Made by a program: the position numbers and the translations under genes
Origin: Escherichia coli
Lineage (GTDB): Bacteria > Pseudomonadota > Gammaproteobacteria > Enterobacterales > Enterobacteriaceae
Reading direction: 5' to 3' (one strand)
Assembly: GCF_013122565.1 (NCBI RefSeq)
Contig: NZ_CP053258.1
DNA length: 64,000 nucleotides
Notes under the pieces: model-generated
Told to the model about the DNA's origin: nothing
The model's input: only the letters and a program-made list of their open reading frames with translations
Database searches by the model: none
Shown: piece by piece, positions 1 to 64,000 of the stretch
Numbering within the stretch: the stretch's first letter is position 1
Layout of the letters: the number at the start of each line of letters is the position of its first letter

Positions 1-521
1 ATTTCGCTGTCGCCGACAAACAGGCCGACGGTCACCTTGCCATGCAGTTGTGGATCGCTGGCGATGGTTTTGGCGAAACGGCTGGCCTGATCGGTTGCCA
101 GGGCGTTCATCGGGTAGATGATAATCGCTTTAACCCCGGCTTGTGACGCGCCCGCGCAGTGGTTGAGCAGCGGGAACATAAAGCATTCTGTTTTACCGGA
201 GCCGGTACCGGTAGCGACCAGCGTCGGCTGTGGCGCGTCGCTTCCCAGACGCTGAAATGCCCGGGCCTGATGCGCGTGCGGCGGGAACGGCAGCGTCAGA
301 TTAGGGAAGAAATTCAGCGGTAAGTCACTTTTACGAAACGGCAACTGGGCGGAAAGGTATGGTCCTTTCAGCAGCGTTTCGGGCTGGGCCAGAAATTGCT
401 CCAGCATTGAGACATTATCGTTATTCTCACCGTTAAACAGCGGGCTGTTTAGCGGGAACGCCGCCCGTAAAAAGGCGGCAACGCTGTCGGCGACCTGCCG
501 ACTGACAACGGACGGCAACAT
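1..521 (-). CDS. DEAD/DEAH-box SF2 helicase, 5' portion only (gene continues beyond window start); DISARM DrmA-like
   Basis: Manual translation of minus strand from ATG at 521-519 gives MLPSVVSRQVADS...PTLVATGTGSGKTECF (Walker A) with no stops to position 1; start overlaps upstream stop (ATGA); RBS-like GGAGAG upstream. Confidence 0.6.
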   Translation of the reverse strand, partial: MLPSVVSRQVADSVAAFLRAAFPLNSPLFNGENNDNVSMLEQFLAQPETLLKGPYLSAQLPFRKSDLPLNFFPNLTLPFPPHAHQARAFQRLGSDAPQPTLVATGTGSGKTECFMFPLLNHCAGASQAGVKAIIIYPMNALATDQASRFAKTIASDPQLHGKVTVGLFVGDSE

Positions 522-3500
522 CAGGCGCTCTCCTTATCTTGTGCAAAGAACGCCCAGGCCACTTTGTAGTCGTCTTCGCGATCCGGCTTGATAAACGGTG
601 CCTGCCAGGTGACGGTACGGCGCTCGCCTTCGTCGCTGCGGGTATAGTCATCAAAGGTGACGCTGACGGTACCAGTTTTAAGATGTTTGACATCATCCCA
701 GCCGATGGCTTGATCGGTGCAGTCACCGCCGGTCCACTCCGGGCTGTCGACGTTAAAGACAAAGCCGTTTTTCAGGTCAGCTTTACGCGCGGTACGCGGC
801 AGACCGACGCCCACCAGCCCTTTGCTTGGGGTAAAGATGATGCGGCCGTTTTGGTCGTACCAGGTGTCCGCTTCGTACTGACGCATCACCGGGAACTGAA
901 CGCGATAAATGGTAAGCAGTTCTTCGAGGGTTAACCCCAGCGCCTGCGCCACCAGTACGTCGATTTCCACCAGCGCCTGACGACGACTGTAGTCAGAGCG
1001 TAAGGCGCAGTTACGCTGCCACTCTGGGGTCAGATTGGTGAAGAAATCCTGGGGGAGCTGCGGGAGATCGCGGCTCCAACGCTGGGTGTTGAAATCTGGG
1101 GTGTAGCAGGATTGCCAGAGATCGGCATAACTTCTCACTAGCGATACAAGGCATAGAGCCCGACTATGTAGTGCTGTACGATAAGCATCATTTGTAAGTA
1201 CTGGCAGTTGGTTAATAAGAGAGGTATTGGCATGCCCCATACCCGTACTTTTCACACGATAATCCAACGGTACAGAAAGAGTCATCGAAAAATAGTCAAG
1301 CAATAATTGAGTATCTTTAAACGCCGTTCCAAGACAAGTATTTATATGGCTCACACCTGGTGGCACAATTGTTGTAATTAATGTTCTTTCAGATGATGGA
1401 CCTATCATTTCACGATTAACAAAACGATAATAGTCCGTCACCTTCCTCGGCTCGTCTTCATCCTGCTCTTTCCACGAAACCCGTGGGGTGCGCTTTGCAT
1501 ACTCCTGTGCATCACAGGCTGGAATATAGTTAGTGCGCGGCAAATAGTCGTCGGGCAGAGTTAGCAAGTCCAGGCAGTCATAATGTCCTTTCTCTGTGCA
1601 AATTTCTCTCGGCGTTTTATAAAGCGGTGTTCCAACATAGAAGTGCGGACCAGACAAAATCCATTGGGATGCGTCTTCCGGGAATTGGGTATGCCGTTCG
1701 ATTGTGCCATCACTTTGTTGATTTGTTTCATGCCACATTTCAAGAGACAAATATTGCCCCTGCAAATCCCCCAGCCGTTTAGGTTGCTTAGCGAATTTTT
1801 CAAGTACAGAAACAAGCGGTTCAGCATGAAGCGCTGGGAGTCGAGCTTCAAGATCCGGCGTTCCCTCTTCATCATAAAGAGTGGCAAATAGTGCAAGCCG
1901 TTCCATTCCAACGGTCAAAATACGGCTTTGATGCCCCGCTTCATTCCAGGAACCTGTTTCGTCATCTTTAATGCCGCCAACTTCACCGGAACCATCATGC
2001 GCAAGACAAAGCTCGATCGTTTTGGCTGAGAAAAGGTTTGCAATATTGATAAAGCCGACAGATTGATTCGGTGAAGCCGTATAAATATTAATGCTGAATT
2101 TAACCCTGTGACCAATAGGGAAAAGCATATGCTGATTCTGAAACTGAAAATGTGCCCTCAGTCTCGGATACACTGCCGCACGAAGCTGCCCGCCTTTCGG
2201 GTCATCATAAATCCCTTCCGGGTGCAGGAAACCTGACACGCCTTTCTGCGCCCCTAAGCGCCAGGCCTGAGGCAGGAAGCATTTATACAAGTTGGTCTGC
2301 ACCCCGCGCAGTACCGGGTAGTTCTGCTGCGCATTGAGGAAGTTTTGCATCCCTTCACAGCCTTCATACTCGCTGCGCCAGGCCGCTTCCAGCGCCGGGA
2401 TCTGGTTGAAGGTATCAATACGCAACGTTGCCAGCTTCGATGCACTCAGCTTACGTAGCACAAATTCCGGCTCGTAATCACCCAGCACGCCCGCTTCCTG
2501 CCATTCCACTTTCAGCCACGGCGGGTTTCCGAGCATCAGGTCAAAACCGCCGCGCTCGGCAAACAGGTCGCAGAACTCCAGATCCCAGTGGAAGAAACGG
2601 TGCTGCTTTCTCAGGGCATCGACAATCGCCAGACGCGGTAAATGACGGAACAACACCTCAGTTTTCAGACGACCTGCGCCGGAAAACAGTGAAGACTCTT
2701 CTCGCAGCAGGCCTTCTTCGGCAAACAGATCACCAGTGGTGTGCTCCGCAACTTCAGTGACTTTTTCCGTAATTACAATCCCGTCGAGCAGGGTTTCAAT
2801 CTCAAACAACCAGGTGCCGCGATCCGGTAACTCATCGGCTTTGTCGATCGGCCAGAACCACAGCGCGCACCAGTAGTCCATTACCCAACGCAGCTTCTGG
2901 TAGGCGCTGTTATCTTCAAGACGACCACTGAAGGTTTCATCTTTACTGCTCAGCGAAGAACGCGTCTGCTCGCTGTTTTCTGCCGGCCACACCGGGTAGC
3001 TGTCGGCGGTTTTCAGACGTTCTGCTTTAAGTTGCTGGCGATAGGTGTTCCACAGTGCTTCCACCTTTTCGCTGATACGCTGCACATCAGCAATCTCATG
3101 CCCGGCAAAGCTTTTAATAAACTCTTTGCGCCAGCTGTCCAGCGCTTTGAAGTCATCCGGATAACGCTGCTTAACGGTTTTATCGCTGTAGTTAGCCATA
3201 CCGCCGTCGGGCAGCAGGAAGTGGAAAATCTGCGTCTCTTCACGCGGCGTGTTCATCGCCAGCTCGACCGGTTCGCTGTTAAGCCAGCTCGGATCTTTGG
3301 CTTTTTTGTAGGTCAGTTCGCTCTTGTTGAACACCTGACGGCGCGCGCCCACCAGCGAGTTACCGCAGTGCAACTGGTAACCAAACCACGGTACAAACGC
3401 ATCGCCACTAATGGCGTTCAGCCACAGTGACACTTCCGCCAGTTCCACCGCCACCGGGTTTAAGTCCACGCCGAAAACGTTGTTGTCGGCAATGTACATT

Positions 3501-5437
3501 TTCACCCGCTGTAACTCCTGGGTGTAACGATCCTGCGGAATACGGCGACCTTCCGCCTGCTGCTTATGGAACAGATACGCTTCCGCCAGCTGGTTGATGG
3601 CTTCGTTAAGGAACGCCGCGCTGCCCATCGCCGGTTCGCACACGGTGAGGTTTAAGATGGCGTCGGCTTTGGCGTGCGGATCGCTAATGGGATCAATCTG
3701 CTCCTTAAACAGTTCTTTCAGAGCATATTTAACCAGTGAGCGGGTCAGCACTTCCGGGGTGTAATAAGATGCAGATTTCTCACGGTCGCGCCCGGCCATA
3801 CGGTAGATAAAACTGCCTTTGCGGTGAATGCGCAGACTGCCGTCTTTCTCGTAGACCTTCTCGTCTTCGTGGTATTTGCCAATCTCATCCTTACTGACGA
3901 AGTAACCCGTCTCCAGCTCGTTAAACTCTTCCCCGGCTTTCTTCACCTCGTAGAGATCTTCGCTGGCGAAGAATCCGCGATAGGAGAGCAGCGCCTCATA
4001 CACCGCACCCAACTGGTTGATACCCAACTGGCGATAAGATATACGTCCACGGCGGTTAAAGCGCCCTTTGCCCGGGCGGCTTAACGACATCGCCTGGATA
4101 ATCTGTTGCAGGGTTTCGTTACGGAATACCACGCGGTTAAGAATGCGGGTGTTGTTGGCATCGAAAAGATGACTTTCCAGACGCGGGACGCTGAACTGAT
4201 GACTATGGATGGTGATCCGGTCGCCGCTCTCCAGGTCACTCTGCATTTTCACGCCGCCGTTGTAGCCTTCGCGCACCAGTTTAAACAGCATATTCAGGCT
4301 GTCGTGGAAGTAGCGCCCGTTGCGATCTTCTTCGCTGGTCAGCGGGATCATCTCCAGATCGCGCAACGTTTCCAGGCTGTAGCCCTGTAGATAGGTTTTG
4401 GCGGTCATTGGCGCATAACCCAGCTCCGGGCGCGCTTCAATGTAGAACAGGAACAGCAGGCGGTACATGTAACGCAGACATTCGCGGCTCAGTTCATCCG
4501 GGTCCACCGCACGGTTACCGGTATAGTTTGCCAGGCCACGGTCGATCAGATAATGCATCGCTTCGTTGCCCAGCAACTCAATGCTTTCGCGCAGGGCATA
4601 TTTCAGATCTTCCGAAACACCAAACGCATGTTTGTGCGAATTGTCATCCAGCGAGTCAAGATAAGGTGCCCCACTGCCCGGCAGCAGAGAATCTTTATGT
4701 AGCAACACCGCCGTCGCTTTCAGCGTATCCGTTTCACGACGACTTAAAATCTCTTCAAAATCAAAACGTAGCAGACGGTTTTGCGCCCACTTAGTACGGT
4801 CCAACAACAATAGCTGACGGTTACCGAGCAGCAGCACAAAACGCGGCGGTTCATTTTGGGTGAAGACCGCCGTAGAGAGCAGATCCTGCCAGCTGCGATA
4901 TTCACCGTTGGCTTTTTTGCGCAGGCTGTCGCGCTTATGTTTGTCGGTATCCGCCGGGAATTGCGCGGTCAGTAAGGAGAGCGCCAGCGGATCCAGCGTT
5001 CCTTCTTCCTGATCGTGTGCTTCAACAATCCACAGCCACGGGCTACCGTCAGTGCTGTTGTAACGCGCCAGTACCGGCAGTGGTGTATCGTCATCCAGCA
5101 TTTGGATCTGCGGCGTAATTTCGTAGCCCAGCGCCTTTAACAATGGCTGCCAGCGATTACGTTGATCGGCCAGACGCTGCGGGATCTGACGCTGTTTTTC
5201 GTGCTCGGCAAGTTTGCGGAAAAACTCAGTCGCCAGACTGTTAAACTGGTTCCACGGAGCGCGGTATCCCGGCTCCACGTCTTTGCCCTGTTCACGAGCG
5301 GCACGTTCCGCTTCACGCGCTGCATTTTCCTGGGCTATCCAGGGTTCCAGCACATCGCGGATATCACTGGTGAAAACCTCACCCAAATAATGGTTAGAGT
5401 AAAATTCGTTTTCGTTATTAATACCGACCAGCGCCAT
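521..5437 (-). CDS. Large N6-adenine DNA methyltransferase (1638 aa), DISARM DrmMI-like
   Basis: ORF track; AdoMet-binding-like motif EPAMGSAAFL and catalytic NPPW motif; sits between SNF2 helicase and DEAD-box helicase genes. Confidence 0.7.
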   Translation of the reverse strand: MALVGINNENEFYSNHYLGEVFTSDIRDVLEPWIAQENAAREAERAAREQGKDVEPGYRAPWNQFNSLATEFFRKLAEHEKQRQIPQRLADQRNRWQPLLKALGYEITPQIQMLDDDTPLPVLARYNSTDGSPWLWIVEAHDQEEGTLDPLALSLLTAQFPADTDKHKRDSLRKKANGEYRSWQDLLSTAVFTQNEPPRFVLLLGNRQLLLLDRTKWAQNRLLRFDFEEILSRRETDTLKATAVLLHKDSLLPGSGAPYLDSLDDNSHKHAFGVSEDLKYALRESIELLGNEAMHYLIDRGLANYTGNRAVDPDELSRECLRYMYRLLFLFYIEARPELGYAPMTAKTYLQGYSLETLRDLEMIPLTSEEDRNGRYFHDSLNMLFKLVREGYNGGVKMQSDLESGDRITIHSHQFSVPRLESHLFDANNTRILNRVVFRNETLQQIIQAMSLSRPGKGRFNRRGRISYRQLGINQLGAVYEALLSYRGFFASEDLYEVKKAGEEFNELETGYFVSKDEIGKYHEDEKVYEKDGSLRIHRKGSFIYRMAGRDREKSASYYTPEVLTRSLVKYALKELFKEQIDPISDPHAKADAILNLTVCEPAMGSAAFLNEAINQLAEAYLFHKQQAEGRRIPQDRYTQELQRVKMYIADNNVFGVDLNPVAVELAEVSLWLNAISGDAFVPWFGYQLHCGNSLVGARRQVFNKSELTYKKAKDPSWLNSEPVELAMNTPREETQIFHFLLPDGGMANYSDKTVKQRYPDDFKALDSWRKEFIKSFAGHEIADVQRISEKVEALWNTYRQQLKAERLKTADSYPVWPAENSEQTRSSLSSKDETFSGRLEDNSAYQKLRWVMDYWCALWFWPIDKADELPDRGTWLFEIETLLDGIVITEKVTEVAEHTTGDLFAEEGLLREESSLFSGAGRLKTEVLFRHLPRLAIVDALRKQHRFFHWDLEFCDLFAERGGFDLMLGNPPWLKVEWQEAGVLGDYEPEFVLRKLSASKLATLRIDTFNQIPALEAAWRSEYEGCEGMQNFLNAQQNYPVLRGVQTNLYKCFLPQAWRLGAQKGVSGFLHPEGIYDDPKGGQLRAAVYPRLRAHFQFQNQHMLFPIGHRVKFSINIYTASPNQSVGFINIANLFSAKTIELCLAHDGSGEVGGIKDDETGSWNEAGHQSRILTVGMERLALFATLYDEEGTPDLEARLPALHAEPLVSVLEKFAKQPKRLGDLQGQYLSLEMWHETNQQSDGTIERHTQFPEDASQWILSGPHFYVGTPLYKTPREICTEKGHYDCLDLLTLPDDYLPRTNYIPACDAQEYAKRTPRVSWKEQDEDEPRKVTDYYRFVNREMIGPSSERTLITTIVPPGVSHINTCLGTAFKDTQLLLDYFSMTLSVPLDYRVKSTGMGHANTSLINQLPVLTNDAYRTALHSRALCLVSLVRSYADLWQSCYTPDFNTQRWSRDLPQLPQDFFTNLTPEWQRNCALRSDYSRRQALVEIDVLVAQALGLTLEELLTIYRVQFPVMRQYEADTWYDQNGRIIFTPSKGLVGVGLPRTARKADLKNGFVFNVDSPEWTGGDCTDQAIGWDDVKHLKTGTVSVTFDDYTRSDEGERRTVTWQAPFIKPDREDDYKVAWAFFAQDKESA

Positions 5438-5439
5438 GA

Positions 5440-8298
5440 TTAACCCTCCGCTCCGGTGATAACAGCAATTACCTGAATGTAGGGTTCTTTTTCAGTCGTC
5501 ATGGTGTCCTCAATCCATTCGATATAGCTGTCAAAATTGTGTTCGATTTCGCGTTGTCTCTGCTCTTTACGGCTCTGCTTGACTGACAATTGCTGTTTGT
5601 TATCGGCAAAATCCAGCTCAAGTTGGCTCAACTGCCGCCCACGCAAAACGTCCAGCTTTTGCAGATGCTCGTTCAGTTGCTGGTTAATGTGCGTTTCAAA
5701 CGCATTCCGATCATGGATAAATACCTCCCGGGCATGCGCAATAGCCGCTTCCAGTAAATCCTGCTGGCGCTGGTGATTACGATCTTTACCGCCGCTGTTA
5801 GTCAGATTGTTACTCAACTGCGGATGACGTTGTAAAAACTCAGCGAATGGCTGACTGCCGATTAGCGATTCACGGTCAAAGCTCACCACTATCCACGGGT
5901 TCACCATCGGATGTGATTTACGGTTCGGGAATAACCCGGAAAGAATGAAGTGATCTTCATCGGGTTCAAGCAGGTATGGCAGACGGATAACCGGTGCCTG
6001 ATGACGACCAAAAGCCGAAGAGATTTTATCGTCCAGCCACTGCACTACCGGGTTGATTTGCCAGAGATACTGCACATCGGGCCAGGCATGTTGCTCACCG
6101 CGAGCGCGCGCAATCGCGTCGGTGATGACGGTTTTATCCTGACTTAAATAGAGCTGCCAGTTCTCCGGGGCAATTTCAGGCGGTAGCTGGTTGAAGCGGC
6201 GGCGTAACTCCTCCGGTGCCACCAGCGACAAGGTATTATCAGGCAAGGTTTCATACTGGATAGTTTGACCACTGGCTTTCAGGTAACCCAATGCTCTTTC
6301 ACAGTACGCCTGTTCGCTGGCAAACAAGCTGGTGTCTGTTTCGGTAACCATTGAGGCATCGCTGGAAACCGCACTGCATATTTCGCCAAACAGATCATGT
6401 TCGGCGCTTTCCGAGACGTTGCTGTTCAGCAGTTGATCAAACAGGCTGGCACCATCATCCTGCATCATGAACTCTGCAACCTGCTCTTCTTCCTCTTCCT
6501 GGGTAAATTTGCCGGTAAACTCCGAACTGTCCCCAATGTTCTTCTGCGCCTGTTCGTCTTTGTTGATCAACACTTCCAGTACGCGCATATCGCCATTGAT
6601 CTGTGGTTCGCTGGCCTCGGTAAGCAGATAGCGGATTTGAGGCTGATGTTTTTGCCCATAGCGGTCAATACGCCCGTTACGTTGCTGGAATACCATCAAC
6701 GACCACGGAATATCAAAGTGAATCATTTTGTGGCTAAGGTGATGCAAGTTGATCCCTTCAGATGCCACATCCGAACAAACCAGAAGACGCAACGGAGACT
6801 GCGTTTTACCAAAGGCTTCTACGGTTTCCATCAATACCGTATCGCCCTGATCGCCGCGCAGCGTGGCGATCTGGTCATCTTTCAATTTCAGATCCGCTCG
6901 CAGTTGCTGTTCGAGGAACTCCAGCGTTTTAATACTTTCGGTGAAGATCACCAGGCGATCTTCCGTGTTATTGGCTTTCCAGGCGAGGTCTTTTCGGATG
7001 GTGTCGAGCAGCAACTGGTATTTGCTAAACTGGCTGGCATCAATGTTATTCAGCGCCAACAGCAATGACTCCAGTTCGTTGATCTGGCTCTGGCTATTAT
7101 GATCTTTACGGCTCTCAAGACGCTTCAGACGATTCGCCACTACGCTGGCACACGCCATCGGGCTGGAAAATAGCGCTTTTTCGAGGGTTATCTTGAACAG
7201 ACGACCTTTGTTAGACTGGGCCTGTTCATCGTCATCATCACGGAACTGGCTCTCAACCAGGCGACGGTATGCTTCTTCTTCGGCACCAGATGCCAGGCGA
7301 GTCAGTTTGACAATATTGCGCTCGGGGAACTCGCCGGACATCTGATCTTTCACGTCTTTTTTGAAGCGACGGACAACCAGATTTTTATCGGCAAAATCGG
7401 CGTATTCATACTCTTTCGGGTTGGCGATCGCCGTCGGGTCAAGCATGTTCATCAGGCTGGCAAAACTTTCAGCCTTACCATCATGCGGTGTTGCTGAAAG
7501 CATAATCAGCGTATCGCTGCGCCCGGCGAGCAGTTTTGCCAGTTTACTGCGTAACGAACTGGTTCCACGTTCTGCGACGTTATGGGCCTCATCAATGACA
7601 ATAATATCCCACCAGGCATTTTCCAGATGGTGACGATATTCAATGTCTTGTTTCAGCGTATCGATGGAGATAATGGTCTTGTCAAAATAGTGGAACGGGT
7701 TGTGGTTGGTTGGGATGCGGTTACGCACCTTTTGTAAACCAGCAGAATCCAGGCGGGTCAATGGGATCGCAAAACGGCTCCAGAACTCCTTCTGGAATTG
7801 TGTCAGCATCGATTTAACCGCCAGAACCAGAATACGTTTTCCGCGCCCACGACGGATCAGTTCCGAAACCAGAATACCGGCTTCCAGCGTTTTACCCAGA
7901 CCGACAGCGTCGGCAATGAGTATCCGCTGGCGCGGTTGTGCCAGCGCCATCCGCGTAGGATCGAGCTGAAACGGCATGGAATCCATCGCCGCCAGATGAC
8001 CAAAATGGACTTTACTGTCTGTCGGTACGCGTTGGCGTAACTGACTTTCAATATACAACTGTGCCGCTTGATAATTGGCGGATTCATCTTCCACCAAATG
8101 CGTTTTTGCGGGATCAAGGATCTCTACTTTTTGTTCCAGTTTGGTCAGAAATAACCCTTCTTTACCGCGCACCAGCTCTGAAATACCATCGCAGGTCAGC
8201 AAATACCCACCATCACCACTGTCATCCGCCCGGCGAATACGCCATTCGGCATCACGAATAACCACCCGCATACCAGGTGCATAATTTTGCTTATTCAT
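5440..8298 (-). CDS. SNF2-family helicase (952 aa), DISARM DrmD-like
   Basis: Walker A GLGKT, DEAH box (VIDEAHNV), C-terminal helicase region; 2 nt upstream of methyltransferase start. Confidence 0.7.
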   Translation of the reverse strand: MNKQNYAPGMRVVIRDAEWRIRRADDSGDGGYLLTCDGISELVRGKEGLFLTKLEQKVEILDPAKTHLVEDESANYQAAQLYIESQLRQRVPTDSKVHFGHLAAMDSMPFQLDPTRMALAQPRQRILIADAVGLGKTLEAGILVSELIRRGRGKRILVLAVKSMLTQFQKEFWSRFAIPLTRLDSAGLQKVRNRIPTNHNPFHYFDKTIISIDTLKQDIEYRHHLENAWWDIIVIDEAHNVAERGTSSLRSKLAKLLAGRSDTLIMLSATPHDGKAESFASLMNMLDPTAIANPKEYEYADFADKNLVVRRFKKDVKDQMSGEFPERNIVKLTRLASGAEEEAYRRLVESQFRDDDDEQAQSNKGRLFKITLEKALFSSPMACASVVANRLKRLESRKDHNSQSQINELESLLLALNNIDASQFSKYQLLLDTIRKDLAWKANNTEDRLVIFTESIKTLEFLEQQLRADLKLKDDQIATLRGDQGDTVLMETVEAFGKTQSPLRLLVCSDVASEGINLHHLSHKMIHFDIPWSLMVFQQRNGRIDRYGQKHQPQIRYLLTEASEPQINGDMRVLEVLINKDEQAQKNIGDSSEFTGKFTQEEEEEQVAEFMMQDDGASLFDQLLNSNVSESAEHDLFGEICSAVSSDASMVTETDTSLFASEQAYCERALGYLKASGQTIQYETLPDNTLSLVAPEELRRRFNQLPPEIAPENWQLYLSQDKTVITDAIARARGEQHAWPDVQYLWQINPVVQWLDDKISSAFGRHQAPVIRLPYLLEPDEDHFILSGLFPNRKSHPMVNPWIVVSFDRESLIGSQPFAEFLQRHPQLSNNLTNSGGKDRNHQRQQDLLEAAIAHAREVFIHDRNAFETHINQQLNEHLQKLDVLRGRQLSQLELDFADNKQQLSVKQSRKEQRQREIEHNFDSYIEWIEDTMTTEKEPYIQVIAVITGAEG

Positions 8299-8365
8299 CG
8301 GTTTTTCTGTCTATTTGGGGCAGTGGCGGTAACGTCATCCTGAAAAATGTGGCGCGGCACACTGC

Positions 8366-8403
8366 GATAAAAAAGAGGGCCTTAAAGATATCATGAAGGC
8401 CCC
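8366..8403 (-). terminator. Rho-independent terminator-like hairpin after druE-like gene
   Basis: Stem GGGCCTT/AAGGCCC followed by T-run on minus strand (A-run 8368-8375 on plus). Confidence 0.45.
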
Positions 8404-8521
8404 CGGCAAAGTGACAAAATGGGAGGGAATGCGCATAAATTGCGCATGATTTTCAAACAAAAATTATTAAAAAGTGAGCTGGGTCAACTCCCCTGGAAGA
8501 TATCCCCAGGGGAGCAATTAT

Positions 8522-11500
8522 TTATCCAGCGATAACATAACTCCTAAGGTCATTACCCGGGGCAACAGCTCGCGATCGCGTGTTTGCCAGCCGTTCAACT
8601 TGCTGCGGTACTCGCAGAGCAAAATCAAATAAGGTGTCTTCAATACAGCGCCAGTAGCTAAGCCCCATGTCGAGCAGGACATAATGCTGACTGCCATCGC
8701 TGAAGGTGACTGTCAGTTCTCGTCCATGCTCCGTACTCTGGTTATCCCCCGTTAACCAGCTAATTGCTCCCGGCCACGCAGGCCCCAGATATCCTTCTTC
8801 AAGTAAAGTGGTCACAACCTGCTGACGATCTTCCTCATTAAGCCACGCGTTATAGAGAGCGTCGTGTTGGCGAGAGTTGTAATCCAATTTTTTGACGCAA
8901 ACAGTGAGGCTGGCGCGTTCCGCCATTCCCTGTTCAACCAGCTCGGTTAAGATTTCACCTAACAAACGCGCCGTGAATGGGCTATTAAGATAACGATCGC
9001 TGTACTCAACATGCGTTATCTCTTTGTGGCGGGTAAATGCCTGCTTCCAGCCAGCGTGCTGTTGCGTGACTAACGACCAGAAACGCGAACCAAAACCTTC
9101 CAGCGGCCCGTCCAGTTGTTCACAGAGATTGATGCGCACCGCCCCGGTGGGTAAGGCGGGCAGTAAATCTTCTGCACTTAAGGTCTGACCCGAGAAGGTT
9201 TTTCCGGACGTTCCTTTAAGTGTCACTACTGGTGAAGACGCACTTTGTCCCCATAATTCACCAGGGGCAACGGTAGCGCTGTCGTCTGCGGCCCACTGTT
9301 GGCTTTGCCCTTCGCGAGTCACCTGCGCAAGCCAGCGCCCCTTTCCTTGCATGAGTTGCGCAGTGGCAATGGATTTCACTTGTAAGCGTCCTCCCGGCAT
9401 CGCCGCCAACGCGGAAAGCTGATGTCTGGAGCTATCAGTTAAGTTTTCCAGCGGCGTGGCCACCAGCAACTCAACATTCCCACCGGAGGAAGCAAACTGG
9501 AGCAACTCTTTAAATAATGGCCATTGGGCAAAGTCCCACTGTTCCTGCGGCCCCGCAAGAACCAGCGAGCAGGAGTCATAAATCTCGCTGTTCAGGCATT
9601 GCGCAATACGTAAACTCAGAGGGTTAGTTTCAACCCGGCTACCATCGCCGAAGTACTGATATTCTGGCGCGAGGTTAAGTCGCTGCAACCGTACATTGGT
9701 AAGCAGGGTTAATGCATGGTGACGATCTAATCTGTTGACATAATGCTGACTGTCGTAGCTGAGCAAGCAGTGGTGACAGAATTTATCGCAACTGCAATCG
9801 AGCAATTTTCTGGCGTAATTAAAGACATCAGCCCAATGGTCGATCAATTGCACTGCATAACCTGCACCACCCGCATTATTGTCGTAAATGAAGATGGAAT
9901 ATCCGGTATAGCCATTGATATCGCGCGCTTGCTGCGTCGTCACGCCCAGCTCAGTATTTTCGATACCCAATTTATGCGCTAACCCTTCACGCAAAGCGAC
10001 CGCAAGGGAACGCGCGGCAACCTCATCACGGATCAACAGGCCATTATCATCATTGAGTTGCAGCTCAACCATATCTGTACGACTGCTATACCCCAACCAC
10101 AGATCTTTATGCACATGACCGTGGCACAATTTATTGCTCCCCTGACGATCGTTACTGCCCCCTCGCAACAGGTAATGCGTATTTTCCCGCTCTGGGTTCT
10201 TTAGATTTTCAGGGGTACGCTGGGGTTGAGTTTGAGATTCTGCCCGACCACATGAGAGGCAAATTGCGTAGCCGTGCCCAAATTCCCCTTCACTGAAGTG
10301 GAACAATTCCCCACTATGGCTAAAACGGTAACGTCCTAGCCCAGCATCGGGTAAAGAAACCCACACCGAAGACGGTACAAGAACACGTGGATCTTTCCAG
10401 GGAAGTTGTGCAGGCATGGATACATCATTATGTGCCTGATAACGAATATCTGTCGCAAAACCAACAGGCTGTAAATAACGCTTCACATCAAGTTGCTGTA
10501 TATCCGCTTTGCAGTGACTACATTCGACAGGACGGGTAGTACTGGTTGCCCCCGCACCACATTTACGGCAATGCCAGAACCACGGAATATGATGATCGCC
10601 TGACAGCTCCTGCCCGCTGGCAAGTACCTTGCCAAGCATAATGCCCGAGGAACGATATACTTTTCCGCCCAATACCACATCTGCACCAGGCGCATACTCG
10701 CGTAATGCTGTAGGTAGATCACGGCTGGGCAATTTTTCAATACGACGAGAAAAGCTTTCTCCCCCTTCATTAGGGTCAGCCTGAGTGGCTTTTATTGCGC
10801 GACGTTTTTCCAGCTCATCTGCCGTCAGATAATTGAAATTGACTACGCCAACCGGGAAACCATGCCCCGGCAGGAACGCTTCACTAATGAGTTTAGAAAA
10901 CAGATATGCACCGCGATAATCACGAAGCTGATAAGCGATGGCTTTACCTGCTGGCGTTTCTTCCCACGCGCTGTTATCCGCCTTCAACGCTTCGATATTT
11001 TCCAACAGTATCGCAAGTTGGCTTCTCCAGCGGATATCAACCTGCTGCATCATTGCTTGTGTGCGGGTCAAGAGCTGGGTTGCCGTCAATGACATCAGGA
11101 CGGTTCCCTGAGTAAGGCGTTTAAGTTTATCCGCCAGCTGATCGGCCTGGTGATTTAACCAATGGAGAAAACGAAGACACTGGCTCTCATCACCTTCAAA
11201 GAACCATTTGCAACTCAGTTTTGTCGCATCAGGAACTTCAGCTCGTAAAAACAGACCTAAAACCAGGGCATTAACATGTCGTTGAACAATGCTACTGCTC
11301 CCAAAACGAACCCGTGGCGCACTGGCAGTAGTGTTGAACGCCCAGAGGGGGTCTTTGAATACCTCCATTCCATGCGCCGTGTTTTTACATAACGTAATGG
11401 CAGCAGATGCACTCTCTCCACGACGCCCCGCGCGACCTGCACGTTGCAAATAATTTGCCGGCGCTGGAGGAACGTTGTTCATTGCCACCAAACTCATACC

Positions 11501-14500
11501 ACCAATATCCACCCCCATCTCCATGGTCGTGGAACAGTTCAGCACATTAACTTTGCCTGACTTAAATTGTTTTTCATTAAACTGGTTCTGCTCAGGCGTT
11601 CTCTGCGCAGAGTGTTCCTCCAGACGATACCAGCTATCTTTCAGGGCCAGTCGGTCGCTGCGAGTAGACCATAATCCTTCCTCGCGGGCATGTTGAATCA
11701 GCGCATTACTTTCCAGCCACTCCAGACGTTCTTCTCGGGCGATTTCTCCACCACCAGACAAACGCCAGTGACGTACAGGAAGCTCAGGCATTTCAATCAA
11801 CACTGCTTTTTCAGGTGCAATTTCTTTGCTACCCGGCAAATACGGAGAGTATCCCAGCAACGTGACGTCTAACGCACGTCGAGTATAGGGGCAACGCCAC
11901 ACTTGCTTTGGACTGTAAAATTCAGCTTGTTGTTTAATATCCAGCTGATAACCCGACTCAAACTGACGTAAGCAGGGTCGAATTGCATCCCAGACCTCAA
12001 TCATTAAGTGGTTAACTAACGATTTCCAGTGAGCCTGCTCAGGTTGTATTGCCGGAAAGACTGCGATTAATAGCTTAATGACCCGGTTATAATGGCGATC
12101 GCGTATTTGTGGCCAAAGTTGATCACGTTTCTGCCCTTTGTTTTTTTTATCTGGCCCCTGGAGCATTTTTACCGGGAAACGTGCCCCCATCCAGCGAGGG
12201 TATTGCTCGTTTTCGTAAAAAACGGCACTGTTTTCACGGATAAAGAAATCAAGAGTAATCTTCAATAAATTACGCCATTCCGCTAATTGCTTATCGGGAT
12301 CGGGTAATAATGTCTTCCAGTCCTGCGGGCAGGTTGTAACTTTATCAATAAATGGATAGTGAATGGCTACCAGACCCAGACTTTCGAGGGTCCAGGCATT
12401 TTTAGGGCGGCGACCAAACTCGCTGTATAAACAAAAATCTGCAAACTGTTGTTTAGTAAGATCAAGCCCAGACAATTCTTTAAAACTGCCTCTCATTCTA
12501 TCGGCAAGGTCCACACTGCCAACCAGCTGTTCAGACAGCGTTTGCCATGACATGGTTTTCTTCTGCTGATTGCCAGAGTTAGCCTGAAGTATTTGCATCG
12601 CTTCAGCATGATCCGGGCTTAAGGAACTCACCATCGGCTCAATAATTTTAAGTGCCTGAATGTCCGCCGGGCTAAGCTCCTCATTCGCAGCCATCGCTTT
12701 TTTCAGCGCGTCGATGGAATTTTTTAAAGGGAGGACAGAAAACTGGCTAATAACTTTCTCTAACAGTGCACAGTGTGCCGGGCTGAGTTTTGCTGAAGGC
12801 TCTGTAATATTTGCCAGCTCCTGGTAACAAAGAGCTCGCAACGTCGCTTTATCGGCATCCTGCTGTAAGCGAGCTGAAATGCGAGCGGTACCCTGACGCG
12901 AATCCGTAAAGGTGAGCAAGCGTCGACCATTAAACGGTCCTAACTGCTCTTCTCTTGTTTGCGGTAATGGAGAAAACTCCAGCAGAGTAGGAATAATTTC
13001 ATTTAAAAAAAAGGGCGCGCCGAGCCGAAGCGGACGGAATAAAGGATTATTTTTCCGTTGAGTGTCACCACAGCACACACAAGCAAAGGAGTTATTGCGT
13101 CCCTCACCTCGAGATTCCGGTCTTAACAGGTTTATTTCATAGTGCTTTTGCGCTTCACTATCAATTTTCCCCGCCGTCGTTTCTTCCAGTGAAATGATAT
13201 ATTTTTCACCATCGCTCGCAATCAGACGATCAAATTGAGAGTTATTGTCTAATTCGTCGTTGTCTTCATCTTCAGAATAAACATCTACATCAAGAGCAAA
13301 CTCATCCACTTCGGCAGCGGCGGGTTGCGCTACCAACCAGTTCGTTCCATCACCGCGCATCTCCTCTTTGGCAGACAAATAAGCTGAACCACACCCGGAG
13401 CAACGTAAAACTTCAAATACCGGCGCACCACAGTCACAATATTGGCGCTGCTCAAACCATACCTGACCAAATGGCCAGTCACTCTGATTTAATTCATGTG
13501 CTTTATGTGAGCATTGTTTGTTTGAACATGCCCATAGACCCGCCAGTGTTCTGATAAACCCATGCATACGTAATGGCGTAAAAGCCAGTTCACCTTCTCG
13601 CGATCTTGCCATTAGATCGAGGAGTTGCAGTAGCTCACGGTGATTAATATCTGGCCAGGTTCTTCTGGCAACATTGAGCAACTCACTCAAACGTACTGCC
13701 TGCCGTCCGGGATGAGTTAACGCCTGACGCAATTGCTGGGCCACACGGTAATGACAAAGCTGTTGGTAAAGATCCTGAGGGCTCAGGGATTTAAGAGAAG
13801 TTAAAGATGTGGGGTATTCATGACGAATCAGCGACTCCGATACCCGCGGTATTTGTCGATAACCGCGAACCACTTTGACATCACGTTCTGTAACGCCCGC
13901 GAGATCAGCGACAAATTTAGCAAGCTCCTTATTACCTTCAGGAGAGTCTTCACCAATAGTGGCAGAGGTCGCGATAATCTGCACAGGTTTATCTGTGCCG
14001 GGTCCAACATTGAAAGCCTGCATAACACGACGTAAAAGCAGCGCTAACTCAGCAGCCTGAGAACCAATATAACTATGGGCTTCATCCAGGACGATATACT
14101 TTAACATCCCCTGAGACTTTTCGATGATTGGGGCATCTTTACGACGAATCAGCATATATTCCAGCATGGTGGTATTCGTCACCATGATGGAAGGTGGTGC
14201 TTCATAAATGGCTTCCCGACTCAAAGCTTGTTCAGGTACTTTCAACTGATCTTCCTGAATTTCGTATTTGGTATGCCGGGTTTCGCCATTATATAGCGCG
14301 AAGCGTATTTTCCCCTTAAATCCGCGCGTCCATTCGCGAAGCCGCTCCTGTTGGCTGTTAATTAATGCATTTAACGGATACAAGAAAATAGCTTGTGTCC
14401 CTGTTAGTGACTGGCGGGTCGATTTTTGCTGACGAATAAGATCTTCCAGAACAGGTACCATAAAGCATTCTGTTTTCCCGGATCCCGTACCGCTGCTCAC

Positions 14501-14845
14501 TAACAAGGATTTTTTGTCTTCCAGAATCGTTCGCCACGCAGTGAGTTGATGACGAAATGGCACTGGCGCTTTGCTCAATGCATCAACCAGCGGGCTGGAG
14601 ATCAGCTTGTCCCGCAAATCCTCCATTGTTTCATCCGCAGGCATCCAGCCGAATGTACTTTCGAATACCGGGTCTGCAAGCAGTGACCCCTCCTGACCGG
14701 GAGGCTGAAAATATTGTGATTCCAGATAATGAGTCAACGACTTGCTCCGCAATGCCAACTGACTTACCACCGACCTCACCGCACGCTGATGAAGCTGATT
14801 TAGAAGTGGCGCATAATGCAGTTGCTGAACGTCCATCAATGACAT
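8522..14845 (-). CDS. Very large helicase (2107 aa) with C-terminal cysteine-rich DUF1998-like zinc ribbon; Druantia DruE-like
   Basis: Motifs GTGSGKTECFM (Walker A), VLDEAHSY (DEAH), C-terminal CxxC clusters (CSCDKFCHHC); size and architecture match DruE. Confidence 0.7.
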   Translation of the reverse strand: MSLMDVQQLHYAPLLNQLHQRAVRSVVSQLALRSKSLTHYLESQYFQPPGQEGSLLADPVFESTFGWMPADETMEDLRDKLISSPLVDALSKAPVPFRHQLTAWRTILEDKKSLLVSSGTGSGKTECFMVPVLEDLIRQQKSTRQSLTGTQAIFLYPLNALINSQQERLREWTRGFKGKIRFALYNGETRHTKYEIQEDQLKVPEQALSREAIYEAPPSIMVTNTTMLEYMLIRRKDAPIIEKSQGMLKYIVLDEAHSYIGSQAAELALLLRRVMQAFNVGPGTDKPVQIIATSATIGEDSPEGNKELAKFVADLAGVTERDVKVVRGYRQIPRVSESLIRHEYPTSLTSLKSLSPQDLYQQLCHYRVAQQLRQALTHPGRQAVRLSELLNVARRTWPDINHRELLQLLDLMARSREGELAFTPLRMHGFIRTLAGLWACSNKQCSHKAHELNQSDWPFGQVWFEQRQYCDCGAPVFEVLRCSGCGSAYLSAKEEMRGDGTNWLVAQPAAAEVDEFALDVDVYSEDEDNDELDNNSQFDRLIASDGEKYIISLEETTAGKIDSEAQKHYEINLLRPESRGEGRNNSFACVCCGDTQRKNNPLFRPLRLGAPFFLNEIIPTLLEFSPLPQTREEQLGPFNGRRLLTFTDSRQGTARISARLQQDADKATLRALCYQELANITEPSAKLSPAHCALLEKVISQFSVLPLKNSIDALKKAMAANEELSPADIQALKIIEPMVSSLSPDHAEAMQILQANSGNQQKKTMSWQTLSEQLVGSVDLADRMRGSFKELSGLDLTKQQFADFCLYSEFGRRPKNAWTLESLGLVAIHYPFIDKVTTCPQDWKTLLPDPDKQLAEWRNLLKITLDFFIRENSAVFYENEQYPRWMGARFPVKMLQGPDKKNKGQKRDQLWPQIRDRHYNRVIKLLIAVFPAIQPEQAHWKSLVNHLMIEVWDAIRPCLRQFESGYQLDIKQQAEFYSPKQVWRCPYTRRALDVTLLGYSPYLPGSKEIAPEKAVLIEMPELPVRHWRLSGGGEIAREERLEWLESNALIQHAREEGLWSTRSDRLALKDSWYRLEEHSAQRTPEQNQFNEKQFKSGKVNVLNCSTTMEMGVDIGGMSLVAMNNVPPAPANYLQRAGRAGRRGESASAAITLCKNTAHGMEVFKDPLWAFNTTASAPRVRFGSSSIVQRHVNALVLGLFLRAEVPDATKLSCKWFFEGDESQCLRFLHWLNHQADQLADKLKRLTQGTVLMSLTATQLLTRTQAMMQQVDIRWRSQLAILLENIEALKADNSAWEETPAGKAIAYQLRDYRGAYLFSKLISEAFLPGHGFPVGVVNFNYLTADELEKRRAIKATQADPNEGGESFSRRIEKLPSRDLPTALREYAPGADVVLGGKVYRSSGIMLGKVLASGQELSGDHHIPWFWHCRKCGAGATSTTRPVECSHCKADIQQLDVKRYLQPVGFATDIRYQAHNDVSMPAQLPWKDPRVLVPSSVWVSLPDAGLGRYRFSHSGELFHFSEGEFGHGYAICLSCGRAESQTQPQRTPENLKNPERENTHYLLRGGSNDRQGSNKLCHGHVHKDLWLGYSSRTDMVELQLNDDNGLLIRDEVAARSLAVALREGLAHKLGIENTELGVTTQQARDINGYTGYSIFIYDNNAGGAGYAVQLIDHWADVFNYARKLLDCSCDKFCHHCLLSYDSQHYVNRLDRHHALTLLTNVRLQRLNLAPEYQYFGDGSRVETNPLSLRIAQCLNSEIYDSCSLVLAGPQEQWDFAQWPLFKELLQFASSGGNVELLVATPLENLTDSSRHQLSALAAMPGGRLQVKSIATAQLMQGKGRWLAQVTREGQSQQWAADDSATVAPGELWGQSASSPVVTLKGTSGKTFSGQTLSAEDLLPALPTGAVRINLCEQLDGPLEGFGSRFWSLVTQQHAGWKQAFTRHKEITHVEYSDRYLNSPFTARLLGEILTELVEQGMAERASLTVCVKKLDYNSRQHDALYNAWLNEEDRQQVVTTLLEEGYLGPAWPGAISWLTGDNQSTEHGRELTVTFSDGSQHYVLLDMGLSYWRCIEDTLFDFALRVPQQVERLANTRSRAVAPGNDLRSYVIAG

Positions 14846-17800
14846 ACTCCTGCTTGTTCAAAATAATATTGATAGATTACCCCTAATTGCTGTGGGGCTT
14901 GCTGATAGTGAAATTCAAAAAGCGCAGACAGTTGATGTATCAGGTTATTATCTTTTTGGGTTAACAGCGCTGCGACTAACATCAAATTAAAACGTTTTTC
15001 AAGCCGTGAGTGATATTTATCTTCAATCCAAAGCTTATTAAAAACAGATTTTAACTCTGGAGTAATAGCACTGGACCAAAGTTCTTTAGGGAAGATACTG
15101 ATACGCCCAAAGCTGTCGGGGTTCCTTAATAGCATCTGTTTAGCTTCATTAAACTGCTCACGACTAACAGTTGGCAATACATCACAACCGGTTGGTAGGC
15201 TCTCACTATATGTAAGTAACATATTCGCAATGGGAGCCAGCCGACGATCGATATGTGCACGATGGTTCATAAAAGCAATAAAGGGTCGCAATATATGTAA
15301 TGCTAATGTTTTATCGTTAATCTGTTTTTCCAGATAAGTCCAACATTTTTGGAAAACATCTTTCCAGATTGAAACGGGAATCCATCCCCATGAAAAGGGT
15401 AATTCTTCCTGTATATCATAAATCGTATCGCTATCACCAGAAAGACATGATGATATTAACAATTGAACAACCACGCGGTAATTACTCGAAATACATCTGA
15501 ACAAGTCCAGATCCAGCAAGGATAAGCCATTATTCATTTTGTATTTCTTAATATACTCTGTTAATAAACAGCAATAATTTTGCAATGGGTTGTTATCTAT
15601 TTCAAAAATTAGCTCATTAAAATTTTTTTTGCGCTGTTCTGGGTCTGCTTCGCATAGAGCATTTAGTAATAAATCATTTGTCTGTAATACAGGTAGCATC
15701 CATTTAATTACTGGTGCAATGCGAGCTGTACCATCCAGTTTTCCCACAATTAACCATGGACTATCCTGAACATTCAGAGCTGAAAGATCATAAGCAAACT
15801 CATCTTTTTTTAACAATGATATGTGTAAGCCAGGATTCTTAAGAGAAATAGCATCAACAACCAGTTCGTCTATTCTATTTGCAGGAAAAACAACAGAATT
15901 TTTTATATCAACCAGTAACCCTTGATCGTGTTCAATAAAACTACCATCGTAGCGTTTAATATTGAGTGTTGCTTTATCCTTTCCAAATCTGTCAGAGTAA
16001 AAATCAACACATAATGTACTATTGCTGTTCCATGCACATGCCAGCATAGCATTTAGCAAATTATAGTTCTCATAAAGTGAAATTTGTTGTAATTTGTCAT
16101 TGCGTCCTGATAAAAGAGGAAGGTCGGCATGTAAATAACGGAATTTTTCAGCTACTGGATTTTCATCGAATAACTCGATATTAAGATATCCTCTTCCAGC
16201 ACATGATATGGTTAATAACTCAGCATCTATTCCATGCAAATGTGCTATAGATGCCACACCATCAAAATGAACAGAACCATCATTAGTTACAAATCGGCCA
16301 CCGCTAACCGGCTTAGGTAATAATAGTTTAAGATTAGAACCATCTTTCCAGGAGACCCGTAAATCAACGGTATTTTCCAGCATCTGCGATGAATTATAAT
16401 AAATAGCACACTCGTTTTGTGAATAATCGGACTTAAGTGTTACTTTTTCATTGTTTGAATATTTATCAATTCTAGTATCCGTTATACCAGAAAGTATAAT
16501 AATGCCTTGCTGAGCACTCTCAGGTATAATATTAATATCGAAGTCTGCTGGTAAAACTACAACTTTACCGCTAAATAAAACCTCATCATTAACTATTCGC
16601 CGGACTTCTATCTGTCCTTTTGGCATTTCTGATGCGACAGAATACCAGGCATTGTTACCTGAACGAATGGAACGCCAAAAAAGTTCTTTCTCCGGTACAA
16701 TGCCATATTGTAGATCCTTTTTCCAACCGATCTTCGGCCAGGCTCGATGGACAGGATAATCCGATTTAACCAGTTCAACTTCTGTCGATTTAATATAATA
16801 TTCAATTGCAGAATCATAAAGTTGCTGGGTGCGAATTGTACAAACAGCACCATCATGTAAAACAACGCTAAATACTCCACTTATTTTAGTTAAGCTGCGT
16901 TCACTGTTTTTCAGCAACCTTGGGATATCAAACTCACCTTCTCCACTAATATCTAAATGGCTATTTTTCGGTAGCGAAATAAACAGAGCATTTAGCCTGG
17001 AACTCACAGACCCCATACCAACAAGTTTTAGCTGCGATTCACTCTCATTCATCGCTTCAAAAACCCAGGGAAGTTCTTCAGTAAGTTCATAACCGCCTTT
17101 TGGAATTGTGTGACCTAACAGAATTGGACCTTCATGAAGCGACAATGAGATTTCGGCCATTGCATCTGCACCAGAGAGTTTTTGCATCGCAATAGGTAAT
17201 AACTCGACCCGCCAATCTTGCTGCTCATAACGGCTTAGCATTGCCAACCTTGCCCCGCCATTTTTCCATTTTCCTGAAATGATGAGTCGGGTCTGCTCCG
17301 GCTGAATATGGCATTCAAACAAAGAGGTTAACTGTTCTGTACGCATTGTGGCCGGGAATCGGAACCGGGCATCGCAATACCAACTGTCATCAACATCGAC
17401 CCAGATTCTTTCAACCTGAAGACTACTTGCACTGCGTATTTCAGAAGATTGAGAAAGTAATCGCCTTACAATCTCTGCAGCATTCGCTTCGGGGAGAACG
17501 AGTGGAAGTTGAAGATGCCAGTCTGGAGAGAGCTTACGTAATGCAGAAACGGGATCACTGCTTTGAGGAGGATGCTCACTAAGTAATCGGCAGAGAGTCT
17601 CGCAGAATTCACCGGCTATTTCATAGACCAGTTCGTTTTGCATTGTGACAGGAATCGTATCGCCTAATTCTTGTGCAATTTTAGCGGCAGGATATTGAGA
17701 TGATTGCCCACGAAGCGCCTGATATATCCTTCTGAAATAGGTAATCAAATAACCGCTCTCATTTTCAATCATGCGGATAGGTAAACCACCTTCACAAGCC

Positions 17801-18195
17801 AGTGTATGCAGATAACCCGAAGCTTGCCCCAGGTTTCTTATCTTTCTTTTCCAGTAGCGAATGCCATCATTAACCAGCTTCTGTCGATGAACATACGGAA
17901 CTTTCCAGTTAATAGAATCTAAAATTGTGTCCCATTTAGGGTGTCCGACCGTATGAGTTCGGCGGATAAACTCTGCGGCATATATGCTAAATAGAACATC
18001 GCTATAGGAAATGAATATCGTTCTTGGATAACTACGGGGGGCATATGTACGCAGTAGTTCTGCCAAACTTTCGTACTCTGTATCAGTACAACGGTAAGCA
18101 TATAACGCCCGTCCATCAGCTCCGGATAATGAACGGCGACTAAAAAACATGTTAAGCCATTGCAAAAGTGGGTTAACTGGAGTTTTCACAAGCAA
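14836..18195 (-). CDS. Large protein of unknown function (1119 aa); Druantia type III DruH-like by position
   Basis: Long ORF immediately upstream of and overlapping the DruE-like gene by 10 nt; no recognisable catalytic motif. Confidence 0.5.
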   Translation of the reverse strand: MLVKTPVNPLLQWLNMFFSRRSLSGADGRALYAYRCTDTEYESLAELLRTYAPRSYPRTIFISYSDVLFSIYAAEFIRRTHTVGHPKWDTILDSINWKVPYVHRQKLVNDGIRYWKRKIRNLGQASGYLHTLACEGGLPIRMIENESGYLITYFRRIYQALRGQSSQYPAAKIAQELGDTIPVTMQNELVYEIAGEFCETLCRLLSEHPPQSSDPVSALRKLSPDWHLQLPLVLPEANAAEIVRRLLSQSSEIRSASSLQVERIWVDVDDSWYCDARFRFPATMRTEQLTSLFECHIQPEQTRLIISGKWKNGGARLAMLSRYEQQDWRVELLPIAMQKLSGADAMAEISLSLHEGPILLGHTIPKGGYELTEELPWVFEAMNESESQLKLVGMGSVSSRLNALFISLPKNSHLDISGEGEFDIPRLLKNSERSLTKISGVFSVVLHDGAVCTIRTQQLYDSAIEYYIKSTEVELVKSDYPVHRAWPKIGWKKDLQYGIVPEKELFWRSIRSGNNAWYSVASEMPKGQIEVRRIVNDEVLFSGKVVVLPADFDINIIPESAQQGIIILSGITDTRIDKYSNNEKVTLKSDYSQNECAIYYNSSQMLENTVDLRVSWKDGSNLKLLLPKPVSGGRFVTNDGSVHFDGVASIAHLHGIDAELLTISCAGRGYLNIELFDENPVAEKFRYLHADLPLLSGRNDKLQQISLYENYNLLNAMLACAWNSNSTLCVDFYSDRFGKDKATLNIKRYDGSFIEHDQGLLVDIKNSVVFPANRIDELVVDAISLKNPGLHISLLKKDEFAYDLSALNVQDSPWLIVGKLDGTARIAPVIKWMLPVLQTNDLLLNALCEADPEQRKKNFNELIFEIDNNPLQNYCCLLTEYIKKYKMNNGLSLLDLDLFRCISSNYRVVVQLLISSCLSGDSDTIYDIQEELPFSWGWIPVSIWKDVFQKCWTYLEKQINDKTLALHILRPFIAFMNHRAHIDRRLAPIANMLLTYSESLPTGCDVLPTVSREQFNEAKQMLLRNPDSFGRISIFPKELWSSAITPELKSVFNKLWIEDKYHSRLEKRFNLMLVAALLTQKDNNLIHQLSALFEFHYQQAPQQLGVIYQYYFEQAGVCH

Positions 18196-18403
18196 CCTGC
18201 CTTCCTTTGATACAATTCGTAACAGGTTACTATCATCATAAAAAAGCTCAACCCGATGAACTCGCTAAAAATGAGACAAATCATTTATATCTCGAAAAAA
18301 CTTGTTACAATCATGAGCGCTACACCGAACTTAACCATATAAATTATGTGTGTTTTGTTTATTTTTTAAACGATTACAACTATCCATTATTTACACAGGT
18401 ATC

Positions 18404-20059
18404 AAAATGTTAGCGCAGCTTTTTGAGCAGTTGTTTCAATCGATAGACTCTACACTGATCACCAATATTTTCATCTGGGCTGTTATATTCGTATTTTTAT
18501 CAGCGTGGTGGTGTGACAAAAAAAATATACATAGTAAGTTTAGAGAATATGCTCCAACCTTAATGGGGGCATTAGGTATTCTGGGTACTTTCATTGGTAT
18601 TATTATTGGTTTACTCAATTTTAATACCGAAAGTATTGATACCAGCATCCCCGTATTATTAGGTGGCCTAAAAACAGCATTCATTACAAGCATTGTAGGT
18701 ATGTTTTTTGCCATTTTATTTAATGGAATGGATGCTTTCTTTTTTGCCAATAAACGAAGTGCGTTAGCAGAAAATAACCCTGAATCTGTTACACCTGAAC
18801 ATATCTATCATGAATTAAAAGAGCAGAACCAGACTCTGACTAAATTAGTCTCGGGTGTTAACGGTGATAGTGAAGGTTCTCTTATTGCTCAAATAAAATT
18901 ACTACGTACTGAGATTAGCGATTCTTCGCAGGCACAATTAGCTAATCACACTCATTTCAGTAATAAGCTTTGGGAACAACTTGAACAATTTGCAGATCTA
19001 ATGGCAAAAGGTGCTACAGAACAAATTATTGATGCTTTGCGACAAGTTATTATTGATTTTAATGAAAATTTAACTGAACAGTTTGGTGAAAACTTTAAAG
19101 CACTTGATGCCTCTGTAAAAAAACTTGTTGAGTGGCAGGGAAATTATAAAACGCAAGTTGAGCAGATGTCAGAACAGTATCAACAAAGTGTCGAGTCCCT
19201 GGTTGAAACAAAAACTGCGGTTGCAGGGATTTGGGAAGAATGTAAAGAAATTCCTCTGGCTATGTCTGAACTGCGTGAAGTGCTTCAGGTGAACCAACAT
19301 CAAATCAGCGAACTCTCCCGCCATTTAGAAACCTTTGTCGCCATCCGCGATAAAGCAACAACCGTATTACCTGAAATACAGAACAAAATGGCTGAAGTGG
19401 GTGAACTGCTGAAATCCGGAGCTGCAAATGTTAGTGCATCTCTTGAGCAAACCAGCCAGCAAATACTTCTTAATGCAGATTCAATGCGCGTGGCCCTGGA
19501 TGAAGGTACCGAAGGATTCAGACAATCGGTTACCCAAACACAACAAGCATTTGCCTCGATGGCACATGATGTCAGCAATTCCTCCGAAACCCTAACCAGC
19601 ACGTTAGGTGAAACAATTACTGAAATGAAACAAAGTGGTGAAGAATTCCTGAAATCACTAGAGTCGCACTCGAAAGAATTGCATAGAAATATGGAACAAA
19701 ATACTACGAATGTGATTGATATGTTCAGTAAGACTGGTGAAAAGATTAACCATCAACTATCCAGTAATGCCGATAATATGTTTGATTCAATCCAGACATC
19801 ATTTGATAAGGCAAGTGCAGGGTTGACTTCTCAAGTCAGAGAATCAATTGAAAAATTTGCTCTATCCATCAACGAGCAGTTACATGCTTTTGAGCAAGCA
19901 ACTGAACGTGAAATGAACCGTGAAATGCAATCATTAGGTAATGCTCTGCTTTCAATCAGCAAAGGTTTTGTCGGTAACTATGAAAAACTTATTAAAGATT
20001 ACCAAATAGTTATGGGGCAGTTACAAGCATTAATTTCTGCTAATAAACATCGCGGGTAA
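18404..20059 (+). CDS. MotA/ExbB-like membrane protein with long coiled-coil tail; Zorya ZorA-like
   Basis: N-terminal hydrophobic helices followed by long helical Q/E/L-rich tail; ORF track starts at GTG 18350, first ATG at 18404. Confidence 0.65.
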   Translation, partial: KMLAQLFEQLFQSIDSTLITNIFIWAVIFVFLSAWWCDKKNIHSKFREYAPTLMGALGILGTFIGIIIGLLNFNTESIDTSIPVLLGGLKTAFITSIVGMFFAILFNGMDAFFFANKRSALAENNPESVTPEHIYHELKEQNQTLTKLVSGVNGDSEGSLIAQIKLLRTEISDSSQAQLANHTHFSNKLWEQLEQFADLMAKGATEQIIDALRQVIIDFNENLTEQFGENFKALDASVKKLVEWQGNYKTQVEQMSEQYQQSVESLVETKTAVAGIWEECKEIPLAMSELREVLQVNQHQISELSRHLETFVAIRDKATTVLPEIQNKMAEVGELLKSGAANVSASLEQTSQQILLNADSMRVALDEGTEGFRQSVTQTQQAFASMAHDVSNSSETLTSTLGETITEMKQSGEEFLKSLESHSKELHRNMEQNTTNVIDMFSKTGEKINHQLSSNADNMFDSIQTSFDKASAGLTSQVRESIEKFALSINEQLHAFEQATEREMNREMQSLGNALLSISKGFVGNYEKLIKDYQIVMGQLQALISANKHRG

Positions 20060-20065
20060 TCGATC

Positions 20066-20773
20066 ATGGATAAGATTATAGGGAAACAATTACCTAAAAA
20101 AGATCAAGATAATGAACATTGGGTATCCATGTCAGACCTAATGGCAGGGCTGATGATGGTTTTTATGTTCATATCTATTGCTTATATGCACTACGTACGT
20201 ATTGAAAAAGAAAAAATTAAAGAAGTTGCCGTAGCCTACGAGAATGCTCAGTTACAGCTTTATAATGCTCTGGATATTGAGTTTGCAAAGGATTTACAAG
20301 ACTGGGATGCAGAGATCGATAAACAGACTCTGGAGGTTCGATTTAAATCACCGGATGTTTTATTTGGCTTAGGAAGCACAGAGCTAAAACCAAAGTTTAA
20401 ACTCATTCTTGACGACTTTTTTCCTCGCTACCTAAAAGTTCTAGATAATTATCAGGAACATATTACTGAAGTCCGCATTGAAGGTCACACAAGTACTGAC
20501 TGGACAGGAACAACGAATCCTGATATTGCTTATTTTAATAATATGGCACTATCACAAGGTCGTACACGTGCAGTATTACAATACGTTTATGACATAAAAA
20601 ATATCGCGACACACCAACAATGGGTTAAAAGTAAATTTGCCGCAGTAGGTTATTCATCTGCACATCCCATTCTTGATAAAACCGGCAAGGAGGATCCTAA
20701 TCGCTCTCGTCGTGTCACCTTCAAAGTTGTAACAAATGCCGAGTTGCAGATTAGAAAGATTATTCAGGAGTAA
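20066..20773 (+). CDS. MotB/OmpA-like protein with peptidoglycan-binding domain; Zorya ZorB-like
   Basis: N-terminal TM helix; OmpA-like C-terminus (NxxLSQGRTRAV...NRSRRVTF); 6 nt after zorA-like stop. Confidence 0.65.
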   Translation: MDKIIGKQLPKKDQDNEHWVSMSDLMAGLMMVFMFISIAYMHYVRIEKEKIKEVAVAYENAQLQLYNALDIEFAKDLQDWDAEIDKQTLEVRFKSPDVLFGLGSTELKPKFKLILDDFFPRYLKVLDNYQEHITEVRIEGHTSTDWTGTTNPDIAYFNNMALSQGRTRAVLQYVYDIKNIATHQQWVKSKFAAVGYSSAHPILDKTGKEDPNRSRRVTFKVVTNAELQIRKIIQE

Positions 20774-20776
20774 GAG

Positions 20777-21880
20777 ATGAAATTATCTATCGACATTTCA
20801 GAACTTATTCAATTAGGGAAGAAAATGTTACCAGAAGGAGTCGATTTTTTTCTGGATGAATCCCCTATTGACTTTGATCCTATAGATATTGAGTTATCAA
20901 CGGGTAAAGAAGTTAGTATCGAAGATCTTGACCCTGGTAGCGGGCTTATCTCTTATCATGGCCGCCAGGTTCTTTTATATATTCGGGACCATTCAGGGCG
21001 TTATGATGCGGCTATCGTAGATGGCGAAAAAGGAAAACGTTTTCATATTGCCTGGTGCAGAACTCTTGATGAAATGCGCCATAAAAATCGATTTGAAAGG
21101 TATCATGCAACTAACCGCATAGATGGTTTATTCGAAATTGATGATGGTTCAGGTCGGAGCCAGGATGTTGATTTACGGGTATGTATGAATTGCCTCGAAC
21201 GGCTTAATTATAAAGGAAGTATTGATAAACAAAGAAAAAGAGAGATTTTTAAATCATTCTCATTAAATGAGTTTTTTTCAGATTATAGTACCTGTTTTCG
21301 TCATATGCCTAAGGGTATCTATGACAAAACAAATAGTGGGTATGTCGAAAACTGGAAGGAAATATCTAAAGAAATACGAGAAAAGGCAAATTATGTTTGT
21401 AATGATTGTGGCGTGAATTTATCAACCGCCAAAAACTTGTGCCATGTCCATCATAAAAATGGCATCAAATATGATAATCACCATGAAAACCTTCTTGTTC
21501 TGTGCAAGGATTGCCATCGAAAACAGCCCCTCCACGAAGGTATATTCGTTACCCAAGCAGAGATGGCTATCATTCAACGTTTACGTTCCCAACAAGGGTT
21601 ATTAAAAGCAGAATCCTGGAATGAAATATATGACCTGACTGATCCATCAGTGCATGGTGATATTAATATGATGCAACATAAAGGCTTTCAACCTCCTGTT
21701 CCTGGGTTAGATCTTCAAAACTCAGAACATGAAATTATTGCAACCGTAGAAGCTGCATGGCCAGGCCTTAAAATTGCAGTTAACCTTACTCCCGCCGAAG
21801 TCGAAGGATGGAGAATATATACCGTGGGTGAGCTGGTTAAAGAAATACAAACCGGAGCCTTTACGCCAGCAAAATTGTAA
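20777..21880 (+). CDS. HNH endonuclease-domain protein; Zorya type II ZorE-like
   Basis: HNH motif CNDCG...CHVHHKNG...NLLVLCKDCH; third gene of MotA-like/MotB-like cassette. Confidence 0.6.
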   Translation: MKLSIDISELIQLGKKMLPEGVDFFLDESPIDFDPIDIELSTGKEVSIEDLDPGSGLISYHGRQVLLYIRDHSGRYDAAIVDGEKGKRFHIAWCRTLDEMRHKNRFERYHATNRIDGLFEIDDGSGRSQDVDLRVCMNCLERLNYKGSIDKQRKREIFKSFSLNEFFSDYSTCFRHMPKGIYDKTNSGYVENWKEISKEIREKANYVCNDCGVNLSTAKNLCHVHHKNGIKYDNHHENLLVLCKDCHRKQPLHEGIFVTQAEMAIIQRLRSQQGLLKAESWNEIYDLTDPSVHGDINMMQHKGFQPPVPGLDLQNSEHEIIATVEAAWPGLKIAVNLTPAEVEGWRIYTVGELVKEIQTGAFTPAKL

Positions 21881-21891
21881 ATTCTAAAACT

Positions 21892-21915
21892 CCGTGAAAG
21901 TTAAGACTTTCACGG
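21892..21915 (+). terminator. Hairpin (10 bp perfect inverted repeat) after zorE-like gene, probable terminator
   Basis: CCGTGAAAGT-TAAG-ACTTTCACGG followed by A/T-rich tract. Confidence 0.4.
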
Positions 21916-22090
21916 AAGATAAATAAAATTATTCTGATTTGTGACTCAAATTACAAAAGTAGTTAATGGCATAACTTGTCTTGTTTTTATGGTATAACAG
22001 GTATAAAGGTATATGCTATGGTTCGCCTCATACTTAAAACTTCCCTCATACGGGTGAAGGTTAAAGCTTGGTAGACAGGAGACAGTCACA

Positions 22091-23197
22091 ATGAATAAAG
22101 CAATAACGGCGCTTGCTATCATGATGGCTTCATTTGCCGCAAACGCGTCTGTATTACCGGAAACTCCTGTGCCATTTAAAAGTGGTACCGGAGCAATTGA
22201 TAACGATACTGTCTACATTGGTTTAGGTAGCGCAGGTACGGCATGGTACAAGCTGGATACACAGGCCAAAGATAAAAAATGGACAGCGTTAGCTGCATTC
22301 CCTGGTGGACCAAGAGATCAAGCAACCTCGGCATTTATTGATGGCAATCTTTATGTGTTTGGCGGCATTGGCAAAAACAGCGAGGGCTTGACTCAGGTAT
22401 TTAATGACGTACACAAATACAACCCCAAAACCAATAGCTGGGTTAAATTGATGTCGCACGCACCGATGGGCATGGCGGGTCATGTGACTTTTGTACACAA
22501 CGGCAAGGCTTATGTTACTGGCGGTGTTAACCAGAATATCTTCAATGGCTATTTTGAAGATCTCAACGAGGCTGGAAAAGATTCAACCGCTATAGATAAA
22601 ATCAACGCCCACTATTTTGACAAAAAAGCAGAAGATTATTTCTTCAATAAGTTTCTGTTGTCTTTTGATCCCTCAACACAGCAATGGAGTTACGCTGGCG
22701 AATCTCCCTGGTACGGAACGGCTGGTGCGGCGGTTGTGAATAAAGGTGATAAAACCTGGCTTATTAATGGCGAAGCCAAACCAGGATTGCGAACGGATGC
22801 CGTATTTGAACTTGATTTCACCGGTAATAATTTAAAATGGAATAAGCTTGATCCCGTCTCATCACCAGATGGCGTCGCTGGCGGTTTTGCGGGGATAAGC
22901 AATGATTCTCTTATATTTTCCGGAGGGGCCGGATTCAAAGGTTCACGAGAAAATTACCAGCACGGAAAGAACTATGCGCATGAAGGCCTGAAAAAATCAT
23001 ATAGCACTGATATTCATCTTTGGCATAACGGGAAATGGGATAAATCGGGTGAATTATCGCAAGGTCGGGCCTACGGAGTATCATTGCCCTGGAATAATAG
23101 TTTATTAATTATTGGCGGTGAAACTGCAGGCGGCAAAGCAGTGACTGATTCAATTTTGATCTCTGTGAAGGATAATAAAGTCACAGTACAAAACTAA
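22091..23197 (+). CDS. nanM: N-acetylneuraminate epimerase (sialic acid mutarotase), Kelch-repeat periplasmic protein
   Basis: Signal peptide plus Kelch repeats; near-identical to remembered E. coli NanM (YjhT); RBS AGGAGA upstream. Confidence 0.9.
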   Translation: MNKAITALAIMMASFAANASVLPETPVPFKSGTGAIDNDTVYIGLGSAGTAWYKLDTQAKDKKWTALAAFPGGPRDQATSAFIDGNLYVFGGIGKNSEGLTQVFNDVHKYNPKTNSWVKLMSHAPMGMAGHVTFVHNGKAYVTGGVNQNIFNGYFEDLNEAGKDSTAIDKINAHYFDKKAEDYFFNKFLLSFDPSTQQWSYAGESPWYGTAGAAVVNKGDKTWLINGEAKPGLRTDAVFELDFTGNNLKWNKLDPVSSPDGVAGGFAGISNDSLIFSGGAGFKGSRENYQHGKNYAHEGLKKSYSTDIHLWHNGKWDKSGELSQGRAYGVSLPWNNSLLIIGGETAGGKAVTDSILISVKDNKVTVQN

Positions 23198-23261
23198 CGC
23201 TTCAGGGCCCCAGTAAAGGGGCCCTGCTATCAATTTGTCATTTGAATTACGCGAAAATTAT

Positions 23262-24242
23262 ATGAACGCAATAATATCGCCCGATTATTACTATGTTCTT
23301 ACCGTTGCTGGTCAGTCTAATGCCATGGCGTATGGCGAAGGACTGCCATTACCGGACAGGGAAGATGCGCCTCATCCCAGAATTAAACAATTAGCGAGAT
23401 TTGCGCATACGCATCCCGGAGGCCCGTCATGTCACTTTAACGACATTATTCCACTGACTCACTGCCCACACGATGTTCAGGATATGCAGGGTTATCACCA
23501 TCCACTGGCAACGAATCATCAAACACAGTACGGCACCGTTGGGCAGGCACTGCATATTGCACGGAAATTACTGCCCTTCATTCCTGATAATGCAGGGGTT
23601 CTCATCGTTCCATGTTGTCGTGGCGGCTCGGCTTTTACCGCAGGCAGCGAAGGGACATATTCAGAACGGCACGGAGCCAGCCATGATGCTTGTCGTTGGG
23701 GAACGGATACCCCGCTCTACCAGGATTTAGTCAGCAGAACGCGAGCCGCACTGGCAAAAAATCCGCAGAACAAATTCCTCGGCGTATGCTGGATGCAAGG
23801 CGAATTTGACTTAATGACCAGTGACTACGCGTCACACTCTCAACACTTTAATCATATGGTTGAAGCCTTTCGTAGGGATCTAAAACAATACCATTCTCAG
23901 CTTAATAATATTACTTACGCGCCGTGGTTTTGCGGCGATACCACCTGGTACTGGAAAGAAAATTTCCCTCATGCGTATGAAGCTATTTATGGCAATTATC
24001 AAAATAATGTTTTAGCCAATATTATTTTCGTGGACTTCCAGCAACAAGGTGCAAAAGGGCTAACGAACGCGCCTGATGAAGACCCGGACGATTTAAGCAC
24101 GGGATATTACGGTTCAGCGTACCGGTCACCGGAGAACTGGACGACGGCACTGCGAAGCAGTCATTTCAGCTCAGCAGCCCGTCGGGGGATTATTTCTGAC
24201 AGATTTGTAGAAGCAATTTTGCAGTTTTGGCGCGATAGGTGA
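23262..24242 (+). CDS. nanS: N-acetyl-9-O-acetylneuraminate esterase
   Basis: Matches remembered E. coli NanS (YjhS) beginning MNAIISPDYYY; ORF track extends to an upstream TTG at 23235. Confidence 0.8.
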   Translation: MNAIISPDYYYVLTVAGQSNAMAYGEGLPLPDREDAPHPRIKQLARFAHTHPGGPSCHFNDIIPLTHCPHDVQDMQGYHHPLATNHQTQYGTVGQALHIARKLLPFIPDNAGVLIVPCCRGGSAFTAGSEGTYSERHGASHDACRWGTDTPLYQDLVSRTRAALAKNPQNKFLGVCWMQGEFDLMTSDYASHSQHFNHMVEAFRRDLKQYHSQLNNITYAPWFCGDTTWYWKENFPHAYEAIYGNYQNNVLANIIFVDFQQQGAKGLTNAPDEDPDDLSTGYYGSAYRSPENWTTALRSSHFSSAARRGIISDRFVEAILQFWRDR

Positions 24243-24384
24243 GCGTTCATTAATTTGATTTATTTGCATCCATCAGTGCTTTTAACTCCTCCGGCGTAAA
24301 CGGTGGTTTGCGTCGGTGCAACATCGCATTGCAATTAGGGCACACAGGTAGCAAAAAAACAAATGAGATCAAGGTAATATATCT

Positions 24385-24639
24385 TTGCTTGCAGGCTTGA
24401 ACAGCAGAAAATTTGCGAGCATGATCGCAATTATTTCACTGCCAGGGATATCAATGGCTTCCAGTAAATCGCTACAGCAGGCAATTGCCAATATAAAAAT
24501 CTGGCACAAGGGTGAACAGCGCGCGCCGCATAAGCCATTGTTATTGCTATACGTATTAGCGGGATACCTGCATGGACATCCGCGCCTTTTCGATTATTGT
24601 AGTGGAACAGTCTACGAGGATGCAGTTCGAAGTGAGTAA
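24385..24639 (+). CDS. Small ORF (84 aa), possibly a truncated remnant of an ancestral gene next to nanS
   Basis: ORF track only; lies between nanS and island boundary; no motif recognised. Confidence 0.25.
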   Translation: MLAGLNSRKFASMIAIISLPGISMASSKSLQQAIANIKIWHKGEQRAPHKPLLLLYVLAGYLHGHPRLFDYCSGTVYEDAVRSE

Positions 24640-24915
24640 GTAAAGGTTGCTGGAAACGATCAATGCCGCCATACAATAATATTTGAGGATCAACAATGAG
24701 TAATAAAAATTACGAGAGTCACCGCAAAGCAATTGTTAGTAAAGGTATACCCCCCACTCTATTAAATAGGCTCACCAATTCGGATATTCAGGTGATCAAT
24801 ACCTTCTTAACACGAGTGAGCAAACTGGAACTATCTCAACAAGAGAAAGACTGGATCATAAAAATCATCTCTATGGTTTAGAGAATTTCAGCCTTGTAGC
24901 CTTTCAAGGGTTTTG

Positions 24916-25098
24916 TGTGGGTACAAACATTATCGAATCGGGATATAGCCGCAGCTGTAGCTGTACCCACATCAGTAAGTTGATGTAGGTTGACTTAGGT
25001 TGAGCGAAAAATAGCGAAAAGCCTTGTGTGGCGCGGATTTCAGTCACAAAAAAGACGTCCGTTGACGTCTATTGATGTTCCGATGGTGCGAAGGCCGC
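24916..25098. repeat. Degenerate copy of the leuX-proximal region (integrase upstream region, terminator-like hairpin and tRNA 3' end remnant); distal att boundary of the leuX island
   Basis: About 75 percent identity by eye to 47446-47630; TGGTGCGAAGGCCG at 25084-25097 resembles the tRNA 3' end; hairpin GACGTC-CGTT-GACGTC at 25054-25069. Confidence 0.6.
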
Positions 25099-25277
25099 AC
25101 CGCTCTTTCAAATATAATTCATTGAAATTAATGTGATTTATTAACCCAAAAATCACTTTGTATACTCACATGTATACTCAGCGCGATTCTCTGAGAAATC
25201 AACAACCTGAATAATCAGTCGGTACTTTAACGCTTCACAATGTTTATAGGAATTTCAAGTAAAGACAATGCTGCATA

Positions 25278-26225
25278 TCAAGCATTCAGGATGGCTAGCG
25301 CTAAGCTCCTAAACCTGGAGTAAGCCTCATCCCATGTGATCTTTCGCTCTCCATACACCATTGGCGAAACAAACTGCTGATAGCGCATCTCGTAGAGAGG
25401 ATTGTTCGCCAACTCATCCAGTCCCATTTTTAGCTCATCAACTGGAGATGCGCAAAACTGCGGGTACTGGTTGCCGTAACGCTGAATGTCCTGCTCAATA
25501 GTTTGTTGAACAAAATCAACGAGCTGACTCATATCAACATGACTCGTCTCAACAATACAGTTTGTATCGTAGATATGACGTACCAGCGATGCATCATCAA
25601 ATCGCTCAACATCTCGCACAACTGCCGCAGTACGACGTAACATCGCCACCAGCTTTTCTGCCTGTGTGCTAATGATAGTTGCACATGGAAACGCTGAAAC
25701 AATAGCCGCTTTTCCCGTGATCCCTGTTACCAGTGAATGAATATCCCGTAATTCAGAAGGCTCCAGTAACTTCGCTTCCATCAATTCCAGCCGGATAAAA
25801 GGACGCAAACAAGGTGCCTGCACCACTCGCTGTGGATAACGAACAGGTATGTCATTATAACGATATTCATCCCGCGTCACTTTTGGGTAATCATCATCAA
25901 AATTGAACACACCCGATGAAGCTATTGCACTGGAAACTGCCTGAACAATTTCTTTACGGGTATTTTTTCGCTGAGTGCGGGAAAGTGCCTGAAATGCATC
26001 CTTAGGCACCAGTTTGATATCCACATCTTCCGACATGCGATTAAGTGCGACACCTGATTTTGCCAGAGCGGTTCCTCCGGCAAACACCAATTGATGAGTA
26101 TCGAACACCAGAGGTTTAAGCAATTGCAAAAGCTCAACGATATAGTGATCTTTTTCCACAATTGCGACAGACTCAATACCAAGCGCGTCAGCCACTTCAG
26201 AAAAAAGAGTGGTTAAATCATCCAT
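25278..26225 (-). CDS. Nucleotidyltransferase-fold toxin, AbiEii-like (DUF1814-like)
   Basis: N-terminal region with GG..A....D.D motifs typical of minimal nucleotidyltransferases; overlaps upstream small gene by 8 nt. Confidence 0.6.
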   Translation of the reverse strand: MDDLTTLFSEVADALGIESVAIVEKDHYIVELLQLLKPLVFDTHQLVFAGGTALAKSGVALNRMSEDVDIKLVPKDAFQALSRTQRKNTRKEIVQAVSSAIASSGVFNFDDDYPKVTRDEYRYNDIPVRYPQRVVQAPCLRPFIRLELMEAKLLEPSELRDIHSLVTGITGKAAIVSAFPCATIISTQAEKLVAMLRRTAAVVRDVERFDDASLVRHIYDTNCIVETSHVDMSQLVDFVQQTIEQDIQRYGNQYPQFCASPVDELKMGLDELANNPLYEMRYQQFVSPMVYGERKITWDEAYSRFRSLALAILNA

Positions 26226-26613
26226 TTAATCTGCTGTTCCCTACAGATAATACGCGTTTAAAACGCCGGGGGGTTTTTATCTCGGGTGAAGCTGGGATCT
26301 GCGTAGAAGTACCGCTATTGTATGCCTGCGTTGCGCCAGCAAAACGATAGCGTACTTTCAGGCGTTCCAGCGTTTCGACAATCACCGCTGAAGAGCCTCC
26401 GGGAGCCGCTGGCATTACCTTGCCTGTAATACCGTTCCGCCGTGCTTTGGTATACACGCCATAACCAACCTTCAACAGTTGCCCTTCCCTGACAAGATCG
26501 CGCAATACCCGACCAACCTGATCGTAGCCTGCAATATCTTTAAAGTCGTCACGAGTGAATACGTAACGTTTAGAACGTTTCAGTCGTGACTGAATGCGTG
26601 CTTTTATCGTCAT
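26218..26613 (-). CDS. AbiEi-like antitoxin/transcriptional regulator (131 aa from ATG with strong RBS)
   Basis: ORF track start is at 26682, but ATG at 26613 is preceded by AGGAGG; basic N-terminus; stop overlaps toxin start. Confidence 0.5.
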   Translation of the reverse strand: MTIKARIQSRLKRSKRYVFTRDDFKDIAGYDQVGRVLRDLVREGQLLKVGYGVYTKARRNGITGKVMPAAPGGSSAVIVETLERLKVRYRFAGATQAYNSGTSTQIPASPEIKTPRRFKRVLSVGNSRLNG

Positions 26614-26645
26614 ATTCGCCTCCTGAGTCATTGCATAAAGAGTAG

Positions 26646-26689
26646 CAAAAATACGACATTTTAGATAGCAAACATACGACATTCATTTT
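26646..26689. promoter_or_regulatory. Two direct repeats of ATACGACATT in the promoter of the AbiEi-like gene
   Basis: Copies at 26651-26660 and 26674-26683, 23 bp apart; same core as inverted repeats at 35.2-35.3 kb. Confidence 0.4.
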
Positions 26690-27540
26690 GCTGATAACGC
26701 TGACGGAAAGTGCTTCGCCACGATATCATTCATCTTATCCACCAGATCCAGTCGCTTGAATGTGATATGCCCACTGCCCTTCTGAAAGTAGCGAATAGTG
26801 AATAACTCATCTTCGAAAATCTGCTGATGCGGATTATCGCGCACAAAATCCATAAACCGGATGGAGACATCATGCCGGTTATCGGGGATAGGTTTGCCAT
26901 CCAGCAAATAGAGCATACGCTCCAGATCGGCAAGCTGATCTCGCCGCCAGCCCCAGTTCAGGCTGTAGCCCCATCTGTCATGCTTCACCAGATTGTTAAC
27001 GATAATCTTCTTACCGAAATAACAGGGATTATTGGTTTTGTAGTCCCAGCTCAATCCCTTAAATACATTGATAATCCCACGTTCGAAAACATCCTGCTTA
27101 TTGTGGTGAAGTTGTTCAAAGGTACTCAGGATGTTGGCTTCGCTAATCGCCGGGAGATCACCCTCCTCCAGATTCTTTGCCCACTGACTGCGAGCTTCGG
27201 CATCCATCAGAGTCAGCATCCCAGACTTCAGCATGAGATCGCGCCAGATGCTGCGATCGATATTTCGGGTGATCACCGGCATGGCTTTATCCACCGGCTG
27301 CACCAGCCAGCAGTCGAAGGAATGGCCCTGACGCATCGCCCAATGCTCCGCCACATCACCACCGATGCTGGAGGTTAGCCGTGAGATATCATCAAGCTTA
27401 TGGATCAGGATTTCTATCAGACTCAACGCAGCATCACGACCCGTCACGATACGCTCAACATTGGTCGAGCAAATTAGCTCGTTATGATCGGTTAAGACTT
27501 CAGCTTCTGTTTGCATAATCTTTTGTCCGTGTAAAAGCAA
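26683..27540 (-). CDS. Conserved island protein (285 aa), possibly DUF4942-like
   Basis: ORF track; position downstream of a CbtA-like toxin gene as in CP4-type islands; family name recalled, not verified. Confidence 0.4.
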   Translation of the reverse strand: MLLHGQKIMQTEAEVLTDHNELICSTNVERIVTGRDAALSLIEILIHKLDDISRLTSSIGGDVAEHWAMRQGHSFDCWLVQPVDKAMPVITRNIDRSIWRDLMLKSGMLTLMDAEARSQWAKNLEEGDLPAISEANILSTFEQLHHNKQDVFERGIINVFKGLSWDYKTNNPCYFGKKIIVNNLVKHDRWGYSLNWGWRRDQLADLERMLYLLDGKPIPDNRHDVSIRFMDFVRDNPHQQIFEDELFTIRYFQKGSGHITFKRLDLVDKMNDIVAKHFPSALSAK

Positions 27541-27630
27541 ATGCGCCAGCCATGAACAGCAGGCGCATTATGCAGGGAGTTATGAGGGAAGTAATTTTGG
27601 CGATGTAAATCGGGAAGGAGACTTGCAGAT

Positions 27631-27972
27631 TCACCGTGCCGTGGTGTTATAGCAGCGGCGCAGCAGACCTGTAGCCTGCCGCGCCCGCAAAATATCGACC
27701 GCACGAAGATAAGGCGTCTGTTCCTGCCAGCTAAATCCTTTCCTGTCGATACGGATCAATTCGTACTTCTCCACCAGAAAATTGACGGCATCGACCAGAG
27801 TGATCCCGGCGTCTATGTGTTCCTGAATCACCTTTTCATTGTTGAATGGTGTGTCATTAAGATTCAGCCCGTAGTGCTGCTCCAGCAGGCGGGTCAGTAA
27901 TGTTTGCCAGACCACGATGGGCGACAGATATGACGTCGTCGCCCGCAGCGTCGTTGCAGGAATAATTTTCAT
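27631..27972 (-). CDS. CbtA/YeeV-family toxin (type IV TA, cytoskeleton-targeting)
   Basis: Strong similarity to remembered CbtA ([22 protein letters not shown]...[11 protein letters not shown]). Confidence 0.8.
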
Positions 27973-28002
27973 AACGATGTTCCGTATTAAGGAGGTTAAA
28001 AC

Positions 28003-28338
28003 TCAGCGTTGAGTGGGATAAATAGCGATATAGACGTAACCACAGGAACCCAGCGTATCGGCTTCGCAGGTTAGTCCTTTGGCGTATAGCGTGACGGTAC
28101 GTTGTTGGCAGGGGGAGAGTTCACCGTCAGCCAGTTTCAGCTCCAGTTGTTTCATCAGCACCGGAAAAGCCTGGTCGATATGCAGCAGATCCGGGGAGCT
28201 GAATTTCCCGGTGATTGCGGCCCGATCAGCCAGGTAATGCAGGTTATGTCTTTCCTGTACCAGTCGAGCAGTGAAGCGTGGTGTTACGGTACAGGGAAGC
28301 CCCCATTCTTGTTGCATGACCTTGTCCTTTTGCAGCAT
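28003..28338 (-). CDS. CbeA/YeeU-family antitoxin
   Basis: Similarity to remembered CbeA (WGLPCTVTPRFTARLVQE...HYLADRA...TLYAKGLTCEADTLGSCGYVY). Confidence 0.8.
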   Translation of the reverse strand: MLQKDKVMQQEWGLPCTVTPRFTARLVQERHNLHYLADRAAITGKFSSPDLLHIDQAFPVLMKQLELKLADGELSPCQQRTVTLYAKGLTCEADTLGSCGYVYIAIYPTQR

Positions 28339-28811
28339 TACAGCCAGCCCCGTTCGGCAAAAGAGAGGACATCCCCCGCCCCAATAATGAAATGATCCAG
28401 CACCCTCACTTTCACCAAATCCAGTGTCTTAACAATATTCGTTGTAATAAGTCTGTCGGCCCGACTGGGTTCCGTCACGCCGGAGGGATGGTTATGCGCA
28501 AGGATCACTGCTGCGGCATTGTGCCGTAGCGCAGATTTCACAATCTCACGGGGATGTACTTCTGTGCTGTTAATCGTGCCGAGAAATAGCGTTTCGTGTT
28601 CCAGCAGTCGGTTCTGGTTATCGAGGTAGAGCACAACAAACATTTCCCGCTCCTGTCGTGCCAGATGCAGTTGCAGCCAGGTTTTTGTGGAGTCAGAGGA
28701 AAGAAAAGATTCGCCAGGATTTCGTTGATATTTCTCCAGCAGACGCATCGCACGGCGGATAACGCGTTGTTCACTCACCGAAAATACCGGTGTTAGCATC
28801 AGTTCAGACAT
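28338..28811 (-). CDS. RadC-like JAB/MPN domain protein (YeeS/YfjY family)
   Basis: JAMM-like motif HNHPSG...S..D; CP4-type context. Confidence 0.8.
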   Translation of the reverse strand: MSELMLTPVFSVSEQRVIRRAMRLLEKYQRNPGESFLSSDSTKTWLQLHLARQEREMFVVLYLDNQNRLLEHETLFLGTINSTEVHPREIVKSALRHNAAAVILAHNHPSGVTEPSRADRLITTNIVKTLDLVKVRVLDHFIIGAGDVLSFAERGWL

Positions 28812-28840
28812 TGTGTTTCCTTTACTATTAATAGCGTTGT

Positions 28841-29659
28841 TTATGAGGCCAGTTGCAACATGTTTTCAGCCATCACCCACAGGGCGCGGTTGAGCCTGAC
28901 ATCGCCGTCGATGCCTTTAATGGCGCGGGTGTGCGTGCGACCACCTTTTGCCGTCCGCCCGTTTAAACCACCTTTGATCAGGTTCTCCTGAATTCGCTGG
29001 TAGGTCGTCCACAGATCGCCGGATTCATCCTGCCAGCGGCGCGGAGCCAGCAACTGGGATTCCGTCACTGGCTGGTACTCTTCGCCAAAGCGGTACGTCA
29101 GCGCCGCCTTTGCCAGCGCCTGTTGCGCAGGGGGAGGCAGCATCAGCGACTGCATGGCATCGCGTTTCTCTTCAACCTGGTCAAAAACACTGAGGACTTC
29201 ATAAGCGCCTTCAATCACTTTCTCCACCACATTGCCTTTATGCGGTACTCGTACTTCACCAAACGACTCGCCGCAGACCAGTCCGTTACAACAAACAGAA
29301 CGGAACAGCCCTGGCAGCATCTGATAAGAACTGGAACCGTCATGGCTGTTGAGCAGAATAATTTCCGGCACCTGGTTGCGATTGATCTGGTCTTCCCGGC
29401 GCAGACGCAGCATGTGTTTTGTATGCTCACGTTTACCCACATCACGAACACGGGTCTGGCAGGCAAAGAAAGGATGAAATCCTTCACGCTGGAGGTTATC
29501 GAGCAGGGTAATGGTGGGAATATAGGTATAGCGTTCGCTGCGTGATTCGTGCTTATTTTCCCCGAATACGCTGGGGACATACTGCATCAATTCGTCATGC
29601 GTTAATGGGCGATCGCGACGGATTTGATTTACGCGGCCAAAGCGGCTGGCTAAGTTCAT
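28841..29659 (-). CDS. DUF932-like island protein (YfjQ/YafZ-like)
   Basis: Size (272 aa) and position upstream of radC-like gene as in CP4-type islands; assignment from memory. Confidence 0.5.
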   Translation of the reverse strand: MNLASRFGRVNQIRRDRPLTHDELMQYVPSVFGENKHESRSERYTYIPTITLLDNLQREGFHPFFACQTRVRDVGKREHTKHMLRLRREDQINRNQVPEIILLNSHDGSSSYQMLPGLFRSVCCNGLVCGESFGEVRVPHKGNVVEKVIEGAYEVLSVFDQVEEKRDAMQSLMLPPPAQQALAKAALTYRFGEEYQPVTESQLLAPRRWQDESGDLWTTYQRIQENLIKGGLNGRTAKGGRTHTRAIKGIDGDVRLNRALWVMAENMLQLAS

Positions 29660-29845
29660 GGTAAATGCCTTAATAAAGAATATAAAAAACAGGGCCGCAG
29701 CTTCTGAAAAATTGCGGCTAATTTAATGCGTGATTAAAACGGACGGTAGTATAGGTGGGATAAAATAACAGGTACGTGCAGATATTAAATTACATTCCGG
29801 CAGTGCATATATGAAAGTGATATAGTGCTGAAATAATACATATCT

Positions 29846-29876
29846 GAATTCTCCCGGTGATAGTCACCGGGAGAAT
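29846..29876. terminator. Perfect 14 bp inverted repeat hairpin (AATTCTCCCGGTGA-TAG-TCACCGGGAGAATT)
   Basis: Read directly; located 20 nt after stop of the 317 aa gene on minus strand. Confidence 0.4.
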
Positions 29877-29895
29877 TTAAGTTTGAAATGACACC

Positions 29896-30849
29896 TCAAC
29901 CACGGGATAATCTTGTTTCTATTCCCTGAACTCTTTCGTCTATTAACCTTTCAATAACAGATATTTTATCTGACTTGTAAAATTCAACCAGAAAATCCAG
30001 ACGCTCTTTATGCGTATCACTGATAGACTCCCGTTCCCGTTTTTCAGAAAGTTTACGTCTGAAGTTTTTTTGGTAAAACGCTTTATTTAATTTCTTTACC
30101 GCTTTCTGCTGGAGATCATCATTCGCTGACCATAAATCCAGCATGGCATAAACGGCGTGATAGGTTTCTACACTATTCAGTGGTTCCGGGATCTGAACGG
30201 GGTCCAACTGGCTTCCTGTATTACTACCGTGCTCTTTCTGGAATTTATTAATGTAATTATAAGCCCATATCCAGACTTCGTCATTATCCTCATTAAGCCA
30301 GCGTAATTTTATTCTCTGATGTTCATTTGCCCTCCAGAATACAAGCCTCTCATATAGCCACTGTCTCATCAACGGTGCCTGATTAGTCTCAATATTAATA
30401 TAGTCCAGTAATGCAACGATGATTGAGTATCTTTCGCTATGGCTTGCAGGAGAATCTGTTATTCCGGCTTTCTGATACCAGTTAATGTTTAAATTTGTGC
30501 CCAGCTTTTCGTTAATTGACTCCATACAGCGGTAATCAAGACACATCACGCCCCATAGCCAGAACGTCGCTCTTTCATTTTCTTTTAACCAACTAAAATA
30601 TTTCTCCGGCAGAAGCATCGTATTAATCGACAGCTCCAGTGAGCGAATAAAATTACTTCGCTGAATGGGATCGGGATACCCGGCCTCGAGGGCTGTATTA
30701 ATAATTCTCTCCGAAAGAGATGTATCTGGATTGTTCCCGTCAAACGCAAATTGATTTGCTCCCTGAATGTTTTTCCTGATGTACCAGAAAAGAAACCTGC
30801 TGGTTCGGATGTCCTTCACTGCTATTGATGAGCGCACATTAACGGCCAT
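29896..30849 (-). CDS. Hypothetical protein (317 aa), no recognisable domain
   Basis: ORF track; long ORF followed by hairpin. Confidence 0.45.
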   Translation of the reverse strand: MAVNVRSSIAVKDIRTSRFLFWYIRKNIQGANQFAFDGNNPDTSLSERIINTALEAGYPDPIQRSNFIRSLELSINTMLLPEKYFSWLKENERATFWLWGVMCLDYRCMESINEKLGTNLNINWYQKAGITDSPASHSERYSIIVALLDYINIETNQAPLMRQWLYERLVFWRANEHQRIKLRWLNEDNDEVWIWAYNYINKFQKEHGSNTGSQLDPVQIPEPLNSVETYHAVYAMLDLWSANDDLQQKAVKKLNKAFYQKNFRRKLSEKRERESISDTHKERLDFLVEFYKSDKISVIERLIDERVQGIETRLSRG

Positions 30850-31441
30850 TGTTCTACCTCGTCATCCTTGTTAAATCAGCAAAAAGCAATAGCGTAATTA
30901 TGACGTGTTTTCGAAGTAAAACCGTAGCAATAAATCAATAAAAGTGGAAAACAAGTAGTAATATCGTGTTATTCCATAGTAATAGAGTACCATTAACGTA
31001 GTTTTTTATTTATCACCATACTCACAGCTTCCGCCCGTAGAAAACGGCTGGATAGTCTTAAATTTTTCCACGTATAGCCCTGGTGGCTTTACGGGTGAAA
31101 CCTCCCAGGATAACGAGTTGACATCTGGAAGATGTCATTCATGATCGCAACTCATAGATTAGATCAATGTATTAATTATAACTTAAGAGTGAAATTCTTT
31201 ATCTTCAGGAACAGATAATTAACTACGAACACCAGTAAATACCGGGCTTCTACTCTTTTTATCACCCTTTCTTTATGAATCAACATTGCCGGTATTAATA
31301 TTATGTTTATCACTCATTCATTAGATTCAGCATATAGAGGGATGACACCAGAGACAGGGAAAAGTAATCCAGATCGGCATAGCTCAGTGAAAAGTTACTA
31401 CAGCACTTATGGATATGTAACCAACCACAAGGAACTGAAGC

Positions 31442-32056
31442 ATGAAACTGAATGAACGATATGGCAAGCCTAATGCACACTATATGAAACGTCTGGAAGA
31501 GATTACTCGCTATGCGATGGAGGATTACGCCAGAATACTGGCTTTCAGAGTGGATTTATTACTGCCAGTGGGTAATAGCCATAAAGGGTATGATTCAGCG
31601 GTTATTACCCGTTTTATAGCCTCACTGAAAGCACAGATAGCCGCATATTTACAACGGCGCAGGAGAGACGGTAAACGTGTTTACCCCTGTAAGCTGCGAT
31701 ATGCATGGGTAAGAGAATTTGGCGAACTGAATGGCAACAAGCATTATCACATGCTGTTGTTGGTTAATCGGGAAGTATTCAGGAACACCATGCTGAATAC
31801 GGAGAATTCAGCGCAACCTCGCGGATTGCTGGTGGGAATGGTGGCGCGTGCATGGGCTGTGGCGCTTAGACGTACCGGAGATATGGCAAATAAAGCCCCC
31901 TTTCATTTACCGGGCGTCTCTTATGAACTGGACCGCAGAAATGGCACAAATACGGACTTTTTCCGCAGCTACATATACCACATCAGTTATCTGGCGAAGG
32001 AGTACACCAAAAACCACGATGACGGTGAACGTAACTTTGGTTGTAGTCAGGGATAA
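31442..32056 (+). CDS. YagK/YfjJ-family (inovirus Gp2-like) island protein
   Basis: 204 aa; HYHMLLLV motif and basic character as remembered for YfjJ/YagK proteins; low certainty. Confidence 0.45.
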   Translation: MKLNERYGKPNAHYMKRLEEITRYAMEDYARILAFRVDLLLPVGNSHKGYDSAVITRFIASLKAQIAAYLQRRRRDGKRVYPCKLRYAWVREFGELNGNKHYHMLLLVNREVFRNTMLNTENSAQPRGLLVGMVARAWAVALRRTGDMANKAPFHLPGVSYELDRRNGTNTDFFRSYIYHISYLAKEYTKNHDDGERNFGCSQG

Positions 32057-32173
32057 GTAATTTATTACCGGAGAAGTGATTGTAATGGCGGAGTATGCAA
32101 CATCATCTTAAATCAACGGGTTAGTGTTGCTGCTCCTGTCTTTTATCAACGTAAAGACAGAAGGACAATCGTC

Positions 32174-32392
32174 ATGAACAATCAACCGAATACCGATACT
32201 GACCTGATGAATGACAAACTGGTGACGATGGCATTTATTACCACGTTTACTGGCCTGACCGACAAATGGTTTTATAAACTGATTAGTGAAGGCAAGTTTC
32301 CAAAGCCTATCAAACTGGGGCGTAGTTCCCGCTGGCGGGAAAGTGAAGTTAAACGCTGGCTGACGGAACGTATTGCAGAATCCCGCTATTAA
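32174..32392 (+). CDS. alpA: AlpA-family transcriptional regulator / excisionase-like protein
   Basis: 72 aa; typical AlpA sequence (LTDKWFYKLISEGKFPKPIKLGRSSRWRESEVKRWL). Confidence 0.8.
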   Translation: MNNQPNTDTDLMNDKLVTMAFITTFTGLTDKWFYKLISEGKFPKPIKLGRSSRWRESEVKRWLTERIAESRY

Positions 32393-32594
32393 TCCCCCTG
32401 ACACTATCTCTACACGCTTTACCCATAACGCTATATCAGTGAGCGCCTGACAGGGCCGTTGCTGTGCATCTATCGACGTGTAACTTCATTATGCCCGGAT
32501 GAAATACGTTTCGTTTAACGTTGTCGAAAAATAATTAACCGGGGAATAGCCTGCTTATTTAGCAGAAATTCCCCGGATGCAGCCACAGATAAAA

Positions 32595-33380
32595 TTAGGA
32601 ATTAAATGTCCAGCTACCCGTATCGGTCACAATGTCAGCTTCAATGATACGGTCACACTTCATATATTTGAACGTAGCCACATCACCGAATTTATATTTT
32701 GCTGGCAGGGTTCTGTTACCGACGCTCTCCATTTTACAGTTCCCTCTGTTTACCCGAATGGATTTCAGCACCACGTTGTCATCAGTGATAGTGAGCTGAA
32801 TAACACCATATCTGGTATTCCAGCCTTCATTGCTGACGGAGCTGCCGAACTGAACTTTAAATGGTGGTGTCGTAGATTGCTGTACCTGCTGTTGTTGAGA
32901 GGGAGCAGGTTTATTAGCCTGCTGGCTACCAACGCTATTAATGCCATTCTGAAGGAGGCTCCTGGAAACCTTAATGGTACCCGGCTTGCATGATACTGTG
33001 CTGGTTTCCTGCCCCATTGCATTCATGACAGTGTAATAAGCATCACCTGTACCATCATATTCTGAGTAATTGACTGCAACCGCGCCTTCGATATCTTCAT
33101 TTTCTCCACGTAATGTGAAAGAAGCAGTTCCTGCTCCCGGATTAGCCGCCAGAGTCTGTTTCGCTTCGCCGGAAGGAATATCCAGTTTGATAACGGAACC
33201 ACCTTCTTCGGAGTCACCACCTGGCGTTTCAAAACTGATATAAACGGTATTACTGACGTGGCTGAGTGTCATTTGCTCACCGTTATCAAGCAGACATTGC
33301 AGGTCATAGGCCCCGACAGCATAAGCAGGGTGGAATGCAAATAAAGATACAAACAATACAGGTATAATGATTGGTTTCAT
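32595..33380 (-). CDS. Secreted protein of unknown function (261 aa): signal peptide, two Cys-pair domains, Q-rich linker
   Basis: N-terminal MKPIIIPVLFVSLFAFHPAYA signal peptide; 12 nt downstream of GTPase gene stop. Confidence 0.5.
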   Translation of the reverse strand: MKPIIIPVLFVSLFAFHPAYAVGAYDLQCLLDNGEQMTLSHVSNTVYISFETPGGDSEEGGSVIKLDIPSGEAKQTLAANPGAGTASFTLRGENEDIEGAVAVNYSEYDGTGDAYYTVMNAMGQETSTVSCKPGTIKVSRSLLQNGINSVGSQQANKPAPSQQQQVQQSTTPPFKVQFGSSVSNEGWNTRYGVIQLTITDDNVVLKSIRVNRGNCKMESVGNRTLPAKYKFGDVATFKYMKCDRIIEADIVTDTGSWTFNS

Positions 33381-33392
33381 TAAGCACTTTCC

Positions 33393-34406
33393 CTATCCAA
33401 AAAAATGGTCCCAGGCATTACCAGCCCACTCGATAAGTTTGTCTTTCCCCTTACGGGTAAGCTCTTTGACAGGCTTTGGTAACGGAAAAGAATCAATAAC
33501 GTCGTCGAGTATCCCGGAGATTACGCTGCCAAAGCCGTTTTTTGCTTCCGTCTTTACTTCGTCGGTTTTGAACTCATCCTTAACCTGCGAAGCCGTGCTA
33601 CTTTTAGCCCGATCAGGCAAAGCCCGAATAATAGTCTCTACCAGACGAAGAATGTTGTAGCCCTCATCGGCGGAGACAGGTGTCACCGGATAGTGCGTAA
33701 AACCAAATCGTTCAGTAATGTAGGCTTCTTTCTTTTCGATGTTGATGCGCTGTGCAGGAGATGGCTGATGCAGATGAGTATCCCACTCGCGGAATGGCTC
33801 AATTTTATCAACCTGGTTAAGGACGAATAAAACGCGCTCACCCCCACCAGCAGGGAGCAGAACATTGTTGTAGAAATGCTCATCCGCAGAAAAGGCCCGA
33901 TCGTCTCCTTTTATTACCCACAGGATAAGATCCAGGGAGGGAAGCAAATTGCGGTATAAATCTTCATACTCCTTATCCCGCCGGGCATTCTCACCGACAC
34001 CAGGTATATCAATGATCTTTAGCGAATGTTTGCCGAAGCGTATACGCAATTCCTGAACTTCGCGAGTACATGCCTCAACGTCGCTAACTGCACAAACCTC
34101 CCCTTTAAACAGCGCATTACATACGCTGCTTTTCCCCGCGCCTGTTTTTCCCATGACACCAATCACGGGTTCATAGTCGATGGCTTCACTGATTTTGTTC
34201 AACAGCTTTTCCCGCAGTGGCTGAGGGAAAATATCAAGAATATCCCTGATGTCGGGTATGTGCGGTTTGCTATCACCTTTTTGCTCGTTGCTACCATTAC
34301 GTTCTGGAAATATATTGCCCCACATTCCAAAAATCCCGCCTTCCCTTCTGGTGACGCCACTGGCATCAGTAATCATCCGGCCTTCGCCCTTTACCGGGTC
34401 ATCCAT
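33393..34406 (-). CDS. YfjP/YeeP-family GTPase
   Basis: P-loop GKTGAGKSS, DIPG, NQVD motifs (G1/G3/G4). Confidence 0.75.
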   Translation of the reverse strand: MDDPVKGEGRMITDASGVTRREGGIFGMWGNIFPERNGSNEQKGDSKPHIPDIRDILDIFPQPLREKLLNKISEAIDYEPVIGVMGKTGAGKSSVCNALFKGEVCAVSDVEACTREVQELRIRFGKHSLKIIDIPGVGENARRDKEYEDLYRNLLPSLDLILWVIKGDDRAFSADEHFYNNVLLPAGGGERVLFVLNQVDKIEPFREWDTHLHQPSPAQRINIEKKEAYITERFGFTHYPVTPVSADEGYNILRLVETIIRALPDRAKSSTASQVKDEFKTDEVKTEAKNGFGSVISGILDDVIDSFPLPKPVKELTRKGKDKLIEWAGNAWDHFFG

Positions 34407-34445
34407 ACGAGGTCTCCTTTTTTAATTTGAAATAAACGTTGTCTG

Positions 34446-35216
34446 TTACTCTCTGAAGGTCTGAATTACGTCACTTATGAAACGAAAGTGAGGGAGGGCT
34501 GAAATGAACTCTTCACTGGCAGTCAGAGCGTCAAGTTCAGGCTTTCTGCGAAAAGAAGTATCCAGAACAGTTACAGCGTTAACGTCTTCCATCCGAAACA
34601 CCTGTAAATTTCTGGTGCGGGTAGCAACAAGAAACCAGTTTTTGGACTGAAATATCAGACGGCGGGGAGCTACTGCTTCGTAGCTTTTACCGTTAACTAA
34701 TAATGTAACGGCGCGGTAGTCGCGGATAGCTTCCGCCAGTTCCAGAAAACAGGCAGTCTGCGTGACGGGAGAAGATAATGCCCCATGCCCAATAAGACAC
34801 GGCGATACGCCGGAATTGCTGGCAATCAACCGGATCAACTTGCGGTTCTGAGCCGGAATGATTCCTGAAATTCCTGAATTACGTATAAACGCAAATGTAT
34901 TGGGTGAGTGCTCCCGGCCTGTTTGGCGGATAAGTCGGTAACTTCCGCTGCGATGCTCAAGATCCAGATGGATCAGGCGTTGCTGAAAATCCCGCTGTAG
35001 GGTGCGTTCTGAGACACCAAATTCATCAGCTAATGCTTTAAGCTCCAGAGATTCGCCAGCCAGTAAGCGGCTGATAATGACCGATAGCCTGACAGACAGG
35101 CGGTCATAATGATCATGCTGTGTTTTCATAGTGGGGACAGTCCTGTTCTCCCAAAATATCATGGTATTGATACAGGAGATTATGCCGTACAGGTACGACA
35201 CGTTATGTCGTACCAA
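34446..35216 (-). CDS. HTH plus WYL-like domain transcriptional regulator (YfjR-like); true start probably internal ATG at 35162 or 35129
   Basis: HTH-like segment (LADEFGVSERTLQRDF); C-terminal WFLVA-type WYL-like segment; ORF track start is TTG at 35216 and overlaps an operator-like palindrome. Confidence 0.55.
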   Translation of the reverse strand: MVRHNVSYLYGIISCINTMIFWENRTVPTMKTQHDHYDRLSVRLSVIISRLLAGESLELKALADEFGVSERTLQRDFQQRLIHLDLEHRSGSYRLIRQTGREHSPNTFAFIRNSGISGIIPAQNRKLIRLIASNSGVSPCLIGHGALSSPVTQTACFLELAEAIRDYRAVTLLVNGKSYEAVAPRRLIFQSKNWFLVATRTRNLQVFRMEDVNAVTVLDTSFRRKPELDALTASEEFISALPHFRFISDVIQTFRE

Positions 35217-35339
35217 ATGGGGAGTGGTTTGAAAAAATGGCGAAGATGCGAAGAGTTGATTAATTCATTGAAATAAAATGAATTAATAATGATTTTGGGT
35301 AAAAGCGGCATCAAAATACGACACTACCTGTCGTATTTT
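35194..35339. promoter_or_regulatory. Operator-like inverted repeats containing the TACGACA core upstream of the WYL regulator gene
   Basis: GTACGACACGTTATGTCGTAC at 35194-35214; AAAATACGACA-CTACC-TGTCGTATTTT at 35313-35339. Confidence 0.45.
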
Positions 35340-35706
35340 GTGTTAGCCGGGAAAGGATATCTGTTACTTACTAAAATGATTTAGTGCTGAAAATATTTAT
35401 AAGCTAATAAATAGACAGGTATTACGGAGTAACGCCCAGGCTATGTTAACGAGCCCGCTGTTTTATTGGCTCAAAAAACATATCCCATAGATGTTCAGCC
35501 ATACCCTCGTTAGTGAGCAAGGTATCCCTTGAGTAGCCAGGGCTGAAGACGCCCATTGATGGGCGAAAACCAAGGATCTGGCCGTTAGAACAGTTATGTC
35601 GTTAAACACATCACCACCATATGCCATCCGGCTCACTTCGTCGGCCAAATTAGTGTGATATTCTTTCCAGAAATGCTGTTGTATCCACGACATAAGGCGA
35701 TGATTG

Positions 35707-38700
35707 ATGGAGCAGTCTCTCAATTTTGAAATGTTGCGCAGCCAGTGGCCGGAACTGGCTGAACTCGCGTGCATGGCGGAACACTATGTTCACTCCGATC
35801 CGGAAAGCTGTCTGGTCAAGCTGCGCAACTACACCGAATTGATGGTGCGCTGGTTGTATCGTCAGGAGCGGTTGCCGGAAGGTATTAAGGCTAATCTTTA
35901 CGATTTAATGAATGCTGATGTCTTTACCAGCATGATGCCGGAAGCCATCATCATGAAAATGGATGCGCTGCGTATCCATGGCAACCGTGCCGCGCACGGC
36001 GGACGTATCAAAGCTAAAGATACTTACTGGCTGCTCAAAGAAGCGTATTTGTTGGGAATTTGGCTGTATGTTCGCTACGCCCACGGTAATGTTGATGACT
36101 GCCCCAAATTTACACTCCCTCCATTAACACCATCTTCAGGTCGTGCAGATGAAAAACGTCTGGAAGATGCAATCAAGGCTCAGGATGAAAGCCGTGAGCG
36201 CGAACTGGCGCTACAACGCGCACTACAGCAAGAACAGGAAAAGGCCGAACACCTCACTCAACGCCTGAATGAAGCCAGAGCGCGTAACCAGCATGTTGCC
36301 GATATTCTCTCTATTGATGAAGCGGAAACCCGCCGTCGCCTGATTGACTCTCGCCTGCTTGCTGCTGACTGGAATGTAGGCGAAGAACTTAATAATACCG
36401 ATCAGGTCACGCAGGAACACCCCGTTAAAGAACAACCTACTGCAACCGGTGACGGTTATGCAGACTATGTCTTGTGGGATGAGGCACACAAACCGCTGGC
36501 GGTGGTGGAAGCCAAAAAAACTAGTGTCAATGCCGAGCAAGGACGAATTCAGGCCCGGCTGTATGCAGACTGGCTGGAAAAAGAATACGGTCAGCGTCCG
36601 GTCATCTTCTACACCAACGGCTATGATATCTGGCTGTGGGATGACCATAAAACTCATGGTTATCCCCCGCGTCGGGTGTTTGGCTTCTACAGCAAGGAAA
36701 GCCTGCAATATCTTATTCAGCAGCGTGAAACCCGTCTGCCGCTGAACAGAGTGCCACACGTAAAAGATAACGAAGGTAAGGCCGTTGCCGGACGTTTGTA
36801 CCAGCTCGAAACCATTGCCCGCGTCAGTGAACGGTTTACCAACAAGTACCGACAATCGTTAATTGTTCAGGCTACGGGTACAGGCAAAACCCGCGTGGCA
36901 ATTGCACTAAGCAAACTGATGATTGATGCCCGCTGGGTAAAACGCGTCCTGTTTCTTTGCGACCGTAAAGAGCTGCGTAAACAGGCGGCAAATGCCTTTA
37001 ATCAATTCACCAATGAGCCGCTGTATGTGGTCGGGAAATCGAAGAAAGCAGACAGGCAGAACGCCAGGATCTACATCGCTACCTATCCCGGTATGATGAA
37101 AATCATGGACCATTTCGATGTCGGATATTTCGATCTGATTATCGCCGATGAATCCCATCGCTCTATCTACAACGTTTACGGCGATCTGTTTAAGTATTTT
37201 GATGCCCTCCAGATTGGCCTGACGGCCACGCCGATCGACATGGTGAGTAAAACGACTTTCGGCCTGTTTGGTTGTGAAGGACGTATCCCTACCGCCAACT
37301 ACAGTCTGGAAGATGCCATCGCCGATAACAATCTGGTTCCCTATGAGGTTGTCACGCACACCACAGAATTCCTGCGCGAAGGCATCAAACGGGAGAAATT
37401 AAGCGACACACAAATCCGCGAGCTGGAAGAACAAGGCATAGATCCCAATACGCTGGAGTTTGATGGCAAGGCGCTGGATGAGGCGATCTACAACAAAGAC
37501 ACCAACCGCTATATCCTGCGTAACCTGATGGAAAATGGCCTGAAAGATCGGGACGGCCAGTTGCCAGGTAAAACCATCATTTTCGCCCGTAACCACAAAC
37601 ACGCGCTGCTGTTGAATGAATTGTTCGACGATATGTACCCGCAGTTTGCCGGGCGCTTCTGCCAGGTCATCGACAATTACGATCCCCGCGCCGAGCAACT
37701 GATTGATGATTTTAAAGGGCTGGATGAAAGCACTAACAAAGAGCTAACCATCGCTATCTCCGTTGACATGCTCGATACCGGTATTGATGTCCCGGAGATT
37801 GTGAATCTGGTCTTTGCCAAACCGGTCAAATCAAAAGTGAAATTCTGGCAGATGATTGGCCGTGGTACGCGCCTCTGTCCGGGGTTGTACGGTTACGACG
37901 ATAACGGCAAACCTCTGGATAAACAGAAATTCCGCATTTTCGATCACTGGGGCAATTTTGAGTATCACGAACTGCATACCGAAGAGGCCGAAGTCACAGC
38001 GACAAAATCGCTTGCACAAAAACGCTTCGAAGCGTGGGTTATGCTGGGGGCCGCTGCGCAACGTAAATTCGACAAACAGGCGGTGGATTTAGTTGCTCAC
38101 CAGCTTCGCGAGCAAATCAACGCACTGGATGAAAAGTCGATTGCCGTACAGGAAAAGTGGCAGCAAAAAGCGCAGTACAGTGATGAAAAGGTGCTGCGCC
38201 AGCTTTCTCCGAAAACACAGCAGGATCTGCTATCTGTTCTGGCCCCGCTGATGCAGTGGCTGGACGTGCGCGGGCAAAGCGATGCCATACGCTTTGATAT
38301 GGATATTCTGGCGGCGCAAACTGCCCGTTATACCAACCCGGAAGAGCTGGATGTGCTCTGGCCGGCCATCGTCGAAAAAGTGGAGCGCCTGCCGCCGCAT
38401 TTGGCGCAGGTGCAGCAACAGGGACAGCGGATCAATCAGCTTCGTGATTTAAGCTGGTGGAAGCAGGCCAGCCTGGAAGAGCTGGAGGATATTCGCATTC
38501 ATTTGCGCGGTATCATGCACCTGATGGAAAAAGACGCGACGCCTAAATTTGGTTCGATACAGGTGGATATTACCGAAGATGCGAACCTGATCCAGACGGA
38601 GACCCGCAAAACTAATATCCGCTCGATTGATTTCAAACTCTATCGCCAGCAGGTTCAGGGGGCGCTGGAGCCGCTGTTCCAGCAAAACCCGGTTCTGAAG

Positions 38701-39120
38701 AAAATCCGCAACGGCGAGCCAGTCACGCAAAACGAGCTTGATGAACTGGCGAAGCTGGTGCTGATCCAGAACCCCAACGTTGATATCCGGGCACTGAAAG
38801 AGTTCTATCCGCAGGCAACCGCCAGCCTGGATAAACTTTTGCGTACCATCATCGGGATGGACAGCGACGCGGTGGAAGTGCGCTTTGCTCAGTTCGCCGC
38901 TGATAACAGTCTAACCAGCCAACAACTGCGCTTCCTGTCATTGCTGAAAAACCACATTCGCGATTACGGCACCATTGAAATGCGGCAGCTCTTTGAACAG
39001 CCTTTTACGCATATCCACAACGAAGGCGTTACCGGTGTGTTCCCTGATATAGAGCAGATCGCCCGCCTGCAAAAGATAGTCGAAGAGCTGGGTGTTGTGA
39101 CCGACGCAGCGACGGTATAA
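35707..39120 (+). CDS. hsdR: Type I restriction enzyme R subunit
   Basis: DEAD-like helicase motifs (GTGKT, DESHR), size about 1137 aa; immediately upstream of hsdM/hsdS; ATG 35707 preceded by AAGG. Confidence 0.85.
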   Translation: MEQSLNFEMLRSQWPELAELACMAEHYVHSDPESCLVKLRNYTELMVRWLYRQERLPEGIKANLYDLMNADVFTSMMPEAIIMKMDALRIHGNRAAHGGRIKAKDTYWLLKEAYLLGIWLYVRYAHGNVDDCPKFTLPPLTPSSGRADEKRLEDAIKAQDESRERELALQRALQQEQEKAEHLTQRLNEARARNQHVADILSIDEAETRRRLIDSRLLAADWNVGEELNNTDQVTQEHPVKEQPTATGDGYADYVLWDEAHKPLAVVEAKKTSVNAEQGRIQARLYADWLEKEYGQRPVIFYTNGYDIWLWDDHKTHGYPPRRVFGFYSKESLQYLIQQRETRLPLNRVPHVKDNEGKAVAGRLYQLETIARVSERFTNKYRQSLIVQATGTGKTRVAIALSKLMIDARWVKRVLFLCDRKELRKQAANAFNQFTNEPLYVVGKSKKADRQNARIYIATYPGMMKIMDHFDVGYFDLIIADESHRSIYNVYGDLFKYFDALQIGLTATPIDMVSKTTFGLFGCEGRIPTANYSLEDAIADNNLVPYEVVTHTTEFLREGIKREKLSDTQIRELEEQGIDPNTLEFDGKALDEAIYNKDTNRYILRNLMENGLKDRDGQLPGKTIIFARNHKHALLLNELFDDMYPQFAGRFCQVIDNYDPRAEQLIDDFKGLDESTNKELTIAISVDMLDTGIDVPEIVNLVFAKPVKSKVKFWQMIGRGTRLCPGLYGYDDNGKPLDKQKFRIFDHWGNFEYHELHTEEAEVTATKSLAQKRFEAWVMLGAAAQRKFDKQAVDLVAHQLREQINALDEKSIAVQEKWQQKAQYSDEKVLRQLSPKTQQDLLSVLAPLMQWLDVRGQSDAIRFDMDILAAQTARYTNPEELDVLWPAIVEKVERLPPHLAQVQQQGQRINQLRDLSWWKQASLEELEDIRIHLRGIMHLMEKDATPKFGSIQVDITEDANLIQTETRKTNIRSIDFKLYRQQVQGALEPLFQQNPVLKKIRNGEPVTQNELDELAKLVLIQNPNVDIRALKEFYPQATASLDKLLRTIIGMDSDAVEVRFAQFAADNSLTSQQLRFLSLLKNHIRDYGTIEMRQLFEQPFTHIHNEGVTGVFPDIEQIARLQKIVEELGVVTDAATV

Positions 39121-39183
39121 TACACGCATGACAAGCCCCGGCAGCGGGGCTTTTGTATTTAAAACAGGATATAAACGCTAACA

Positions 39184-40818
39184 ATGATCACTGGTGACTT
39201 AAAAAGTAAAATCGACGGACTATGGGAAGATTTCTGGGTGGGTGGTATCACCAACCCGCTGACTGTAATCGAACAGATCACCTATCTAATGTATTCCCGG
39301 ATGCTGGATACCCAGGAACAACGTGACGAGAAGCGTAAACAAATCGCGGGTATTGATTTTAAACCGCGTTTTACGCCAGAACAGCAGGAGTTCCGTTTCA
39401 GTCACTATAGCAATCTTGGCTCGGATGAGATGATGGAAGTGGTGCGCGATGGCGTATTCCAGCATTTTCGTCAGCTCGGCCTGGCTGATGCATCAAAGGT
39501 GACACTGCTGGGCAACTTTATGAAAGATGCTCGTCTAGAGATTGTTAAGCCGTCATTGCTGACCAAAGCGGTTGAGGTGATCAAAAACCTGCCGCTCGAT
39601 CGCGGCGATACCAAAGGCGATCTCTACGAGTACCTGTTGAGCAAGCTAACTACCGCCGGGATCAACGGTCAGTTCCGCACGCCACGCCACATTATCCGCA
39701 CGATGGTTGAAATGATGGAGCCGAATCCCGCCCGCGGCGAGACGATTTGCGATCCAGCCTGTGGCACCGGTGGTTTTCTGGCAACCAGCTATGAATATCT
39801 GCTGGAGAAGTACAGCTCGCTGGAATCCATCCATACTGAGATTGGCACCAACGAACGTGGCGAGCTGGAAGAGCAAAAAATCTTTACCGGCGATCTGCTG
39901 ACGCCATGGCGTAACCATGTGGATAACAATATGTTCCACGGTTACGACTTTGATACCACCATGCTGCGTATCGCCGCCATGAACCTGATTATGCACGGCG
40001 TGGAAGCGCCTGATATCCACTATCAGGACACCATGAGCCAGAGCTTCAGCACAAACTTCCCGCAGGCCAGTAAAAACGCTTTCAACCTGATTCTGGCAAA
40101 CCCGCCGTTTACCGGTTCACTGGACGAGGAAGATATCGACTCCACGCTGTCGGCAATGGTGAAAACAAAAAAAACCGAACTGCTGTTCCTGGCGCGAATT
40201 CTGCAAATGCTGAAAGTGGGCGGGCGAAGTGCCACTATCGTGCCGCAGGGCGTGCTGTTTGGCTCCAGTAAGGCGCACCAGTCACTTCGCAAAACGTTGG
40301 TGGAAGATAACCAATTGGAAGCGGTGATCAACCTGCCTTCCGGCGTATTTAAACCTTACGCTGGCGTGGCGACGGCGATCCTGATCTTTACCAAAGGCGG
40401 TCAAACGGATGAGGTCTGGTTCTACGATCTACAAAATGACGGCTACAGCCTGGATGATAAGCGCAACCCGATAAAAGACAACGATCTGCCGCATCTGCTG
40501 GCAAGCTGGAAGCATTACCGTACTTTACGCGGGCTACCGGTTGATAACTTTATGGGTGAGAAGTTAGCCTCATTGCTGAAACAGCAGTACCCGGAAGGGA
40601 TTGATGCTGGCGTTGATTTTAAAGATCGCACGCAGGCGGCATTTGTGGTGCCGAAAGAAGATATTGCTGCGCAGAAATACGATCTCTCTATCAATCGTTA
40701 TAAAGAGGTGGTGTATCAGGCGGAGGAATATGAAGATCCGAAGGTGATACTGAAACGATTAAAAGATCTGGAAAAAGAGATTCTGGCGGATCTGGATGAG
40801 CTGGAGGGGATGCTGTGA
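39184..40818 (+). CDS. hsdM: Type I R-M N6-adenine DNA methyltransferase M subunit
   Basis: N-terminal HsdM-like region, AdoMet motif ([10 protein letters not shown]) and NPPF catalytic motif. Confidence 0.9.
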
Positions 40819-41990
40819 GCAGGAAAGAATATTCCTTTATTGAAGTATGTGATATCCAAGGAGGAACTCAGCCTCCAAAGGACGAGTTTGTTTATGAAAA
40901 AAAAGATGGATATATAAGGCTTTTACAAATCCAAGATTTTAAAAGAGAGGATAAAACTGTTTATATTAAGGATAGGCATACTCTGAAAAAATGTAATGAC
41001 GATGATATTCTAATAGGTAGATATGGAGCATCTATTGGAAAAATTCTCTCTGGGTTATCAGGAGCATATAACGTTGCTTTGGTTAAAGCCATCCCTGATT
41101 TAAAAAAAATAAACAAGAGATTTTTATGGCATTTTTTAAACAGTGTAGTATTTCAAGAATTTATAAAAAATGTTTCTACTCGAGCCGCTCAAGCTGGGTT
41201 TAATAAGGATGACTTAGCAAAGCTAAAAATATATTTACCATCTTTAAATGAGCAAGTGAAAATTGCTTCTGTTCTTGATTTATCTGATGCCATACGCAAA
41301 AAACGAGAACAAACTATCAAACTGGCTGATGATTTTTTGCGTGCTACGTTTTTGGAGATGTTTGGTGATCCTGTTGAAAACCCTAAAGGATGGAAAAAGG
41401 ATAAAATAAAAAAAGGTGTGTTAGGCATTGCTTCAGGATGGAGTGCCACTGGAGAAAATATACCCTGTAAATCTGATGAATTTGGCGTGTTGAAAATCAG
41501 CTCGGTGACTTCTGGAGTATTCAAACCAGAAGAAAATAAAGTGGTAGCCTGTGAATCCATTCCCGCTTCAAAAAAACTTATTCACCCTAAAAAGGGAGAT
41601 TTGCTATTTAGTCGCGCAAATACCAGAGAGTTAGTTGCTGCGATATGCATGGTTCATCAGGATTATGACAACCTTTTCCTTCCTGATAAACTATGGTCTA
41701 TTAAGTTAAATCATAAGCTATTGCTACCAGAGTTCTTTCTCATCTTAATACAAAATGAAAAAGTCCGTGAGTTACTAACAAAACAAGCGACCGGAACAAG
41801 TGGGTCGATGCTAAATATATCTAAAAATAAATTTGAAGAAACTGAAATTATCTTCCCAGAGATCAATGTTCAAAAAGATTTTTGCAATACTTTCAGAAAA
41901 ACAATAAATTTGAAAACAAAGTTAATAAAAAGTAATGAATTAGCTAATGAGTCATTTAATTCATTATCTCAAAAGGTATTTCAGCAATGA
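40815..41990 (+). CDS. hsdS: Type I R-M specificity subunit
   Basis: 391 aa with two target-recognition-domain halves; GTG start overlapping hsdM stop (GTGA) with GGAGGGGA RBS; AT-rich. Confidence 0.8.
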   Translation: MSRKEYSFIEVCDIQGGTQPPKDEFVYEKKDGYIRLLQIQDFKREDKTVYIKDRHTLKKCNDDDILIGRYGASIGKILSGLSGAYNVALVKAIPDLKKINKRFLWHFLNSVVFQEFIKNVSTRAAQAGFNKDDLAKLKIYLPSLNEQVKIASVLDLSDAIRKKREQTIKLADDFLRATFLEMFGDPVENPKGWKKDKIKKGVLGIASGWSATGENIPCKSDEFGVLKISSVTSGVFKPEENKVVACESIPASKKLIHPKKGDLLFSRANTRELVAAICMVHQDYDNLFLPDKLWSIKLNHKLLLPEFFLILIQNEKVRELLTKQATGTSGSMLNISKNKFEETEIIFPEINVQKDFCNTFRKTINLKTKLIKSNELANESFNSLSQKVFQQ

Positions 41991-43678
41991 AAATTGTTTA
42001 TACACCTGATCGATCCTGGAGAGAAATCCCACCAGCAAAACCAGAACTTGGTGATGTTTTATCTCTGAGCAGTAATAATTGGGATGACTATGGATATAAA
42101 ACTACTCTAAACGCAAAAATATACATTAAGAATCAATCTATTTCATTTGATTTTTCAATTAAATTATTAATTGAAAATATCGATAACACGGCAATAAAGC
42201 TAGATGAATTATGTAAAGATGGATGGGATGGAATATTCCCCATCCCTAATACTAACTATATAGCTCTTCCATCTGATATTGATTTTTATCAAATACTCAT
42301 ATCTAAAATAGGTGAGGAATCAACAGTCAATCTTCTGAATGATCTGAACGATGCAGGTTTCAATAAAAATGTTTACCATAATGAAATATCTAACAGACTC
42401 ATAGAACAAGATGCCTTTAAAACGTCATTACTCCGAGAAAGTGGAGCAAATAAAGCCTATCTAGACGGTTATCTGATATTCCAAAATATTCACGCAGAAA
42501 TAAGAAACTTTCAGTTAAATATTTTAACGAAAAAAGGAGGTGTAAATAAGATACCATTTAAATTTGAATCTAATTTATTGCCTTATGATATTAATGTTAT
42601 TATTGGCCCGAATGGGATTGGTAAATCTCATTGCCTGAAATCACTTGTTGAATATTGGTTGCAAATAGGAATGGGGGAACAACGATTACTTGAAAAGAAT
42701 AAGCATACTCCATTTGATGAACGACCTAACATAAGTAAGCTTGTTCTTGTTTCTTATAGCCCTTTTGAAGAGTTCAGCCTAGATCTAGAAAAAGACAATT
42801 TACAAGATAAAAAGGCATATCAATATTTTGGTTTCAGGCAAATGAGAGATAATGGGACAATTGGTATCAGTCGAAACTTACCAGCTTTAAATTCAAGTGA
42901 GTCATTACTTGAAATGATATCTGATGATAAGAAATACCAATTCATTGAAAATCGAATAAATAAGCTCAACTCTGTCGATTCTGCACTCAAATCTGCTATT
43001 AGCTATGATTATTGTGTTCTAAGATTATCTCCAGAAGATAACTCATCTTATCTCGGGAAAGATATTGTCATAATTGATGGCGAAAAATATCTCCCTGCAG
43101 TAAATATTGTAAAATGGGCTGATCATTTAGATTTAATAAGGGATTCTATACTACTCAATGATGGTGTAATCTTTGTTAAAGATGGGGAAATTGTAAATCT
43201 TAGTTCTGGCCAACGATTATTTGTATATATAGCTATTAATGTTGTCGGTGCAATGAAAGAAAATAGCTTAATTGTGATTGATGAACCTGAATTATTTTTA
43301 CATCCTAACCTTGAAATAGAATTCATTGGGCTACTAAAAAAATTACTTAAATCATTTCGCTCTAAAGCTATTCTAGCTACTCATTCCCTATCTATCACAC
43401 GTGAAGTACCGTCAAAATGTGTACATATATTCCGCTACAAGGATGACGAATTTGAAATAGTCCCCCCGCCATTTGAAACATTTGGCGGTAATGTTCAGAG
43501 AATTTCTTCTTATGTTTTCGGCGATAAATCGATCTCTAAGCCTTTTGATGAATGGCTTGAGATGCAGCTTCAAGCTATTAAAGATCCTGAAAAATTAATT
43601 GAAATGCTAAATGAAGAAATTAATGAAGAAATAATCATGAAAATCATGAGTTTAGGGAAAAAGTATCATGGTCACTAA
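41987..43678 (+). CDS. ABC/AAA-type ATPase (563 aa) with an about 200 aa N-terminal domain of unknown function; Septu PtuA-like
   Basis: Walker A GPNGIGKSH near residue 208; Walker B-like VIDEPELFLHP; ATGA overlap with hsdS stop. Confidence 0.55.
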   Translation: MKIVYTPDRSWREIPPAKPELGDVLSLSSNNWDDYGYKTTLNAKIYIKNQSISFDFSIKLLIENIDNTAIKLDELCKDGWDGIFPIPNTNYIALPSDIDFYQILISKIGEESTVNLLNDLNDAGFNKNVYHNEISNRLIEQDAFKTSLLRESGANKAYLDGYLIFQNIHAEIRNFQLNILTKKGGVNKIPFKFESNLLPYDINVIIGPNGIGKSHCLKSLVEYWLQIGMGEQRLLEKNKHTPFDERPNISKLVLVSYSPFEEFSLDLEKDNLQDKKAYQYFGFRQMRDNGTIGISRNLPALNSSESLLEMISDDKKYQFIENRINKLNSVDSALKSAISYDYCVLRLSPEDNSSYLGKDIVIIDGEKYLPAVNIVKWADHLDLIRDSILLNDGVIFVKDGEIVNLSSGQRLFVYIAINVVGAMKENSLIVIDEPELFLHPNLEIEFIGLLKKLLKSFRSKAILATHSLSITREVPSKCVHIFRYKDDEFEIVPPPFETFGGNVQRISSYVFGDKSISKPFDEWLEMQLQAIKDPEKLIEMLNEEINEEIIMKIMSLGKKYHGH

Positions 43679-44594
43679 GTTACAACTTCCCGAATATGAC
43701 TCTATTAAGGTACTCCGAACCATCATTTCAGAAAGAGAGAGATATAAAGATTTCTATGATAGCTTATCGAATGATTGGATAGCACATGTAGAAAGCTATT
43801 TGGAACATCATGGTGATCCACGCTTTATTACACCTCTCGACCTCTCTCTGTATATTTCAGAAGAATTAGTACAAAATGAAGAAGAGAAAACAACTGATGC
43901 CAATAGGCATATATCGGCGCAAGAAAGACTGACGCAAAAAAGGAAACAAACTCTAATTAATTTATACTCTCCTGCTGAGGGGAAAACTCCCTACGATATT
44001 CTTGATACTTTAAGACGAGGACATGGCCTGTTATTTTGCCCATGTTGTGGGGAACCAGGAAAGCCGACAACGTTAGACCATTATTTGCCTAAAACTATCT
44101 ATCCTGAATTAGCTATAATTATTGCTAACTTAACGCCGATGTGTAATGAATGTCAGCAGAATAAAAGTTCTGATTATTTTGATGAGGATGGTAACAAAAT
44201 TTACATACATCCTTATTTTGATCCTATTGAACAAGTTAATTTAATCATTGATATAGAAGAACCCTATGCTACTCCAACATTCAGGCTAAACATTACTGAG
44301 GATGGTGATGATAATGAGATTTATGAATTGCTAAGGCGACATATAAATGGTGTTAAATTTTTAGAGCGATTCGATGAGTTTTGTCGAAATGAATATATGG
44401 CATTATTGCGCACAATGTCATTAGAACGTCAAGATGCTCAACCGGATAGAGCGTCAAGAATAATTTGTCGATTCAAACGCCAATATGAGGGTCAGTCTCC
44501 AAATAGATGGGAGGCTATTTTCTATAGAGGGATATTGAATAATGCCGACCTACTTAATTATCTAGATCATGGAAACTTGCCTGATTTTACATAA
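43668..44594 (+). CDS. HNH nuclease-domain protein (308 aa); Septu PtuB-like
   Basis: HNH motif CPCCG...LDHYLPK...NLTPMCNECQQNK; start overlaps ATPase gene by 11 nt with AGGGAAAAAG RBS. Confidence 0.55.
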   Translation: MVTKLQLPEYDSIKVLRTIISERERYKDFYDSLSNDWIAHVESYLEHHGDPRFITPLDLSLYISEELVQNEEEKTTDANRHISAQERLTQKRKQTLINLYSPAEGKTPYDILDTLRRGHGLLFCPCCGEPGKPTTLDHYLPKTIYPELAIIIANLTPMCNECQQNKSSDYFDEDGNKIYIHPYFDPIEQVNLIIDIEEPYATPTFRLNITEDGDDNEIYELLRRHINGVKFLERFDEFCRNEYMALLRTMSLERQDAQPDRASRIICRFKRQYEGQSPNRWEAIFYRGILNNADLLNYLDHGNLPDFT

Positions 44595-44842
44595 GAGTTA
44601 AATATATTACATCAATCAAAAATTGATAACGATTTCATAATGATAAAATTAAAACAAAGGCATTTACTGTTATTTTAATTATATATATAAGACAGATACA
44701 ATGCCTTTTAATTTCTATAAGACTGTTTTTCTCATAAAAATCACTTTATATAGATTAAAAACACCATCCAATAAAGCATCATTCTACTTTCATAGATACT
44801 ATAATAACAAAATTAACATTATTTCATGTTTTTTAAGCAAGC

Positions 44843-45847
44843 TTAATAATAATTATAGTATAACCGTTTAATTGCCTTGTTTAATATAGTTTCATACTCA
44901 TTTTCTGACATATTCAACCAAGCAGTTATACTTTTTAATCCACTAGACTGATAATCTATAAACTCGCGCATTTTATTATAATCAATACTTACCTGCGTGT
45001 TTGTATCAGCTATAACTTTAGGTTCCCCATTACACCACCCTAAAATAAGAAAACTACTCATTGTGCTTGACATGTCACAAAAGAAAAAAAGATCGGGTAT
45101 TATTTTACCTAATTGCTTTGCATAACTGACTACCTCAGGTATTTCAAGCAACTCTCTGGGGTCATCATCATACCCCCCAAATAATATTTCAACCTTACCC
45201 TGTTGACTATAAGCAAATTCCTTTGTCACTTTTAGTCTTTTAAAAATGCTAATGACAAAACCAAAATCAAATCTTAAAACATCTTCTTTAGGAATAATTA
45301 GGCGAGTGATATCTATATTCTCATTAAATATTTTGTTTACACACCAAAACATTTCAAACTCAGAGTAATAATCAACTTCTTCAGGAAGAAGTGCCAATAT
45401 CTCATCTCTACTATCAATCAATTGACGTTTTGGAATATTAATCTTCCATGATTTTTTTGTTCTTTCAATTTTGATAGGATCAAAATATTCCCAAAACACT
45501 TCTTTTTTTTCAGGATTGCAAAGCAAAATCAAAACAGGTATTGGGCAGTTGGATAAATAATTAAAGTGCTTATTTTCACCTCTGTAAACATATCCCCACC
45601 GATTTTCTTCCGAAAAAAATGAAGCTCCACATTTGATTTGTACAGCAAGCATTTTCCCCGTTACGGCTCCATCTTCTCGTACTATTTCGATATAACCATC
45701 GATACCGAAATCCATTTCTTGATGGTTTATCTTAAAAATCCATCCAAGATTTTCATTAATTACTGATTTTACTATATTTACTCCAAGCTCACCTAATTGA
45801 GCTTCTTTTTGGTATTTTGGGAATTTATCTATCATAAAAAACCTCAA
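44843..45847 (-). CDS. Uncharacterised protein (334 aa) with possible restriction-endonuclease-like (PD-(D/E)xK, DUF4365-like) N-terminal domain
   Basis: Putative D...E.K-like motif (DFGIDGYIEIV...AVQIKCG); AT-rich gene flanked by AT-rich spacers next to integrase. Confidence 0.4.
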   Translation of the reverse strand: MRFFMIDKFPKYQKEAQLGELGVNIVKSVINENLGWIFKINHQEMDFGIDGYIEIVREDGAVTGKMLAVQIKCGASFFSEENRWGYVYRGENKHFNYLSNCPIPVLILLCNPEKKEVFWEYFDPIKIERTKKSWKINIPKRQLIDSRDEILALLPEEVDYYSEFEMFWCVNKIFNENIDITRLIIPKEDVLRFDFGFVISIFKRLKVTKEFAYSQQGKVEILFGGYDDDPRELLEIPEVVSYAKQLGKIIPDLFFFCDMSSTMSSFLILGWCNGEPKVIADTNTQVSIDYNKMREFIDYQSSGLKSITAWLNMSENEYETILNKAIKRLYYNYY

Positions 45848-46150
45848 ATTTCAAAAAATATATTAACCGTAACTATCCATTTTAACTAGTTGGCATTTTT
45901 AGCGCCTGAATTTATCTCATGTATATATCTCGCAATGAACATTACAGTGATTAAGCATTAAAAATTATTAAACGAGAATGTTCATAATGATATTTATGTT
46001 TTAGACATTATTGTAAACATCCTTATATTCTACTCCATCCGTACTAGTAGAAGGTATTATAATAACAATAGTACTCAACGACCAACTAGCCCTCTTGGGC
46101 TAGTTGGTCATCATGATATTACAATCAACCAAAAAATAAAGGCATTCAAG

Positions 46151-47419
46151 TCACTCGCCATTACCCCGATTGATCTTCGCATAGTCAAACGGCGTAATCG
46201 CTCTCTCCCGATTGGCATCCAGAAAATCAGCCCACCACTGCAACATCAGCTTGCGTTCATCCAGGTGTTCCGCTTTATGGATATACGCCGCCCTCACTGA
46301 ATTGCGTTCCATATGGCTCATCTGCCTTTCCACCGCATCCTTCGACCATAGTCCTGACTCAATTAGCGAACTACAGGCCATTGTGCGGAAACCGTGACCA
46401 CAAACTTCAACCTTAGTGTCATAGCCCATCACCCGTAGCGCACTGTTTACGGTGTTCTCGCTCATGGGCTTACGCGGATCGTGATCGCCAATAAAAATCA
46501 GCTCATGCTCACCACAGAACTGCTTTATCTGCTTCAGGATCGCCAACGCCTGCTTTGAAAGTGGCACCAGATGCGGTGTACGCATCTTTGATCCTCGCTG
46601 AGAATGTTTAACATCAGGAATGGGTTCACGTTCCGGTGGAATCGTCCACATCGACGTGTCGAAATCTATCTCCGACCAGCGGGCAAAACGTAGCTCGCTG
46701 GATCGAATAAAGATAAGCAGGGTAAGTTCGGTTGCCCAACGGGTTAATCGCCTTCCAGTATAGCTGTCTATTTTCTGAAGCAGTTCTGGAATACGCTTTA
46801 ACTCCAGAGCCGGGCGATGCTGTCGCTTGCCAGAAGCAACGGCTCCCGCCATCTCTTGAGCCGGGTTATAATCAATCAGTCCACTTTGCACAGCATAACG
46901 CATGATAGCCGTGGTACGTTGTTGGAGACGGGAAGCCACCTCAAGACGTCCAGATATCTCTACGGCTTTAATGGGAAGTAACAAATCACGGGTACTCAAT
47001 TCAGCAATATTACGTGTCCCAATCGCCGGAAAGACATTATCCTCCAGACTCTTTTTTACACGATTAGCATGATCTTCCGACCATTTTTGGTTGGTCACGA
47101 GCCACTCTCTGGCAACCTTCTCGAAAGTAATAATCTCTTTCGCCTGCTCTTCTTTCACAACACGCTTATGTTCGCGTGGATCGATACCAGCAGCTACCAG
47201 CTTTCTGGCCTCCTCCCTTTTCTTCCTGGCATCTGCCAGTGAAATTTCGGGGTAAACACCAAACGCCATCACATGCTGCTTGCCACCAAAACGAAAACGA
47301 AATCGCCAATATTTGGAGCCATTAGCATGTACCAGTAAAAACAGGCCATCACCATCAGATAGCGGGTTTGCATTATCTTCAGATTTTGCCGAACGGACTT
47401 TAGTATCAGTCAGAGCCAT
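46151..47419 (-). CDS. intB: P4-type tyrosine integrase
   Basis: 422 aa; typical P4 integrase N-terminus (MALTDTKVRSAK) and C-terminal catalytic region (HGFRT, Y); directly downstream of leuX 3' end. Confidence 0.9.
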   Translation of the reverse strand: MALTDTKVRSAKSEDNANPLSDGDGLFLLVHANGSKYWRFRFRFGGKQHVMAFGVYPEISLADARKKREEARKLVAAGIDPREHKRVVKEEQAKEIITFEKVAREWLVTNQKWSEDHANRVKKSLEDNVFPAIGTRNIAELSTRDLLLPIKAVEISGRLEVASRLQQRTTAIMRYAVQSGLIDYNPAQEMAGAVASGKRQHRPALELKRIPELLQKIDSYTGRRLTRWATELTLLIFIRSSELRFARWSEIDFDTSMWTIPPEREPIPDVKHSQRGSKMRTPHLVPLSKQALAILKQIKQFCGEHELIFIGDHDPRKPMSENTVNSALRVMGYDTKVEVCGHGFRTMACSSLIESGLWSKDAVERQMSHMERNSVRAAYIHKAEHLDERKLMLQWWADFLDANRERAITPFDYAKINRGNGE

Positions 47420-47582
47420 GATACTTCTCCTTCCATGTACCGCCGTGAGTATACAAACATTATCGAATCAGCATATATACTCAGTTATATACTCACAAGC
47501 GACTTGATGTGGGTTGACCCAGGTTGACTTCAGTTGAGGGGAAAATCGAGGAAAGCCTTGTGTAGCGCGGGTTTCAGGCATA

Positions 47583-47608
47583 AAAAAAGACCTCAGTTGA
47601 GGTCTATT
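47583..47608 (-). terminator. Rho-independent terminator of leuX
   Basis: Hairpin GACCTCA-ACT-GAGGTC followed by T-run on minus strand. Confidence 0.6.
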
Positions 47609-47618
47609 TACATACTTT

Positions 47619-47703
47619 TGGTGCCGAAGGCCGGACTCGAACCGGCACGTATTTCTACGGTTGATTTTGAATCAACTGCGTCTACCGATTTCGCCACTTC
47701 GGC
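47619..47703 (-). tRNA. leuX: tRNA-Leu (CAA)
   Basis: Reverse complement reads GCCGAAGTGGCGAAATCGGTAGACGCAGTTGATTCAAAATCAACCGTAGAAATACGTGCCGGTTCGAGTCCGGCCTTCGGCACCA (85 nt, CAA anticodon, CCA end). Confidence 0.95.
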
Positions 47704-47898
47704 ACTGAAGAGGTATGCGGAAAACGTTGTGGATTATACCTGTCGCACGCCACCATGCAAGCGCCAGCTTGCTCGCACCTCGCTAAGTGCTGAAATTTTC
47801 AGCATTGCATACAGCGATGTGTAACCTTTGTCACACTCCAGGCACCCCGCCCTGCCATGCTCTACACTTCCCAGACAACACCAGAGAAGGACCAAAAA

Positions 47899-48918
47899 AT
47901 GTCGATGATAAAAAGCTATGCCGCAAAAGAAGCGGGCGGCGAACTGGAAGTTTATGAGTACGATCCCGGTGAACTGAAGCCACAAGATGTTGAAGTGCAG
48001 GTGGATTACTGCGGGATCTGCCATTCCGATCTGTCGATGATCGATAACGAATGGGGATTGTCACAATATCCGCTGGTTGCCGGGCATGAGGTGATTGGGC
48101 GCGTGGTGGCACTCGGGAGCGCCGCGCAGGATAAAGGTTTGCAGGTCGGTCAGCGTGTCGGGATTGGCTGGACGGCACGCAGCTGCGGGCATTGCGATGC
48201 CTGTATTAGCGGTAATCAGATCAACTGCGAGCAAGGTTCGGTGCCAACAATTATGAATCGCGGCGGTTTTGCCGAGAAGTTGCGTGCGGACTGGCAATGG
48301 GTGATTCCACTGCCAGAAAATATCGACATTGAATCTGCTGGGCCGCTGTTGTGCGGCGGTATCACGGTCTTTAAACCACTGTTGATGCACCATATCACTG
48401 CCACCAGCCGCGTTGGGGTAATTGGTATTGGCGGGCTGGGGCATATTGCCATAAAGCTTCTGCACGCGATGGGATGCGAGGTGACAGCCTTTAGTTCTAA
48501 TCCAGCGAAAGAGCAGGAAGTGCTGGCGATGGGTGCCGATAAAGTGGTGAATAGCCGCGATCCGCAGGCACTGAAAGCTCTGGCGGGCCAGTTTGATCTC
48601 ATTATCAACACCGTCAACGTCAGCCTCGACTGGCAGCCTTATTTTGAAGCGCTGACCTATGGCGGTAATTTCCATACGGTCGGAGCGGTTCTCACGCCGC
48701 TGTCTGTTCCGGCCTTTACGTTAATTGCGGGCGACCGCAGCGTCTCTGGTTCTGCTACCGGCACGCCTTATGAGCTGCGTAAGCTGATGCGTTTTGCCGC
48801 CCGCAGCAAGGTTGCGCCGACCACCGAACTGTTCCCGATGTCGAAAATAAACGACGCCATCCAGCATGTGCGCAACGGTAAGGCGCGTTACCGCGTGGTT
48901 CTGAAAGCCGACTTCTGA
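47899..48918 (+). CDS. ahr: NADPH-dependent aldehyde reductase (zinc-type alcohol dehydrogenase)
   Basis: Matches remembered Ahr/YjgB starting [14 protein letters not shown]; Zn-ADH motifs CGICHSD, GHEVIG. Confidence 0.9.
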
Positions 48919-49047
48919 TCCCTTTGCCGGGTGCCTGTCGCCCGGCACTTAAATCTCTTTGGAAGGCGTCTCGCAATCTGCTGAATTTAGCGGTGAAGAG
49001 TGCGCAGCCGTTGCCTATACTCCAGGCAGGAAACTGGAGGAAATCTC

Positions 49048-50550
49048 ATGAGCGAACCCCTGTTAATTGCCCGCACGCCGGACACAGAACTGCTTTTATT
49101 GCCGGGAATGGCGAATCGTCACGGGCTGATTACTGGCGCAACGGGTACGGGTAAAACCGTTACGCTGCAAAAACTGGCGGAGTCTCTATCGGAAATCGGT
49201 GTTCCGGTGTTTATGGCCGATGTGAAAGGCGATCTGACCGGCGTCGCGCAGGCAGGAACGGCGTCGGAAAAACTGCTCGCAAGGCTTAAAAATATCGGTG
49301 TCAACGACTGGCAACCGCATGCCAATCCGGTGGTGGTGTGGGATATCTTTGGCGAGAAAGGCCATCCGGTGCGGGCGACGGTTTCAGACCTGGGGCCGCT
49401 GTTGCTGGCGCGGCTGTTGAATCTCAACGATGTGCAGTCTGGCGTGCTAAATATCATCTTCCGTATTGCTGACGATCAGGGGCTGTTACTGCTCGACTTT
49501 AAAGATCTGCGGGCGATTACCCAGTACATCGGCGATAACGCCAAATCCTTCCAGAATCAGTACGGAAATATCAGTAGCGCATCGGTTGGTGCCATCCAGC
49601 GCGGATTACTGTCGCTGGAGCAACAAGGTGCGGCGCATTTCTTTGGCGAGCCGATGCTGGATATCAAAGACTGGATGCGCACCGATGCTAACGGTAAAGG
49701 CGTTATCAATATCCTCAGCGCCGAAAAGCTTTATCAGATGCCTAAACTGTACGCCGCCAGCCTGCTGTGGATGCTCTCGGAGTTGTATGAACAATTGCCG
49801 GAAGCGGGCGATCTGGAGAAACCAAAACTGGTGTTTTTCTTCGACGAGGCACATCTGCTGTTTAACGATACCCCGCAGGTACTGCTGGATAAGATTGAGC
49901 AGGTGATAAGGCTTATCCGCTCAAAAGGCGTGGGCGTCTGGTTCGTTTCGCAAAACCCGTCTGATATTCCGGATAACGTGCTCGGGCAGCTCGGTAATCG
50001 CGTTCAACACGCTTTGCGTGCTTTTACGCCTAAAGATCAGAAAGCAGTGAAGGCAGCAGCGCAAACCATGCGGGCCAATCCGGCGTTTGATACCGAAAAG
50101 GCGATTCAGGAACTGGGCACCGGCGAGGCGTTAATCTCGTTTCTTGATGTGAAAGGAAGTCCTTCAGTGGTGGAGCGGGCGATGGTGATTGCGCCTTGTT
50201 CGCGAATGGGGCCGGTGAAGGAAGATGAGCGCAATGGCTTGATTAATCACTCTCCGGTGTATGGCAAGTACGAGGATGAGGTGGACCGGGAATCCGCCTA
50301 TGAGATGTTGCAAAAAGGCTTTCAGGCCAGTACCGAGCAGCAAAATAATCCCCCCGCGAAAGGGAAAGAGGTGGCGGTGGATGACGGTATTCTTGGTGGA
50401 TTGAAGGATATTTTGTTTGGCACTATCGGACCACGCGGCGGGAAGAAAGATGGTGTGGTGCAAACAATGGCGAAAAGCGCCGCCCGCCAGGTGACGAATC
50501 AGATTGTGCGTGGAATGTTGGGGAGTTTGCTGGGGGGGAGAAAAAGGTAA
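49048..50550 (+). CDS. yjgR: P-loop NTPase of DUF853 family
   Basis: Matches remembered YjgR starting [12 protein letters not shown]; Walker A GATGTGKT. Confidence 0.8.
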
Positions 50551-50568
50551 GCCAGGTGCGATTTGTCT

Positions 50569-50606
50569 TTGCCTGATGCGACGCTGGCGCGTCTTATCAT
50601 GCCTAC
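50569..50606. repeat. REP (repetitive extragenic palindrome) element
   Basis: GCCTGATGCGACGCTGGCGCGTCTTATCATGCCTAC consensus-like sequence. Confidence 0.5.
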
Positions 50607-50701
50607 ACCACTGCAATATATTGGATTTTCATGATTTTTCAGGCATGAACGAAGCACACTTTGCTAATAATAATAAAGGGAGCTTTCGCTCCCTTGCTTG
50701 G

Positions 50702-51784
50702 TTACGATTTTCTCATTAACAGCCACAGGCTGATTAAGAAGAAGCTGGCGCTTGGCAACAGTGCGCCAATGATCGGCGGGATGCCATAAACCAACGTCAG
50801 CGGGCCGAAGATCTGGTCCAGTACATAGAAGACAAAACCGAAGCTGATACCGGTGACCACACGCACGCCCATCGGTACGCTACGCAGTGGGCCAAAGATG
50901 AACGACAGCGCCATCAGCATCATCACCGCCACGGATAGCGGCTGGAAGATTTTGCTCCACATGTTGAGCTGATAACGTCCGGCATCCTGACCGCTCGACT
51001 TCAGATACTTCACATAGTTGTGCAAACCACTGATGGAGAGTGCATCCGGGTCCAGCGCCACCACGCCCAGTTTGTCCGGCGTGAGGTTGGTTTTCCAGGT
51101 GCCGCTCACCGTCTGCGAACCGGTAATCTGTTTCGGATTGGTCAGATCAGATTCATCAACCTGCGACAGACGCCAGACTTTATGTTCCGGGTCAAACTTC
51201 GCAGTAGCAGCATAGCGTACGGATTGCAGACGACGATTCTCGTTAAAGGCATAAATGCTGATGCCACCTAACTCTTCGTCTCCTTTAACCCGCTCAATGT
51301 AGACGAAGTTGTTGCCATCTTTCGCCCATAAGCCTTGCTGGGTAGAGAGCAACGAGCCGCCGTACATCGCCTGCGCACGGTAGTTACGCGCCATCTGCTC
51401 GCCCTGCGGCGCGACCCATTCGCCAATCGCCATCGTCAGTAAGACCAGCGGAATGGCGGTTTTCATCACCGACAGCGCAACCTGCATACGGGTGAAACCA
51501 GAAGCCTGCATCACCACCAGTTCGCTGCGCTGCGCCAGCATCCCAAGACCAAGCAACGCCCCAAGCAGAGCCGCCATCGGGAAGAATATTTGCACATCTT
51601 TCGGCACGCTCAGCAAGGTATACATTCCTGCGCCTAACGCGTCGTAACTCCCCTGCCCGGCTTTTTTCAGCTGATCGACAAACTTGATAATGCCCGACAG
51701 CGACACCAGCATGAACAGCGTCATCATGATGGTGGTGAAAATAGTTTTACCGATATAGCGGTCAAGTACGCCAAAAGGTTGCAT
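50702..51784 (-). CDS. lptG: LPS export ABC transporter permease LptG
   Basis: Matches remembered LptG (MQPFGVLDRYIGKTIF...); polytopic membrane protein. Confidence 0.9.
   Translation of the reverse strand: MQPFGVLDRYIGKTIFTTIMMTLFMLVSLSGIIKFVDQLKKAGQGSYDALGAGMYTLLSVPKDVQIFFPMAALLGALLGLGMLAQRSELVVMQASGFTRMQVALSVMKTAIPLVLLTMAIGEWVAPQGEQMARNYRAQAMYGGSLLSTQQGLWAKDGNNFVYIERVKGDEELGGISIYAFNENRRLQSVRYAATAKFDPEHKVWRLSQVDESDLTNPKQITGSQTVSGTWKTNLTPDKLGVVALDPDALSISGLHNYVKYLKSSGQDAGRYQLNMWSKIFQPLSVAVMMLMALSFIFGPLRSVPMGVRVVTGISFGFVFYVLDQIFGPLTLVYGIPPIIGALLPSASFFLISLWLLMRKS

Positions 51785-64000: not shown

Follow-up and report, generated by a model that had tools for sequence, protein, structure and literature searches.

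Few defence systems are as abundant as AbiE. [quoted passage not shown] The type IV label is disputed: in a 2026 preprint (10.64898/2026.01.19.700257), AbiE is moved to type VII, in which the antitoxin induces auto-phosphorylation of the toxin. The same preprint reports a crystal structure of the S. agalactiae complex and antitoxin-dependent phosphorylation at T65, the same being predicted for SanaTA, a pair with a 136-aa antitoxin SanaA and the phosphoacceptor S65 in the toxin SanaT; in the SanaA:SanaT model (pTM 0.88) an antitoxin loop is placed at the toxin active site. SanaA is removed by Lon proteolysis (10.64898/2026.01.19.700257; review PMC8230891), and SanaTA defends against phage T7 lacking gene 4.5, with Lon involved; the S. 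agalactiae AbiE in E. coli gives no protection against 32 coliphages (10.64898/2026.01.19.700257). Among enterobacterial systems, AbiE-1, AbiE-2, and AbiE-3 of Serratia sp. ATCC 39006, with antitoxins of the types DUF4095, AbiEi_3, and AbiEi_4, are functional by transposon sequencing and toxicity assays, and toxin induction in this strain perturbs tRNA pools (PMC7725324). Targeting of tRNA by AbiEii-type toxins has precedent (PMC7725324 and PMC7450476, both in excerpt).

We have analyzed a two-gene locus in a 64,000-nt stretch of the Escherichia coli contig NZ_CP053258.1 (hereinafter, the window), which an earlier note, made without database searches, had described as an AbiE-like module. This description holds: both proteins have Pfam and PADLOC matches, and an AbiEi homolog is found directly upstream of AbiEii in all 80 loci fetched across Gammaproteobacteria (Enterobacterales, Vibrionales, Alteromonadales, Oceanospirillales, and Legionella). 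With high probability, the locus is an intact bicistronic toxin–antitoxin/abortive-infection module of the AbiE family, belongs to the short-antitoxin SanaTA subtype, and constitutes the last pair of a leuX defence island. The pair is real but ordinary, and the annotation of public E. coli genomes already identifies it as such.

Comparison With Described Systems

The closest system is SanaTA of Shewanella sp. ANA-3 (Sberro et al. 2013, summarized in 10.64898/2026.01.19.700257 and PMC8230891), which has been tested experimentally. The toxin of the Shewanella sp. ANA-3 plasmid (loci L059/L082 of our set) is 43.8% identical to the E. coli AbiEii over residues 1–313 (tblastn, E = 1e-85), and the antitoxin (L059) is 45.2% identical to AbiEi over residues 7–129 (tblastn, E = 3e-31). 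The lengths of the ANA-3 proteins are 136 aa for the antitoxin (131 aa here) and 313 aa for the toxin (315 aa here), the toxin likewise has Ser65 in the RMSEDVDI motif, and the genes abut or overlap. From the organism, the lengths, and Ser65, rather than from the locus tag, we infer that L059 is the published SanaTA; RefSeq NC_008573.1, the ANA-3 plasmid, annotates the pair as DUF6088 and AbiEii. Related operator cores, TGCCGTAT, occur upstream of the ANA-3 pair, but in another sequence variant and at another distance from the –10 element than in the window. The genomic setting also differs, as the ANA-3 pair resides on a conjugative plasmid with an hsdM-like methylase gene directly downstream, and the pair in the window, at the distal end of the Escherichia leuX island.

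With the AbiE systems of S. agalactiae and of Lactococcus lactis pNP40 the locus shares the bicistronic organization, with a winged-helix antitoxin upstream of an overlapping DUF1814 toxin (PMC3985639 and PMC7319586, both in excerpt), the presence of repeats over the promoter, and, in the toxin, motifs I–III, the unusual x15 spacing, the motif II arginine, and a phosphoacceptor at position 65. The differences are that the antitoxin in the window is approximately 65 aa shorter and has no distal helical bundle, that motif IV is RHIYD instead of +DxxD, and that the operator is formed by direct repeats 23 bp apart, whereas in S. agalactiae and L. lactis it comprises two 23-bp inverted repeats 3 bp apart. 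The Mycobacterium tuberculosis MenAT systems (MenT3/TglT–MenA3/TakA, MenT4–MenA4/Rv2827c, and MenT1–MenA1) resemble the locus in the toxin fold, the active-site layout, and the S-x-D-x-D pattern, but the sequence identity of the MenT toxins to AbiEii is only 14–20%, the antitoxins either are much larger, as is Rv2827c, or have sizes that bear no relation to that of AbiEi, and the operators are sets of inverted repeats.

Gene Pair and Family Assignment

The features of the locus are listed in Table 1.

Table 1. Features of the abiE locus, of the flanking island sequences, and of the AbiEii active site (genomic positions, or residues of AbiEii for its motifs).
Feature	Position	Strand	Remarks
abiEi, SanaA-type short AbiEi antitoxin/repressor (predicted role)	26218..26613	-	131 aa, pI 11.1
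abiEii, DUF1814 nucleotidyltransferase (predicted toxin)	25278..26225	-	315 aa
Shine-Dalgarno sequence AGGAGG	26619..26624	-	5-nt spacer (CGAAT), then abiEi ATG
Putative extended –10 element TGCTACTCT	26639..26647	-	weak; overlaps the 3' end of the proximal repeat
Proximal putative operator repeat AATGTCGTATTTTTGCTA	26643..26660	-	23 bp downstream of the distal repeat
Distal putative operator repeat AATGTCGTATGTTTGCTA	26666..26683	-	begins on the final base of the DUF4942 stop codon
Intrinsic-terminator-like hairpin and T run	25053..25070	-	downstream of abiEii; leuX terminator copy inside the att remnant
att remnant, degenerate direct repeat of the leuX 3' end and downstream sequence	25021..25100	.	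~80% identity to 47555-47636
leuX, tRNA-Leu(CAA) gene	47619-47703	-	
AbiEii motif I	A49-G50-G51 (hGG)		read from translation
AbiEii motif II	R63, S65, D67, D69		15 residues between GG and D67-V-D69; read from translation
AbiEii motif III	K191-LVAMLR-R198		read from translation
AbiEii motif IV	R216-H-I-Y-D220		first Asp of +DxxD replaced by His; read from translation

The earlier note had pointed to a small basic protein preceded by a strong AGGAGG ribosome-binding site and overlapping the downstream gene by 8 nt, and these details are borne out. The protein translated from 26613..26218 has 131 residues and a pI of 11.14 (27 K+R vs. 9 D+E), AGGAGG occupies positions 26624..26619, and the 8-nt overlap, ATGGATGA, common to the end of abiEi and the start of abiEii, lies between the abiEii start at 26225 and the abiEi stop at 26218. 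This arrangement is typical of related loci, 73 of 78 having an abiEi–abiEii overlap of 1–20 nt or a gap of 1–2 nt. A longer abiEi ORF of 154 aa would begin at 26682, immediately behind the DUF4942 stop, but its additional part is made up of the operator repeats, and we rejected it. The shorter form is favored because, among the 120 homolog clusters listed, 131 aa is the most frequent length by a wide margin, the cognate antitoxins of the fetched loci are 131–136 aa long (76 of 78 related loci), and the ATG at 26613 is preceded by the strong Shine-Dalgarno sequence, a GGAGG-type variant of which is retained at the equivalent position in nearly all of the 78 loci.

The Pfam search proposed in the earlier note (DUF1814/AbiEii and AbiEi) is positive for both proteins. 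AbiEii matches PF08843 (E = 6e-30, 105.4 bits with the cut-off of 22.5; residues 38–303, profile positions 7–237 of 238) and, over its full length (residues 1–313), the PADLOC AbiEii model PDLC02297 (E = 5.5e-128). AbiEi matches PF19570, DUF6088 (30.7 bits), and PF13338, AbiEi_4 (25.5 bits), both with the cut-off of 25, and the PADLOC AbiEi model PDLC02229 from end to end of the 131-aa protein (E = 3.1e-53). Family membership of the pair follows from these above-cut-off Pfam and full-length PADLOC matches.

Toxin Motifs and Predicted Fold

All four motifs of polymerase-beta nucleotidyltransferases, as defined in PMC3985639, are present in AbiEii. The definition comprises hG[G/S]-x15-DhD for motifs I and II, with an arginine in motif II, a KLxAxxxR-like motif III, and +DxxD for motif IV. 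Residues G50, G51, R63, S65, D69, K191, R198, R216, H217, and D220 are invariant in the subfamily alignments (30 AbiEii homologs and 33 cognate pairs); the exception is D67, which at least 90% of the 30 homologs retain and which is invariant in the 33 pairs. D67 apart, the R-M-S-E-D-x-D motif is invariant across both alignments. These motif residues correspond to residues essential for toxicity in the S. agalactiae AbiEii, where mutation of G49, R63, D67, D69, K173, R180, or D192 abolishes it (PMC3985639, in excerpt).

Searches of the PDB by sequence, with both proteins and with the profiles A1, A2, and A3, yielded nothing significant, the sole signal being a weak match of MenT4 (E = 0.25) around toxin motifs I and II, and hence a comparison of folds was needed. 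The best Foldseek match of the predicted AbiEii fold is MenT4 (6Y56, E = 8.3e-9), and the target-normalized TM score with MenT3/TglT (6J7P/6Y5U) is 0.66. In the profile alignment of AbiEii with MenT4, RMSEDVD is paired with RFSTDLD, and RHIYD, with RDLYD. AbiEii is a DUF1814 nucleotidyltransferase with intact catalytic motifs, in line with the nucleotidyltransferase fold assigned to the downstream protein in the earlier note.

Short Antitoxin

Canonical AbiEi proteins have two domains and approximately 200 aa, and their complete C-terminal antitoxicity domain comprises one helix, four strands, and a bundle of six helices. AbiEi of the window is instead of the short SanaA type (131–136 aa) and does not have this complete domain, nor does SanaA (10.64898/2026.01.19.700257). 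Coverage of the family profiles by the protein in the window is partial, comprising only positions 2–100 of the 172-position DUF6088 profile and positions 1–121 and 3–125 of the 202- and 214-position PADLOC AbiEi profiles, and the NCBIfam TAA_AbiEi score is 15.2 bits, below the cut-off of 150. The model of AbiEi has a winged helix-turn-helix (residues ~1–60) followed by a small C-terminal domain of the alpha/beta type (residues ~61–131), with two helices and a few short strands beyond the wing. As the distal helical part of the C-terminal domain is absent, neutralization of the toxin by this protein may differ from that by canonical AbiEi. Two stretches, N60-T63-G64-M67-P68-G73 and S103-T104-Q105-I106-P107, are invariant in the alignment of homologs and are candidates for the toxin interface and for the loop that would approach Ser65 of the toxin. 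Scanning of positions 24000–27700 with Rfam (E ≤ 1) revealed no RNA family, so that nothing points to an antitoxin RNA or a riboswitch in this region.

Predicted Promoter and Putative Operator

Repeat motifs in the promoter, mentioned in the earlier note, are indeed present as two direct 18-nt repeats, AATGTCGTATGTTTGCTA and AATGTCGTATTTTTGCTA, with 17/18 identity and a start-to-start distance of 23 bp, which is far beyond chance. Their core in the window is TGTCGTAT, and the core counted in related loci is TG[TC]CG[TC]AT. At least one core copy is present within 140 nt upstream of abiEi in all 75 loci considered, and at least two, in 57 of them, compared to the background expectation of 0.0066 cores per 140 nt. 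All 59 core-to-core spacings in these loci are 22–24 bp, and the direct-repeat core spans the subfamily from Escherichia to Legionella. An inverted-repeat operator of the S. agalactiae type was considered and rejected, inverted core copies upstream of abiEi being found in three of 75 loci and absent from the window.

A simple scan for sigma-70 promoters on the minus strand upstream of abiEi yielded no candidates, and hence the placement of the promoter rests on comparison with homologs. In homologous loci the proximal core copy abuts an extended –10 element of the TGnTATGAT type, with TGCTATGAT, TGCTATATT, or TGCTATAAT at the place of TGCTACTCT; the predicted –10 hexamer in the window, TACTCT, is weak. 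The hairpin downstream of abiEii is likely the 3' end of the abiE transcript.

The repeats over the abiE promoter are conserved, yet direct, and do not match the geometry of the inverted repeats bound by the S. agalactiae AbiEi. The binding geometry is not simply transferable from S. agalactiae AbiEi and Rv2827c, since the repeats there are inverted. In the literature searched we found no description of a conserved direct-repeat operator of this kind (core TGYCGTAT, spacing of 23–24 bp). As a modest by-product of the analysis, these repeats provide a ready-made candidate binding site for short AbiEi.

Island Context and Distribution

The host island is a CP4-like, leuX-integrated element of approximately 22.5 kb, whose other defence genes encode a type I R-M system, PDC-M01, and a DUF4365 nuclease. 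Positions 47555-47636 comprise the leuX 3' end and the downstream terminator, and the remnant copy of this segment is located approximately 180 nt beyond the abiEii stop; judging from this repeat, the remnant marks the boundary of the island and represents its distal att site. As the degenerate leuX 3' end lies so close to the toxin stop, abiE is the last cargo of the island, as the earlier note had stated, and the segment from the abiEii stop (25278) to the remnant contains no ORF of at least 40 aa.

The backbone DUF932–radC–yeeU–cbtA–DUF4942–abiE is conserved, and E. coli A5 and W both carry abiE at this position. The abiE operon is present with 99.3–99.9% identity in 133 of 5,426 complete E. 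coli genomes (99.3–100% conservation with the promoter and operator included), and, as exactly this operon is already annotated there, the biological novelty is slight. The dN/dS ratios are 0.05–0.09 for abiEi and 0.12–0.18 for abiEii, and both genes are under purifying selection. In about ten of 78 related loci, according to ORF calling, the toxin ORF is shortened or disrupted, and the antitoxin gene is intact. Together with the purifying selection, this decay confined to the toxin lends indirect support to the expectation that AbiEii would arrest growth, that AbiEi would relieve the arrest, and that phage resistance would operate by abortive infection.

Proposed Mechanism and Alternative Explanations

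By analogy with the MenT toxins, and with what has been proposed for Serratia AbiE-T2, AbiEii would be a polymerase-beta-fold nucleotidyltransferase stopping growth by addition of nucleotides to the 3' CCA of tRNA. AbiEi monomers could bind both direct repeats head to tail via the winged helix, and this binding is proposed to repress the operon, as the repeats cover the spacer and the –10 region. AbiEi would also bind and neutralize the toxin, most likely by inducing auto-phosphorylation of Ser65. This residue precedes the first metal-binding Asp by two positions, and its equivalents are T65 in the S. agalactiae AbiEii, S78 in MenT3, and S65 in SanaT. A model of the fused AbiEi–linker–AbiEii chain (476 residues), built on 33 cognate pairs, has pTM of 0.84 for the whole chain, a value hardly attainable without a confident relative placement of the two moieties. 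Loss of the antitoxin, possibly upon phage-induced shut-off or upon loss of the island, would free the toxin, which then might abort infection or kill cells that have no island. A defence role is not guaranteed, since the S. agalactiae AbiE failed against the 32 coliphages.

We tentatively suggest that a minimal antitoxin is represented by the short SanaA-type AbiEi, in which only approximately 70 residues follow the winged helix: it would still dock on the toxin and trigger auto-phosphorylation of Ser65, and would repress the operon as monomers bound head to tail at two direct repeats 23–24 bp apart; we regard this as a serious possibility, somewhat short of an even chance. If true, the operator geometry would be unlike that of every AbiEi/MenA4 protein studied so far, whose operators are inverted repeats, and this enterobacterial pair, which is widespread, would offer the smallest tractable system in which the determinants of DNA binding could be separated from those of toxin neutralization.

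The same biochemistry might have been selected for addiction, the pair stabilizing the leuX island or its distal end by killing or arresting the cells that lose it. The location of abiE at the very distal end of the island, adjoining the att repeat, and its constant place in the backbone in E. coli A5 and W agree with this role, as do the stabilization of plasmids by the S. agalactiae AbiE (PMC3985639, in excerpt) and of an ICE by AbiE in S. suis (PMC11062541, in excerpt), and the absence of protection by the S. agalactiae AbiE against 32 coliphages; still, the closest tested relative, SanaTA, protects against T7 lacking gene 4.5, and the rest of the island is packed with defence genes, which leaves addiction as the selected role possible, but rather unlikely. 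Addiction and phage defence are compatible and not mutually exclusive.

Neutralization of the classical type IV, in which AbiEi would act without contacting AbiEii, via the target or transcription only, seems improbable. Although the original pull-downs showed no AbiEi–AbiEii interaction (PMC3985639, in excerpt), and MenT4, the best Foldseek match, is reported neither to interact with MenA4 nor to be phosphorylated, the preprint data on the S. agalactiae AbiE (the complex structure and antitoxin-dependent phosphorylation, the same being predicted for SanaTA), the invariance of Ser65 in the subfamily of the toxin in the window, and the pTM of the fused model all argue for contact and phosphorylation. 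Even less credible, to the point of being very hard to sustain, is that the locus is a decaying or inactive relic, with intact ORFs but no longer a working toxin–antitoxin pair: the weak –10 element and the loci with a damaged toxin ORF beside an intact antitoxin gene could hint at decay, but in the window both ORFs are full-length and all catalytic residues are present, dN/dS is well below 1 for both genes, and the operon with its promoter and operator is conserved in the 133 E. coli genomes.

For annotation, the island ends in a recognizable AbiE defence/addiction module, the label of which is refined to the SanaTA subtype. RefSeq names for identical E. coli genes are “nucleotidyl transferase AbiEii/AbiGii toxin family protein” and “DUF6088 family protein,” and in public data the antitoxin of this subtype is often labeled “DUF6088” or misnamed “S-adenosylhomocysteine hydrolase.”

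An AbiE gene pair with a short antitoxin

The earlier note read the two genes as an AbiE-like module. This interpretation is supported by Pfam and PADLOC matches, the toxin motifs, and the presence of an AbiEi homologue directly upstream of the toxin gene in all 80 loci of a comparative set obtained by scanning one genome per species. The small basic protein and its AGGAGG ribosome-binding site are as described there (see table), and the 8 nt by which the reading frames overlap, ATGGATGA, are common to both.

In the Pfam check that the note had proposed, the 131-aa upstream protein matches DUF6088 (30.7 bits) and AbiEi_4 (25.5 bits, narrowly above the gathering threshold of 25 that applies to both); it also matches the 131-position PADLOC AbiEi model PDLC02229 end to end (3.1e-53). 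It remains below the cut-off of the NCBIfam equivalog for canonical AbiEi (15 bits vs 150). Most of the 120 homologue clusters listed out of 234 significant matches are exactly 131 aa long, and hence abiEi is not truncated; homologues of this length among the matches listed come from Escherichia, Salmonella, Pantoea, Dickeya, Photorhabdus, Yersinia, and others. The AlphaFold2 model (pLDDT 92.3, pTM 0.81) predicts a winged helix-turn-helix in residues 1–60, followed by two helices and a few short strands. As only the first ~100–125 positions of longer AbiEi/DUF6088 profiles are covered, the protein must be missing the helices at the far end of the C-terminal domain seen in canonical AbiEi, differing in this from AbiEi of S. 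agalactiae, where the whole C-terminal domain suffices for antitoxicity.

The same check places the 315-aa downstream protein in the AbiEii family (PF08843, E=6e-30), with an end-to-end match to the PADLOC model PDLC02297 (5.5e-128). The nucleotidyltransferase fold proposed for it agrees with the AbiEii domain, motifs I–IV (after Dy et al., PMC3985639), and Foldseek matches of the toxin part of the AlphaFold2 model to MenT4 (6Y56, E=8.3e-9) and MenT3/TglT (TM 0.66); a sequence search of solved structures (PDB) detected none. Across two alignments, one of 30 homologues and one of 33 cognate pairs, no motif residue varies except D67, whose conservation is 90% or more in the former and complete in the latter.

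Public E. coli RefSeq records name identical genes “AbiEii/AbiGii toxin family” and “DUF6088 family.” The pair thus does not depart from a known kind, and public genomes already carry its annotation. Many public records (homologue clusters P0007, P0009, P0031, P0046, P0079, and others) name short AbiEi “S-adenosylhomocysteine hydrolase,” which looks like a propagated misannotation, the protein being a 131-aa winged-helix one.

Features of the abiE operon, its products and the surrounding island (window positions; residues for toxin motifs)
Feature	Location	Strand	Remarks
abiEi	26613 -> 26218	minus	131 aa, pI 11.14, 27 K+R vs 9 D+E (ORF list and sequence)
abiEii	26225 -> 25278	minus	315 aa, pI 5.1
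AGGAGG ribosome-binding site	26624..26619	minus	5 nt ahead of abiEi ATG
Toxin motif I	A49-G50-G51, then exactly 15 residues		read from translation
Toxin motif II	D67-V-D69		with family-specific R63
Toxin motif III	K191...R198		
Toxin motif IV	R216-H-I-Y-D220		
P4-type integrase	46151-47419		start of island
DUF4365 protein	44843-45847	minus	Pfam 5e-36; adjoins integrase
Type I R-M hsdR	35704-39120		R-M genes hsdR, hsdM, hsdS together 35704-41990
Type I R-M hsdM	39184-40818		
Type I R-M hsdS	40815-41990		
PDC-M01A, AAA_21/PtuA-like ATPase	41987-43678		PADLOC E=4.6e-239
PDC-M01B, HNH protein	43668-44594		PADLOC E=1.4e-107

Putative operator and promoter

The putative operator consists of two direct repeats. 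They are 18-nt copies, AATGTCGTATGTTTGCTA and AATGTCGTATTTTTGCTA, that lie 23 bp apart in the 69-nt gap between the DUF4942 stop and abiEi and correspond to the repeat motifs noticed earlier in the promoter. The 140 nt that precede abiEi contain their core, TG[TC]CG[TC]AT, at 75/75 loci (background expectation 0.0066 per 140 nt), with at least two copies in 57 of the 75 and a core-to-core spacing of 22, 23 or 24 bp in 59/59 cases. As the flanking sequence is otherwise divergent between loci, the conserved cores constitute a phylogenetic footprint. Inverted copies occur at only 3/75 loci, so that the arrangement is head to tail, whereas S. agalactiae AbiEi and Rv2827c bind paired inverted 23-bp repeats. 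This conserved direct-repeat operator is the only detail for which the literature searched gave no description.

At most loci the proximal repeat ends with TGC, followed by TATGAT, TATATT or TATAAT, which reads as an extended –10 element. Its counterpart in the window, TGCTACTCT (26647..26639), is weaker than in the homologues and was not called by a simple promoter scan. We infer that AbiEi bound to the repeats would repress the operon by promoter occlusion. Some public records (P0003, 154 aa) start abiEi at an upstream in-frame ATG, in which case the operator repeats would be translated.

Relatives and mode of neutralization

According to our own ORF calling, the antitoxin is 131–136 aa long in 76/78 loci, and in 73/78 the two genes either overlap or lie no more than 2 nt from each other. 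In comparison with enterobacterial orthologues, dN/dS is 0.05–0.09 for abiEi and 0.12–0.18 for abiEii. The same ORF calling yields about ten loci with a toxin ORF shortened beside an intact antitoxin, some of which may be explained by contig ends or start-codon choice; loss of the toxin with retention of the antitoxin is the pattern expected of a toxin–antitoxin pair. Shortened or interrupted toxin ORFs were seen in L016, L017, L018, L020, L056, L067, L071, L073, L077, L078, and L080, the antitoxin gene being intact in all but L020 and L056.

One related locus (L059/L082), on a conjugative plasmid of Shewanella sp. ANA-3, encodes a DUF6088 protein of 136 aa and an AbiEii of 313 aa with Ser65, in agreement with SanaA/SanaT as described in a 2026 preprint (10.64898/2026.01.19.700257), and presumably is the published SanaTA locus. 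SanaTA is an experimentally validated toxin–antitoxin pair that protects E. coli against T7 without gene 4.5, Lon being thought to remove the antitoxin (10.64898/2026.01.19.700257). With 45% (antitoxin) and 44% (toxin) identity to the ANA-3 pair, the window proteins appear to have SanaTA as their closest characterized relative, and the subtype is SanaTA, the short AbiEi kind.

The toxin Ser65, two residues ahead of the first Asp (D67), occupies the position of the phosphoacceptors T65 of S. agalactiae AbiEii, S78 of MenT3, and S65 of SanaT. A type VII-like neutralization, with Ser65 as its site, is more likely than a type IV one. The window pair was also modeled as a fusion, using an alignment of 33 cognate pairs joined by a 30-residue Gly/Ser linker. 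The model has mean pLDDT 85.7, falling below 50 in the linker only, and pTM 0.84 over the whole 476-residue chain. A two-body chain with arbitrary placement should miss such a pTM, and hence the model supports direct binding of AbiEi and AbiEii, in agreement with the SanaA:SanaT model (pTM 0.88), where an antitoxin loop lies at the active site (10.64898/2026.01.19.700257). Two invariant AbiEi stretches, N60/T63/G64/M67/P68/G73 and S103–P107, are interface candidates only.

Loci of one branch of the family, that of Vibrio, Photobacterium, Shewanella, and Xenorhabdus, carry a gene for an HsdM-like N6-methylase downstream of abiEii (L026, L041, L042, L048, L059, L062, L065, L073, L081; ~7.2–8.5 kb in locus coordinates). 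It starts within a few hundred bases of abiEii, and only 8 nt past it in Shewanella ANA-3, which suggests that SanaTA-type pairs have repeatedly become linked to R-M systems.

Island context and spread among E. coli genomes

The 3' end of leuX and the terminator behind it (47555–47636) have a degenerate copy of ~80% identity at positions 25021–25100, ~180 nt past the toxin stop. The att remnant is a genuine, if degenerate, repeat of leuX, and the abiE pair is the last cargo before it in a leuX island spanning about 25.1–47.6 kb. With the protein, the overlap, the promoter repeats, and the leuX copy all found, every element of the earlier observation is present.

After PDC-M01, the island continues with a WYL protein, a GTPase, and the CP4-like backbone DUF932-radC-yeeU-cbtA-DUF4942. 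This backbone, ending in abiE, is also present in E. coli A5 and W, where a second island adjoins it in tandem, with the integrase directly next to abiE. The operon with its promoter is 99.8–100% identical to that of A5, compared to only 91% for the neighboring DUF4942 gene and 87% for the att-proximal spacer; the operon is found at 99.3–99.9% identity in 133 of 5,426 complete E. coli genomes, among which the best identity of the chromosomal lptF-lptG-yjgR region (48000–52000) is 97.0%. The module is therefore horizontally shared and well conserved. Since the operon and most of the backbone (25278–29659) are 97–100% identical to A5 and W, and the core genes at most 97.0% to any of the complete genomes, the host looks like a divergent Escherichia lineage with a recently shared island.

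The backbone contains a second toxin–antitoxin pair, cbtA/yeeU(cbeA)-like (27631–28338, minus strand); radC and DUF932 lie upstream of it and DUF4942 lies downstream, in line with the annotation of E. coli W and A5. The R-M operon continues via overlapping stops and starts into the candidate defense pair PDC-M01 (35704–44594), and G+C falls to 30–34% across 41–46 kb. The N-terminus of the DUF4365 protein resembles the REase domain of the PADLOC “Aga_REase-PNTD” models (E=5e-23), which are associated with prokaryotic Argonautes. The stretch from the abiEii stop to the att remnant contains TGTATACTCA in two tandem copies 12 bp apart (25159–25180), which may serve the island as arm-type recombinase sites.

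Follow-up and report, generated by a model that had tools for sequence, protein, structure and literature searches.

Probable separate self-regulation of an AbiE module and a YfjR-family WYL gene in an Escherichia coli leuX genomic island

Introduction

Two kinds of described system lie closest to the loci considered here. In the AbiE modules represented by S. agalactiae AbiEi and M. tuberculosis Rv2827c, an overlapping two-gene operon encodes an HTH antitoxin and a DUF1814 nucleotidyltransferase toxin, and the antitoxin represses its own operon via promoter repeats just upstream of the start codon, with two AbiEi monomers on two 23-bp repeats (PMC7319586). The regulators BrxR and CapW combine an N-terminal HTH with a WYL domain, and their genes stand beside variable defence systems. 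BrxR binds 10-11 bp inverted repeats with a 5-bp spacer at two boxes in its island, one upstream of its own gene and the other elsewhere, and it can bind and repress via a single half-site (PMC9122601). The K-12 regulator YfjR, from the CP4-57 cryptic prophage, showed no DNA binding by ChIP-exo (PMC8464067), and its target is given only as 'yfjR operon' in a table of a gSELEX study of E. coli regulators (PMC8249747); neither paper reports a DNA site for it.

The window, that is, the whole stretch of 64,000 nt that was analysed, is a leuX genomic island of E. coli, and it contains an AbiE module and an HTH-WYL regulator gene. A preliminary description proposed that TACGACA-containing repeats at both loci are bound by one regulator, plausibly the WYL protein, which would control both itself and the AbiE module. 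Comparison with related DNA suggests instead that the two loci probably are separate self-regulation circuits, each with its own putative DNA-binding protein, that share a short sequence by happenstance.

Direct repeats in AbiEi promoters

The AbiE module and its surroundings comprise the following features.

25278..26225, (-) strand: AbiEii nucleotidyltransferase toxin gene (DUF1814), from PADLOC and annotation
26218..26613, (-) strand: AbiEi-type antitoxin/regulator gene, 131 aa, DUF6088 / AbiEi_4 HTH, from PADLOC, Pfam and RefSeq annotation in E. coli W
26643..26660, (-) strand: promoter-proximal unit of the AbiEi repeat, AATGTCGTATTTTTGCTA on the gene strand, spaced 23 bp from its distal counterpart
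26666..26683, (-) strand: promoter-distal AbiEi repeat unit, gene strand AATGTCGTATGTTTGCTA, starting on the final base of the DUF4942 stop codon
26683..27516, (-) strand: DUF4942 gene of the island backbone, a neighbour outside the AbiE circuit, its stop codon abutting the distal repeat

The antitoxin matches the PADLOC AbiEi model PDLC02229 (E=3.1e-53) and, in Pfam, DUF6088 (3.8e-7) and AbiEi_4 (2.4e-5), and the toxin matches PADLOC model PDLC02297 over residues 1-313 of 315 (E=5.5e-128). As in the studied AbiE systems, the genes form an overlapping two-gene operon, with the antitoxin gene immediately upstream and an overlap of 8 nt (26218-26225). Judged by its sequence, the abiEi-abiEii pair belongs to the type IV toxin-antitoxin / abortive-infection modules, a family also characterised by AbiEii toxicity, its neutralisation by AbiEi, and phage defence. 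Unlike the studied antitoxins, AbiEi here is of the short DUF6088 type, and its 131 aa have no sequence match to any solved structure.

The direct repeats reported earlier, ATACGACATT at 26651-26660 and 26674-26683, are found exactly there, and each is part of a longer 18-nt unit, TAGCAAA(A/C)ATACGACATT. The two units are 17/18 identical and lie 23 bp apart, start to start; the proximal unit ends 30 nt before the AbiEi ATG, which is preceded by a ribosome-binding site, AGGAGG, at 26619-26624. Neither unit has an inverted partner at 5-nt spacing, as the partner positions match at only 3/7.

This arrangement recurs across the family: in 12 of 13 distinct DUF6088-AbiEi loci, two direct repeats stand 23-24 bp apart just upstream of the ribosome-binding site, including loci on plasmids of Acinetobacter, Aeromonas, Vibrio, Shewanella and rhizobia. 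V. tapetis has a single copy, and direct repeats are absent at the Synechocystis AbiEi gene. When upstream regions were shuffled in 400 trials and the best 14-mer repeat was scored, 12/14 was reached once, compared with 11-14 observed in the 12 loci. A core, TGTCGT(A/G)T-N-TTTG, is common to E. coli, Pantoea, Hafnia, Acinetobacter and Aeromonas, with variation in the last 2-3 bases, and AbiEi genes on Acinetobacter plasmids are preceded by two copies of the core of the E. coli proximal unit, ATGTCGTATTTTTGCT. Both copies read GTCGGGT-N-TTTGC in Ensifer, Rhizobium and Bradyrhizobium, and TG(C/A)CGTATT in Shewanella and V. coralliilyticus. Since the clade-specific sequence appears in both copies, the two alter together as AbiEi identity falls from 84% to 40%. 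The direct repeats are a family feature of DUF6088-type AbiEi promoters.

One may argue that the repeats are duplicated core-promoter or mRNA-leader elements and no protein operator at all. At the Rhizobium locus, the first unit lies exactly in the 17-nt spacer of a clear promoter, TTGCGT-17-TATATT, and the second follows the -10, while TATATT lies between the units at the other two alphaproteobacterial loci; in these layouts, therefore, the units overlap promoter elements. However, both units change alike as AbiEi diverges, whereas the hexamers of a promoter would be expected to remain close to consensus; the spacing is constant at 23-24 bp; and AbiEi-family proteins are demonstrated repeat-binding autorepressors (PMC7319586). 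We regard this alternative as highly improbable. As an operator, the E. coli promoter would offer AbiEi two head-to-tail units of 16-18 nt, (A/G)TGTCGTAT-N-TTTGCTA, 23 bp apart, with one monomer predicted on each unit and the operon repressed. Two repeat units just upstream of the start codon are likewise found in the studied AbiE promoters, where the antitoxin is known to bind them. Their form differs: here the repeats are direct, 16-18 nt long and spaced at 23-24 bp, whereas the studied operators are inverted repeats of 23 bp with 3 or 13 bp between them. This difference in orientation counts against the explanation that we prefer, as do the Synechocystis and V. tapetis loci and a sigma-70 promoter search at the E. 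coli abiE repeats, which found none that was convincing.

Palindromes upstream of the WYL gene

The second locus, some distance along the same island, comprises the following.

32595-33359, (-) strand: hypothetical gene, 254 aa, downstream of the WYL gene and spanning, with the GTPase gene, 32595..34406
33393-34406, (-) strand: GTPase-family gene, immediately downstream of the WYL gene, from annotation
34446..35129, (-) strand: HTH-WYL regulator gene, 227 aa, YfjR family, true start ATG at 35129
35179..35184, (-) strand: candidate -10 (CATAAT) of the WYL promoter, read from homologue alignments
35192..35214, no strand: O1, proximal palindrome, GGTACGACA-cgtta-TGTCGTACC, 9-nt arms and 5-nt spacer
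35312..35340, no strand: O2, distal palindrome, CAAAATACGACA-ctacc-TGTCGTATTTTG, 12-nt arms and 5-nt spacer
35373..35410, (-) strand: conserved block beyond O2, gene strand TTATTAGCTTATAAATATTTTCAGCACTAAATCATTTT, from an alignment of 14 upstream regions of several genera

The suggestion that the regulator starts at an internal ATG is borne out: the ATG at 35129 agrees with the RefSeq annotation and gives a protein of 227 aa, with which homologues of at least 75% identity and K-12 YfjR align from residue 1. BLASTP against K-12 YfjR gives 41% identity over essentially the full length (residues 1-225 vs 1-225, E=1e-55), and 59 columns are invariant among 12 homologues. The protein matches the PADLOC WYL model (1.4e-17) and, both weakly, Pfam HTH_11 at residues 14-49 (2.9e-4) and WYL at 128-187 (1.1e-3). 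It has no sequence-level match in the PDB; in a Foldseek search of the PDB with its AlphaFold model (pLDDT 74), every one of the top 20 hits is PafBC, CapW, DriD or BrxR (E 1.5e-6 to 9.5e-4), with low TM-scores of 0.28-0.47. Profile matches and the model together point to a winged HTH at the N terminus with a WYL domain behind it, as in BrxR and CapW. In contrast to those proteins, to whose structures it is only ~14-18% identical, it has 227 aa rather than 266-329 aa (40-100 aa fewer than its structural matches), and beyond the WYL barrel the model has only two short C-terminal helices, 197-204 and 206-225, in the position of the WCX domain of BrxR and CapW.

The WYL, GTPase and hypothetical genes are probably co-transcribed as an operon, and the WYL-GTPase adjacency is retained in homologue loci L008-L015. 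The backbone, with GTPase, DUF932, RadC and CbtA/YeeU-type genes, is like that around K-12 yfjR, which differs in gene order.

The inverted repeats described upstream of the WYL gene are present, 1-2 nt from the coordinates first given. Both palindromes are perfect, share the same half-site and stand 123 bp apart, and O1 ends 63 nt upstream of the WYL ATG, just upstream of CATAAT. This hexamer is conserved in homologues down to ~52% identity and is not clear at K-12 yfjR; a promoter consensus scan did not report it at 35179..35184. Among WYL homologues of 75-100% identity, most keep both sites, with O1 at -83 and an O2 equivalent between about -203 and -206, and the 52-54% identity group has its proximal site at -81; more distant homologues have one site or weaker sites. 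At a scoring threshold of 6 of 7 arm matches, one locus lacks a palindrome, and the 52-54% group and K-12 yfjR have one each. Across E. coli strains the arms are fixed and the spacers vary (taacg/taaag/taatg and ggtag/ggttg/ggtcg). Half-sites differ by clade, being TACGACA, GCGACA, TTTGACA/TGTCAGA in the 52-54% group, and CGGACA-N5-TGTCCG in L024 and K-12 yfjR, and the recognition helix tracks them: SERTLQRD goes with CGACA/TGACA, and S(I/V)RTLRRD with CGGACA, a correlation drawn from only two lineages. The K-12 palindrome is perfect and, at 189 nt upstream of yfjR, nearly matches O2 in position; half-site and recognition-helix residues are different there, and the proximal site is degenerate. 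The block at 35373..35410 forms the outer edge of the conserved regulatory region.

These fixed positions in most close homologues lend support to the earlier idea that the WYL protein controls itself, and the palindromes are supported as operator-like sites tied to the HTH-WYL gene. A dimer of this YfjR-family protein would most likely bind the two nCGACA-N5-TGTCGn palindromes, O1 covering the -35/spacer region of the WYL promoter and O2 lying 123 bp further upstream, and would presumably repress the WYL-GTPase-hypothetical operon until some signal reaches the WYL domain. In wHTH-WYL transcription factors, ligands sensed by this domain (ssDNA or nucleotides) relieve or activate regulation. 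The yfjR operon as the listed target of YfjR (PMC8249747) speaks for such self-control, and the negative ChIP-exo result for K-12 YfjR (PMC8464067) speaks against it. Like BrxR, it would have a palindrome with a 5-bp spacer upstream of its own gene and a second box, which for BrxR lies elsewhere in the island (PMC9122601).

Alternatively, O2 might serve mainly to control the variable defence genes whose transcription leads away from the WYL gene (here hsdR at 35704), and not WYL autoregulation. The WYL gene borders a cargo hotspot, occupied by hsdRMS, a TIR gene or an ABC-three-component system; strain C9 has O2 and the hsdR leader without an adjacent WYL gene; and defence genes neighbouring BrxR-family regulators are under their control (PMC9122601). 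Nevertheless, most close homologues have O2 regardless of which cargo they adjoin, the conserved backbone continues ~80 nt past it, hsdR starts 364 nt away with a TIR-gene remnant between, and a promoter scan found no outward promoter. Unlike brxR and capW, the WYL gene is transcribed away from the cargo and does not head a defence operon. Control of cargo through O2 is unlikely as its main role, and it is compatible with self-regulation of the WYL gene rather than opposed to it.

Shared sequence and separate inheritance

The four repeat copies on which the single-regulator proposal was built are real, yet the bare heptamer is not enriched: TACGACA occurs 9 times in the window, compared with an expected 5.23 +/- 2.07, and 6/100 shuffles reach 9. 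The outcome named beforehand as speaking against a shared motif, a frequency like that in random sequence, is thus partly seen for the 7-mer. What exceeds chance is the structure, namely an 18-nt tandem pair and, 123 bp from each other, two perfect palindromes of the same half-site. The two loci nonetheless resemble each other more than first described, as the proximal AbiE unit (at 26648-26658) and both O2 arms contain exactly the same 11-mer, AAAATACGACA. For a random 18-mer/12-mer pair from the window, the probability of at least 7 nt in common is 1-1.7%, and that of at least 11 nt is ~2e-5. An identity of 11 nt is thus improbable for one prespecified pair, and chance becomes comfortable only when many implicit comparisons are counted.

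The distribution of the two modules bears directly on this. In E. coli all four combinations are seen, AbiE with and without WYL in the island and WYL with and without AbiE. In the window, W and Cn5, AbiE is accompanied by a WYL gene with AAAATACGACA in its O2; in strain 755, the O2 of the accompanying WYL gene reads GCGACA...TGTCGTT. M1 and SA31-1 have AbiE in a leuX island without a WYL gene, and their repeats are identical; conversely, Ecol_244 and strain 1105 have a WYL gene with AAAATACGACA in O2 and no AbiE in the island. The WYL islands without AbiE have no direct repeats after DUF4942. Beyond E. coli, the AbiEi plasmid loci that were checked have no WYL gene within 3 kb. A tblastn search of the WYL protein, confined to 72,556 plasmids, matched 54 records, nearly all from Enterobacterales, and gave no YfjR-like match in the plasmid records of Acinetobacter, Aeromonas, Vibrio, Shewanella or rhizobia. 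Given this independent assortment in E. coli, two autoregulatory circuits are probable, the direct repeats travelling with the AbiEi gene and the palindromes with the WYL gene; as related DNA points to two independent sites of self-regulation, there is no evidence for a shared regulator.

A single WYL regulator binding TACGACA at both loci would gain from the shared 11-mer, at ~2e-5 per random pair, from their position within the same island, and from the example of BrxR, which can bind and repress from one half-site and whose island contains a further box. However, the sequence of the AbiE units does not change on Acinetobacter plasmids or in E. coli islands that have no WYL gene, and such repeats are missing from WYL islands without AbiE. 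In addition, the outer arms of O2 differ in strain 755, Pantoea and Hafnia, and the AbiE units do not follow; these units are direct at 23 bp rather than inverted at 5-nt spacing; and their conserved sequence runs 9 nt past the shared part (TTTGCTA), an extension missing from the WYL sites. Common control of this kind is very unlikely. Incidental cross-binding is conceivable because the 11-mer is common to both loci, and the geometry permits it because BrxR binds a single half-site (PMC9122601): by analogy, in islands with the shared AAAATACGACA, a YfjR-like repressor has a slim chance of binding the abiE promoter through half-sites. If so, expression of the abortive-infection module would rise as well once a signal released the WYL protein, an opportunistic cross-wiring of two mobile modules with no ancestral shared regulon.

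Cross-talk could also run in reverse, with AbiEi binding O2 and coupling the toxin-antitoxin module to the WYL operon. Each O2 arm carries 11/16 nt of the AbiEi unit, and in the window, as in strains W, Cn5, Ecol_244 and 1105, both arms contain TGTCGTATTTT. Yet the same arms occur in islands without AbiE, O2 does not have the TTTGCTA end that is largely conserved across the AbiEi family, and its core tracks the WYL family and not AbiEi, so that such coupling is extremely improbable.

Significance

A shared regulon would have tied an island regulator to a toxin-antitoxin defence module, and the contrary comparative evidence averts a wrong annotation. Separate self-regulation leaves two operator predictions, both ordinary in kind. 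For the little-studied DUF6088 branch of AbiEi, the predicted operator is a pair of direct repeats at 23-24 bp, from Gammaproteobacteria to Alphaproteobacteria. For YfjR-family WYL regulators, whose genes border a hotspot of defence cargo in E. coli-type islands, it is nCGACA-N5-TGTCGn at about -83 and about -205, with CGGACA-N5-TGTCCG as the specific predicted site of K-12 YfjR.

Two smaller observations concern the window and its relatives. The other three TACGACA copies (9751, 9880 and 32868) lie inside ORFs. Past the DUF4942 gene, the cargo differs between islands, being AbiE, McrBC or CopG/RelE, and strain BE2-5 retains 1.5 repeats beside McrBC, which looks like the scar of an AbiE replacement.

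Gene content and island setting

The two loci that carry the TACGACA motif lie in a region that matches a genomic island at the leuX tRNA gene in E. coli W with 97% identity and has the following genes.

25278-26225, minus strand: abiEii (PADLOC, E=5.5e-128)
26218-26613, minus strand: abiEi (PADLOC, E=3e-53; Pfam DUF6088 and AbiEi_4)
26683-27516, minus strand: DUF4942 gene
After the DUF4942 gene, minus strand: cbtA, yeeU, radC, a DUF932 gene and a hypothetical gene
Further along, minus strand: a hypothetical gene, a GTPase gene and then the HTH-WYL regulator gene (34446-35129)
Start at 35704, plus strand: hsdR

The AbiE assignment of abiEi and abiEii is firm, given the PADLOC and Pfam matches. 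The leuX islands are modular (window 25250-26652 and 35420 onward; comparison loci L003-L006 and L040-L046): cargo on the DUF4942 side is AbiE, McrBC or CopG/RelE, and that on the WYL side is hsdRMS, a TIR gene or an ABC-three-component system.

Along its whole length the WYL protein shares 41% identity with YfjR of E. coli K-12, an uncharacterised regulator, and the top 20 PDB matches to its predicted fold are all PafBC, CapW, DriD or BrxR; sequence searches of the PDB returned no match for either the WYL protein or AbiEi. A literature search on this WYL protein in leuX islands found nothing relevant. Its true start is the internal ATG at 35129, as the preliminary description had argued, since RefSeq annotates it there and both K-12 YfjR and homologues of at least 75% identity align from residue 1.

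The shared motif

The sequence features reported earlier at both loci are confirmed. In the abiEi promoter, ATACGACATT is found at 26651-26660 and 26674-26683, within an 18-nt repeat, TAGCAAA(A/C)ATACGACATT (26643-26660 and 26666-26683; 17/18 identical, 23 bp start to start). Upstream of the WYL gene lie two perfect palindromes with 5-nt spacers, 123 bp apart: the proximal O1, GGTACGACA/TGTCGTACC (35192-35214), and the distal O2, CAAAATACGACA/TGTCGTATTTTG (35312-35340). The likeness between the loci exceeds what was first noted, and an exact 11-mer, AAAATACGACA, is present in the proximal AbiE repeat and in each arm of O2. For a single random 18-mer/12-mer pair from the window, the probability of sharing at least 7 nt is 1-1.7%, and of sharing at least 11 nt about 2e-5.

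The heptamer itself is not significantly enriched in the window (9 seen vs 5.2 +/- 2.1 expected; at least 9 in 6/100 shuffles), and the three TACGACA copies outside these sites all fall within ORFs. The preliminary description had proposed scanning for further copies, and relaxed scans yielded only the known sites, with no extra palindromes or AbiE units save background-level matches inside ORFs. A TACGACA at 32868-32874 (minus strand), inside the hypothetical gene (254 aa) that lies downstream of the GTPase gene, is shared with six further E. coli islands that were compared; it is probably kept as part of the coding sequence and not as a site. Promoters are placed from alignments only, because a scan for consensus promoters and terminators returned no match on the gene strand of either the abiE or the WYL locus.

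Direct repeats and AbiEi

AbiEi homologues and their upstream DNA were compared at 13 distinct loci. Two direct repeats, 23-24 bp apart, lie just upstream of the ribosome-binding site in 12 of them; V. tapetis has one repeat copy, and the upstream region of Synechocystis has none.

Repeat units upstream of AbiEi homologues (AbiEi identity; units)
E. coli (window): 100%; TGTCGTATGTTTGCTA / TGTCGTATTTTTGCTA
Pantoea, Hafnia: 82-84%; near-identical to the E. coli units
Acinetobacter plasmids: 67%; ATGTCGTATTTTTGCT, two perfect copies
Aeromonas plasmids: 55%; TGTCGTGTTTTTGCA / TGTCGTATTTTTGTA
Shewanella, V. coralliilyticus: 45-48%; TG(C/A)CGTATT, both copies
Ensifer, Rhizobium, Bradyrhizobium plasmids: 40-45%; GTCGGGT-N-TTTGC, both copies, 24 bp apart

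As the AbiEi protein diverges, both repeat copies vary in step, which is the pattern expected of AbiEi's own binding site. The direct repeats belong to AbiEi as its putative binding site. In Rhizobium, a good promoter (TTGCGT-17-TATATT) lies on either side of the first unit. In the AbiEi-family systems that have been studied, the protein binds promoter repeats and thereby represses its own operon (PMC7319586), so the mechanism proposed here, in which AbiEi would bind its promoter repeats and repress the abiE operon, is of a known kind, although the repeat arrangement differs from that of the studied systems.

No WYL gene lies within 3 kb of the plasmid AbiEi loci checked, and tblastn of the WYL protein against 72,556 plasmids returned 54 records, almost all from Enterobacterales. 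A search of viral contigs gave only two copies of the E. coli AbiE locus, both near-identical to it. Seven WYL islands without AbiE (L006, L008, L018, L019, L024, L040 and L042) have no repeats of this type after DUF4942. Strain BE2-5 (L005) keeps 1.5 AbiE repeats beside McrBC, which raised the idea that the repeats are a DUF4942 3' flank or backbone junction; this was rejected because the Pantoea, Hafnia and plasmid repeats follow AbiEi and BE2-5 has a truncated remnant, apparently left behind when one module replaced another.

Palindromes and the WYL gene

The WYL upstream region was compared across several E. coli strains, K-12 yfjR and 18 loci of other genera. Measured from the ATG, O1 is at -83 and O2 at about -205 in most of the homologues with 75-100% identity, and a conserved CATAAT comes just after O1. 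At a threshold of 6/7 arm matches, one locus lacks a palindrome, and the group of 52-54% identity and K-12 yfjR have one each. The palindromes share the core GACA-N5-TGTC, and among E. coli strains their spacers vary while the arms are fixed.

Half-sites of the WYL palindromes
Close WYL clades: TACGACA and GCGACA
Group of 52-54% identity: TTTGACA/TGTCAGA
Leclercia (L024) and K-12 yfjR: CGGACA/TGTCCG

The recognition helix reads S(I/V)RTLRRD in both CGGACA lineages vs SERTLQRD elsewhere; this correspondence with the half-site is only suggestive because it is based on two lineages.

The palindromes belong to the WYL gene as its putative operators. Autoregulation by the WYL protein, part of the original proposal, is supported by the positions of O1 and O2 in most close homologues and by a geometry like that of BrxR, for which the same arm length, 5-bp spacer and two-box arrangement are experimentally established (PMC9122601). 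Since O1 sits just upstream of the -10, the WYL protein bound there would repress the WYL-GTPase-hypothetical operon.

In K-12, a perfect palindrome, CGGACACCACCTGTCCG (CGGACA-ccacc-TGTCCG), lies 189 nt upstream of yfjR (L030 16517-16533), where the proximal site is degenerate, and is a concrete candidate for the YfjR operator. A gSELEX-screening paper on E. coli regulators names the yfjR operon as a YfjR target in a table (PMC8249747), and ChIP-exo did not see YfjR binding (PMC8464067). Xenorhabdus mauleonii (L025 ~9882-9936) has a tandem duplication of the O1 palindrome with its flank (GGTACGACATAACGTGTCGTACCAGTACTGCATA); the WYL gene downstream of it loses homology after 99 residues.

Relationship between the two loci

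AbiE and WYL elements assort independently within E. coli.

AbiE and WYL elements in E. coli islands
Window, W, Cn5: AbiE and WYL; O2 arms AAAATACGACA
Strain 755: AbiE and WYL; O2 is GCGACAggttgTGTCGTT
M1, SA31-1: AbiE; island without WYL
Ecol_244, 1105: WYL with O2 arms AAAATACGACA; CopG/RelE cargo, island without AbiE

The AbiE repeats of M1 and SA31-1 are identical to those of the window, and Pantoea and Hafnia have different O2 arms with no corresponding difference in the AbiE units. Conservation of the AbiE unit also reaches 9 nt (TTTGCTA) past the shared part. In the abiE promoter, no inverted partner is present at a spacing of 5 nt, where the partner positions match 3/7. From this assortment and conservation, each element's sequence is explained by its own gene family, and nothing indicates that the AbiE-WYL match is under selection. 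A common HTH specificity of AbiEi and the WYL protein was rejected as well, the proteins having no sequence similarity.

Thus, of the earlier interpretation that the WYL protein governs both loci, autoregulation and the start codon stand, whereas control of AbiE is not supported, given unchanged repeats in islands without WYL. The WYL protein may still bind the abiE promoter incidentally, because BrxR can bind a single half-site (PMC9122601) and the 11-mer is an exact match here; functional cross-regulation is considered quite improbable. The locus is best described, from its sequence, as two ordinary, putatively autoregulatory circuits of known kinds, whose specific operators are described for neither AbiE nor WYL in the searchable literature.

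The WYL-hsdR intergenic region

An Rfam search of this region gave only sub-threshold chance matches. Beyond O2, a 38-nt block (35373-35410; gene strand TTATTAGCTTATAAATATTTTCAGCACTAAATCATTTT) is kept in Escherichia, Xenorhabdus, Photorhabdus, Citrobacter, Buttiauxella and Pantoea, and marks the point where backbone homology stops and variable cargo starts; it may serve as a second promoter or be bound by another protein. E. coli Ecol_244 has an intact TIR-domain gene (L004 5000-5977), and the segment 35443-35587 corresponds to its 3' end; here only this remnant is left, with the WYL regulatory region on one side and hsdR on the other, in a 103-aa minus-strand ORF (35463-35774). Just upstream of the hsdR start is a 9-nt inverted pair, TTATGTCGT / ACGACATAA (35594-35602 / 35687-35695), 84 nt apart, which includes an ACGACA core, is conserved in E. 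coli C9 (L002) and is arranged unlike O1/O2. C9 also has an O2-type palindrome, AAAATACGACAcgaccTGTCGTAATTT, upstream of hsdR (L002 4100-4127) in an island without an adjacent WYL gene. Homology of C9 to the window ends at ~35214, at the O1 edge, and that of Nissle-type islands at ~35218; recombination may have occurred repeatedly at the O1 border.

Follow-up and report, generated by a model that had tools for sequence, protein, structure and literature searches.

Which function belongs to a 317-aa protein that is encoded in an Escherichia coli genomic island, bears the product name 'hypothetical protein' in all database copies of its family, and has a strong hairpin behind its gene and a long spacer in front of it? 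The gene lies in a stretch of 64,000 nucleotides, which was analysed as a whole and is called the window here. The first-pass annotation, which was made from the letters alone, had described the interval 29846-30849 as a domain-less ORF of 317 aa followed by a hairpin. The ORF is present on the minus strand at 29896-30849, and the interval corresponds to this ORF plus the hairpin.

A conserved protein family with a C-terminal ribbon-helix-helix domain

29896..30849, minus strand: family gene, the 317-aa ORF of the ORF list, with start ATG and stop TGA at 29896-29898
30121..30849 (codons 1-243), minus strand: N-terminal domain, all-alpha, with 11 helices and without a recognised relative
29920..30042 (codons ~270-310), minus strand: ribbon-helix-helix (RHH) core

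The ORF, which has a GAGG 9 nt 5' of its ATG, is a real gene, because its dN/dS is 0.19-0.32 (four E. coli alleles) and full-length relatives of its product are found down to ~20% identity. The protein is conserved and under purifying selection. It belongs to an unnamed family from Enterobacterales islands, which comprises 333 representatives (50% identity clustering, E<=1e-3), nearly all of 290-330 aa, and is present in 217 of 5426 complete E. coli genomes (~4%). The hosts are Escherichia, Klebsiella-group plasmids, Enterobacter, Hafnia, Morganella, Providencia, Siccibacter and others, and a literature search with five accession numbers returned no paper naming any of them. A phage origin was rejected, as no match to the family was found by tblastn against 50,697 phage records. 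The 17 plasmid matches are the same island module carried in large plasmids. YfjH of the K-12 element CP4-57, which has 318 aa and is also divergent from alpA, was considered as a homologue and discarded (BLASTP E 5.6, hhalign probability 0.4%).

Searches with the single 317-aa protein return no Pfam family (0 at E<=1), none in PHROGs and none among the PADLOC defence models (0 families); the NCBIfam search gives one match only, which is spurious or unrelated and below threshold, and the PDB sequence search gives noise only. The statement that the protein is domain-less and lacks a recognised motif is therefore right for single-sequence searches and wrong at the profile level, since the remote homology and structure prediction that the annotation had proposed as a check reveal a C-terminal RHH DNA-binding domain. 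Homology to a housekeeping or prophage structural protein, which would have spoken against the annotation, was looked for in the same way and none was found.

Among 108 relatives, the NCBIfam matches are to PRK13702 (RepA-type replication regulator, 37), RepC_IncLM (13) and ORF56 copy control (3), the Pfam matches are to RepB-RCR_reg (20) and RHH_1 (7), and those in PHROGs are to Arc-like repressors; the per-member RHH matches in the three databases all fall within the last ~45 residues. The family profile matches 2kel in the PDB with E=0.002, followed by CopG, in an alignment that spans the strand and both helices. The family has the RHH sequence signature of ~45 aa (basic N-arm, beta strand, helix A, S/T/N-capped turn, helix B), in which the core is formed by the strand RERESIS, the helix HKERLDFLVEFY, a turn and the helix ISVIERLIDER, and a conserved basic helix, NKAFYQKNFRRK, stands before it. 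The domain also superposes in three dimensions on solved RHH domains. No curated threshold is reached by the 317-aa protein itself, and the best individual member score seen is 19.6 bits against a Pfam cut-off of 21, so its RHH membership is assigned from profile and structure evidence and not from single-protein scores. The C-terminal domain is an RHH of the plasmid copy-control or Arc-repressor type. The monomer model has no beta strand at the expected RHH place, residues 275-277 being coil; this would be expected, if unproven, for an obligate dimer.

The N-terminal domain (~245 aa) is conserved throughout the family and contains the near-invariant residues R15, W87, W99, R140, D149, W184 and W195 (108 members). 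In the predicted structure it is a well-modelled fold without a solved relative.

Neighbouring genes and the island backbone

31442..32056, plus strand: YagK/YfjJ ('inovirus Gp2') HUH Rep-like gene (Pfam YagK_YfjJ_C 1.4e-37, REP_ORF2-G2P 2.4e-7)
32174..32392, plus strand: AlpA-family regulator gene, 3' of the yfjJ-like gene (Pfam Phage_AlpA 3.2e-10)
26683..29659, minus strand: downstream operon (Pfam), with the five genes that follow
28841-29659, minus strand: DUF932 gene (Pfam)
28338-28811, minus strand: RadC gene (Pfam)
28003-28338, minus strand: YeeU/CbeA antitoxin gene (Pfam)
27631-27972, minus strand: CbtA toxin gene (Pfam)
26683-27540, minus strand: DUF4942 gene (Pfam)

A divergent YagK/YfjJ gene is found 0.4-4.2 kb from the family gene in all 20 of the 20 related loci that have upstream DNA, and an AlpA gene then follows wherever the DNA extends that far; directly 3' of the family gene, nearly all related loci have the DUF932/antirestriction/RadC/CbtA operon, whose gene order is the same in E. 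coli relatives. The locus L011, which holds a distant family member, has a YqaJ/RadC/AlpA/YfjJ context. A family profile searched against six-frame translations did not find the family in K-12 CP4-57, CP4-44 or CP4-6.

In ~4% of complete E. coli genomes, Nissle 1917, ABU 83972 and W among them, islands of this backbone type occupy leuX, selC and other tRNA genes, and such islands are found also in Klebsiella plasmids, Enterobacter, Hafnia, Morganella and Providencia. Their cargo includes restriction-modification, Dsr1, AbiE and other defence systems, and the window has no capsid, packaging or primase genes. The family gene is part of the island backbone and not of its cargo: its position is fixed, the cargo varies, and no PADLOC model matches it. 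Between the same islands, the family protein is 28-30% identical, whereas AlpA, compared between this island and distant ones, is 62-73%, DUF932 76-86% and RadC 75% identical. Such fast divergence would be typical of a specificity determinant.

The same divergence could belong to a conflict protein (a fused antitoxin-like, anti-defence or defence protein), whose N-terminal domain would be an effector or a sensor and whose RHH would serve autoregulation only, as in type II antitoxins. A few members match RelB, BrnA, VapB or CopG antitoxin models, the islands are rich in defence systems, and antirestriction and toxin-antitoxin genes adjoin. This explanation is nevertheless highly improbable, for the gene, which has no match in PADLOC, lies outside the variable cargo segment and has no adjacent co-transcribed toxin partner, being followed by a hairpin and a separate promoter, while its constant partner is the YfjJ/AlpA pair and not a toxin.

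The hairpin and the 16-mers 3' of the gene

29847..29877 (arms 29847-29860 and 29864-29877), minus strand: perfect hairpin with a 14-bp stem and a 3-nt loop, 18 nt after the stop
29817..29848, minus strand: two tandem 16-mers, TTCAGATATGTATTAT and TTCAGCACTATATCAC, which are diverged copies of the motif TTCAGACCTATATTAC

The perfect 14-bp hairpin reported after the stop codon is confirmed, with arms that are 100% complementary and 8 G-C pairs in the stem. It had been ranked among the strongest of the window, correctly so, because no perfect inverted repeat with close-spaced arms is longer in the 64 kb; the runner-up, of 13 bp, lies at 46080-46109. The 35-nt hairpin RNA folds with -23.1 kcal/mol (z = -7.6; 0 of 200 shuffles as stable) and its 81-nt context with -30.7 kcal/mol (z = -6.8). 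A degenerate hairpin pattern has one match in the window and none in 100 shuffles.

The stem is invariant among E. coli alleles, in which the loop alone varies (CTA or TAA). In the lineage of 81% identity another hairpin occupies this spot; its two arms have changed, and its 3' flank is identical for 21 nt. A pair-by-pair count of compensatory changes between the two versions was discarded, and because the arms are register-shifted in the alignment, the comparison is limited to a different hairpin in the same place. Six further relatives have unrelated stable hairpins just 3' of their stop. Of the features of a rho-independent terminator, the G+C-rich stem-loop after the stop is present and the U-run after the stem is not: the tail is CAGAUAUGUAUUAUUUC, and the terminator scan, which called the site on neither strand, did not recognise a canonical intrinsic terminator because the T-run is absent. 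In Rfam 15 the hairpin has a chance-level microRNA match only (E 0.97). It is probably a structure of the transcript end or an insulator.

The motif TTCAGACCTATATTAC, which in relatives stands before the DUF932/GTPase operon, is exact in 7 related loci and differs at 1-2 positions in 4 others, and in every case it lies on the strand of the operon, just 5' of the next gene; L033 and L034 carry more diverged variants, and the motif was not found in K-12 CP4-57, CP4-44 or CP4-6. The tandem 16-mers, which contain a -10-like TATAT, are probably the promoter of the downstream operon.

The hairpin and the 16-mer can also be read as the inverted repeat and the nick region of a transfer or rolling-circle origin, in which case the family protein would be an origin- or oriT-binding accessory of the YfjJ HUH nuclease, like TraY, TrwA, NikA or TraM, and the antirestriction, DUF932 and RadC genes would form the leading region. 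The divergent partner has the motifs FRVDL, HYHMLLL and YLAKEY in its translation, of which the last two are HUH motifs that agree with its REP_ORF2-G2P match, the downstream genes are of leading-region type, and the 16-mer is invariant across elements with diverged proteins. Its core CTATATTAC resembles the HUH nick nonanucleotides TAATATTAC, and the CTACG boxes upstream of the gene resemble the nick sequence of pMV158. An origin of either kind has a fixed geometry between inverted repeat and nick, and here the distance from hairpin to 16-mer varies from a 2-nt overlap in the window to 24 nt in L022 and ~250 nt in L024. In L007 the genes of the module come between them, and the hairpin is placed between convergent genes. 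Moreover, the hairpin loops have no common sequence, and the 16-mer of L013-L018 has no upstream hairpin; downstream of it come a terminator-like hairpin and a Shine-Dalgarno sequence, the arrangement of a promoter plus leader. The closest RHH profiles are those of transcriptional copy-control repressors and not of relaxosome proteins. An origin at this place is thus unlikely, and the reading of a transcript end followed by an operon promoter is preferred. The view that the family gene is monocistronic is based on this layout, a hairpin 3' of the stop and then a separate promoter-like motif; the hairpin has this position in the window and in at least six relatives.

The divergent control region and the proposed role of the protein

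30850..31441: AT-rich divergent control region of 592 bp, between the family gene and the yfjJ-like gene
30897..30902, minus strand: CATAAT, a -10-like hexamer 48-53 nt 5' of the ATG, inside a conserved TCATAAT block
30923..31040, minus strand: direct-repeat boxes on the coding strand (CTACG at 30923-30927, 30997-31001 and 31036-31040; CTAC at 30955-30958)
31118..31145, plus strand: candidate promoter of the yfjJ-like and alpA genes, TTGACA-16-CATGAT, from a promoter scan
31119-31137: palindrome TGACATCT-GGA-AGATGTCA, read from the sequence, which overlaps the candidate yfjJ-like promoter

The spacer upstream of the family gene, which was annotated as about 590 bp of non-coding DNA, measures 592 bp and has no conserved ORF. 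Its G+C content is 36.7% against 46.5% for the window, and its ORFs are all <=50 aa and unconserved; in the 81%-identity relative only 18 codons of the longest one (31303-31455) are left, as read from the sequence. The spacer is 68.6% identical to that of the 81% lineage and unalignable to others, and no sequence conservation is seen beyond close relatives except in short boxes by the start of the family gene. A small RNA, which the annotation had proposed to look for in 30850-31441, finds no support, since the spacer lacks wider conservation and Rfam 15 gives no RNA family in it, in the rest of the window or in five related loci.

The short boxes were compared by aligning the upstream regions of five family genes, whose proteins are 42-100% identical. 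These regions, which are otherwise unalignable, have CTAC(G) boxes and TCATAAT in common. The box 30923-30927 is invariant in them, the boxes 30955-30958 and 30997-31001 are invariant in their core only (CTAC and ACTA.G), and the box 31036-31040 is not conserved. CATAAT at 30897-30902 was not called by a simple sigma-70 scan because a good -35 is absent. In 19 loci x 200 nt, CTACG occurs 20 times in forward and 4 times in reverse orientation against ~2 expected (shuffle maximum 10 in 2000), numbers that overstate independence because many of the 19 loci are related. A second clade has 3-5 copies of AAAACC, where 0.15-0.2 would be expected; the copies are in part phased at 11 nt and go with the RHH strand DKKALNTYL. 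The CTACG/CTAC boxes probably form an operator array. A general covariation of repeat type with the RHH beta strand was considered and rejected, as CTACG boxes recur with other strands (L033, L034, L019). Because CTACG precedes family genes with differing RHH strands, its binder could be the well-conserved AlpA, or else the YfjJ protein.

Phased repeats in long, AT-rich spacers could also be bound by a DNA-organising or segregation protein, like MatP or the RHH centromere binders ParG and omega, which would coat them to compact, silence or partition the excised island. The 11-nt phasing, which is seen in one clade, agrees with such a role; the repeats, however, are clustered within ~200 nt of the family gene's own start and are not dispersed, and no partition ATPase is encoded nearby. 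MatP was rejected as a full-length relative, since the hhalign match to E. coli MatP covers 34 columns, in the RHH only, with a probability of 23%. We regard this role as very unlikely.

At the opposite end of the spacer, the start region of yfjJ has no conserved element across clades, only element-specific palindromes, and for this reason the control of yfjJ-alpA is a conjecture. In the distant locus L011, the DNA in front of the yfjJ-like gene has a 10-bp palindrome built from the same half-site as in the window.

The preferred reading, to which we give an even chance of being correct, is that of an island-specific RHH regulator that is predicted to bind the divergent control region and whose gene would be a transcription unit of its own; the hairpin would act as a terminator of non-canonical type or as an insulator. 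The gene would encode the DNA-binding regulator, specific to the element, of a CP4-type genomic island inserted at leuX or selC. RHH dimers, which probably form higher oligomers via the N-terminal domain, would bind repeats of the CTACG type, which overlap the promoter of the family gene itself, and binding would set both the level of the family gene and that of the opposing yfjJ-alpA transcript, which is the putative replication and excision module of the island. This action would parallel the repression of a rep promoter by CopB or CopG, or the action of a satellite master repressor that faces an excision-replication operon. The hairpin may end or stabilise the mRNA of the family gene and insulate the downstream operon, for which the conserved TATAT-containing 16-mer would be a separate promoter. 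Encoded between excision/replication genes and an antirestriction/toxin operon, the family protein, conserved and element-specific, is the obvious candidate for the control of island silencing, excision and movement.

A bolder version, which we hold to be improbable, makes the family the master immunity or sensor repressor of widespread tRNA-inserted, defence-carrying Enterobacterales islands with a YfjJ-AlpA-DUF932-RadC-CbtA backbone. Its fast-evolving N-terminal domain, of undescribed fold, would sense a helper signal (a phage or conjugative-plasmid protein), and sensing would free the RHH from the phased repeats and lead to AlpA-driven excision and YfjJ-driven rolling-circle replication or mobilisation. 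If true, this would explain the movement of supposedly cryptic CP4-type islands.

Among known systems, MatP has a helical domain followed by an RHH, as the family has, and gives weak matches; the similarity, however, is confined to the RHH helices, and the family lacks the C-terminal coiled coil and matS-like palindromes. The relaxosome accessories TraY, TrwA, NikA and TraM are not the best profile matches of the family, the geometry of hairpin and motif is not fixed, and the island has no relaxase of a known MOB class. Pseudomonas defence islands inserted in tmRNA, which are transduced by a jumbo phage, carry intY, alpA, inovirus-Gp2-like, RadC and YqaJ genes (bioRxiv 10.1101/2024.08.29.610337). 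They share with the present island a backbone of integrase, AlpA, Gp2-like and RadC genes and a defence cargo; in the part of their annotation tables considered here, islands I23 and I55 have an MmeI-type enzyme in the row before the Gp2-like gene, and no equivalent of the family is described (bioRxiv 10.1101/2024.08.29.610337).

The best profile matches of the C-terminal ~45 residues are the plasmid copy-control RHH repressors, namely CopB/RepA2 of IncFII (PRK13702), RepC of IncL/M, CopG of pMV158 (RepB-RCR_reg, RHH_1) and ORF56 of pRN1. Copy-control RHH proteins are autoregulated repressors that bind repeats at a promoter, and the family gene, like theirs, adjoins a replication-initiator-like gene. 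While these repressors are single-domain proteins of 45-90 aa, the family protein has 317 aa and carries its RHH behind a ~245-aa domain of no known fold; their genes are co-transcribed upstream of rep, whereas the family gene is divergent from the Rep-like gene, at 0.4-4.2 kb, and resides in a chromosomal island. The master repressors of satellites and integrative elements (Stl of SaPIs, immunity repressors), among which Stl has an N-terminal HTH, have no sequence or fold relationship to the family. The likeness to them, and to the AlpA-activated circuits of CP4-57 and of Gram-negative PICIs, is one of arrangement, in which a lone regulator stands head-to-head with excision and replication genes, here yfjJ-alpA, and diverges fast, as an immunity determinant does.

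Gene, protein family and C-terminal domain

The gene lies on the minus strand of the window (29896-30849), starts with ATG, has GAGG 9 nt ahead of the start codon and encodes 317 aa. The ORF, hairpin and spacer described in the first-pass annotation are all present, its interval being this ORF plus the hairpin. The 1.8 kb spanning the gene are 95-99.3% identical to chromosomal DNA in 217 of 5426 complete E. coli genomes, including Nissle 1917, ABU 83972 and W, all E. coli copies are annotated as 'hypothetical protein', and four alleles give dN/dS of 0.19-0.32. The ORF is a real gene within a genomic island. It is absent from the K-12 elements CP4-57, CP4-44 and CP4-6; YfjH of K-12 equals the protein in length and is similarly placed, but is unrelated to it. 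The phage records searched encode no relative, and a literature search by family accession numbers found no paper mentioning those tried.

Used alone, the window protein has no match in Pfam, NCBIfam, PHROGs, PADLOC or PDB sequences, and a word-indexed search of 5.8 billion proteins found only 12 clusters, all from Enterobacteriaceae. A profile built from these clusters recovers, in an index-free search, 333 representatives at 50% identity (E<=1e-3), 168 of them at E<=1e-10 and nearly all full-length (290-330 aa). The earlier description of the protein as domain-less holds for single-sequence searches but not for profile-level ones, by which the C-terminal ~45 residues form a ribbon-helix-helix (RHH) domain. 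When 108 diverse members were scanned individually, the NCBIfam model PRK13702 ('replication regulatory protein RepA') was matched by 37, RepC_IncLM by 13, a CopG-like LexA-regulated protein model by 10 and an ORF56 copy control model by 3, while Pfam RepB-RCR_reg was matched by 20 and RHH_1 by 7. Arc-like repressors are the PHROGs matches of members, and in the PDB the family profile matches 2kel (E = 0.002), an RHH protein, as well as CopG. The individual RHH scores inspected are below threshold (e.g., 19.6 against 21 bits) and the window protein itself never scores against RHH models, so membership rests on profile and structure evidence. At the profile level the DNA-binding tail belongs to the RHH superfamily and is nearest to plasmid copy-control repressors. 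MatP was rejected as a full-length relative, its likeness being confined to the RHH, and the N-terminal fold has no solved relative.

Island and conserved neighbourhood

The island is inserted at a tRNA-Leu(CAA) gene, and the same module is found at tRNA-Sec or leuX in other strains.

Integrase, cargo and distal end of the island in the window
47619-47703: tRNA-Leu(CAA), insertion site
46151-47419: integrase, adjoining the tRNA gene
44843-45847: DUF4365 protein, cargo (cargo spans 35704-45847)
43668-44594: 308-aa ORF of no family, overlapping the ATPase gene
41987-43678: AAA_21/AAA_15 ATPase, cargo
39184-41990: two ORFs, where the related locus L002 annotates type I M and S subunits
35704-39120: HsdR, type I restriction enzyme, cargo
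25278-26682: AbiEi/AbiEii toxin-antitoxin or abortive-infection pair, distal end (PADLOC E 5e-128 and 5e-53)

From the integrase inwards, the cargo comes first, which is type I restriction-modification, AAA ATPase and DUF4365 in the window, and Dsr1 and others elsewhere. It is followed by a WYL regulator, a YeeP-like GTPase, a 261-aa protein, AlpA and the YagK/YfjJ 'inovirus Gp2' protein, and then by the spacer, the family gene on the opposite strand, DUF932, RadC, the YeeU/CbtA toxin-antitoxin, DUF4942 and AbiEi/AbiEii. The ATPase and the 308-aa ORF look like a candidate defence pair. The 261-aa ORF (32595-33380, minus strand) has a signal-peptide-like N-terminus, belongs to no Pfam or PADLOC family and is kept between the GTPase and AlpA genes in E. 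coli islands. The second strongest hairpin of the window, a perfect 13-bp stem (GACCAACTAGCCC / GGGCTAGTTGGTC, 46080-46109), lies just past the integrase stop. Outside the island, four very large ORFs on the minus strand (521-18195) encode a 1638-aa protein with an Eco57I-type methylase domain, a 952-aa SNF2 helicase, a 2107-aa protein with DEAD helicase and MrfA Zn-binding (DUF1998) domains and a 1119-aa protein of no family, a combination which is DISARM- or Druantia-like.

The neighbourhood was compared in 22 related loci of distinct lineages, with family-protein identities of ~20% to 99%. A YagK/YfjJ gene lies on the opposite strand, 0.4-4.2 kb upstream, in all 20 loci with upstream DNA (this DNA is cut or rearranged in L034 and L035), and AlpA comes next wherever the DNA reaches, one of the 20 ending sooner. 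GTPase, DUF3944, antirestriction, DUF932 and RadC genes follow on the same strand as the family gene, except in L007 and L035, where the downstream genes are unrelated or on the opposite strand. Hosts include Escherichia coli, E. albertii, E. whittamii, Enterobacter, Hafnia, Morganella, Providencia, Siccibacter, Superficieibacter, Tenebrionibacter and large plasmids of Klebsiella, Citrobacter and Raoultella. The whole backbone module is found inside large conjugative IncFIB/IncHI1B plasmids of these last three genera; in the Klebsiella quasipneumoniae plasmid p2012C06-006-1 (locus L013) it occupies 4102-17982, with two Gp2 genes, AlpA, the family gene, WYL, DUF932, antirestriction, RadC and YeeU/CbtA.

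The YagK/YfjJ partner (31442-32056) matches REP_ORF2-G2P, and its translation contains FRVDL, HYHMLLL and YLAKEY (YIYHISYLAKEY). Since all three HUH-endonuclease motifs are present, it may still be a working nickase or Rep instead of a remnant. Between the window island and distant islands, AlpA is 62-73%, RadC 75%, DUF932 76-86%, GTPase ~42% and YfjJ 30-44% identical, against 28-30% for the family protein, which is therefore the fastest-diverging gene of the backbone. This fast divergence and the island context would fit a conflict protein, antitoxin-like or acting in defence or anti-defence; such a role is nevertheless very improbable, as the protein has no PADLOC match and no toxin partner and its gene belongs to the backbone, not to the cargo.

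Control region and elements past the stop codon

The spacer (30850-31441) has 592 bp and 36.7% G+C, against 40.9% in the ORF and 46.5% in the window. It was rightly called non-coding: it has only short ORFs, the longest of which is not conserved in the nearest relative. It matches no Rfam family.

Elements of the spacer
30897-30902: CATAAT hexamer, conserved in the five-region alignment
30923-30927, 30955-30958, 30997-31001: CTAC(G) boxes, conserved in the five-region alignment
31036-31040: further CTACG, not conserved
31009-31016, 31259-31266, 31307-31314: plus-strand copies of TTTATCAC
31118-31145: candidate yfjJ promoter TTGACA-16-CATGAT, from a promoter scan
31119-31137: palindrome TGACATCT-GGA-AGATGTCA, overlapping the -35 of this promoter

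An alignment of five upstream regions, from loci with 42-100% identical proteins and with spacers that do not otherwise align, shows four CTAC(G)-core boxes and a TCATAAT block in common. In 200 nt from each of 19 loci, the coding strand has 20 copies of CTACG and the opposite strand 4, where ~2 are expected and 2000 shuffles give at most 10. The clade with the RHH strand DKKALNTYL (L004, L009, L013-L018), and only this clade, adds 3-5 AAAACC direct repeats (0.15-0.2 expected) on the coding strand, 70-210 nt 5' of the family gene and partly at an exact 11-nt spacing. This covariation does not identify the binder, because CTACG boxes are seen alongside other RHH strands as well. A MatP- or ParG-like organiser of DNA would suit the architecture and the phased repeats, but the homology to MatP stops at the RHH, no partition ATPase is nearby and the repeats are local, which makes this role improbable. 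The TTTATCAC copies resemble the heptad to which omega, an RHH protein, binds. On the yfjJ side no element is conserved across clades; in the distant locus L011 the half-site of the window palindrome recurs as CTGACATCTG-N6-CAGATGTCAG, ~45-75 nt before the yfjJ-like start, and the palindromes at this position differ in other loci.

The hairpin begins 18 nt past the TGA and has a perfect 14-bp stem (arms 29847-29860 and 29864-29877) with a 3-nt loop. Earlier ranked among the strongest of the window, it occurs only once there, and no other perfect close-spaced inverted repeat of the 64 kb is as long. As RNA it folds with -23.1 kcal/mol (z = -7.6), and with -30.7 kcal/mol (z = -6.8) in an 81-nt context. 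It was not called by a terminator scan, because no T-run follows on either strand. E. coli alleles vary only in the loop; in the lineage with an 81%-identical protein another hairpin takes this place, both arms being altered while the next 21 nt are identical; and immediately past the stops of six more distant relatives lie stable, unrelated hairpins, in sub-sequences chosen after the folds were seen. It is the structure that is kept, not the sequence.

Directly past the hairpin lie two diverged tandem copies of a 16-mer (29817-29848, minus strand), which in relatives reads TTCAGACCTATATTAC, exact in seven loci and with 1-2 mismatches in four more. The K-12 elements CP4-57, CP4-44 and CP4-6 do not have it.

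Exact copies of TTCAGACCTATATTAC in related loci (positions within each locus)
L003: 5554-5569
L013: 10001-10016
L015: 7007-7022
L016: 7012-7027
L017: 7001-7016
L018: 7020-7035
L022: 6038-6053

The 16-mer is always just 5' of the first gene of the downstream operon and moves with this gene in L007, where the gene is located elsewhere; it is invariant before the DUF932/GTPase/RadC operon though the family proteins are only 25-45% identical. Its core TATAT looks like a -10 box, and the 16-mer may be a promoter with an activator site, AlpA being the candidate binder, or a HUH nick region. In L013, L014, L015, L017 and L018 it is followed by a terminator-like hairpin and a Shine-Dalgarno sequence. 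In L013 (~10017-10075) the canonical hairpin AACGGCAGCAG-AAGT-GCTGCCGTTTTGTTATTT lies ~10 nt past the 16-mer, with an outer GTGAG...CTCAC stem enclosing it; GGAGG and then the next gene come after it, and the other four loci have equivalents. The structure, which has no Rfam match, resembles a leader or attenuator, or else a short RNA.

Proposed role and comparison with known systems

The most economical reading, to which we give an even chance, is an element-specific RHH regulator; past domain identity, synteny and motif presence, its steps are what we infer. By binding the direct repeats that cover its own promoter, within the divergent control region, the protein would set the level of its gene relative to the yfjJ-alpA genes; its N-terminal domain would serve for oligomerisation or for the input of a signal. 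The transcript would contain this gene only, and the hairpin would either terminate or stabilise this mRNA and would shield the DUF932 operon. That operon would have a promoter of its own, which may depend on AlpA, given the high conservation of both AlpA and the 16-mer. A role at an origin or oriT, as an accessory to the YfjJ nuclease, is made attractive by the HUH partner and the motifs resembling nick sites, but is unlikely given the variable hairpin-to-motif geometry, the unrelated hairpin loops and the nearest RHH profiles, which are transcriptional copy-control repressors. A sensor-repressor, if the protein is one, would raise its interest.

Its function class, a mobile-element RHH regulator, is ordinary and its architecture is unusual. 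Plasmid copy-control repressors have 45-90 aa and are co-transcribed with rep; the family protein has 317 aa, a C-terminal RHH and a gene divergent from the Rep-like gene, so it is not a member of the copy-control families as defined. Pseudomonas islands with intY, alpA, a Gp2-like gene, RadC and defence cargo are moved by a jumbo phage, in a study that leaves most core genes unexplained and does not describe the family protein (bioRxiv 10.1101/2024.08.29.610337). In function, the protein would resemble a satellite or prophage master repressor, with the family gene facing the excision-replication genes.

Follow-up and report, generated by a model that had tools for sequence, protein, structure and literature searches.

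A Septu-like ATPase-HNH gene pair of the PDC-M01 family behind hsdS of a type I restriction-modification locus in Escherichia coli

The 64,000-nucleotide stretch of Escherichia coli DNA analysed here (the window) carries a type I restriction-modification (R-M) locus followed by an ATPase gene and an HNH nuclease gene on the same strand (Table 1). Each R-M subunit was matched over its whole length by a PADLOC model, HsdR by REase_I PDLC03047 (E = 3e-274), HsdM by MTase_I PDLC03021 (E = 2.5e-192) and HsdS by Specificity_I PDLC03119 (E = 6e-140, residues 1-391 on the 393-position model), and on these full-length matches the host system is judged to be complete. HsdR scored 231 bits against the NCBIfam model restrict_EcoAI, under its cut-off of 550; the HSDR_N, ResIII and EcoEI_R_C domains are present in the Pectobacterium HsdR orthologue.

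Table 1. Features of the R-M locus, the adjoining gene pair and the end of the island (window coordinates)
Feature	Position	Strand	Remarks
hsdR, type I restriction subunit	35704..39120	+	1137-1138 aa; EcoAI/EcoEI (type IB) relative
Terminator-like G+C hairpin and T-run	39133..39152	+	Consensus scan; 13 nt past the hsdR stop, 32 nt before the hsdM ATG
hsdM, type I methyltransferase subunit	39184..40818	+	544 aa
hsdS, type I specificity subunit	40815..41990	+	391 aa; AT-rich block begins here
PDC-M01A, PtuA-like ABC ATPase	41987..43678	+	563 aa; basis: motifs, profiles, Foldseek
N-terminal domain of the ATPase (aa 1-170)	41987..42496	+	Five-stranded sheet region with one helix, then six-helix bundle
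PDC-M01B, zinc-finger HNH nuclease	43668..44594	+	308 aa; basis: PADLOC, Pfam HNH, motifs
DUF4365/DUF1817 protein, convergent AT-rich neighbour	44843..45847	-	Likely start ATG 45835; RefSeq product name
Tyrosine integrase of the island carrying the whole block	46151..47419	-	RefSeq annotation of a 99.4% identical genome; ORF list
tRNA-Leu(CAA), leuX, island integration site	47619..47703	-	ARAGORN; RefSeq annotation

The overlapping start and stop codons by which the first-pass annotation had joined hsdM, hsdS, the ATPase gene and the HNH gene were all confirmed (GTGA at 40815-40818, ATGA at 41987-41990 and 11 nt at 43668-43678). The upstream start of the HNH gene is the genuine one, since M1 and V2 of its product are invariant among 35 aligned homologues and Vibrio, Amphritea, Aeromonas, Pectobacterium and Yersinia show the identical 11-nt overlap with the ATPase gene. 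The marked AT-richness ascribed earlier to hsdS and the two extra genes was likewise found, the GC fractions being 0.333 (hsdS), 0.321 (ATPase) and 0.360 (HNH), compared with 0.512 for hsdR and 0.506 for hsdM. The proposal of one transcription unit suits the coupled genes and is doubtful for hsdR: because a terminator-like hairpin lies between hsdR and hsdM, the pair is best placed in a unit formed by hsdM, hsdS, the ATPase gene and the HNH gene, with possibly separate transcription of hsdR. This hairpin is unchanged in five E. coli, Pectobacterium and Yersinia loci in which the bases around it vary. A promoter scan was uninformative in the AT-rich DNA, with 37 promoter-like matches relative to 28.8 +/- 5.2 in shuffled controls.

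The pair turned out to be catalogued already, as the 'phage defence candidate' PDC-M01 of PADLOC-DB v2, whose defence role is putative. The ATPase matched PDLC04238 (PDC-M01A) at E = 4.6e-239 (residues 1-559 on positions 1-562 of 564) and the HNH protein matched PDLC04270 (PDC-M01B) at E = 1.4e-107 (residues 1-307 on positions 1-279 of 280), so that, by full-length matches to both models, the pair is identified as an intact instance of PDC-M01; both models are covered end to end in A-then-B order, with no architectural difference. According to Payne et al. (2024, bioRxiv 10.1101/2024.01.29.577857), the prediction of PDC-M01 rests on genes lying inside type I R-M, BREX and DISARM loci, and no other multi-gene candidate of the embedded set is as abundant (RefSeq occurrences: CAS_00019, 964; CAS_00079, 245); no description of an N-terminal domain, of kinship with PtuA or of the rate of R-M contiguity was found in the accessible text. 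In the literature searched, no experiments on PDC-M01 were found, the two papers that mention it in the main text being genome surveys, and the single study found to have tested PDC candidates omitted it.

The ATPase contains a Walker A motif (GPNGIGKS, 207-214), a signature motif (LSSGQ, 405-409), a Walker B motif (LIVIDEPE, 428-435) and H466; the Walker A, signature and Walker B motifs are of the ABC type and invariant in 59 sequences. Of the earlier 'ABC/AAA-type' label, the ABC part holds (Pfam AAA_21/AAA_15 and SMC_N, with AAA_21 spanning residues 202-470), and the protein is not an AAA+ ATPase. That the Walker A motif sits about 200 residues in was borne out both here and in nearly all family representatives, where it lies at about 205-225. 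The structure predicted by AlphaFold (pLDDT 93.4, pTM 0.89) places a folded domain of 170 residues ahead of the ATPase core and three helices at its C-terminal end (519-561). D34, D122 and R150 of the N-terminal domain are invariant and W32 and Y101 nearly so; the domain matched no Pfam family, and no fold match was obtained among solved structures. It does occur in AFDB proteins that are not ATPases and are annotated 'abortive infection family protein', and for this reason could act as a sensing module in further abortive-infection effectors too. The domain is the most original piece of the pair and a candidate phage-sensing module.

In the HNH protein, the Pfam HNH family was matched at residues 124-168 (E = 1.2e-3). 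The key residues, by invariant columns and motif positions, are C124, C127, D137-H138, N154, C159, C162, K166 and H181, and the spacing of the core, C-x2-C-x10-H-x20-C, equals that of Retron-Eco7 PtuB (C43/C46/H57/C78), a comparison made by motif. A single-sequence search of the PDB with this protein gave no meaningful match, and a profile of 35 sequences did not retrieve solved PtuB at E<=1.

The first-pass annotation had left the choice between a divergent Septu and an uncharacterised R-M-linked abortive infection module. The former, a divergent Septu with an extra N-terminal domain, stood, with the caveat that the pair is already a listed candidate. Although a single-sequence search of the PDB with the ATPase gave marginal matches only, the family profile found PtuA chains at 1.7e-15, and in a Foldseek search of the PDB with the predicted structure the best 50 matches were all PtuA (from Retron-Eco7/Ec78/Ec83 and E. 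coli Septu; E = 5.6e-11 to 1e-6), at identities of 11-16% and TM scores of 0.3-0.5. Weak matches to the Rad50 P-loop were also seen in the profile search. The pair is likewise built as a two-gene operon in which the ATPase precedes the HNH gene, and the three predicted C-terminal helices resemble the PtuB-binding C-terminal domain of PtuA. Since the best 50 solved-structure matches were PtuA, and since the HNH spacing is PtuB-like, the pair is taken, on predicted structure and motifs, to be a divergent Septu-like system and a distant relative of Septu. (E. coli Septu I is also named EcB88, and PtuAB is the effector of Retron-Eco7 (Ec78) and Ec83.)

Several differences set it apart from canonical Septu, and model searches yielded no clean full-length match to PtuA/PtuB lacking an extra domain. 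Among the matches listed, PADLOC PtuA models reached at best E = 7e-48, mostly on the C-terminal half (mainly residues 402-548). The NCBIfam PtuA model NF041760, an equivalog specific to retron Ec78 PtuA, gave 45.6 bits, far below its cut-off of 500. A second model, TIGR04435 ('restriction system-associated AAA ATPase'), gave 51 bits where 300 are required; neither assignment was accepted. The 170-residue N-terminal domain is absent from Septu I and from Retron-Eco7 PtuA, the latter having a short N-terminal domain of 63 residues. The P-loop of canonical PtuA lies near the N-terminus or after 63 residues, with the Walker A lysine at K43 in Septu I and the Walker A motif at 93-100 in Retron-Eco7 (PMC13096335; PMC12673091), whereas K213 follows a folded domain here. 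The insert between Walker A and Walker B is 219 residues, compared with 273 in E. coli Septu and about 296 in Retron-Eco7, and because of this shorter insert the oligomer may differ from those of both. With 216 aa, the PtuB of Retron-Eco7 is about 90 residues shorter than the HNH protein, whose catalytic histidine lies about 80 residues further in (H138 vs H57).

Outside the host species, the HNH gene directly follows the ATPase gene in 79 of 80 loci from many phyla, at a gap of -44 to +25 nt; the lone unpaired locus is a 518-bp contig, so that the two genes are all but inseparable. Out of the 79 pairs, 13 touch an R-M gene, 7 have one nearby and 59 have no Hsd gene within 10 kb, and R-M linkage was accordingly rejected as a trait of the family. 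Copies free of R-M were found in a Vibrio island with AbiJ, TIR and integrase genes, in an Amphritea Tn7-like element, at a Proteus prophage end and as a solo insert in Aeromonas. The five-gene block of hsdR, hsdM, hsdS, ATPase and HNH genes is shared by E. coli, Pectobacterium and Yersinia, with ATPase identities as low as 73%, and occupies leuX, selC and further attachment sites. The tight coupling to hsdS remarked on earlier is therefore real at this locus, but belongs to one enterobacterial island lineage and a minority of other loci; a dependence on R-M is, for that reason, unsupported. With so few pairs touching an R-M gene and 59 without one within 10 kb, the cassette is most likely autonomous, usually travelling alone and sometimes joined to restriction operons.

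PrrC/EcoprrI is the classic second-line system physically linked to R-M, and together with Ocr-triggered PARIS it provides an ABC-ATPase precedent for guard logic. What the two share is a type I R-M operon that contains, or ends in, an ABC-type ATPase module and a nuclease effector. PrrC, however, combines an N-terminal ABC ATPase and a C-terminal anticodon nuclease in one polypeptide and is nearly always embedded, whereas two genes and an HNH effector are found here and 75% of loci (59/79) are without R-M; PrrC was rejected as an identity on the two-gene, HNH architecture, and no PrrC model appeared among the PADLOC matches listed. Payne et al. describe the embedding of PrrC in type I R-M as near-exclusive (10.1101/2024.01.29.577857), which the cassette does not share. 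With PARIS the pair has in common an AriA-related ATPase (AriA models at E = 1e-13; AriA in the PDB at 1.4e-9) and an ATPase scaffold controlling a nuclease; the AriA models match partially, AriA has no such N-terminal domain, and its partner AriB is a TOPRIM/DUF4435 protein where an HNH nuclease stands here, so that PARIS was set aside. OLD and Gabija were excluded by partner and domain architecture.

On the PrrC precedent, the cassette could guard the R-M system: HsdM/HsdS or HsdR would restrain it, Ocr-, ArdA- or Stp-like anti-restriction proteins that disable R-M would fire it, and the N-terminal domain would be the sensor. The 13 contiguous loci are unrelated, with the cassette in the same orientation as a type I or fused type ISP-like R-M system, four of them between hsdS and hsdR (L029, L037, L063, L093) and several with start/stop overlaps; 13/79 far exceeds a rough prior of <1% per random 20-kb window, itself guessed and not computed; and the hsdS-ATPase junction is kept across Enterobacterales. 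PrrC/EcoprrI and PARIS further lend the idea plausibility. Nevertheless, we regard it as unlikely, given the 59 pairs without a nearby Hsd gene and relatives of 52-58% identity in Vibrio, Amphritea, Proteus and Aeromonas with no R-M nearby. The attachment point also varies (after S, after R, between S and R, after the fused enzyme), which makes one specific R-M protein partner hard to reconcile with the data, and many autonomous defence systems are occasionally embedded, according to the accessible text of Payne et al. (10.1101/2024.01.29.577857). The more specific version, in which the sensing domain lets R-M-linked cassettes guard the type I enzyme and fire on phage anti-restriction proteins, as a two-component counterpart of PrrC/EcoprrI, seems a shade more doubtful still. 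Unless such guarding were true, current concepts would be unchanged.

Carriage without R-M extends to 52 plasmids, and in all hosts checked the cassette has a higher AT content than the DNA on either side. It is present in 64 of 5426 complete E. coli genomes, with versions of about 87% DNA identity in ETEC H10407 and ST131. A phage-borne origin was unsupported, a tblastn search at 1e-10 having matched none of 50,697 phage records, while prophage-end copies do exist in Proteus. A housekeeping or DNA-repair role for an ABC ATPase and HNH nuclease brought next to R-M by chance would have parallels in the ATPase-nuclease pairs SbcCD and Rad50-Mre11, which act in repair, and in the weak Rad50 matches; it is nonetheless very improbable, as the distribution in E. 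coli is patchy, the genes are AT-rich cargo beside integrases, transposons, prophage ends and other defence genes, and the strongest hits by structure and by profile are to defence ATPases (PtuA, AriA, retron OLD) rather than to repair enzymes. Somewhat less remote, although still improbable, is a toxin-antitoxin-like pair stabilising the island or the R-M genes. When its retron partner is missing, PtuAB is toxic to E. coli (PMC12673091), the Pfam name of the ATPase domain family is 'putative AbiEii toxin', and the cassette is always on mobile elements; against this, no third gene resembling an antitoxin accompanies the pair, Septu relatives show no toxicity before infection (PMC13096335), and solo chromosomal inserts as in Aeromonas have nothing to stabilise.

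The reading that we consider probable is that of a self-contained two-gene Septu-like PDC-M01 defence cassette, spliced behind hsdS in an enterobacterial integrative-island lineage, in which the ATPase controls the HNH nuclease. Having been inserted immediately after the hsdS gene of a complete type I R-M system, the cassette would share a transcript with hsdM and hsdS and probably be coupled to them in translation, and cassette and R-M system would move together as a layered defence block beside the integrase. In Septu and Retron-Eco7 PtuAB, both the ATPase and the HNH activities are required, and tRNA-Tyr is cleaved during infection (PMC13096335; PMC12673091). By analogy with these systems, the ATPase would form nucleotide-dependent head-to-head dimers or higher oligomers that grip the HNH nuclease through the C-terminal helices and hold it inactive; phage infection, probably sensed via the N-terminal domain, would release or activate the nuclease, which would then cut phage DNA or host tRNA and stop phage production. 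The E. coli copy is intact, shares a native operon with all the genes of a type I R-M system and has close versions in H10407 and ST131, which makes it a convenient model for a possible defence role, for DNA versus tRNA cutting of the kind seen in other PtuB proteins and for any benefit of R-M linkage beyond co-mobility.

The convergent DUF4365/DUF1817 gene between the cassette and the integrase encodes a protein with a restriction-endonuclease-like N-terminus (PADLOC Aga_REase-PNTD, E = 5e-23). Yersinia and Pectobacterium lack this gene, a 5'-nucleotidase gene stands in its place in ET734, and it is split in H10407 and ST131; its position holds varying cargo, and the gene does not belong to the conserved cassette.

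The ORF map of the window contained five co-directional genes, hsdR, hsdM, hsdS and the ATPase and HNH genes (see table), as proposed in the first-pass annotation, and the overlapping junctions described there (GTGA, ATGA and an 11-nt overlap) matched the sequence. The AT-richness ascribed to hsdS and the two genes behind it was also reproduced (GC of 0.33, 0.32 and 0.36, respectively, versus approximately 0.51 for hsdR/hsdM), and low GC persisted past the HNH gene into a convergent gene (0.31). Since Met1-Val2 was invariant in 35 homologues, sequence comparison indicates that the upstream start of the HNH gene is the real one. A G+C-rich, terminator-like hairpin (AAGCCCCGGCAGCGGGGCTT) with a T-run was located 3' of the hsdR stop, before hsdM, and was unchanged across E. 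coli, Pectobacterium and Yersinia, while the adjoining bases differed; from hsdM to the end of the HNH gene, no terminator-like site was present. There is also a perfect TATAAT that overlaps the stop codon of hsdR, and together with the hairpin it may set the expression of hsdR apart from that of hsdMS-ATPase-HNH or attenuate it. At the conserved hsdS-ATPase junction, AAGG was found approximately 10 nt upstream of the ATPase ATG, and a promoter scan of the AT-rich block was uninformative. The likeliest arrangement, judged from these signals, would be a single hsdM-hsdS-ATPase-HNH unit with hsdR partly separate, a layout comparable to that of classical type I 'mod' operons.

Features of the R-M/ATPase-HNH region and its flanks (window coordinates)
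Feature	Position	Strand	Remark
261-aa protein gene	32595-33380	-	no match
GTPase gene	33393-34406	-	weakly similar to dynamin-like LeoBC/LeoA models (E 9e-12)
WYL-domain protein gene	34446-35216	-	
hsdR	35704-39120	+	
HsdR residues 5-212	35716-36339		match to PDC-M16A
TATAAT	39116-39121		
Hairpin and T-run	39133-39152	+	terminator-like
hsdM	39184-40818	+	
hsdS	40815-41990	+	
ATPase gene	41987-43678	+	563 aa
HNH gene	43668-44594	+	308 aa
DUF4365/DUF1817 protein gene	44843-45847	-	AT-rich, converging on HNH gene
Tyrosine integrase gene	46151-47419		encoded on island
leuX, tRNA-Leu(CAA)	47619-47703		island integration site

Both products were matched end to end by PADLOC-DB models of the phage defence candidate PDC-M01, the ATPase by PDC-M01A (E 4.6e-239) and the HNH protein by PDC-M01B (E 1.4e-107). 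The pair is already catalogued as PDC-M01, an entry based on R-M embedding, and its novelty is consequently low. A preprint (bioRxiv 10.1101/2024.01.29.577857) gives 964 and 245 RefSeq occurrences of cassettes corresponding to PDC-M01, and according to one genome survey some loci are called both Septu and PDC-M01 by PADLOC. In the main text of the literature searched, PDC-M01 appeared in two genome surveys only, and it was not among the PDC candidates assayed in a published study testing several; it is therefore catalogued but uncharacterised.

The ATPase, previously described as ABC/AAA-type, proved to be ABC-type (Pfam AAA_21/AAA_15) and not AAA+, with Walker A (GPNGIGKS, 207-214) indeed approximately 200 residues in, followed by the signature LSSGQ (405-409) and Walker B LIVIDEPE (428-435). 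A single-sequence search of the PDB gave marginal matches only. Although the ATPase did not reach the thresholds of the curated model for PtuA, the Septu ATPase, a 59-sequence profile searched against the PDB retrieved PtuA from Retron-Ec78/Eco7 (1.7e-15) and E. coli Septu (3e-8), along with AriA (1e-9), and the best 50 Foldseek PDB matches of a confident AlphaFold model (pLDDT 93.4, pTM 0.89) were PtuA chains throughout (11-16% identity, TM 0.3-0.5). These matches support the earlier reading of a divergent Septu, and our verdict is that the pair is Septu-like and not a canonical Septu member. The Walker lysine is K213, compared with K43 in Septu PtuA, and the ATPase is extended N-terminally relative to canonical Septu (PMC13096335). 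Three predicted helices (519-561) close the model C-terminally and resemble the C-terminal domain with which PtuA clamps the HNH nuclease PtuB. In the HNH protein, the Pfam HNH match was weak and correctly placed (residues 124-168), and C124, C127, D137-H138, N154, C159, C162, K166 and H181 were invariant. Its C-x2-C-x10-H-x20-C spacing is the same as in Retron-Eco7 PtuB (C43, C46, H57, C78), and no solved PtuB was found at E<=1 by an HNH-protein profile. The histidine H138 compares with H75 or H57 in PtuB, and this protein too is extended N-terminally relative to canonical Septu (PMC13096335, PMC12673091).

A search of 50%-identity cluster representatives yielded 158 clusters at E<=1e-30. Nearly all representatives had Walker A at approximately residue 205-225, which makes the N-terminal domain of the ATPase a family hallmark. 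Some family members (P0167, P0216, P0220, P0227 and P0263) have Walker A at 300-350, with an extra 90-150 residues before the conserved N-terminal domain. Modelled alone, the domain was predicted very confidently (pLDDT 95.9), with strands at 2-6, 24-29, 40-47, 56-62 and 91-95, a helix at 68-77 and a six-helix bundle at 99-166; D34, D122 and R150 were invariant and W32 and Y101 near-invariant. It had no Pfam family and no relative among solved structures. The fold was found in 246 AFDB50 entries at E<=0.001, and the matches listed were mostly N-termini of similar ATPases, together with a few shorter proteins annotated 'abortive infection family protein' or 'phage-related protein'. Short non-ATPase proteins with this fold (A0A7Z0QMW4, A0A0Q0AD58, A0AAF0HED9 and A0AA42CSQ0; TM 0.68-0.75 over ~170 residues) included a 216-aa E. 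coli protein and a stand-alone 169-aa protein, and these predicted structures hint at a portable module. Retron-Eco7 PtuA has a much smaller N-terminal domain, which binds the RT-msDNA regulator (PMC12673091), and by analogy we propose that the N-terminal domain of the present ATPase would be a sensor or regulatory module.

Experiments on relatives of the pair show that the ATPase activity of PtuA is needed as well as the HNH activity of PtuB, and that PtuB is held by head-to-head PtuA dimers stabilised by nucleotide; E. coli Septu EcB88 and Retron-Eco7 (in which PtuAB is the effector) cleave tRNA-Tyr upon infection, whereas a different Septu is reported to cause degradation of DNA (PMC13096335, PMC12673091). 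Because of these experimental data on Septu and retron relatives, an ATPase-gated HNH nuclease is proposed here, which would be activated by infection, with the N-terminal domain as its putative input module, and would then cause growth arrest or nucleic-acid destruction.

Relatives at 52-58% identity were found in four settings without any R-M system, in Vibrio (an island carrying AbiJ, TIR and STAND-like genes), Amphritea (a Tn7-like element), Proteus (the end of a prophage) and Aeromonas (a solo insert). A survey of one genome per species yielded 80 loci (the best of the first 600 pattern hits, a non-random sample) from Proteobacteria, Bacteroidota, Firmicutes, Actinobacteria, Spirochaetes, Chloroflexi and others, 79 of which had a PDC-M01B gene directly 3' of the ATPase gene. 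By iteratively built Hsd profiles, which divergent families may escape, 13 of the 79 pairs directly adjoined a type I or fused MTase-REase gene on their own strand, in 7 an Hsd-like gene lay apart from the pair but no more than 10 kb away, and the remaining 59 had none within that distance. The contiguous pairs lay between S and R (loci L029, L037, L063 and L093), after S (L032, L058), after R (L042, L052, L056, L065), after a fused enzyme (L038, L071) or directly upstream of an hsdS fragment (L085). In Sulfitobacter and Celeribacter (L038 1002-7486; L071 5049-11464), the ATPase gene starts in a 4-nt overlap with the 3' end of the gene for a 1640-aa, type ISP-like single chain matching both HsdM and HsdR profiles, so fused R-M enzymes capture the cassette as classical three-subunit ones do. 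R-M capture is therefore recurrent and clearly non-random, yet a minority state with variable geometry. This pattern favours a cassette that would be autonomous and would gain from co-transfer and co-expression with R-M. The same minority state and variable geometry make a dedicated guard role, in which the pair would depend on the type I enzyme and fire on phage anti-restriction proteins in a PrrC-like manner, less likely than an autonomous cassette, and for the R-M-linked copies themselves such a role is improbable. The interest of the pair now lies in the candidate status of its family, the N-terminal domain lacking both a Pfam family and a relative among solved structures, and this possible guard role.

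The R-M/pair block sits terminally in an island whose integration site is leuX. Matching hsdR-hsdM-hsdS-ATPase-HNH blocks were present beside an integrase remnant in ETEC H10407 and ST131 (~87-91% DNA identity), at tRNA-Sec in strain ET734, and in Pectobacterium and Yersinia (ATPase identity 73-84%); the pair was rare in complete E. coli genomes (64 of 5426), every copy being chromosomal. The slot that separates the HNH gene from the integrase differs between genomes (DUF4365/DUF1817, 5'-nucleotidase or empty), and the gene there is variable cargo and not part of the cassette. The DUF4365/DUF1817 gene was split in H10407 and ST131, absent from Yersinia and Pectobacterium, and replaced by the 5'-nucleotidase in ET734; the N-terminus of its product resembles a pAgo-associated restriction-endonuclease-like domain (E 5e-23) and PDC-M02A (E 1.5e-6), and it is probably another defence gene. 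Three co-directional genes divergent from hsdR (32595-35216, minus strand) may constitute a further candidate defence or regulatory module of the island. The N-terminal 210 residues of HsdR matched the first 208 positions of PADLOC PDC-M16A (E 2.4e-40), and a DUF4145/HSDR_N-region module is thus common to HsdR and another embedded candidate. In ETEC H10407 and ST131, tia and leoABC, the latter with dynamin-like products that are relatives of the Eleos defence system, adjoin the R-M/PDC-M01 block (L002 15260-20407; L003 15287-20434), and these well-known 'virulence island' regions therefore also serve as defence islands.

Follow-up and report, generated by a model that had tools for sequence, protein, structure and literature searches.

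A stand-alone two-domain gene, probably encoding a Divona-type anti-phage nuclease, in the defence slot of an Escherichia coli tRNA-Leu island

An AT-rich gene lying next to the integrase of an Escherichia coli tRNA-Leu island raises the question of whether it encodes a defence protein that acts on its own, and of how such a protein could be switched on. We addressed this question in a 64,000-nucleotide stretch of E. coli contig NZ_CP053258.1 (assembly GCF_013122565.1), hereafter the window. The initial annotation of this stretch had read the ORF as a single-gene defence or abortive-infection protein with a possible DUF4365-like, PD-(D/E)xK-type fold, and both its observation and its interpretation proved essentially right; what it missed is the part of the protein about which least is understood, a Crr6-like domain at the C-terminus.

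The gene and its flanks

The ORF is real and runs uninterrupted through positions 44843-45847 (-), where the ORF list counts 334 codons from a TTG, the length first assigned to it. However, we discarded this TTG (45847), which overlaps the ribosome-binding site, in favour of an ATG 12 nt further in that both PGAP and RefSeq use. This ATG (45835-45833) is preceded at a distance of 6 nt by a Shine-Dalgarno-like GAGG (45842..45845, -), read directly from the sequence, and is the likely start of a CDS at 44843..45835 (-; stop codon 44845-44843) for a 330-aa protein with DUF4365 and Crr6-like domains, in all probability of the Divona type discussed below. The 330-aa product is an exact match to RefSeq WP_250880431.1 from E. 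coli, and PGAP annotates the same product in related E. coli genomes. A consensus scan further gave a candidate sigma-70-like promoter at 45857..45885 (-), with TTAAAA and TATATT separated by a 17-nt spacer. This is weak evidence because the region is AT-rich, the scan having returned 15 sites where chance alone would give 10.2 +/- 3.3.

The gene has a GC content of 31.6% (GC3 25%), and the flanking core genes have ~50-56%. Neither of its flanking spacers, of 248 bp and 315 bp, holds a partner ORF of at least 25 aa with a plausible role, which indicates that the gene stands alone, and an Rfam scan of the flanks returned the tRNA-Leu, one sub-threshold chance match and nothing else. Conservation of the family, together with a dN/dS of ~0.3 between two E. 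coli alleles, an estimate with just 16 differences behind it, argues that the ORF is not a chance one. It had also been suggested that the gene could prove to be a degraded fragment of a larger ORF, or to lack homology to nucleases. Neither turned out to be so: homology was found (see below), and the full-length relatives are equal to it in size.

The strong hairpin that had been noted beside the gene is likewise real, and lies at 46080..46109 (-) as a context element outside the gene itself. It consists of a perfect 13-bp stem (46080-46092/46097-46109), which can be extended to 16 bp, and a 4-nt loop, with a z-score of -5.5 relative to shuffled sequences. It stands 42 nt after the stop codon of the integrase, and is kept in the island of E. 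coli strain 1500 (locus L015, 25493-25523), where the cargo differs and one stem pair has changed from T:A to C:G in a compensatory manner. Given that it is kept beside the integrase whatever the cargo, the hairpin belongs to the integrase module and not to the gene studied here, and we rejected it as a terminator or regulator of the latter on the same ground. The terminator scan did not call it since no T-run follows, and from its sequence it is not a canonical terminator; it may act at the 3' end of the integrase mRNA or as a site bound by a protein.

A slot for exchangeable defence cargo

The integrase, of the P4 type, occupies positions 46151-47419, 315 bp upstream of the gene, and abuts a tRNA-Leu(CAA) gene at 47619-47703. 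At its other end the gene is convergent with an HNH gene that ends at 44594, across a gap of 248 bp. The placement first given to the ORF, between the integrase and a restriction-modification (R-M) operon, thus holds on the integrase side, but on the other side a two-gene AAA-ATPase/HNH system (41987-44594) intervenes between the R-M genes and the ORF. This PtuA/PtuB-like pair, on the + strand after hsdS, codes for an AAA-ATPase of 563 aa and an HNH nuclease of 308 aa, which match the PADLOC models PDC-M01A (E 5e-239) and PDC-M01B (E 1e-107) almost end to end, with a weaker match to Septu PtuA. Its start overlaps the stop codon of hsdS, and the pair is apparently transcribed together with the Type I R-M genes.

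The GC profile, PADLOC and the BLAST breakpoints delimit a low-GC variable cargo segment at 40820..46040, comprising hsdS, PDC-M01A/B and the gene under study; the low-GC block as such spans ~40.8-46.1 kb between flanks of 50-56% GC. Around it the island has a backbone common to other E. coli tRNA-Leu islands, with CbtA/YeeU, DUF932, WYL, GTPase, hsdR and hsdM genes on one side and the integrase on the other. In a BLAST comparison with strain 1500, similarity ends at 40819, which is the end of hsdM, and resumes at 46135 (from ~46040 by direct alignment). Within the slot (L015, 17547-25500) strain 1500 has a different hsdS, Dsr1, a 5'-nucleotidase and a phosphorothioate-dependent restriction enzyme. 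The presence of different defence cargo in the two strains marks this location as a hotspot for such cargo, and the gene is an exchangeable cargo of the slot between hsdM and the integrase of the leuX island. Among 5426 complete E. coli genomes 51 carry the gene, in every case on the chromosome and in this same island.

Not all E. coli alleles are intact. A T/G homopolymer tract, TTGGGGGG, at 45173..45180 (-), within the codons of a conserved GGYDDD motif, is the site of a 1-nt frameshift. The window (45173-45181) and one further locus (L001) read TTTGGGGGG here, and locus L002, from E. coli C7, reads TTTTGGGG (reverse strand, ~9950). In the TTTTGGGG allele the frame shifts within GGYDDD and the protein ends at 234 aa. 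This truncated version is the commonest E. coli allele, found on 609 contigs as against 97 for the commonest intact allele; many E. coli genomes have it, the OXA-244 ST131 strains C7 and C9 among them. Its predominance indicates that function is not under selection to the same degree throughout E. coli, and the frameshift may reflect either simple decay or a switch prone to slippage. In the OXA-244 carbapenemase strains (in C7, NZ_CP059279.1, at L002, 5430-8669) an IS1-flanked blaOXA-244 transposon lies between the HNH gene, which is truncated there, and the frameshifted copy of the gene under study; such a transposon in the same island has been described before (PMC9225575). OXA-244 lineages have the frameshifted gene beside a resistance transposon, an arrangement that bears on how phage-susceptibility and resistance traits travel together.

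Two domains in a widespread family

The possible DUF4365 or PD-(D/E)xK fold of the initial annotation was borne out by profile searches. Pfam DUF4365 (PF14280) matches residues 16-143 with an e-value of 1e-35, and in sequence searches of the PDB the N-terminal part alone found matches, namely three SPARDA effector chains (9qbq, 9qbp and 9jsb, the NbaSPARDA DREN-APAZ protein), with e-values of 8e-7 to 5e-5 and alignments that end at about residue 120. When the profiles are aligned, D46, Q66 and K68 are the positions opposite the GIDG aspartate and the QIK motif in 9jsb_D, and the equivalent residues of NbaSPARDA (D41, Q60 and K62) are catalytic (PMC12205087). All three positions are invariant across an alignment of 105 homologues, and the window allele keeps every residue that is invariant in this family. 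The domain falls within the PD-(D/E)xK nuclease superfamily, and its structural neighbours are Hjc and I-Ssp6803I, as they are for the SPARDA DREN domain. By these comparisons the N-terminal 148 residues (45392..45835, -) are a DREN/DUF4365 nuclease domain with an intact predicted D46...Q66-x-K68 set, the putative catalytic codons being 45700-45698 (D46), 45640-45638 (Q66) and 45634-45632 (K68), all on the - strand.

The remainder of the protein, residues 149-330 (44846..45391, -), is a predicted acidic alpha/beta domain resembling Crr6/DUF1817. Its conserved core reads GYDDDPRELxEIPEV and includes an invariant D225 (45163-45161) and R227 (45157-45155). The Pfam Crr6 model (PF08847) matches WP_250880431.1 weakly over residues 183-256 (e-value 0.0018), and the similarity is family-wide: 56 of the 105 homologues match at E<=1e-3 (best 1.1e-7) and 96 at E<=0.1. 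PGAP accordingly names close alleles 'DUF4365 and DUF1817 domain-containing protein'. In a search of NCBIfam no family scored above its cut-off, the Crr6 model NF038024 giving 19.7 bits against a cut-off of 125. The pI of the domain is 4.6 (family median 4.8), which speaks against DNA binding, and a PDB search with it gave no match to a DNA-binding fold. Neither the PDB searches nor the literature searched produced a solved structure or a biochemical study of a Crr6/DUF1817-like domain. Foldseek found the same domain fused to NucS-C (~695 aa) or HNH (428 aa) nucleases, or alone (150-175 aa), and its occurrence with different nucleases or by itself is what one expects of a regulatory or sensor module whose effectors can be exchanged. 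The same fold also occurs in proteins whose annotation is immunity protein Imm5 or DUF4123.

In a representative library clustered at 50% identity the family comprises 276 clusters at E<=1e-30, with full-length members of 326-350 aa. These come from Gamma- and Betaproteobacteria, Nitrospirota, Acidobacteriota, Methylomirabilota, Planctomycetota, cyanobacteria and others, such that the two-domain architecture and the length are conserved over many phyla; the nearest relatives, from Pseudoalteromonas and Shewanella, are 63-66% identical. The searches of other collections were far sparser. A contig scan with one query sequence gave a single locus, from Rhabdochromatium; ten 343-348-aa representatives taken from the 1.84-billion set were all metagenomic proteins; plasmid and phage collections held almost no full-length members, and the protein had no match in PHROGs. 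The one relative found in a scan of viral contigs is a 336-aa protein with 30% identity on IMGVR_UViG_2684622596_000002 (L017, 5986-6996), a low-GC phage contig on which this family member directly follows tail-fibre, holin and amidase genes, a typical moron position.

In each of six other contexts that we examined the relatives are solo genes, usually surrounded by further defence genes, and their neighbours are never the same. These are GmrSD and Shedu at one locus (L004); GAP1 / DO-GTPase / GASH and PIN at a second (L006); two reverse transcriptases (DRT), VspR and Kiwa in Pseudoalteromonas (L008); an OLD-type ATPase and transposases in Luteibacter (L010); and, in Burkholderia and Gallionella, plain housekeeping genes around a single insertion. 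The differing neighbours and the lack of a partner ORF together point to an autonomous gene without a conserved partner. A small gene of the HTH_3/XRE type lies immediately upstream on the same strand in Pseudoalteromonas (L008, 7487-7813) and Luteibacter (L010, 7662-7958), and may be a regulator in some lineages; it is absent from the window.

This combination of domains has a known counterpart. In a screen of Vibrio cholerae integron cassettes, Darracq et al. (bioRxiv 10.1101/2024.07.02.601686) described Divona, in which one protein combines an N-terminal DUF4365 nuclease with a Crr6 domain (PF08847), the latter by their account not previously seen in defence. Divona is cassette 69 of the N16961 integron, VCA0374 (a locus tag also given in a 2026 cassette paper), and it blocks phage 24, also when placed in the first integron position. 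Of the nine systems active in V. cholerae, eight led to lysis or a halt in growth when the MOI was high, and the preprint text gives no growth phenotype specific to Divona. The same preprint states that in E. coli the homologues of Divona, for which blastp matches at E<1e-5 had to cover at least 50% of the query, are within 20 kb of integrases. The earlier guess of a single-gene defence or abortive-infection function is therefore in keeping with the literature, in which the DUF4365 plus Crr6 combination is a validated system.

The features that typify Divona are found here, namely a DUF4365 domain, a Crr6 domain (weak in this protein) and an autonomous single gene. Both genes lie on mobile elements, and E. 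coli homologues are found near integrases; they differ in that the present gene is in a tRNA-Leu integrase island and Divona in an integron cassette. The order of the two domains is that of Divona. A model of the C-terminal domain matched by Foldseek a DUF4365 protein of V. cholerae MO10 (A0A0X1L232; E 1.8e-9, TM 0.75), which at 345 aa is similar in length to the 330 aa of the present protein; however, when the structures are aligned, identity over this domain is only about 22%. A profile search of a set of 5.8 billion proteins had no Vibrio protein among its best 120 matches, and a 232-aa fragment considered as a candidate for the V. cholerae Divona proved to be of the Pseudoalteromonas type and was set aside. 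Because the two domains are combined as in Divona, the gene is solitary and close to an integrase, and the C-terminal domain has a structural match in V. cholerae, we consider it very probable that the E. coli gene encodes a Divona-type defence nuclease. It is an intact E. coli member of a known architecture, for which both the family and the proximity to integrases in E. coli have already been published.

Other characterised proteins resemble parts of this one. SPARDA effectors share with it a homologous N-terminal nuclease with the same D...QxK residues (D46/Q66/K68 against D41/Q60/K62 of 9jsb_D), but the E. coli protein has a Crr6-like domain in place of APAZ. Pfam detects no APAZ domain in it, and no Argonaute gene is adjacent: the neighbours are the HNH gene and the integrase, and PADLOC has no Argonaute models there. 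Sensing by guide RNA is therefore not expected, and a remnant of a SPARDA system was rejected for the same two reasons. The Crr6/slr1097 maturation factors of NdhI (PF08847, NF038024) share the weak family-wide similarity over residues 183-256, including the GYDDDPRE strand. Unlike these stand-alone proteins of ~150 aa, whose NCBIfam threshold lies far above the score obtained here, the present domain is part of a 330-aa fusion to a nuclease, is found sporadically on mobile elements, and is also present in organisms without a photosynthetic NDH complex. As a one-gene effector of PD-(D/E)xK type in a defence island, the protein is also comparable to other such defences from slots beside integrases, for instance Shedu and PD-(D/E)xK Abi proteins, and to the PADLOC candidate PDC-M02A. 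It has no Shedu (DUF4263) signature, and its best PADLOC match to PDC-M02A (E 1.5e-6) covers residues 41-116 against a 170-position model, falling short of full length; PDC-M02A proteins are of ~170 aa with DUF4365 only, and it is the nuclease core alone that matches.

Proposed function and its alternatives

Taken together, these comparisons make a Divona-type anti-phage role probable for the gene, which would act through one polypeptide on its own and forms part of the exchangeable cargo of the tRNA-Leu island slot. As to how it might act, the best guide is the SPARDA nuclease domain, which is inactive as a monomer and becomes a collateral, non-specific nuclease of DNA and RNA once it has tetramerised on the SPARDA filament (PMC12205087). 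The principle of a nuclease turned on by forced oligomerisation is probably shared, as far as homology allows us to infer. The acidic Crr6-like domain would then be the sensor or regulatory module, replacing APAZ/Argonaute as the input; it probably binds protein, as Crr6 assembly factors do, and could hold the nuclease monomeric or occluded. A phage-derived cue would cause the protein to self-associate, the assembled DREN domains would degrade nucleic acids indiscriminately, and either growth of the infected cell would stop or the phage genome would be destroyed ahead of progeny. We put forward this scheme, in which the Crr6-like domain drives cue-triggered self-association and thereby non-specific cleavage, as a plausible but tentative one that is rather more apt to be wrong in some part than right: the sensor role, the switch by oligomerisation and the abortive end of the infection are all carried over from systems in which the partner of DREN (APAZ/pAgo) differs greatly.

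A different mode of action would be that of a direct restriction nuclease like the Type IV/Mrr enzymes, in which the C-terminal domain reads a feature of the incoming DNA (a modification or a structure) and only the invader is cut, with no collateral damage or growth arrest. The placing of the nuclease in the Mrr/RecB-like group of PD-(D/E)xK enzymes would fit this, as would its location next to a Type I R-M system in a slot that in the sister island holds a phosphorothioate-dependent restriction enzyme. Nevertheless, a domain as acidic as this one, with no DNA-binding fold match in the PDB and with Crr6 assembly factors as its sole sequence relatives, is a poor candidate for a reader of DNA, and the closest characterised nuclease domain, DREN, is collateral and non-specific; we therefore regard restriction of this type as unlikely. 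The location of the gene also admits the reading that it is not autonomous but a third component of the neighbouring Type I R-M and PDC-M01 AAA-ATPase/HNH genes, since all 51 carrier E. coli genomes have it in the same island beside them. The convergent transcription across 248 bp, the six other contexts in which relatives have no AAA/HNH or R-M neighbour, the two-gene form in which PADLOC models PDC-M01, and the V. cholerae homologue that acts alone from a single integron cassette all go against it, and we hold it to be the least probable of the readings considered.

Nor do we give much more weight to the view that the gene is a selfish or addictive module, in which a toxic nuclease and an immunity-like domain stabilise the island, or else is decaying cargo without function. 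The occurrence of the C-terminal fold in Imm5- or DUF4123-annotated proteins and the prevalence of the frameshifted 234-aa allele (609 contigs against 97) are what this view has in its favour. However, the window allele is intact and retains all family-invariant residues, its dN/dS is ~0.3, the architecture is conserved over many phyla, and one member of the family, that of V. cholerae, is demonstrably anti-phage, which renders such an origin very improbable.

A Divona-type anti-phage function thus being the preferred reading, the gene offers a way into the mechanism of a system that has been shown to work, as it is an intact member in the most tractable host. The predicted catalytic residues D46, Q66 and K68 and the invariant D225 and R227 are the precise residues to mutate, and the questions it could answer are what the Crr6-like domain senses and whether the oligomerisation-gated logic of SPARDA operates without an Argonaute.

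More broadly, one could conceive of the Crr6/DUF1817-like domain as an uncharacterised but widespread infection-sensing or autoinhibitory module that is swapped among nucleases (DUF4365/DREN, NucS-C and HNH) and gates them by controlled oligomerisation, with stand-alone plasmid copies serving as decoys or inhibitors and the T/G tract turning the function on or off among E. coli lineages. We consider this generalisation doubtful as a whole, and offer it as a conjecture. A stand-alone version of the domain does occur on the Xanthomonas citri plasmid pXAC219 (L014, 3950-4468), where a 172-aa protein is homologous to the C-terminal domain only, with 26% identity. That it could be an inhibitor or decoy of Divona-type defences is pure speculation. 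The protein keeps a DGYxDDPR motif, and its gene lies among small plasmid genes and adjoins one for an LPD1-domain protein; a similar stand-alone copy is present on seven further Xanthomonas plasmids.

Follow-up and report, generated by a model that had tools for sequence, protein, structure and literature searches.

The analysed stretch of Escherichia coli DNA (64,000 nucleotides of the contig NZ_CP053258.1 in the RefSeq assembly GCF_013122565.1, referred to below as the window) carries the tRNA gene leuX followed by the genes ahr (yjgB) and yjgR, which are separated by a gap of only 129 bp (48919-49047), and by the lptG-lptF-pepA backbone (Table 1). The leuX gene, detected by ARAGORN and as an Rfam tRNA of 59.4 bits, occupies a K-12-like position relative to ahr; the island on its left is integrated at this gene, and the conserved backbone starts here. 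The product of ahr, an NADPH-dependent aldehyde reductase with the Pfam domains ADH_N and ADH_zinc_N, is intact (339 aa) and has 98.8% amino acid identity to the Ahr of K-12 over 339/339 residues, and the product of yjgR, a HerA-like C-terminal (DUF853) P-loop protein (Pfam HerA_C, E = 1.8e-252), is intact as well (500 aa, with the ATG at 49048 and the stop codon ending at 50550) and shows the same 98.8% identity to its K-12 counterpart, both values being from tblastn. By the same method, LptG, LptF and PepA were found to be full length and each 100% identical to the K-12 proteins. The window is collinear with the strain JML285 across 47569-54668, including the lptG-lptF-pepA backbone. An identical YjgR and the same integrase-ahr-yjgR arrangement are present in the independent Logan assembly SRR11451224, and the arrangement without idn genes in the window is therefore not an assembly artefact.

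Table 1. Coordinates of the features at the ahr-yjgR locus, in the neighbouring island and at the corresponding Enterobacter loci (positions are those of the window unless a locus is given)
Feature	Positions	Strand	Remark
Type IIG RM / DrmMI-like enzyme	521-5437	-	1638 aa
DrmD-like SNF2 helicase	5440-8298	-	
Druantia type III, druH/druE	8522-18195	-	
Zorya type II, zorA/B/E	18350-21880	+	
Type I R-M, hsdR/M/S	35704-41990	+	
PDC-M01A/B	41987-44594	+	
DUF4365 protein	44843-45847	-	
P4-type integrase	46151-47419	-	
leuX, tRNA-Leu(CAA)	47619-47703	-	
ahr (yjgB)	47899-48918	+	
90-bp spacer	48919-49008	+	private to the idn-less allele
Hairpin, 9 bp, G+C-rich	48925-48947	+	directly 3' of the ahr stop codon
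39-bp yjgR leader	49009-49047	+	common to both alleles
yjgR	49048-50550	+	
yjgR-lptG spacer	50551-50701		between convergent genes
REP	50571-50606	+	1 mismatch to the REP consensus
pepA-holC spacer	54665-54887		
REPs of the pepA-holC spacer	54734-54769, 54830-54865	-	in a ~96-bp tandem unit
Slot gene, E. cloacae DSM 26481	L006 8217-9863		
Slot gene, Enterobacter sp. Ag1	L007 8224-9930		

In K-12, the slot between ahr and yjgR, which lies beside leuX and is shared with the window, contains the GntII (subsidiary gluconate / L-idonate) system idnK-idnDOTR. In contrast to K-12, the window lacks all five of these genes and has a 90-bp spacer with a hairpin instead. The initial annotation had claimed that, unlike in K-12, no idn genes are found between the end of ahr (48918) and the start of yjgR (49048), and all its coordinates hold; the K-12 order that it gave agrees with that of NC_000913.3, which reads lptG-yjgR-idnR-idnT-idnO-idnD-idnK-ahr-leuX. 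In the blastn comparison of the K-12 idn segment with the whole 64-kb window the sole match was the shared 39-bp yjgR leader, and no match of IdnK, IdnD, IdnO, IdnT or IdnR to the 64-kb window was obtained by tblastn. Thus, the five idn genes between ahr and yjgR by which the GntII / L-idonate cluster is recognised are missing from the window. The alignment with K-12 MG1655 and other E. coli references, which had been proposed as the check, confirmed that the absence of idn is real, but showed it to be common.

The homology with K-12, as established by the alignment, stops at the ahr stop codon and restarts 39 bp ahead of the start codon of yjgR, at 49009. The 90-bp spacer between these two points sits where K-12 has the 5,087 bp of idnK-idnDOTR, with idnK converging on ahr at a spacing of 3 bp and idnDOTR following. 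The comparison of the spacer with the K-12 idn cluster and with the rest of the window gave only chance matches of 9-15 nt and no source for it. Because the spacer has no detectable similarity to the idn DNA, the idn-bearing and the empty states are replacement alleles, and neither can be derived from the other by a clean deletion or insertion. Both breakpoints are fixed: one immediately follows the stop codon of ahr, and the other precedes the ATG of yjgR by 39 bp.

The first part of the spacer is occupied by the hairpin, which folds with -17.3 kcal/mol (z = -3.87; as stable a fold in 0 of 200 shuffles) and was also reported by the terminator consensus scan, with a weak T-tract (AAATCTCTTT). 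The stem is kept in E. albertii, with the loop altered, and a hairpin of different sequence is found at the equivalent place in Citrobacter werkmanii (-17.4 kcal/mol). This hairpin is a putative, and likely, transcription terminator of ahr. Within the 39-bp leader of yjgR lie a TATACT hexamer and the ribosome-binding site GGAGG, and the leader is identical or nearly so in the window, JML285, K-12, E. albertii, C. werkmanii and Citrobacter sp. FP75. The promoter scan of the spacer for the sigma-70 consensus gave none, the TATACT hexamer of the leader having been spotted by eye only, and the Rfam search of 47400-50800 at a permissive threshold returned only leuX and weak matches to REP-derived sRNA, none of them in the ahr-yjgR spacer.

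The distribution of both alleles was assessed in 5426 complete E. coli genomes. The empty junction, counted as a 211-bp query covered by at least 80% in one piece, is contiguous in 3217 of them (59%), and the 3.1-kb ahr-yjgR stretch of the window is contiguous in 3212; the junction is 95-100% identical across E. coli, with 100% identity in the strain CFSAN061771, and it is borne out by alignments with JML285 and E. albertii. The idn cluster was found in 2055 of the same genomes (38%), nearly full length in 2038 of them, at a median of one place per genome and always on the chromosome. The two counts are nearly complementary, other states making up about 154 genomes (~3%) by subtraction. The absence of idn in the window is, accordingly, ordinary, representing the majority allele of an already known presence/absence polymorphism of accessory genes.

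The empty state was checked singly in O157:H7 86-24, ATCC 8739, Nissle 1917, JML285, CFSAN061771 and GPEC1035, and the idn-bearing state in K-12, HS, ABU 83972, ST95-32, STEC307 and SCU-306. Both states therefore occur in K-12 (idn-bearing) and ATCC 8739 (empty), both of phylogroup A, and likewise in Nissle 1917 (empty) and ABU 83972 (idn-bearing), which are close ST73 relatives. The proteins of the leuX integrase, Ahr and YjgR also differ between Nissle 1917 and ABU 83972. The gene order and the 129-bp gap of the window match those of the empty-site allele of O157:H7, Nissle 1917, ATCC 8739 and the E. albertii type strain. The window has both the shared contiguous junction and the intact, collinear flanks that characterise the common empty-site allele, and very probably represents this allele in a two-allele ahr-yjgR polymorphism for the accessory GntII / L-idonate cluster.

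Several genomes with an unusual interval between ahr and yjgR were considered separately. Two of them, 673 and MLI104K2, belong to the ~3% with other states. The strain 673, taken as a candidate for a third cassette, was rejected as a separate case of ahr truncation, and in the idn-bearing strain 1532MA the gene of an IS1 transposase lies inside the span of the idn match. In the strain MLI104K2 (NZ_CP116925.1; locus L084, 8959-9886), ~930 bp annotated as a LacI-family pseudogene and a hypothetical protein are an apparent assembly artefact. A remnant of idnR at this place, which would argue for decay of idn in situ, was rejected: the 928-bp interval is composed mostly of long C/G/T homopolymer runs and contains chimeric bits of both alleles, as is typical of a poor long-read consensus.

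The REP element that had been noted near the locus (at 50569-50606) is real, with its boundaries at 50571-50606, and is unrelated to the idn state. It resembles the REP / BIME extragenic palindromes of E. coli in its match to the consensus and in its site between convergent genes, and its similarity to naRNA4, an Rfam family derived from REPs, is weak. The scan with a REP consensus revealed three copies within 3 mismatches in the window (starting at 50571, 54734 and 54830), all intergenic, with 0 expected by chance. The copy at 50571 is collinear with K-12 and lies 1.5 kb from the idn junction. The yjgR-lptG spacer that contains it is 160 bp long in the idn-bearing strains K-12 and ABU 83972 and in the empty O157:H7 86-24, as well as in JML285, ST95-32 and SCU-306, and it is 118 bp long in Nissle 1917 (empty) and 127 bp in HS (idn-bearing), with lengths of 118-127 bp also in ATCC 8739, CFSAN061771 and STEC307. 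The REP itself is variable in its presence or absence, all four combinations with the idn state occur, and the element has no evident part in the idn polymorphism. In the pepA-holC spacer of the window, where the other two REPs are located, the copy number of the tandem unit is strain-dependent, the segment being missing in JML285 and partial in K-12, E. albertii and MLI104K2.

A recent deletion of idn in this strain or in a close lineage, possibly by way of the nearby REP or of the activity of the leuX island, might be suspected at a locus that adjoins an integration site with its island, has a REP 1.5 kb away and is locally damaged in some genomes, as by the ahr truncation in 673 and the IS1 transposase in the idn span of 1532MA. 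Against such an event, one and the same junction is shared by the 3217 genomes, with the full match in CFSAN061771, and has orthologues in E. albertii and C. werkmanii; the spacer does not stem from idn DNA; neither ahr nor yjgR is damaged; and the REP, which is collinear with that of K-12, shows variation that is independent of the idn state. Signs of a deletion scar, sought in the 64-kb window as remnants of idn, were not found there, the flanks being intact and the junction not unique to the strain. Since the junction of the window is the common shared one, the explanation by a recent deletion is effectively refuted, and we regard it as extremely improbable.

The genes on both sides of the slot are unusually diverse, as was seen in a comparison of 13 E. 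coli with E. albertii. Pairwise differences among the 13 E. coli reach 6-7% in ahr and yjgR, compared with 1-2.6% in lptG, 1.5 kb further on, and the variable sites number 127 of 1020 nt in ahr and 204 of 1503 nt in yjgR. The haplotypes of ahr and yjgR in the 13 E. coli are not grouped by the idn state, with the exception of a few fixed sites, namely four substitutions within the 3'-terminal ~19 nt of ahr and a single yjgR site that are fixed between the empty and idn-bearing alleles. This pattern fits an old polymorphism with flanks that have been recombined many times. Unlike those of other empty-site E. coli, the ahr and yjgR coding sequences of the window are more diverged, the best match of the 3.1-kb stretch among the 5426 complete genomes being only 96.5% identical, a value that would be explained by old and often-recombined flanks without a foreign origin. 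An import of the flanks of the window from E. albertii was considered and rejected, the identity being ~90% and the divergence mosaic and within the high diversity of ahr and yjgR in E. coli.

The outgroups were drawn from a scan of species-representative genomes with YjgR, in which the matches listed were mostly from Betaproteobacteria, with at least seven usable enterobacterial loci. Among the matches listed, the outgroups are mixed for the allele state, the empty and the idn-bearing forms both being found, so that both alleles, with the same breakpoints, occur outside E. coli too. The E. albertii type strain NBRC 107761 and C. werkmanii are empty, with 129-bp gaps that are 94.6% and 73.7% identical, respectively, to that of the window. 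Citrobacter sp. FP75 carries idnK-idnD-idnO-idnT-idnR in the ahr-yjgR slot. As in K-12, its idnK lies against the stop codon of ahr, and the two loci align collinearly along 9.4 kb with 78% nucleotide identity; the Idn proteins of the two are 80-96% identical, and Ahr, YjgR and LptG 91-94%. In Enterobacter cloacae DSM 26481 and Enterobacter sp. Ag1 the slot is filled by one related gene on the opposite strand, coding for 548-568 aa, and the protein of E. cloacae matches Pfam Dak1 and Dak2 as a fused dihydroxyacetone kinase. What the slot carries thus differs from genus to genus, and the same breakpoints of both alleles in two genera indicate that both alleles are old.

Which of the two states came first may be viewed in two ways. 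In one, the empty site would be ancestral, and the idn cluster, a paralogue of the gnt genes, would have been inserted once in place of the 90 bp and then spread by recombination, including between genera. The empty spacer does look like an intergenic region that is functionally complete, ahr being followed by a conserved hairpin, and it occurs in E. albertii as well as in Citrobacter; GntR, GntK and GntU have been described as having recent paralogues in IdnR, IdnK and IdnT (PMC4052901), and the Enterobacter slot holds a different gene, the Dak1/Dak2 kinase. Such an insertion alone, however, would not remove 90 bp, and the divergence of the Idn proteins between K-12 and FP75 is about that of the flanking core genes at a collinear locus, so the idn allele must also be old. 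We consider this order of events a serious candidate, its chances falling just short of even.

In the other, the idn state would be ancestral for the Escherichia/Citrobacter/Salmonella group, and a single deletion or replacement would have produced the empty allele, which would have spread afterwards. The identical slot and the identical junction at the ahr stop codon for idn in two genera are in agreement with it, as is the mere presence of idnD in S. Typhimurium (PMC11836396). A deletion cannot create a 90-bp spacer that is unlike idn, however, and the empty spacer, too, shows conservation between genera. We consider an idn-bearing ancestor a real possibility, somewhat less probable than an empty one.

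Under the replacement-allele polymorphism preferred here, the empty allele would have had a single, long-ago origin and would not be a deletion in this strain, and both alleles have probably moved between lineages since then, with homologous recombination acting through the conserved flanks, which adjoin the leuX integration site. It may further be supposed that the slot is a very old polymorphism kept by selection, with the diversity of the flanks as the footprint of balancing selection or of repeated imports across lineages; the same breakpoints in Escherichia and Citrobacter and the third occupant in Enterobacter, the Dak1/Dak2 kinase, speak for this, and we nevertheless hold it to be unlikely. 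Alternatively, the flank diversity may be a mere by-product of the adjoining leuX integration site.

The accessory character of the cluster is in line with the literature. Thus, among E. coli genomes, idnODRKT was reported in 83% of those that are pks-positive and in ~31% of the pks-negative ones, with the suggestion that it may confer a metabolic advantage in colonisation (PMC8545132); idnK is present in SE15 and absent from ST131 H30 and H22 (PMC5369007); and idn is among the variable operons of a meat-plant collection (PMC10269509). The idnD mutant of S. Typhimurium had no competitive or colonisation defect in any mouse model tested (PMC11836396). On the basis of the gene content of the 64-kb window, the strain is predicted not to use L-idonate or 5-ketogluconate via GntII; the main gluconate system, GntI, sits outside the window. 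For annotators, the missing idn genes are to be read as the majority allele and as neither an assembly gap nor a notable deletion. The locus may serve as a textbook example of an old indel of the replacement type, probably reshuffled through homologous recombination, and has little wider import; mild interest attaches only to the fixed breakpoints that different genera share and to the high diversity of the genes on either side.

The part of the window to the left of leuX (521-47419) is a low-GC island (31-50%) that is full of anti-phage systems.
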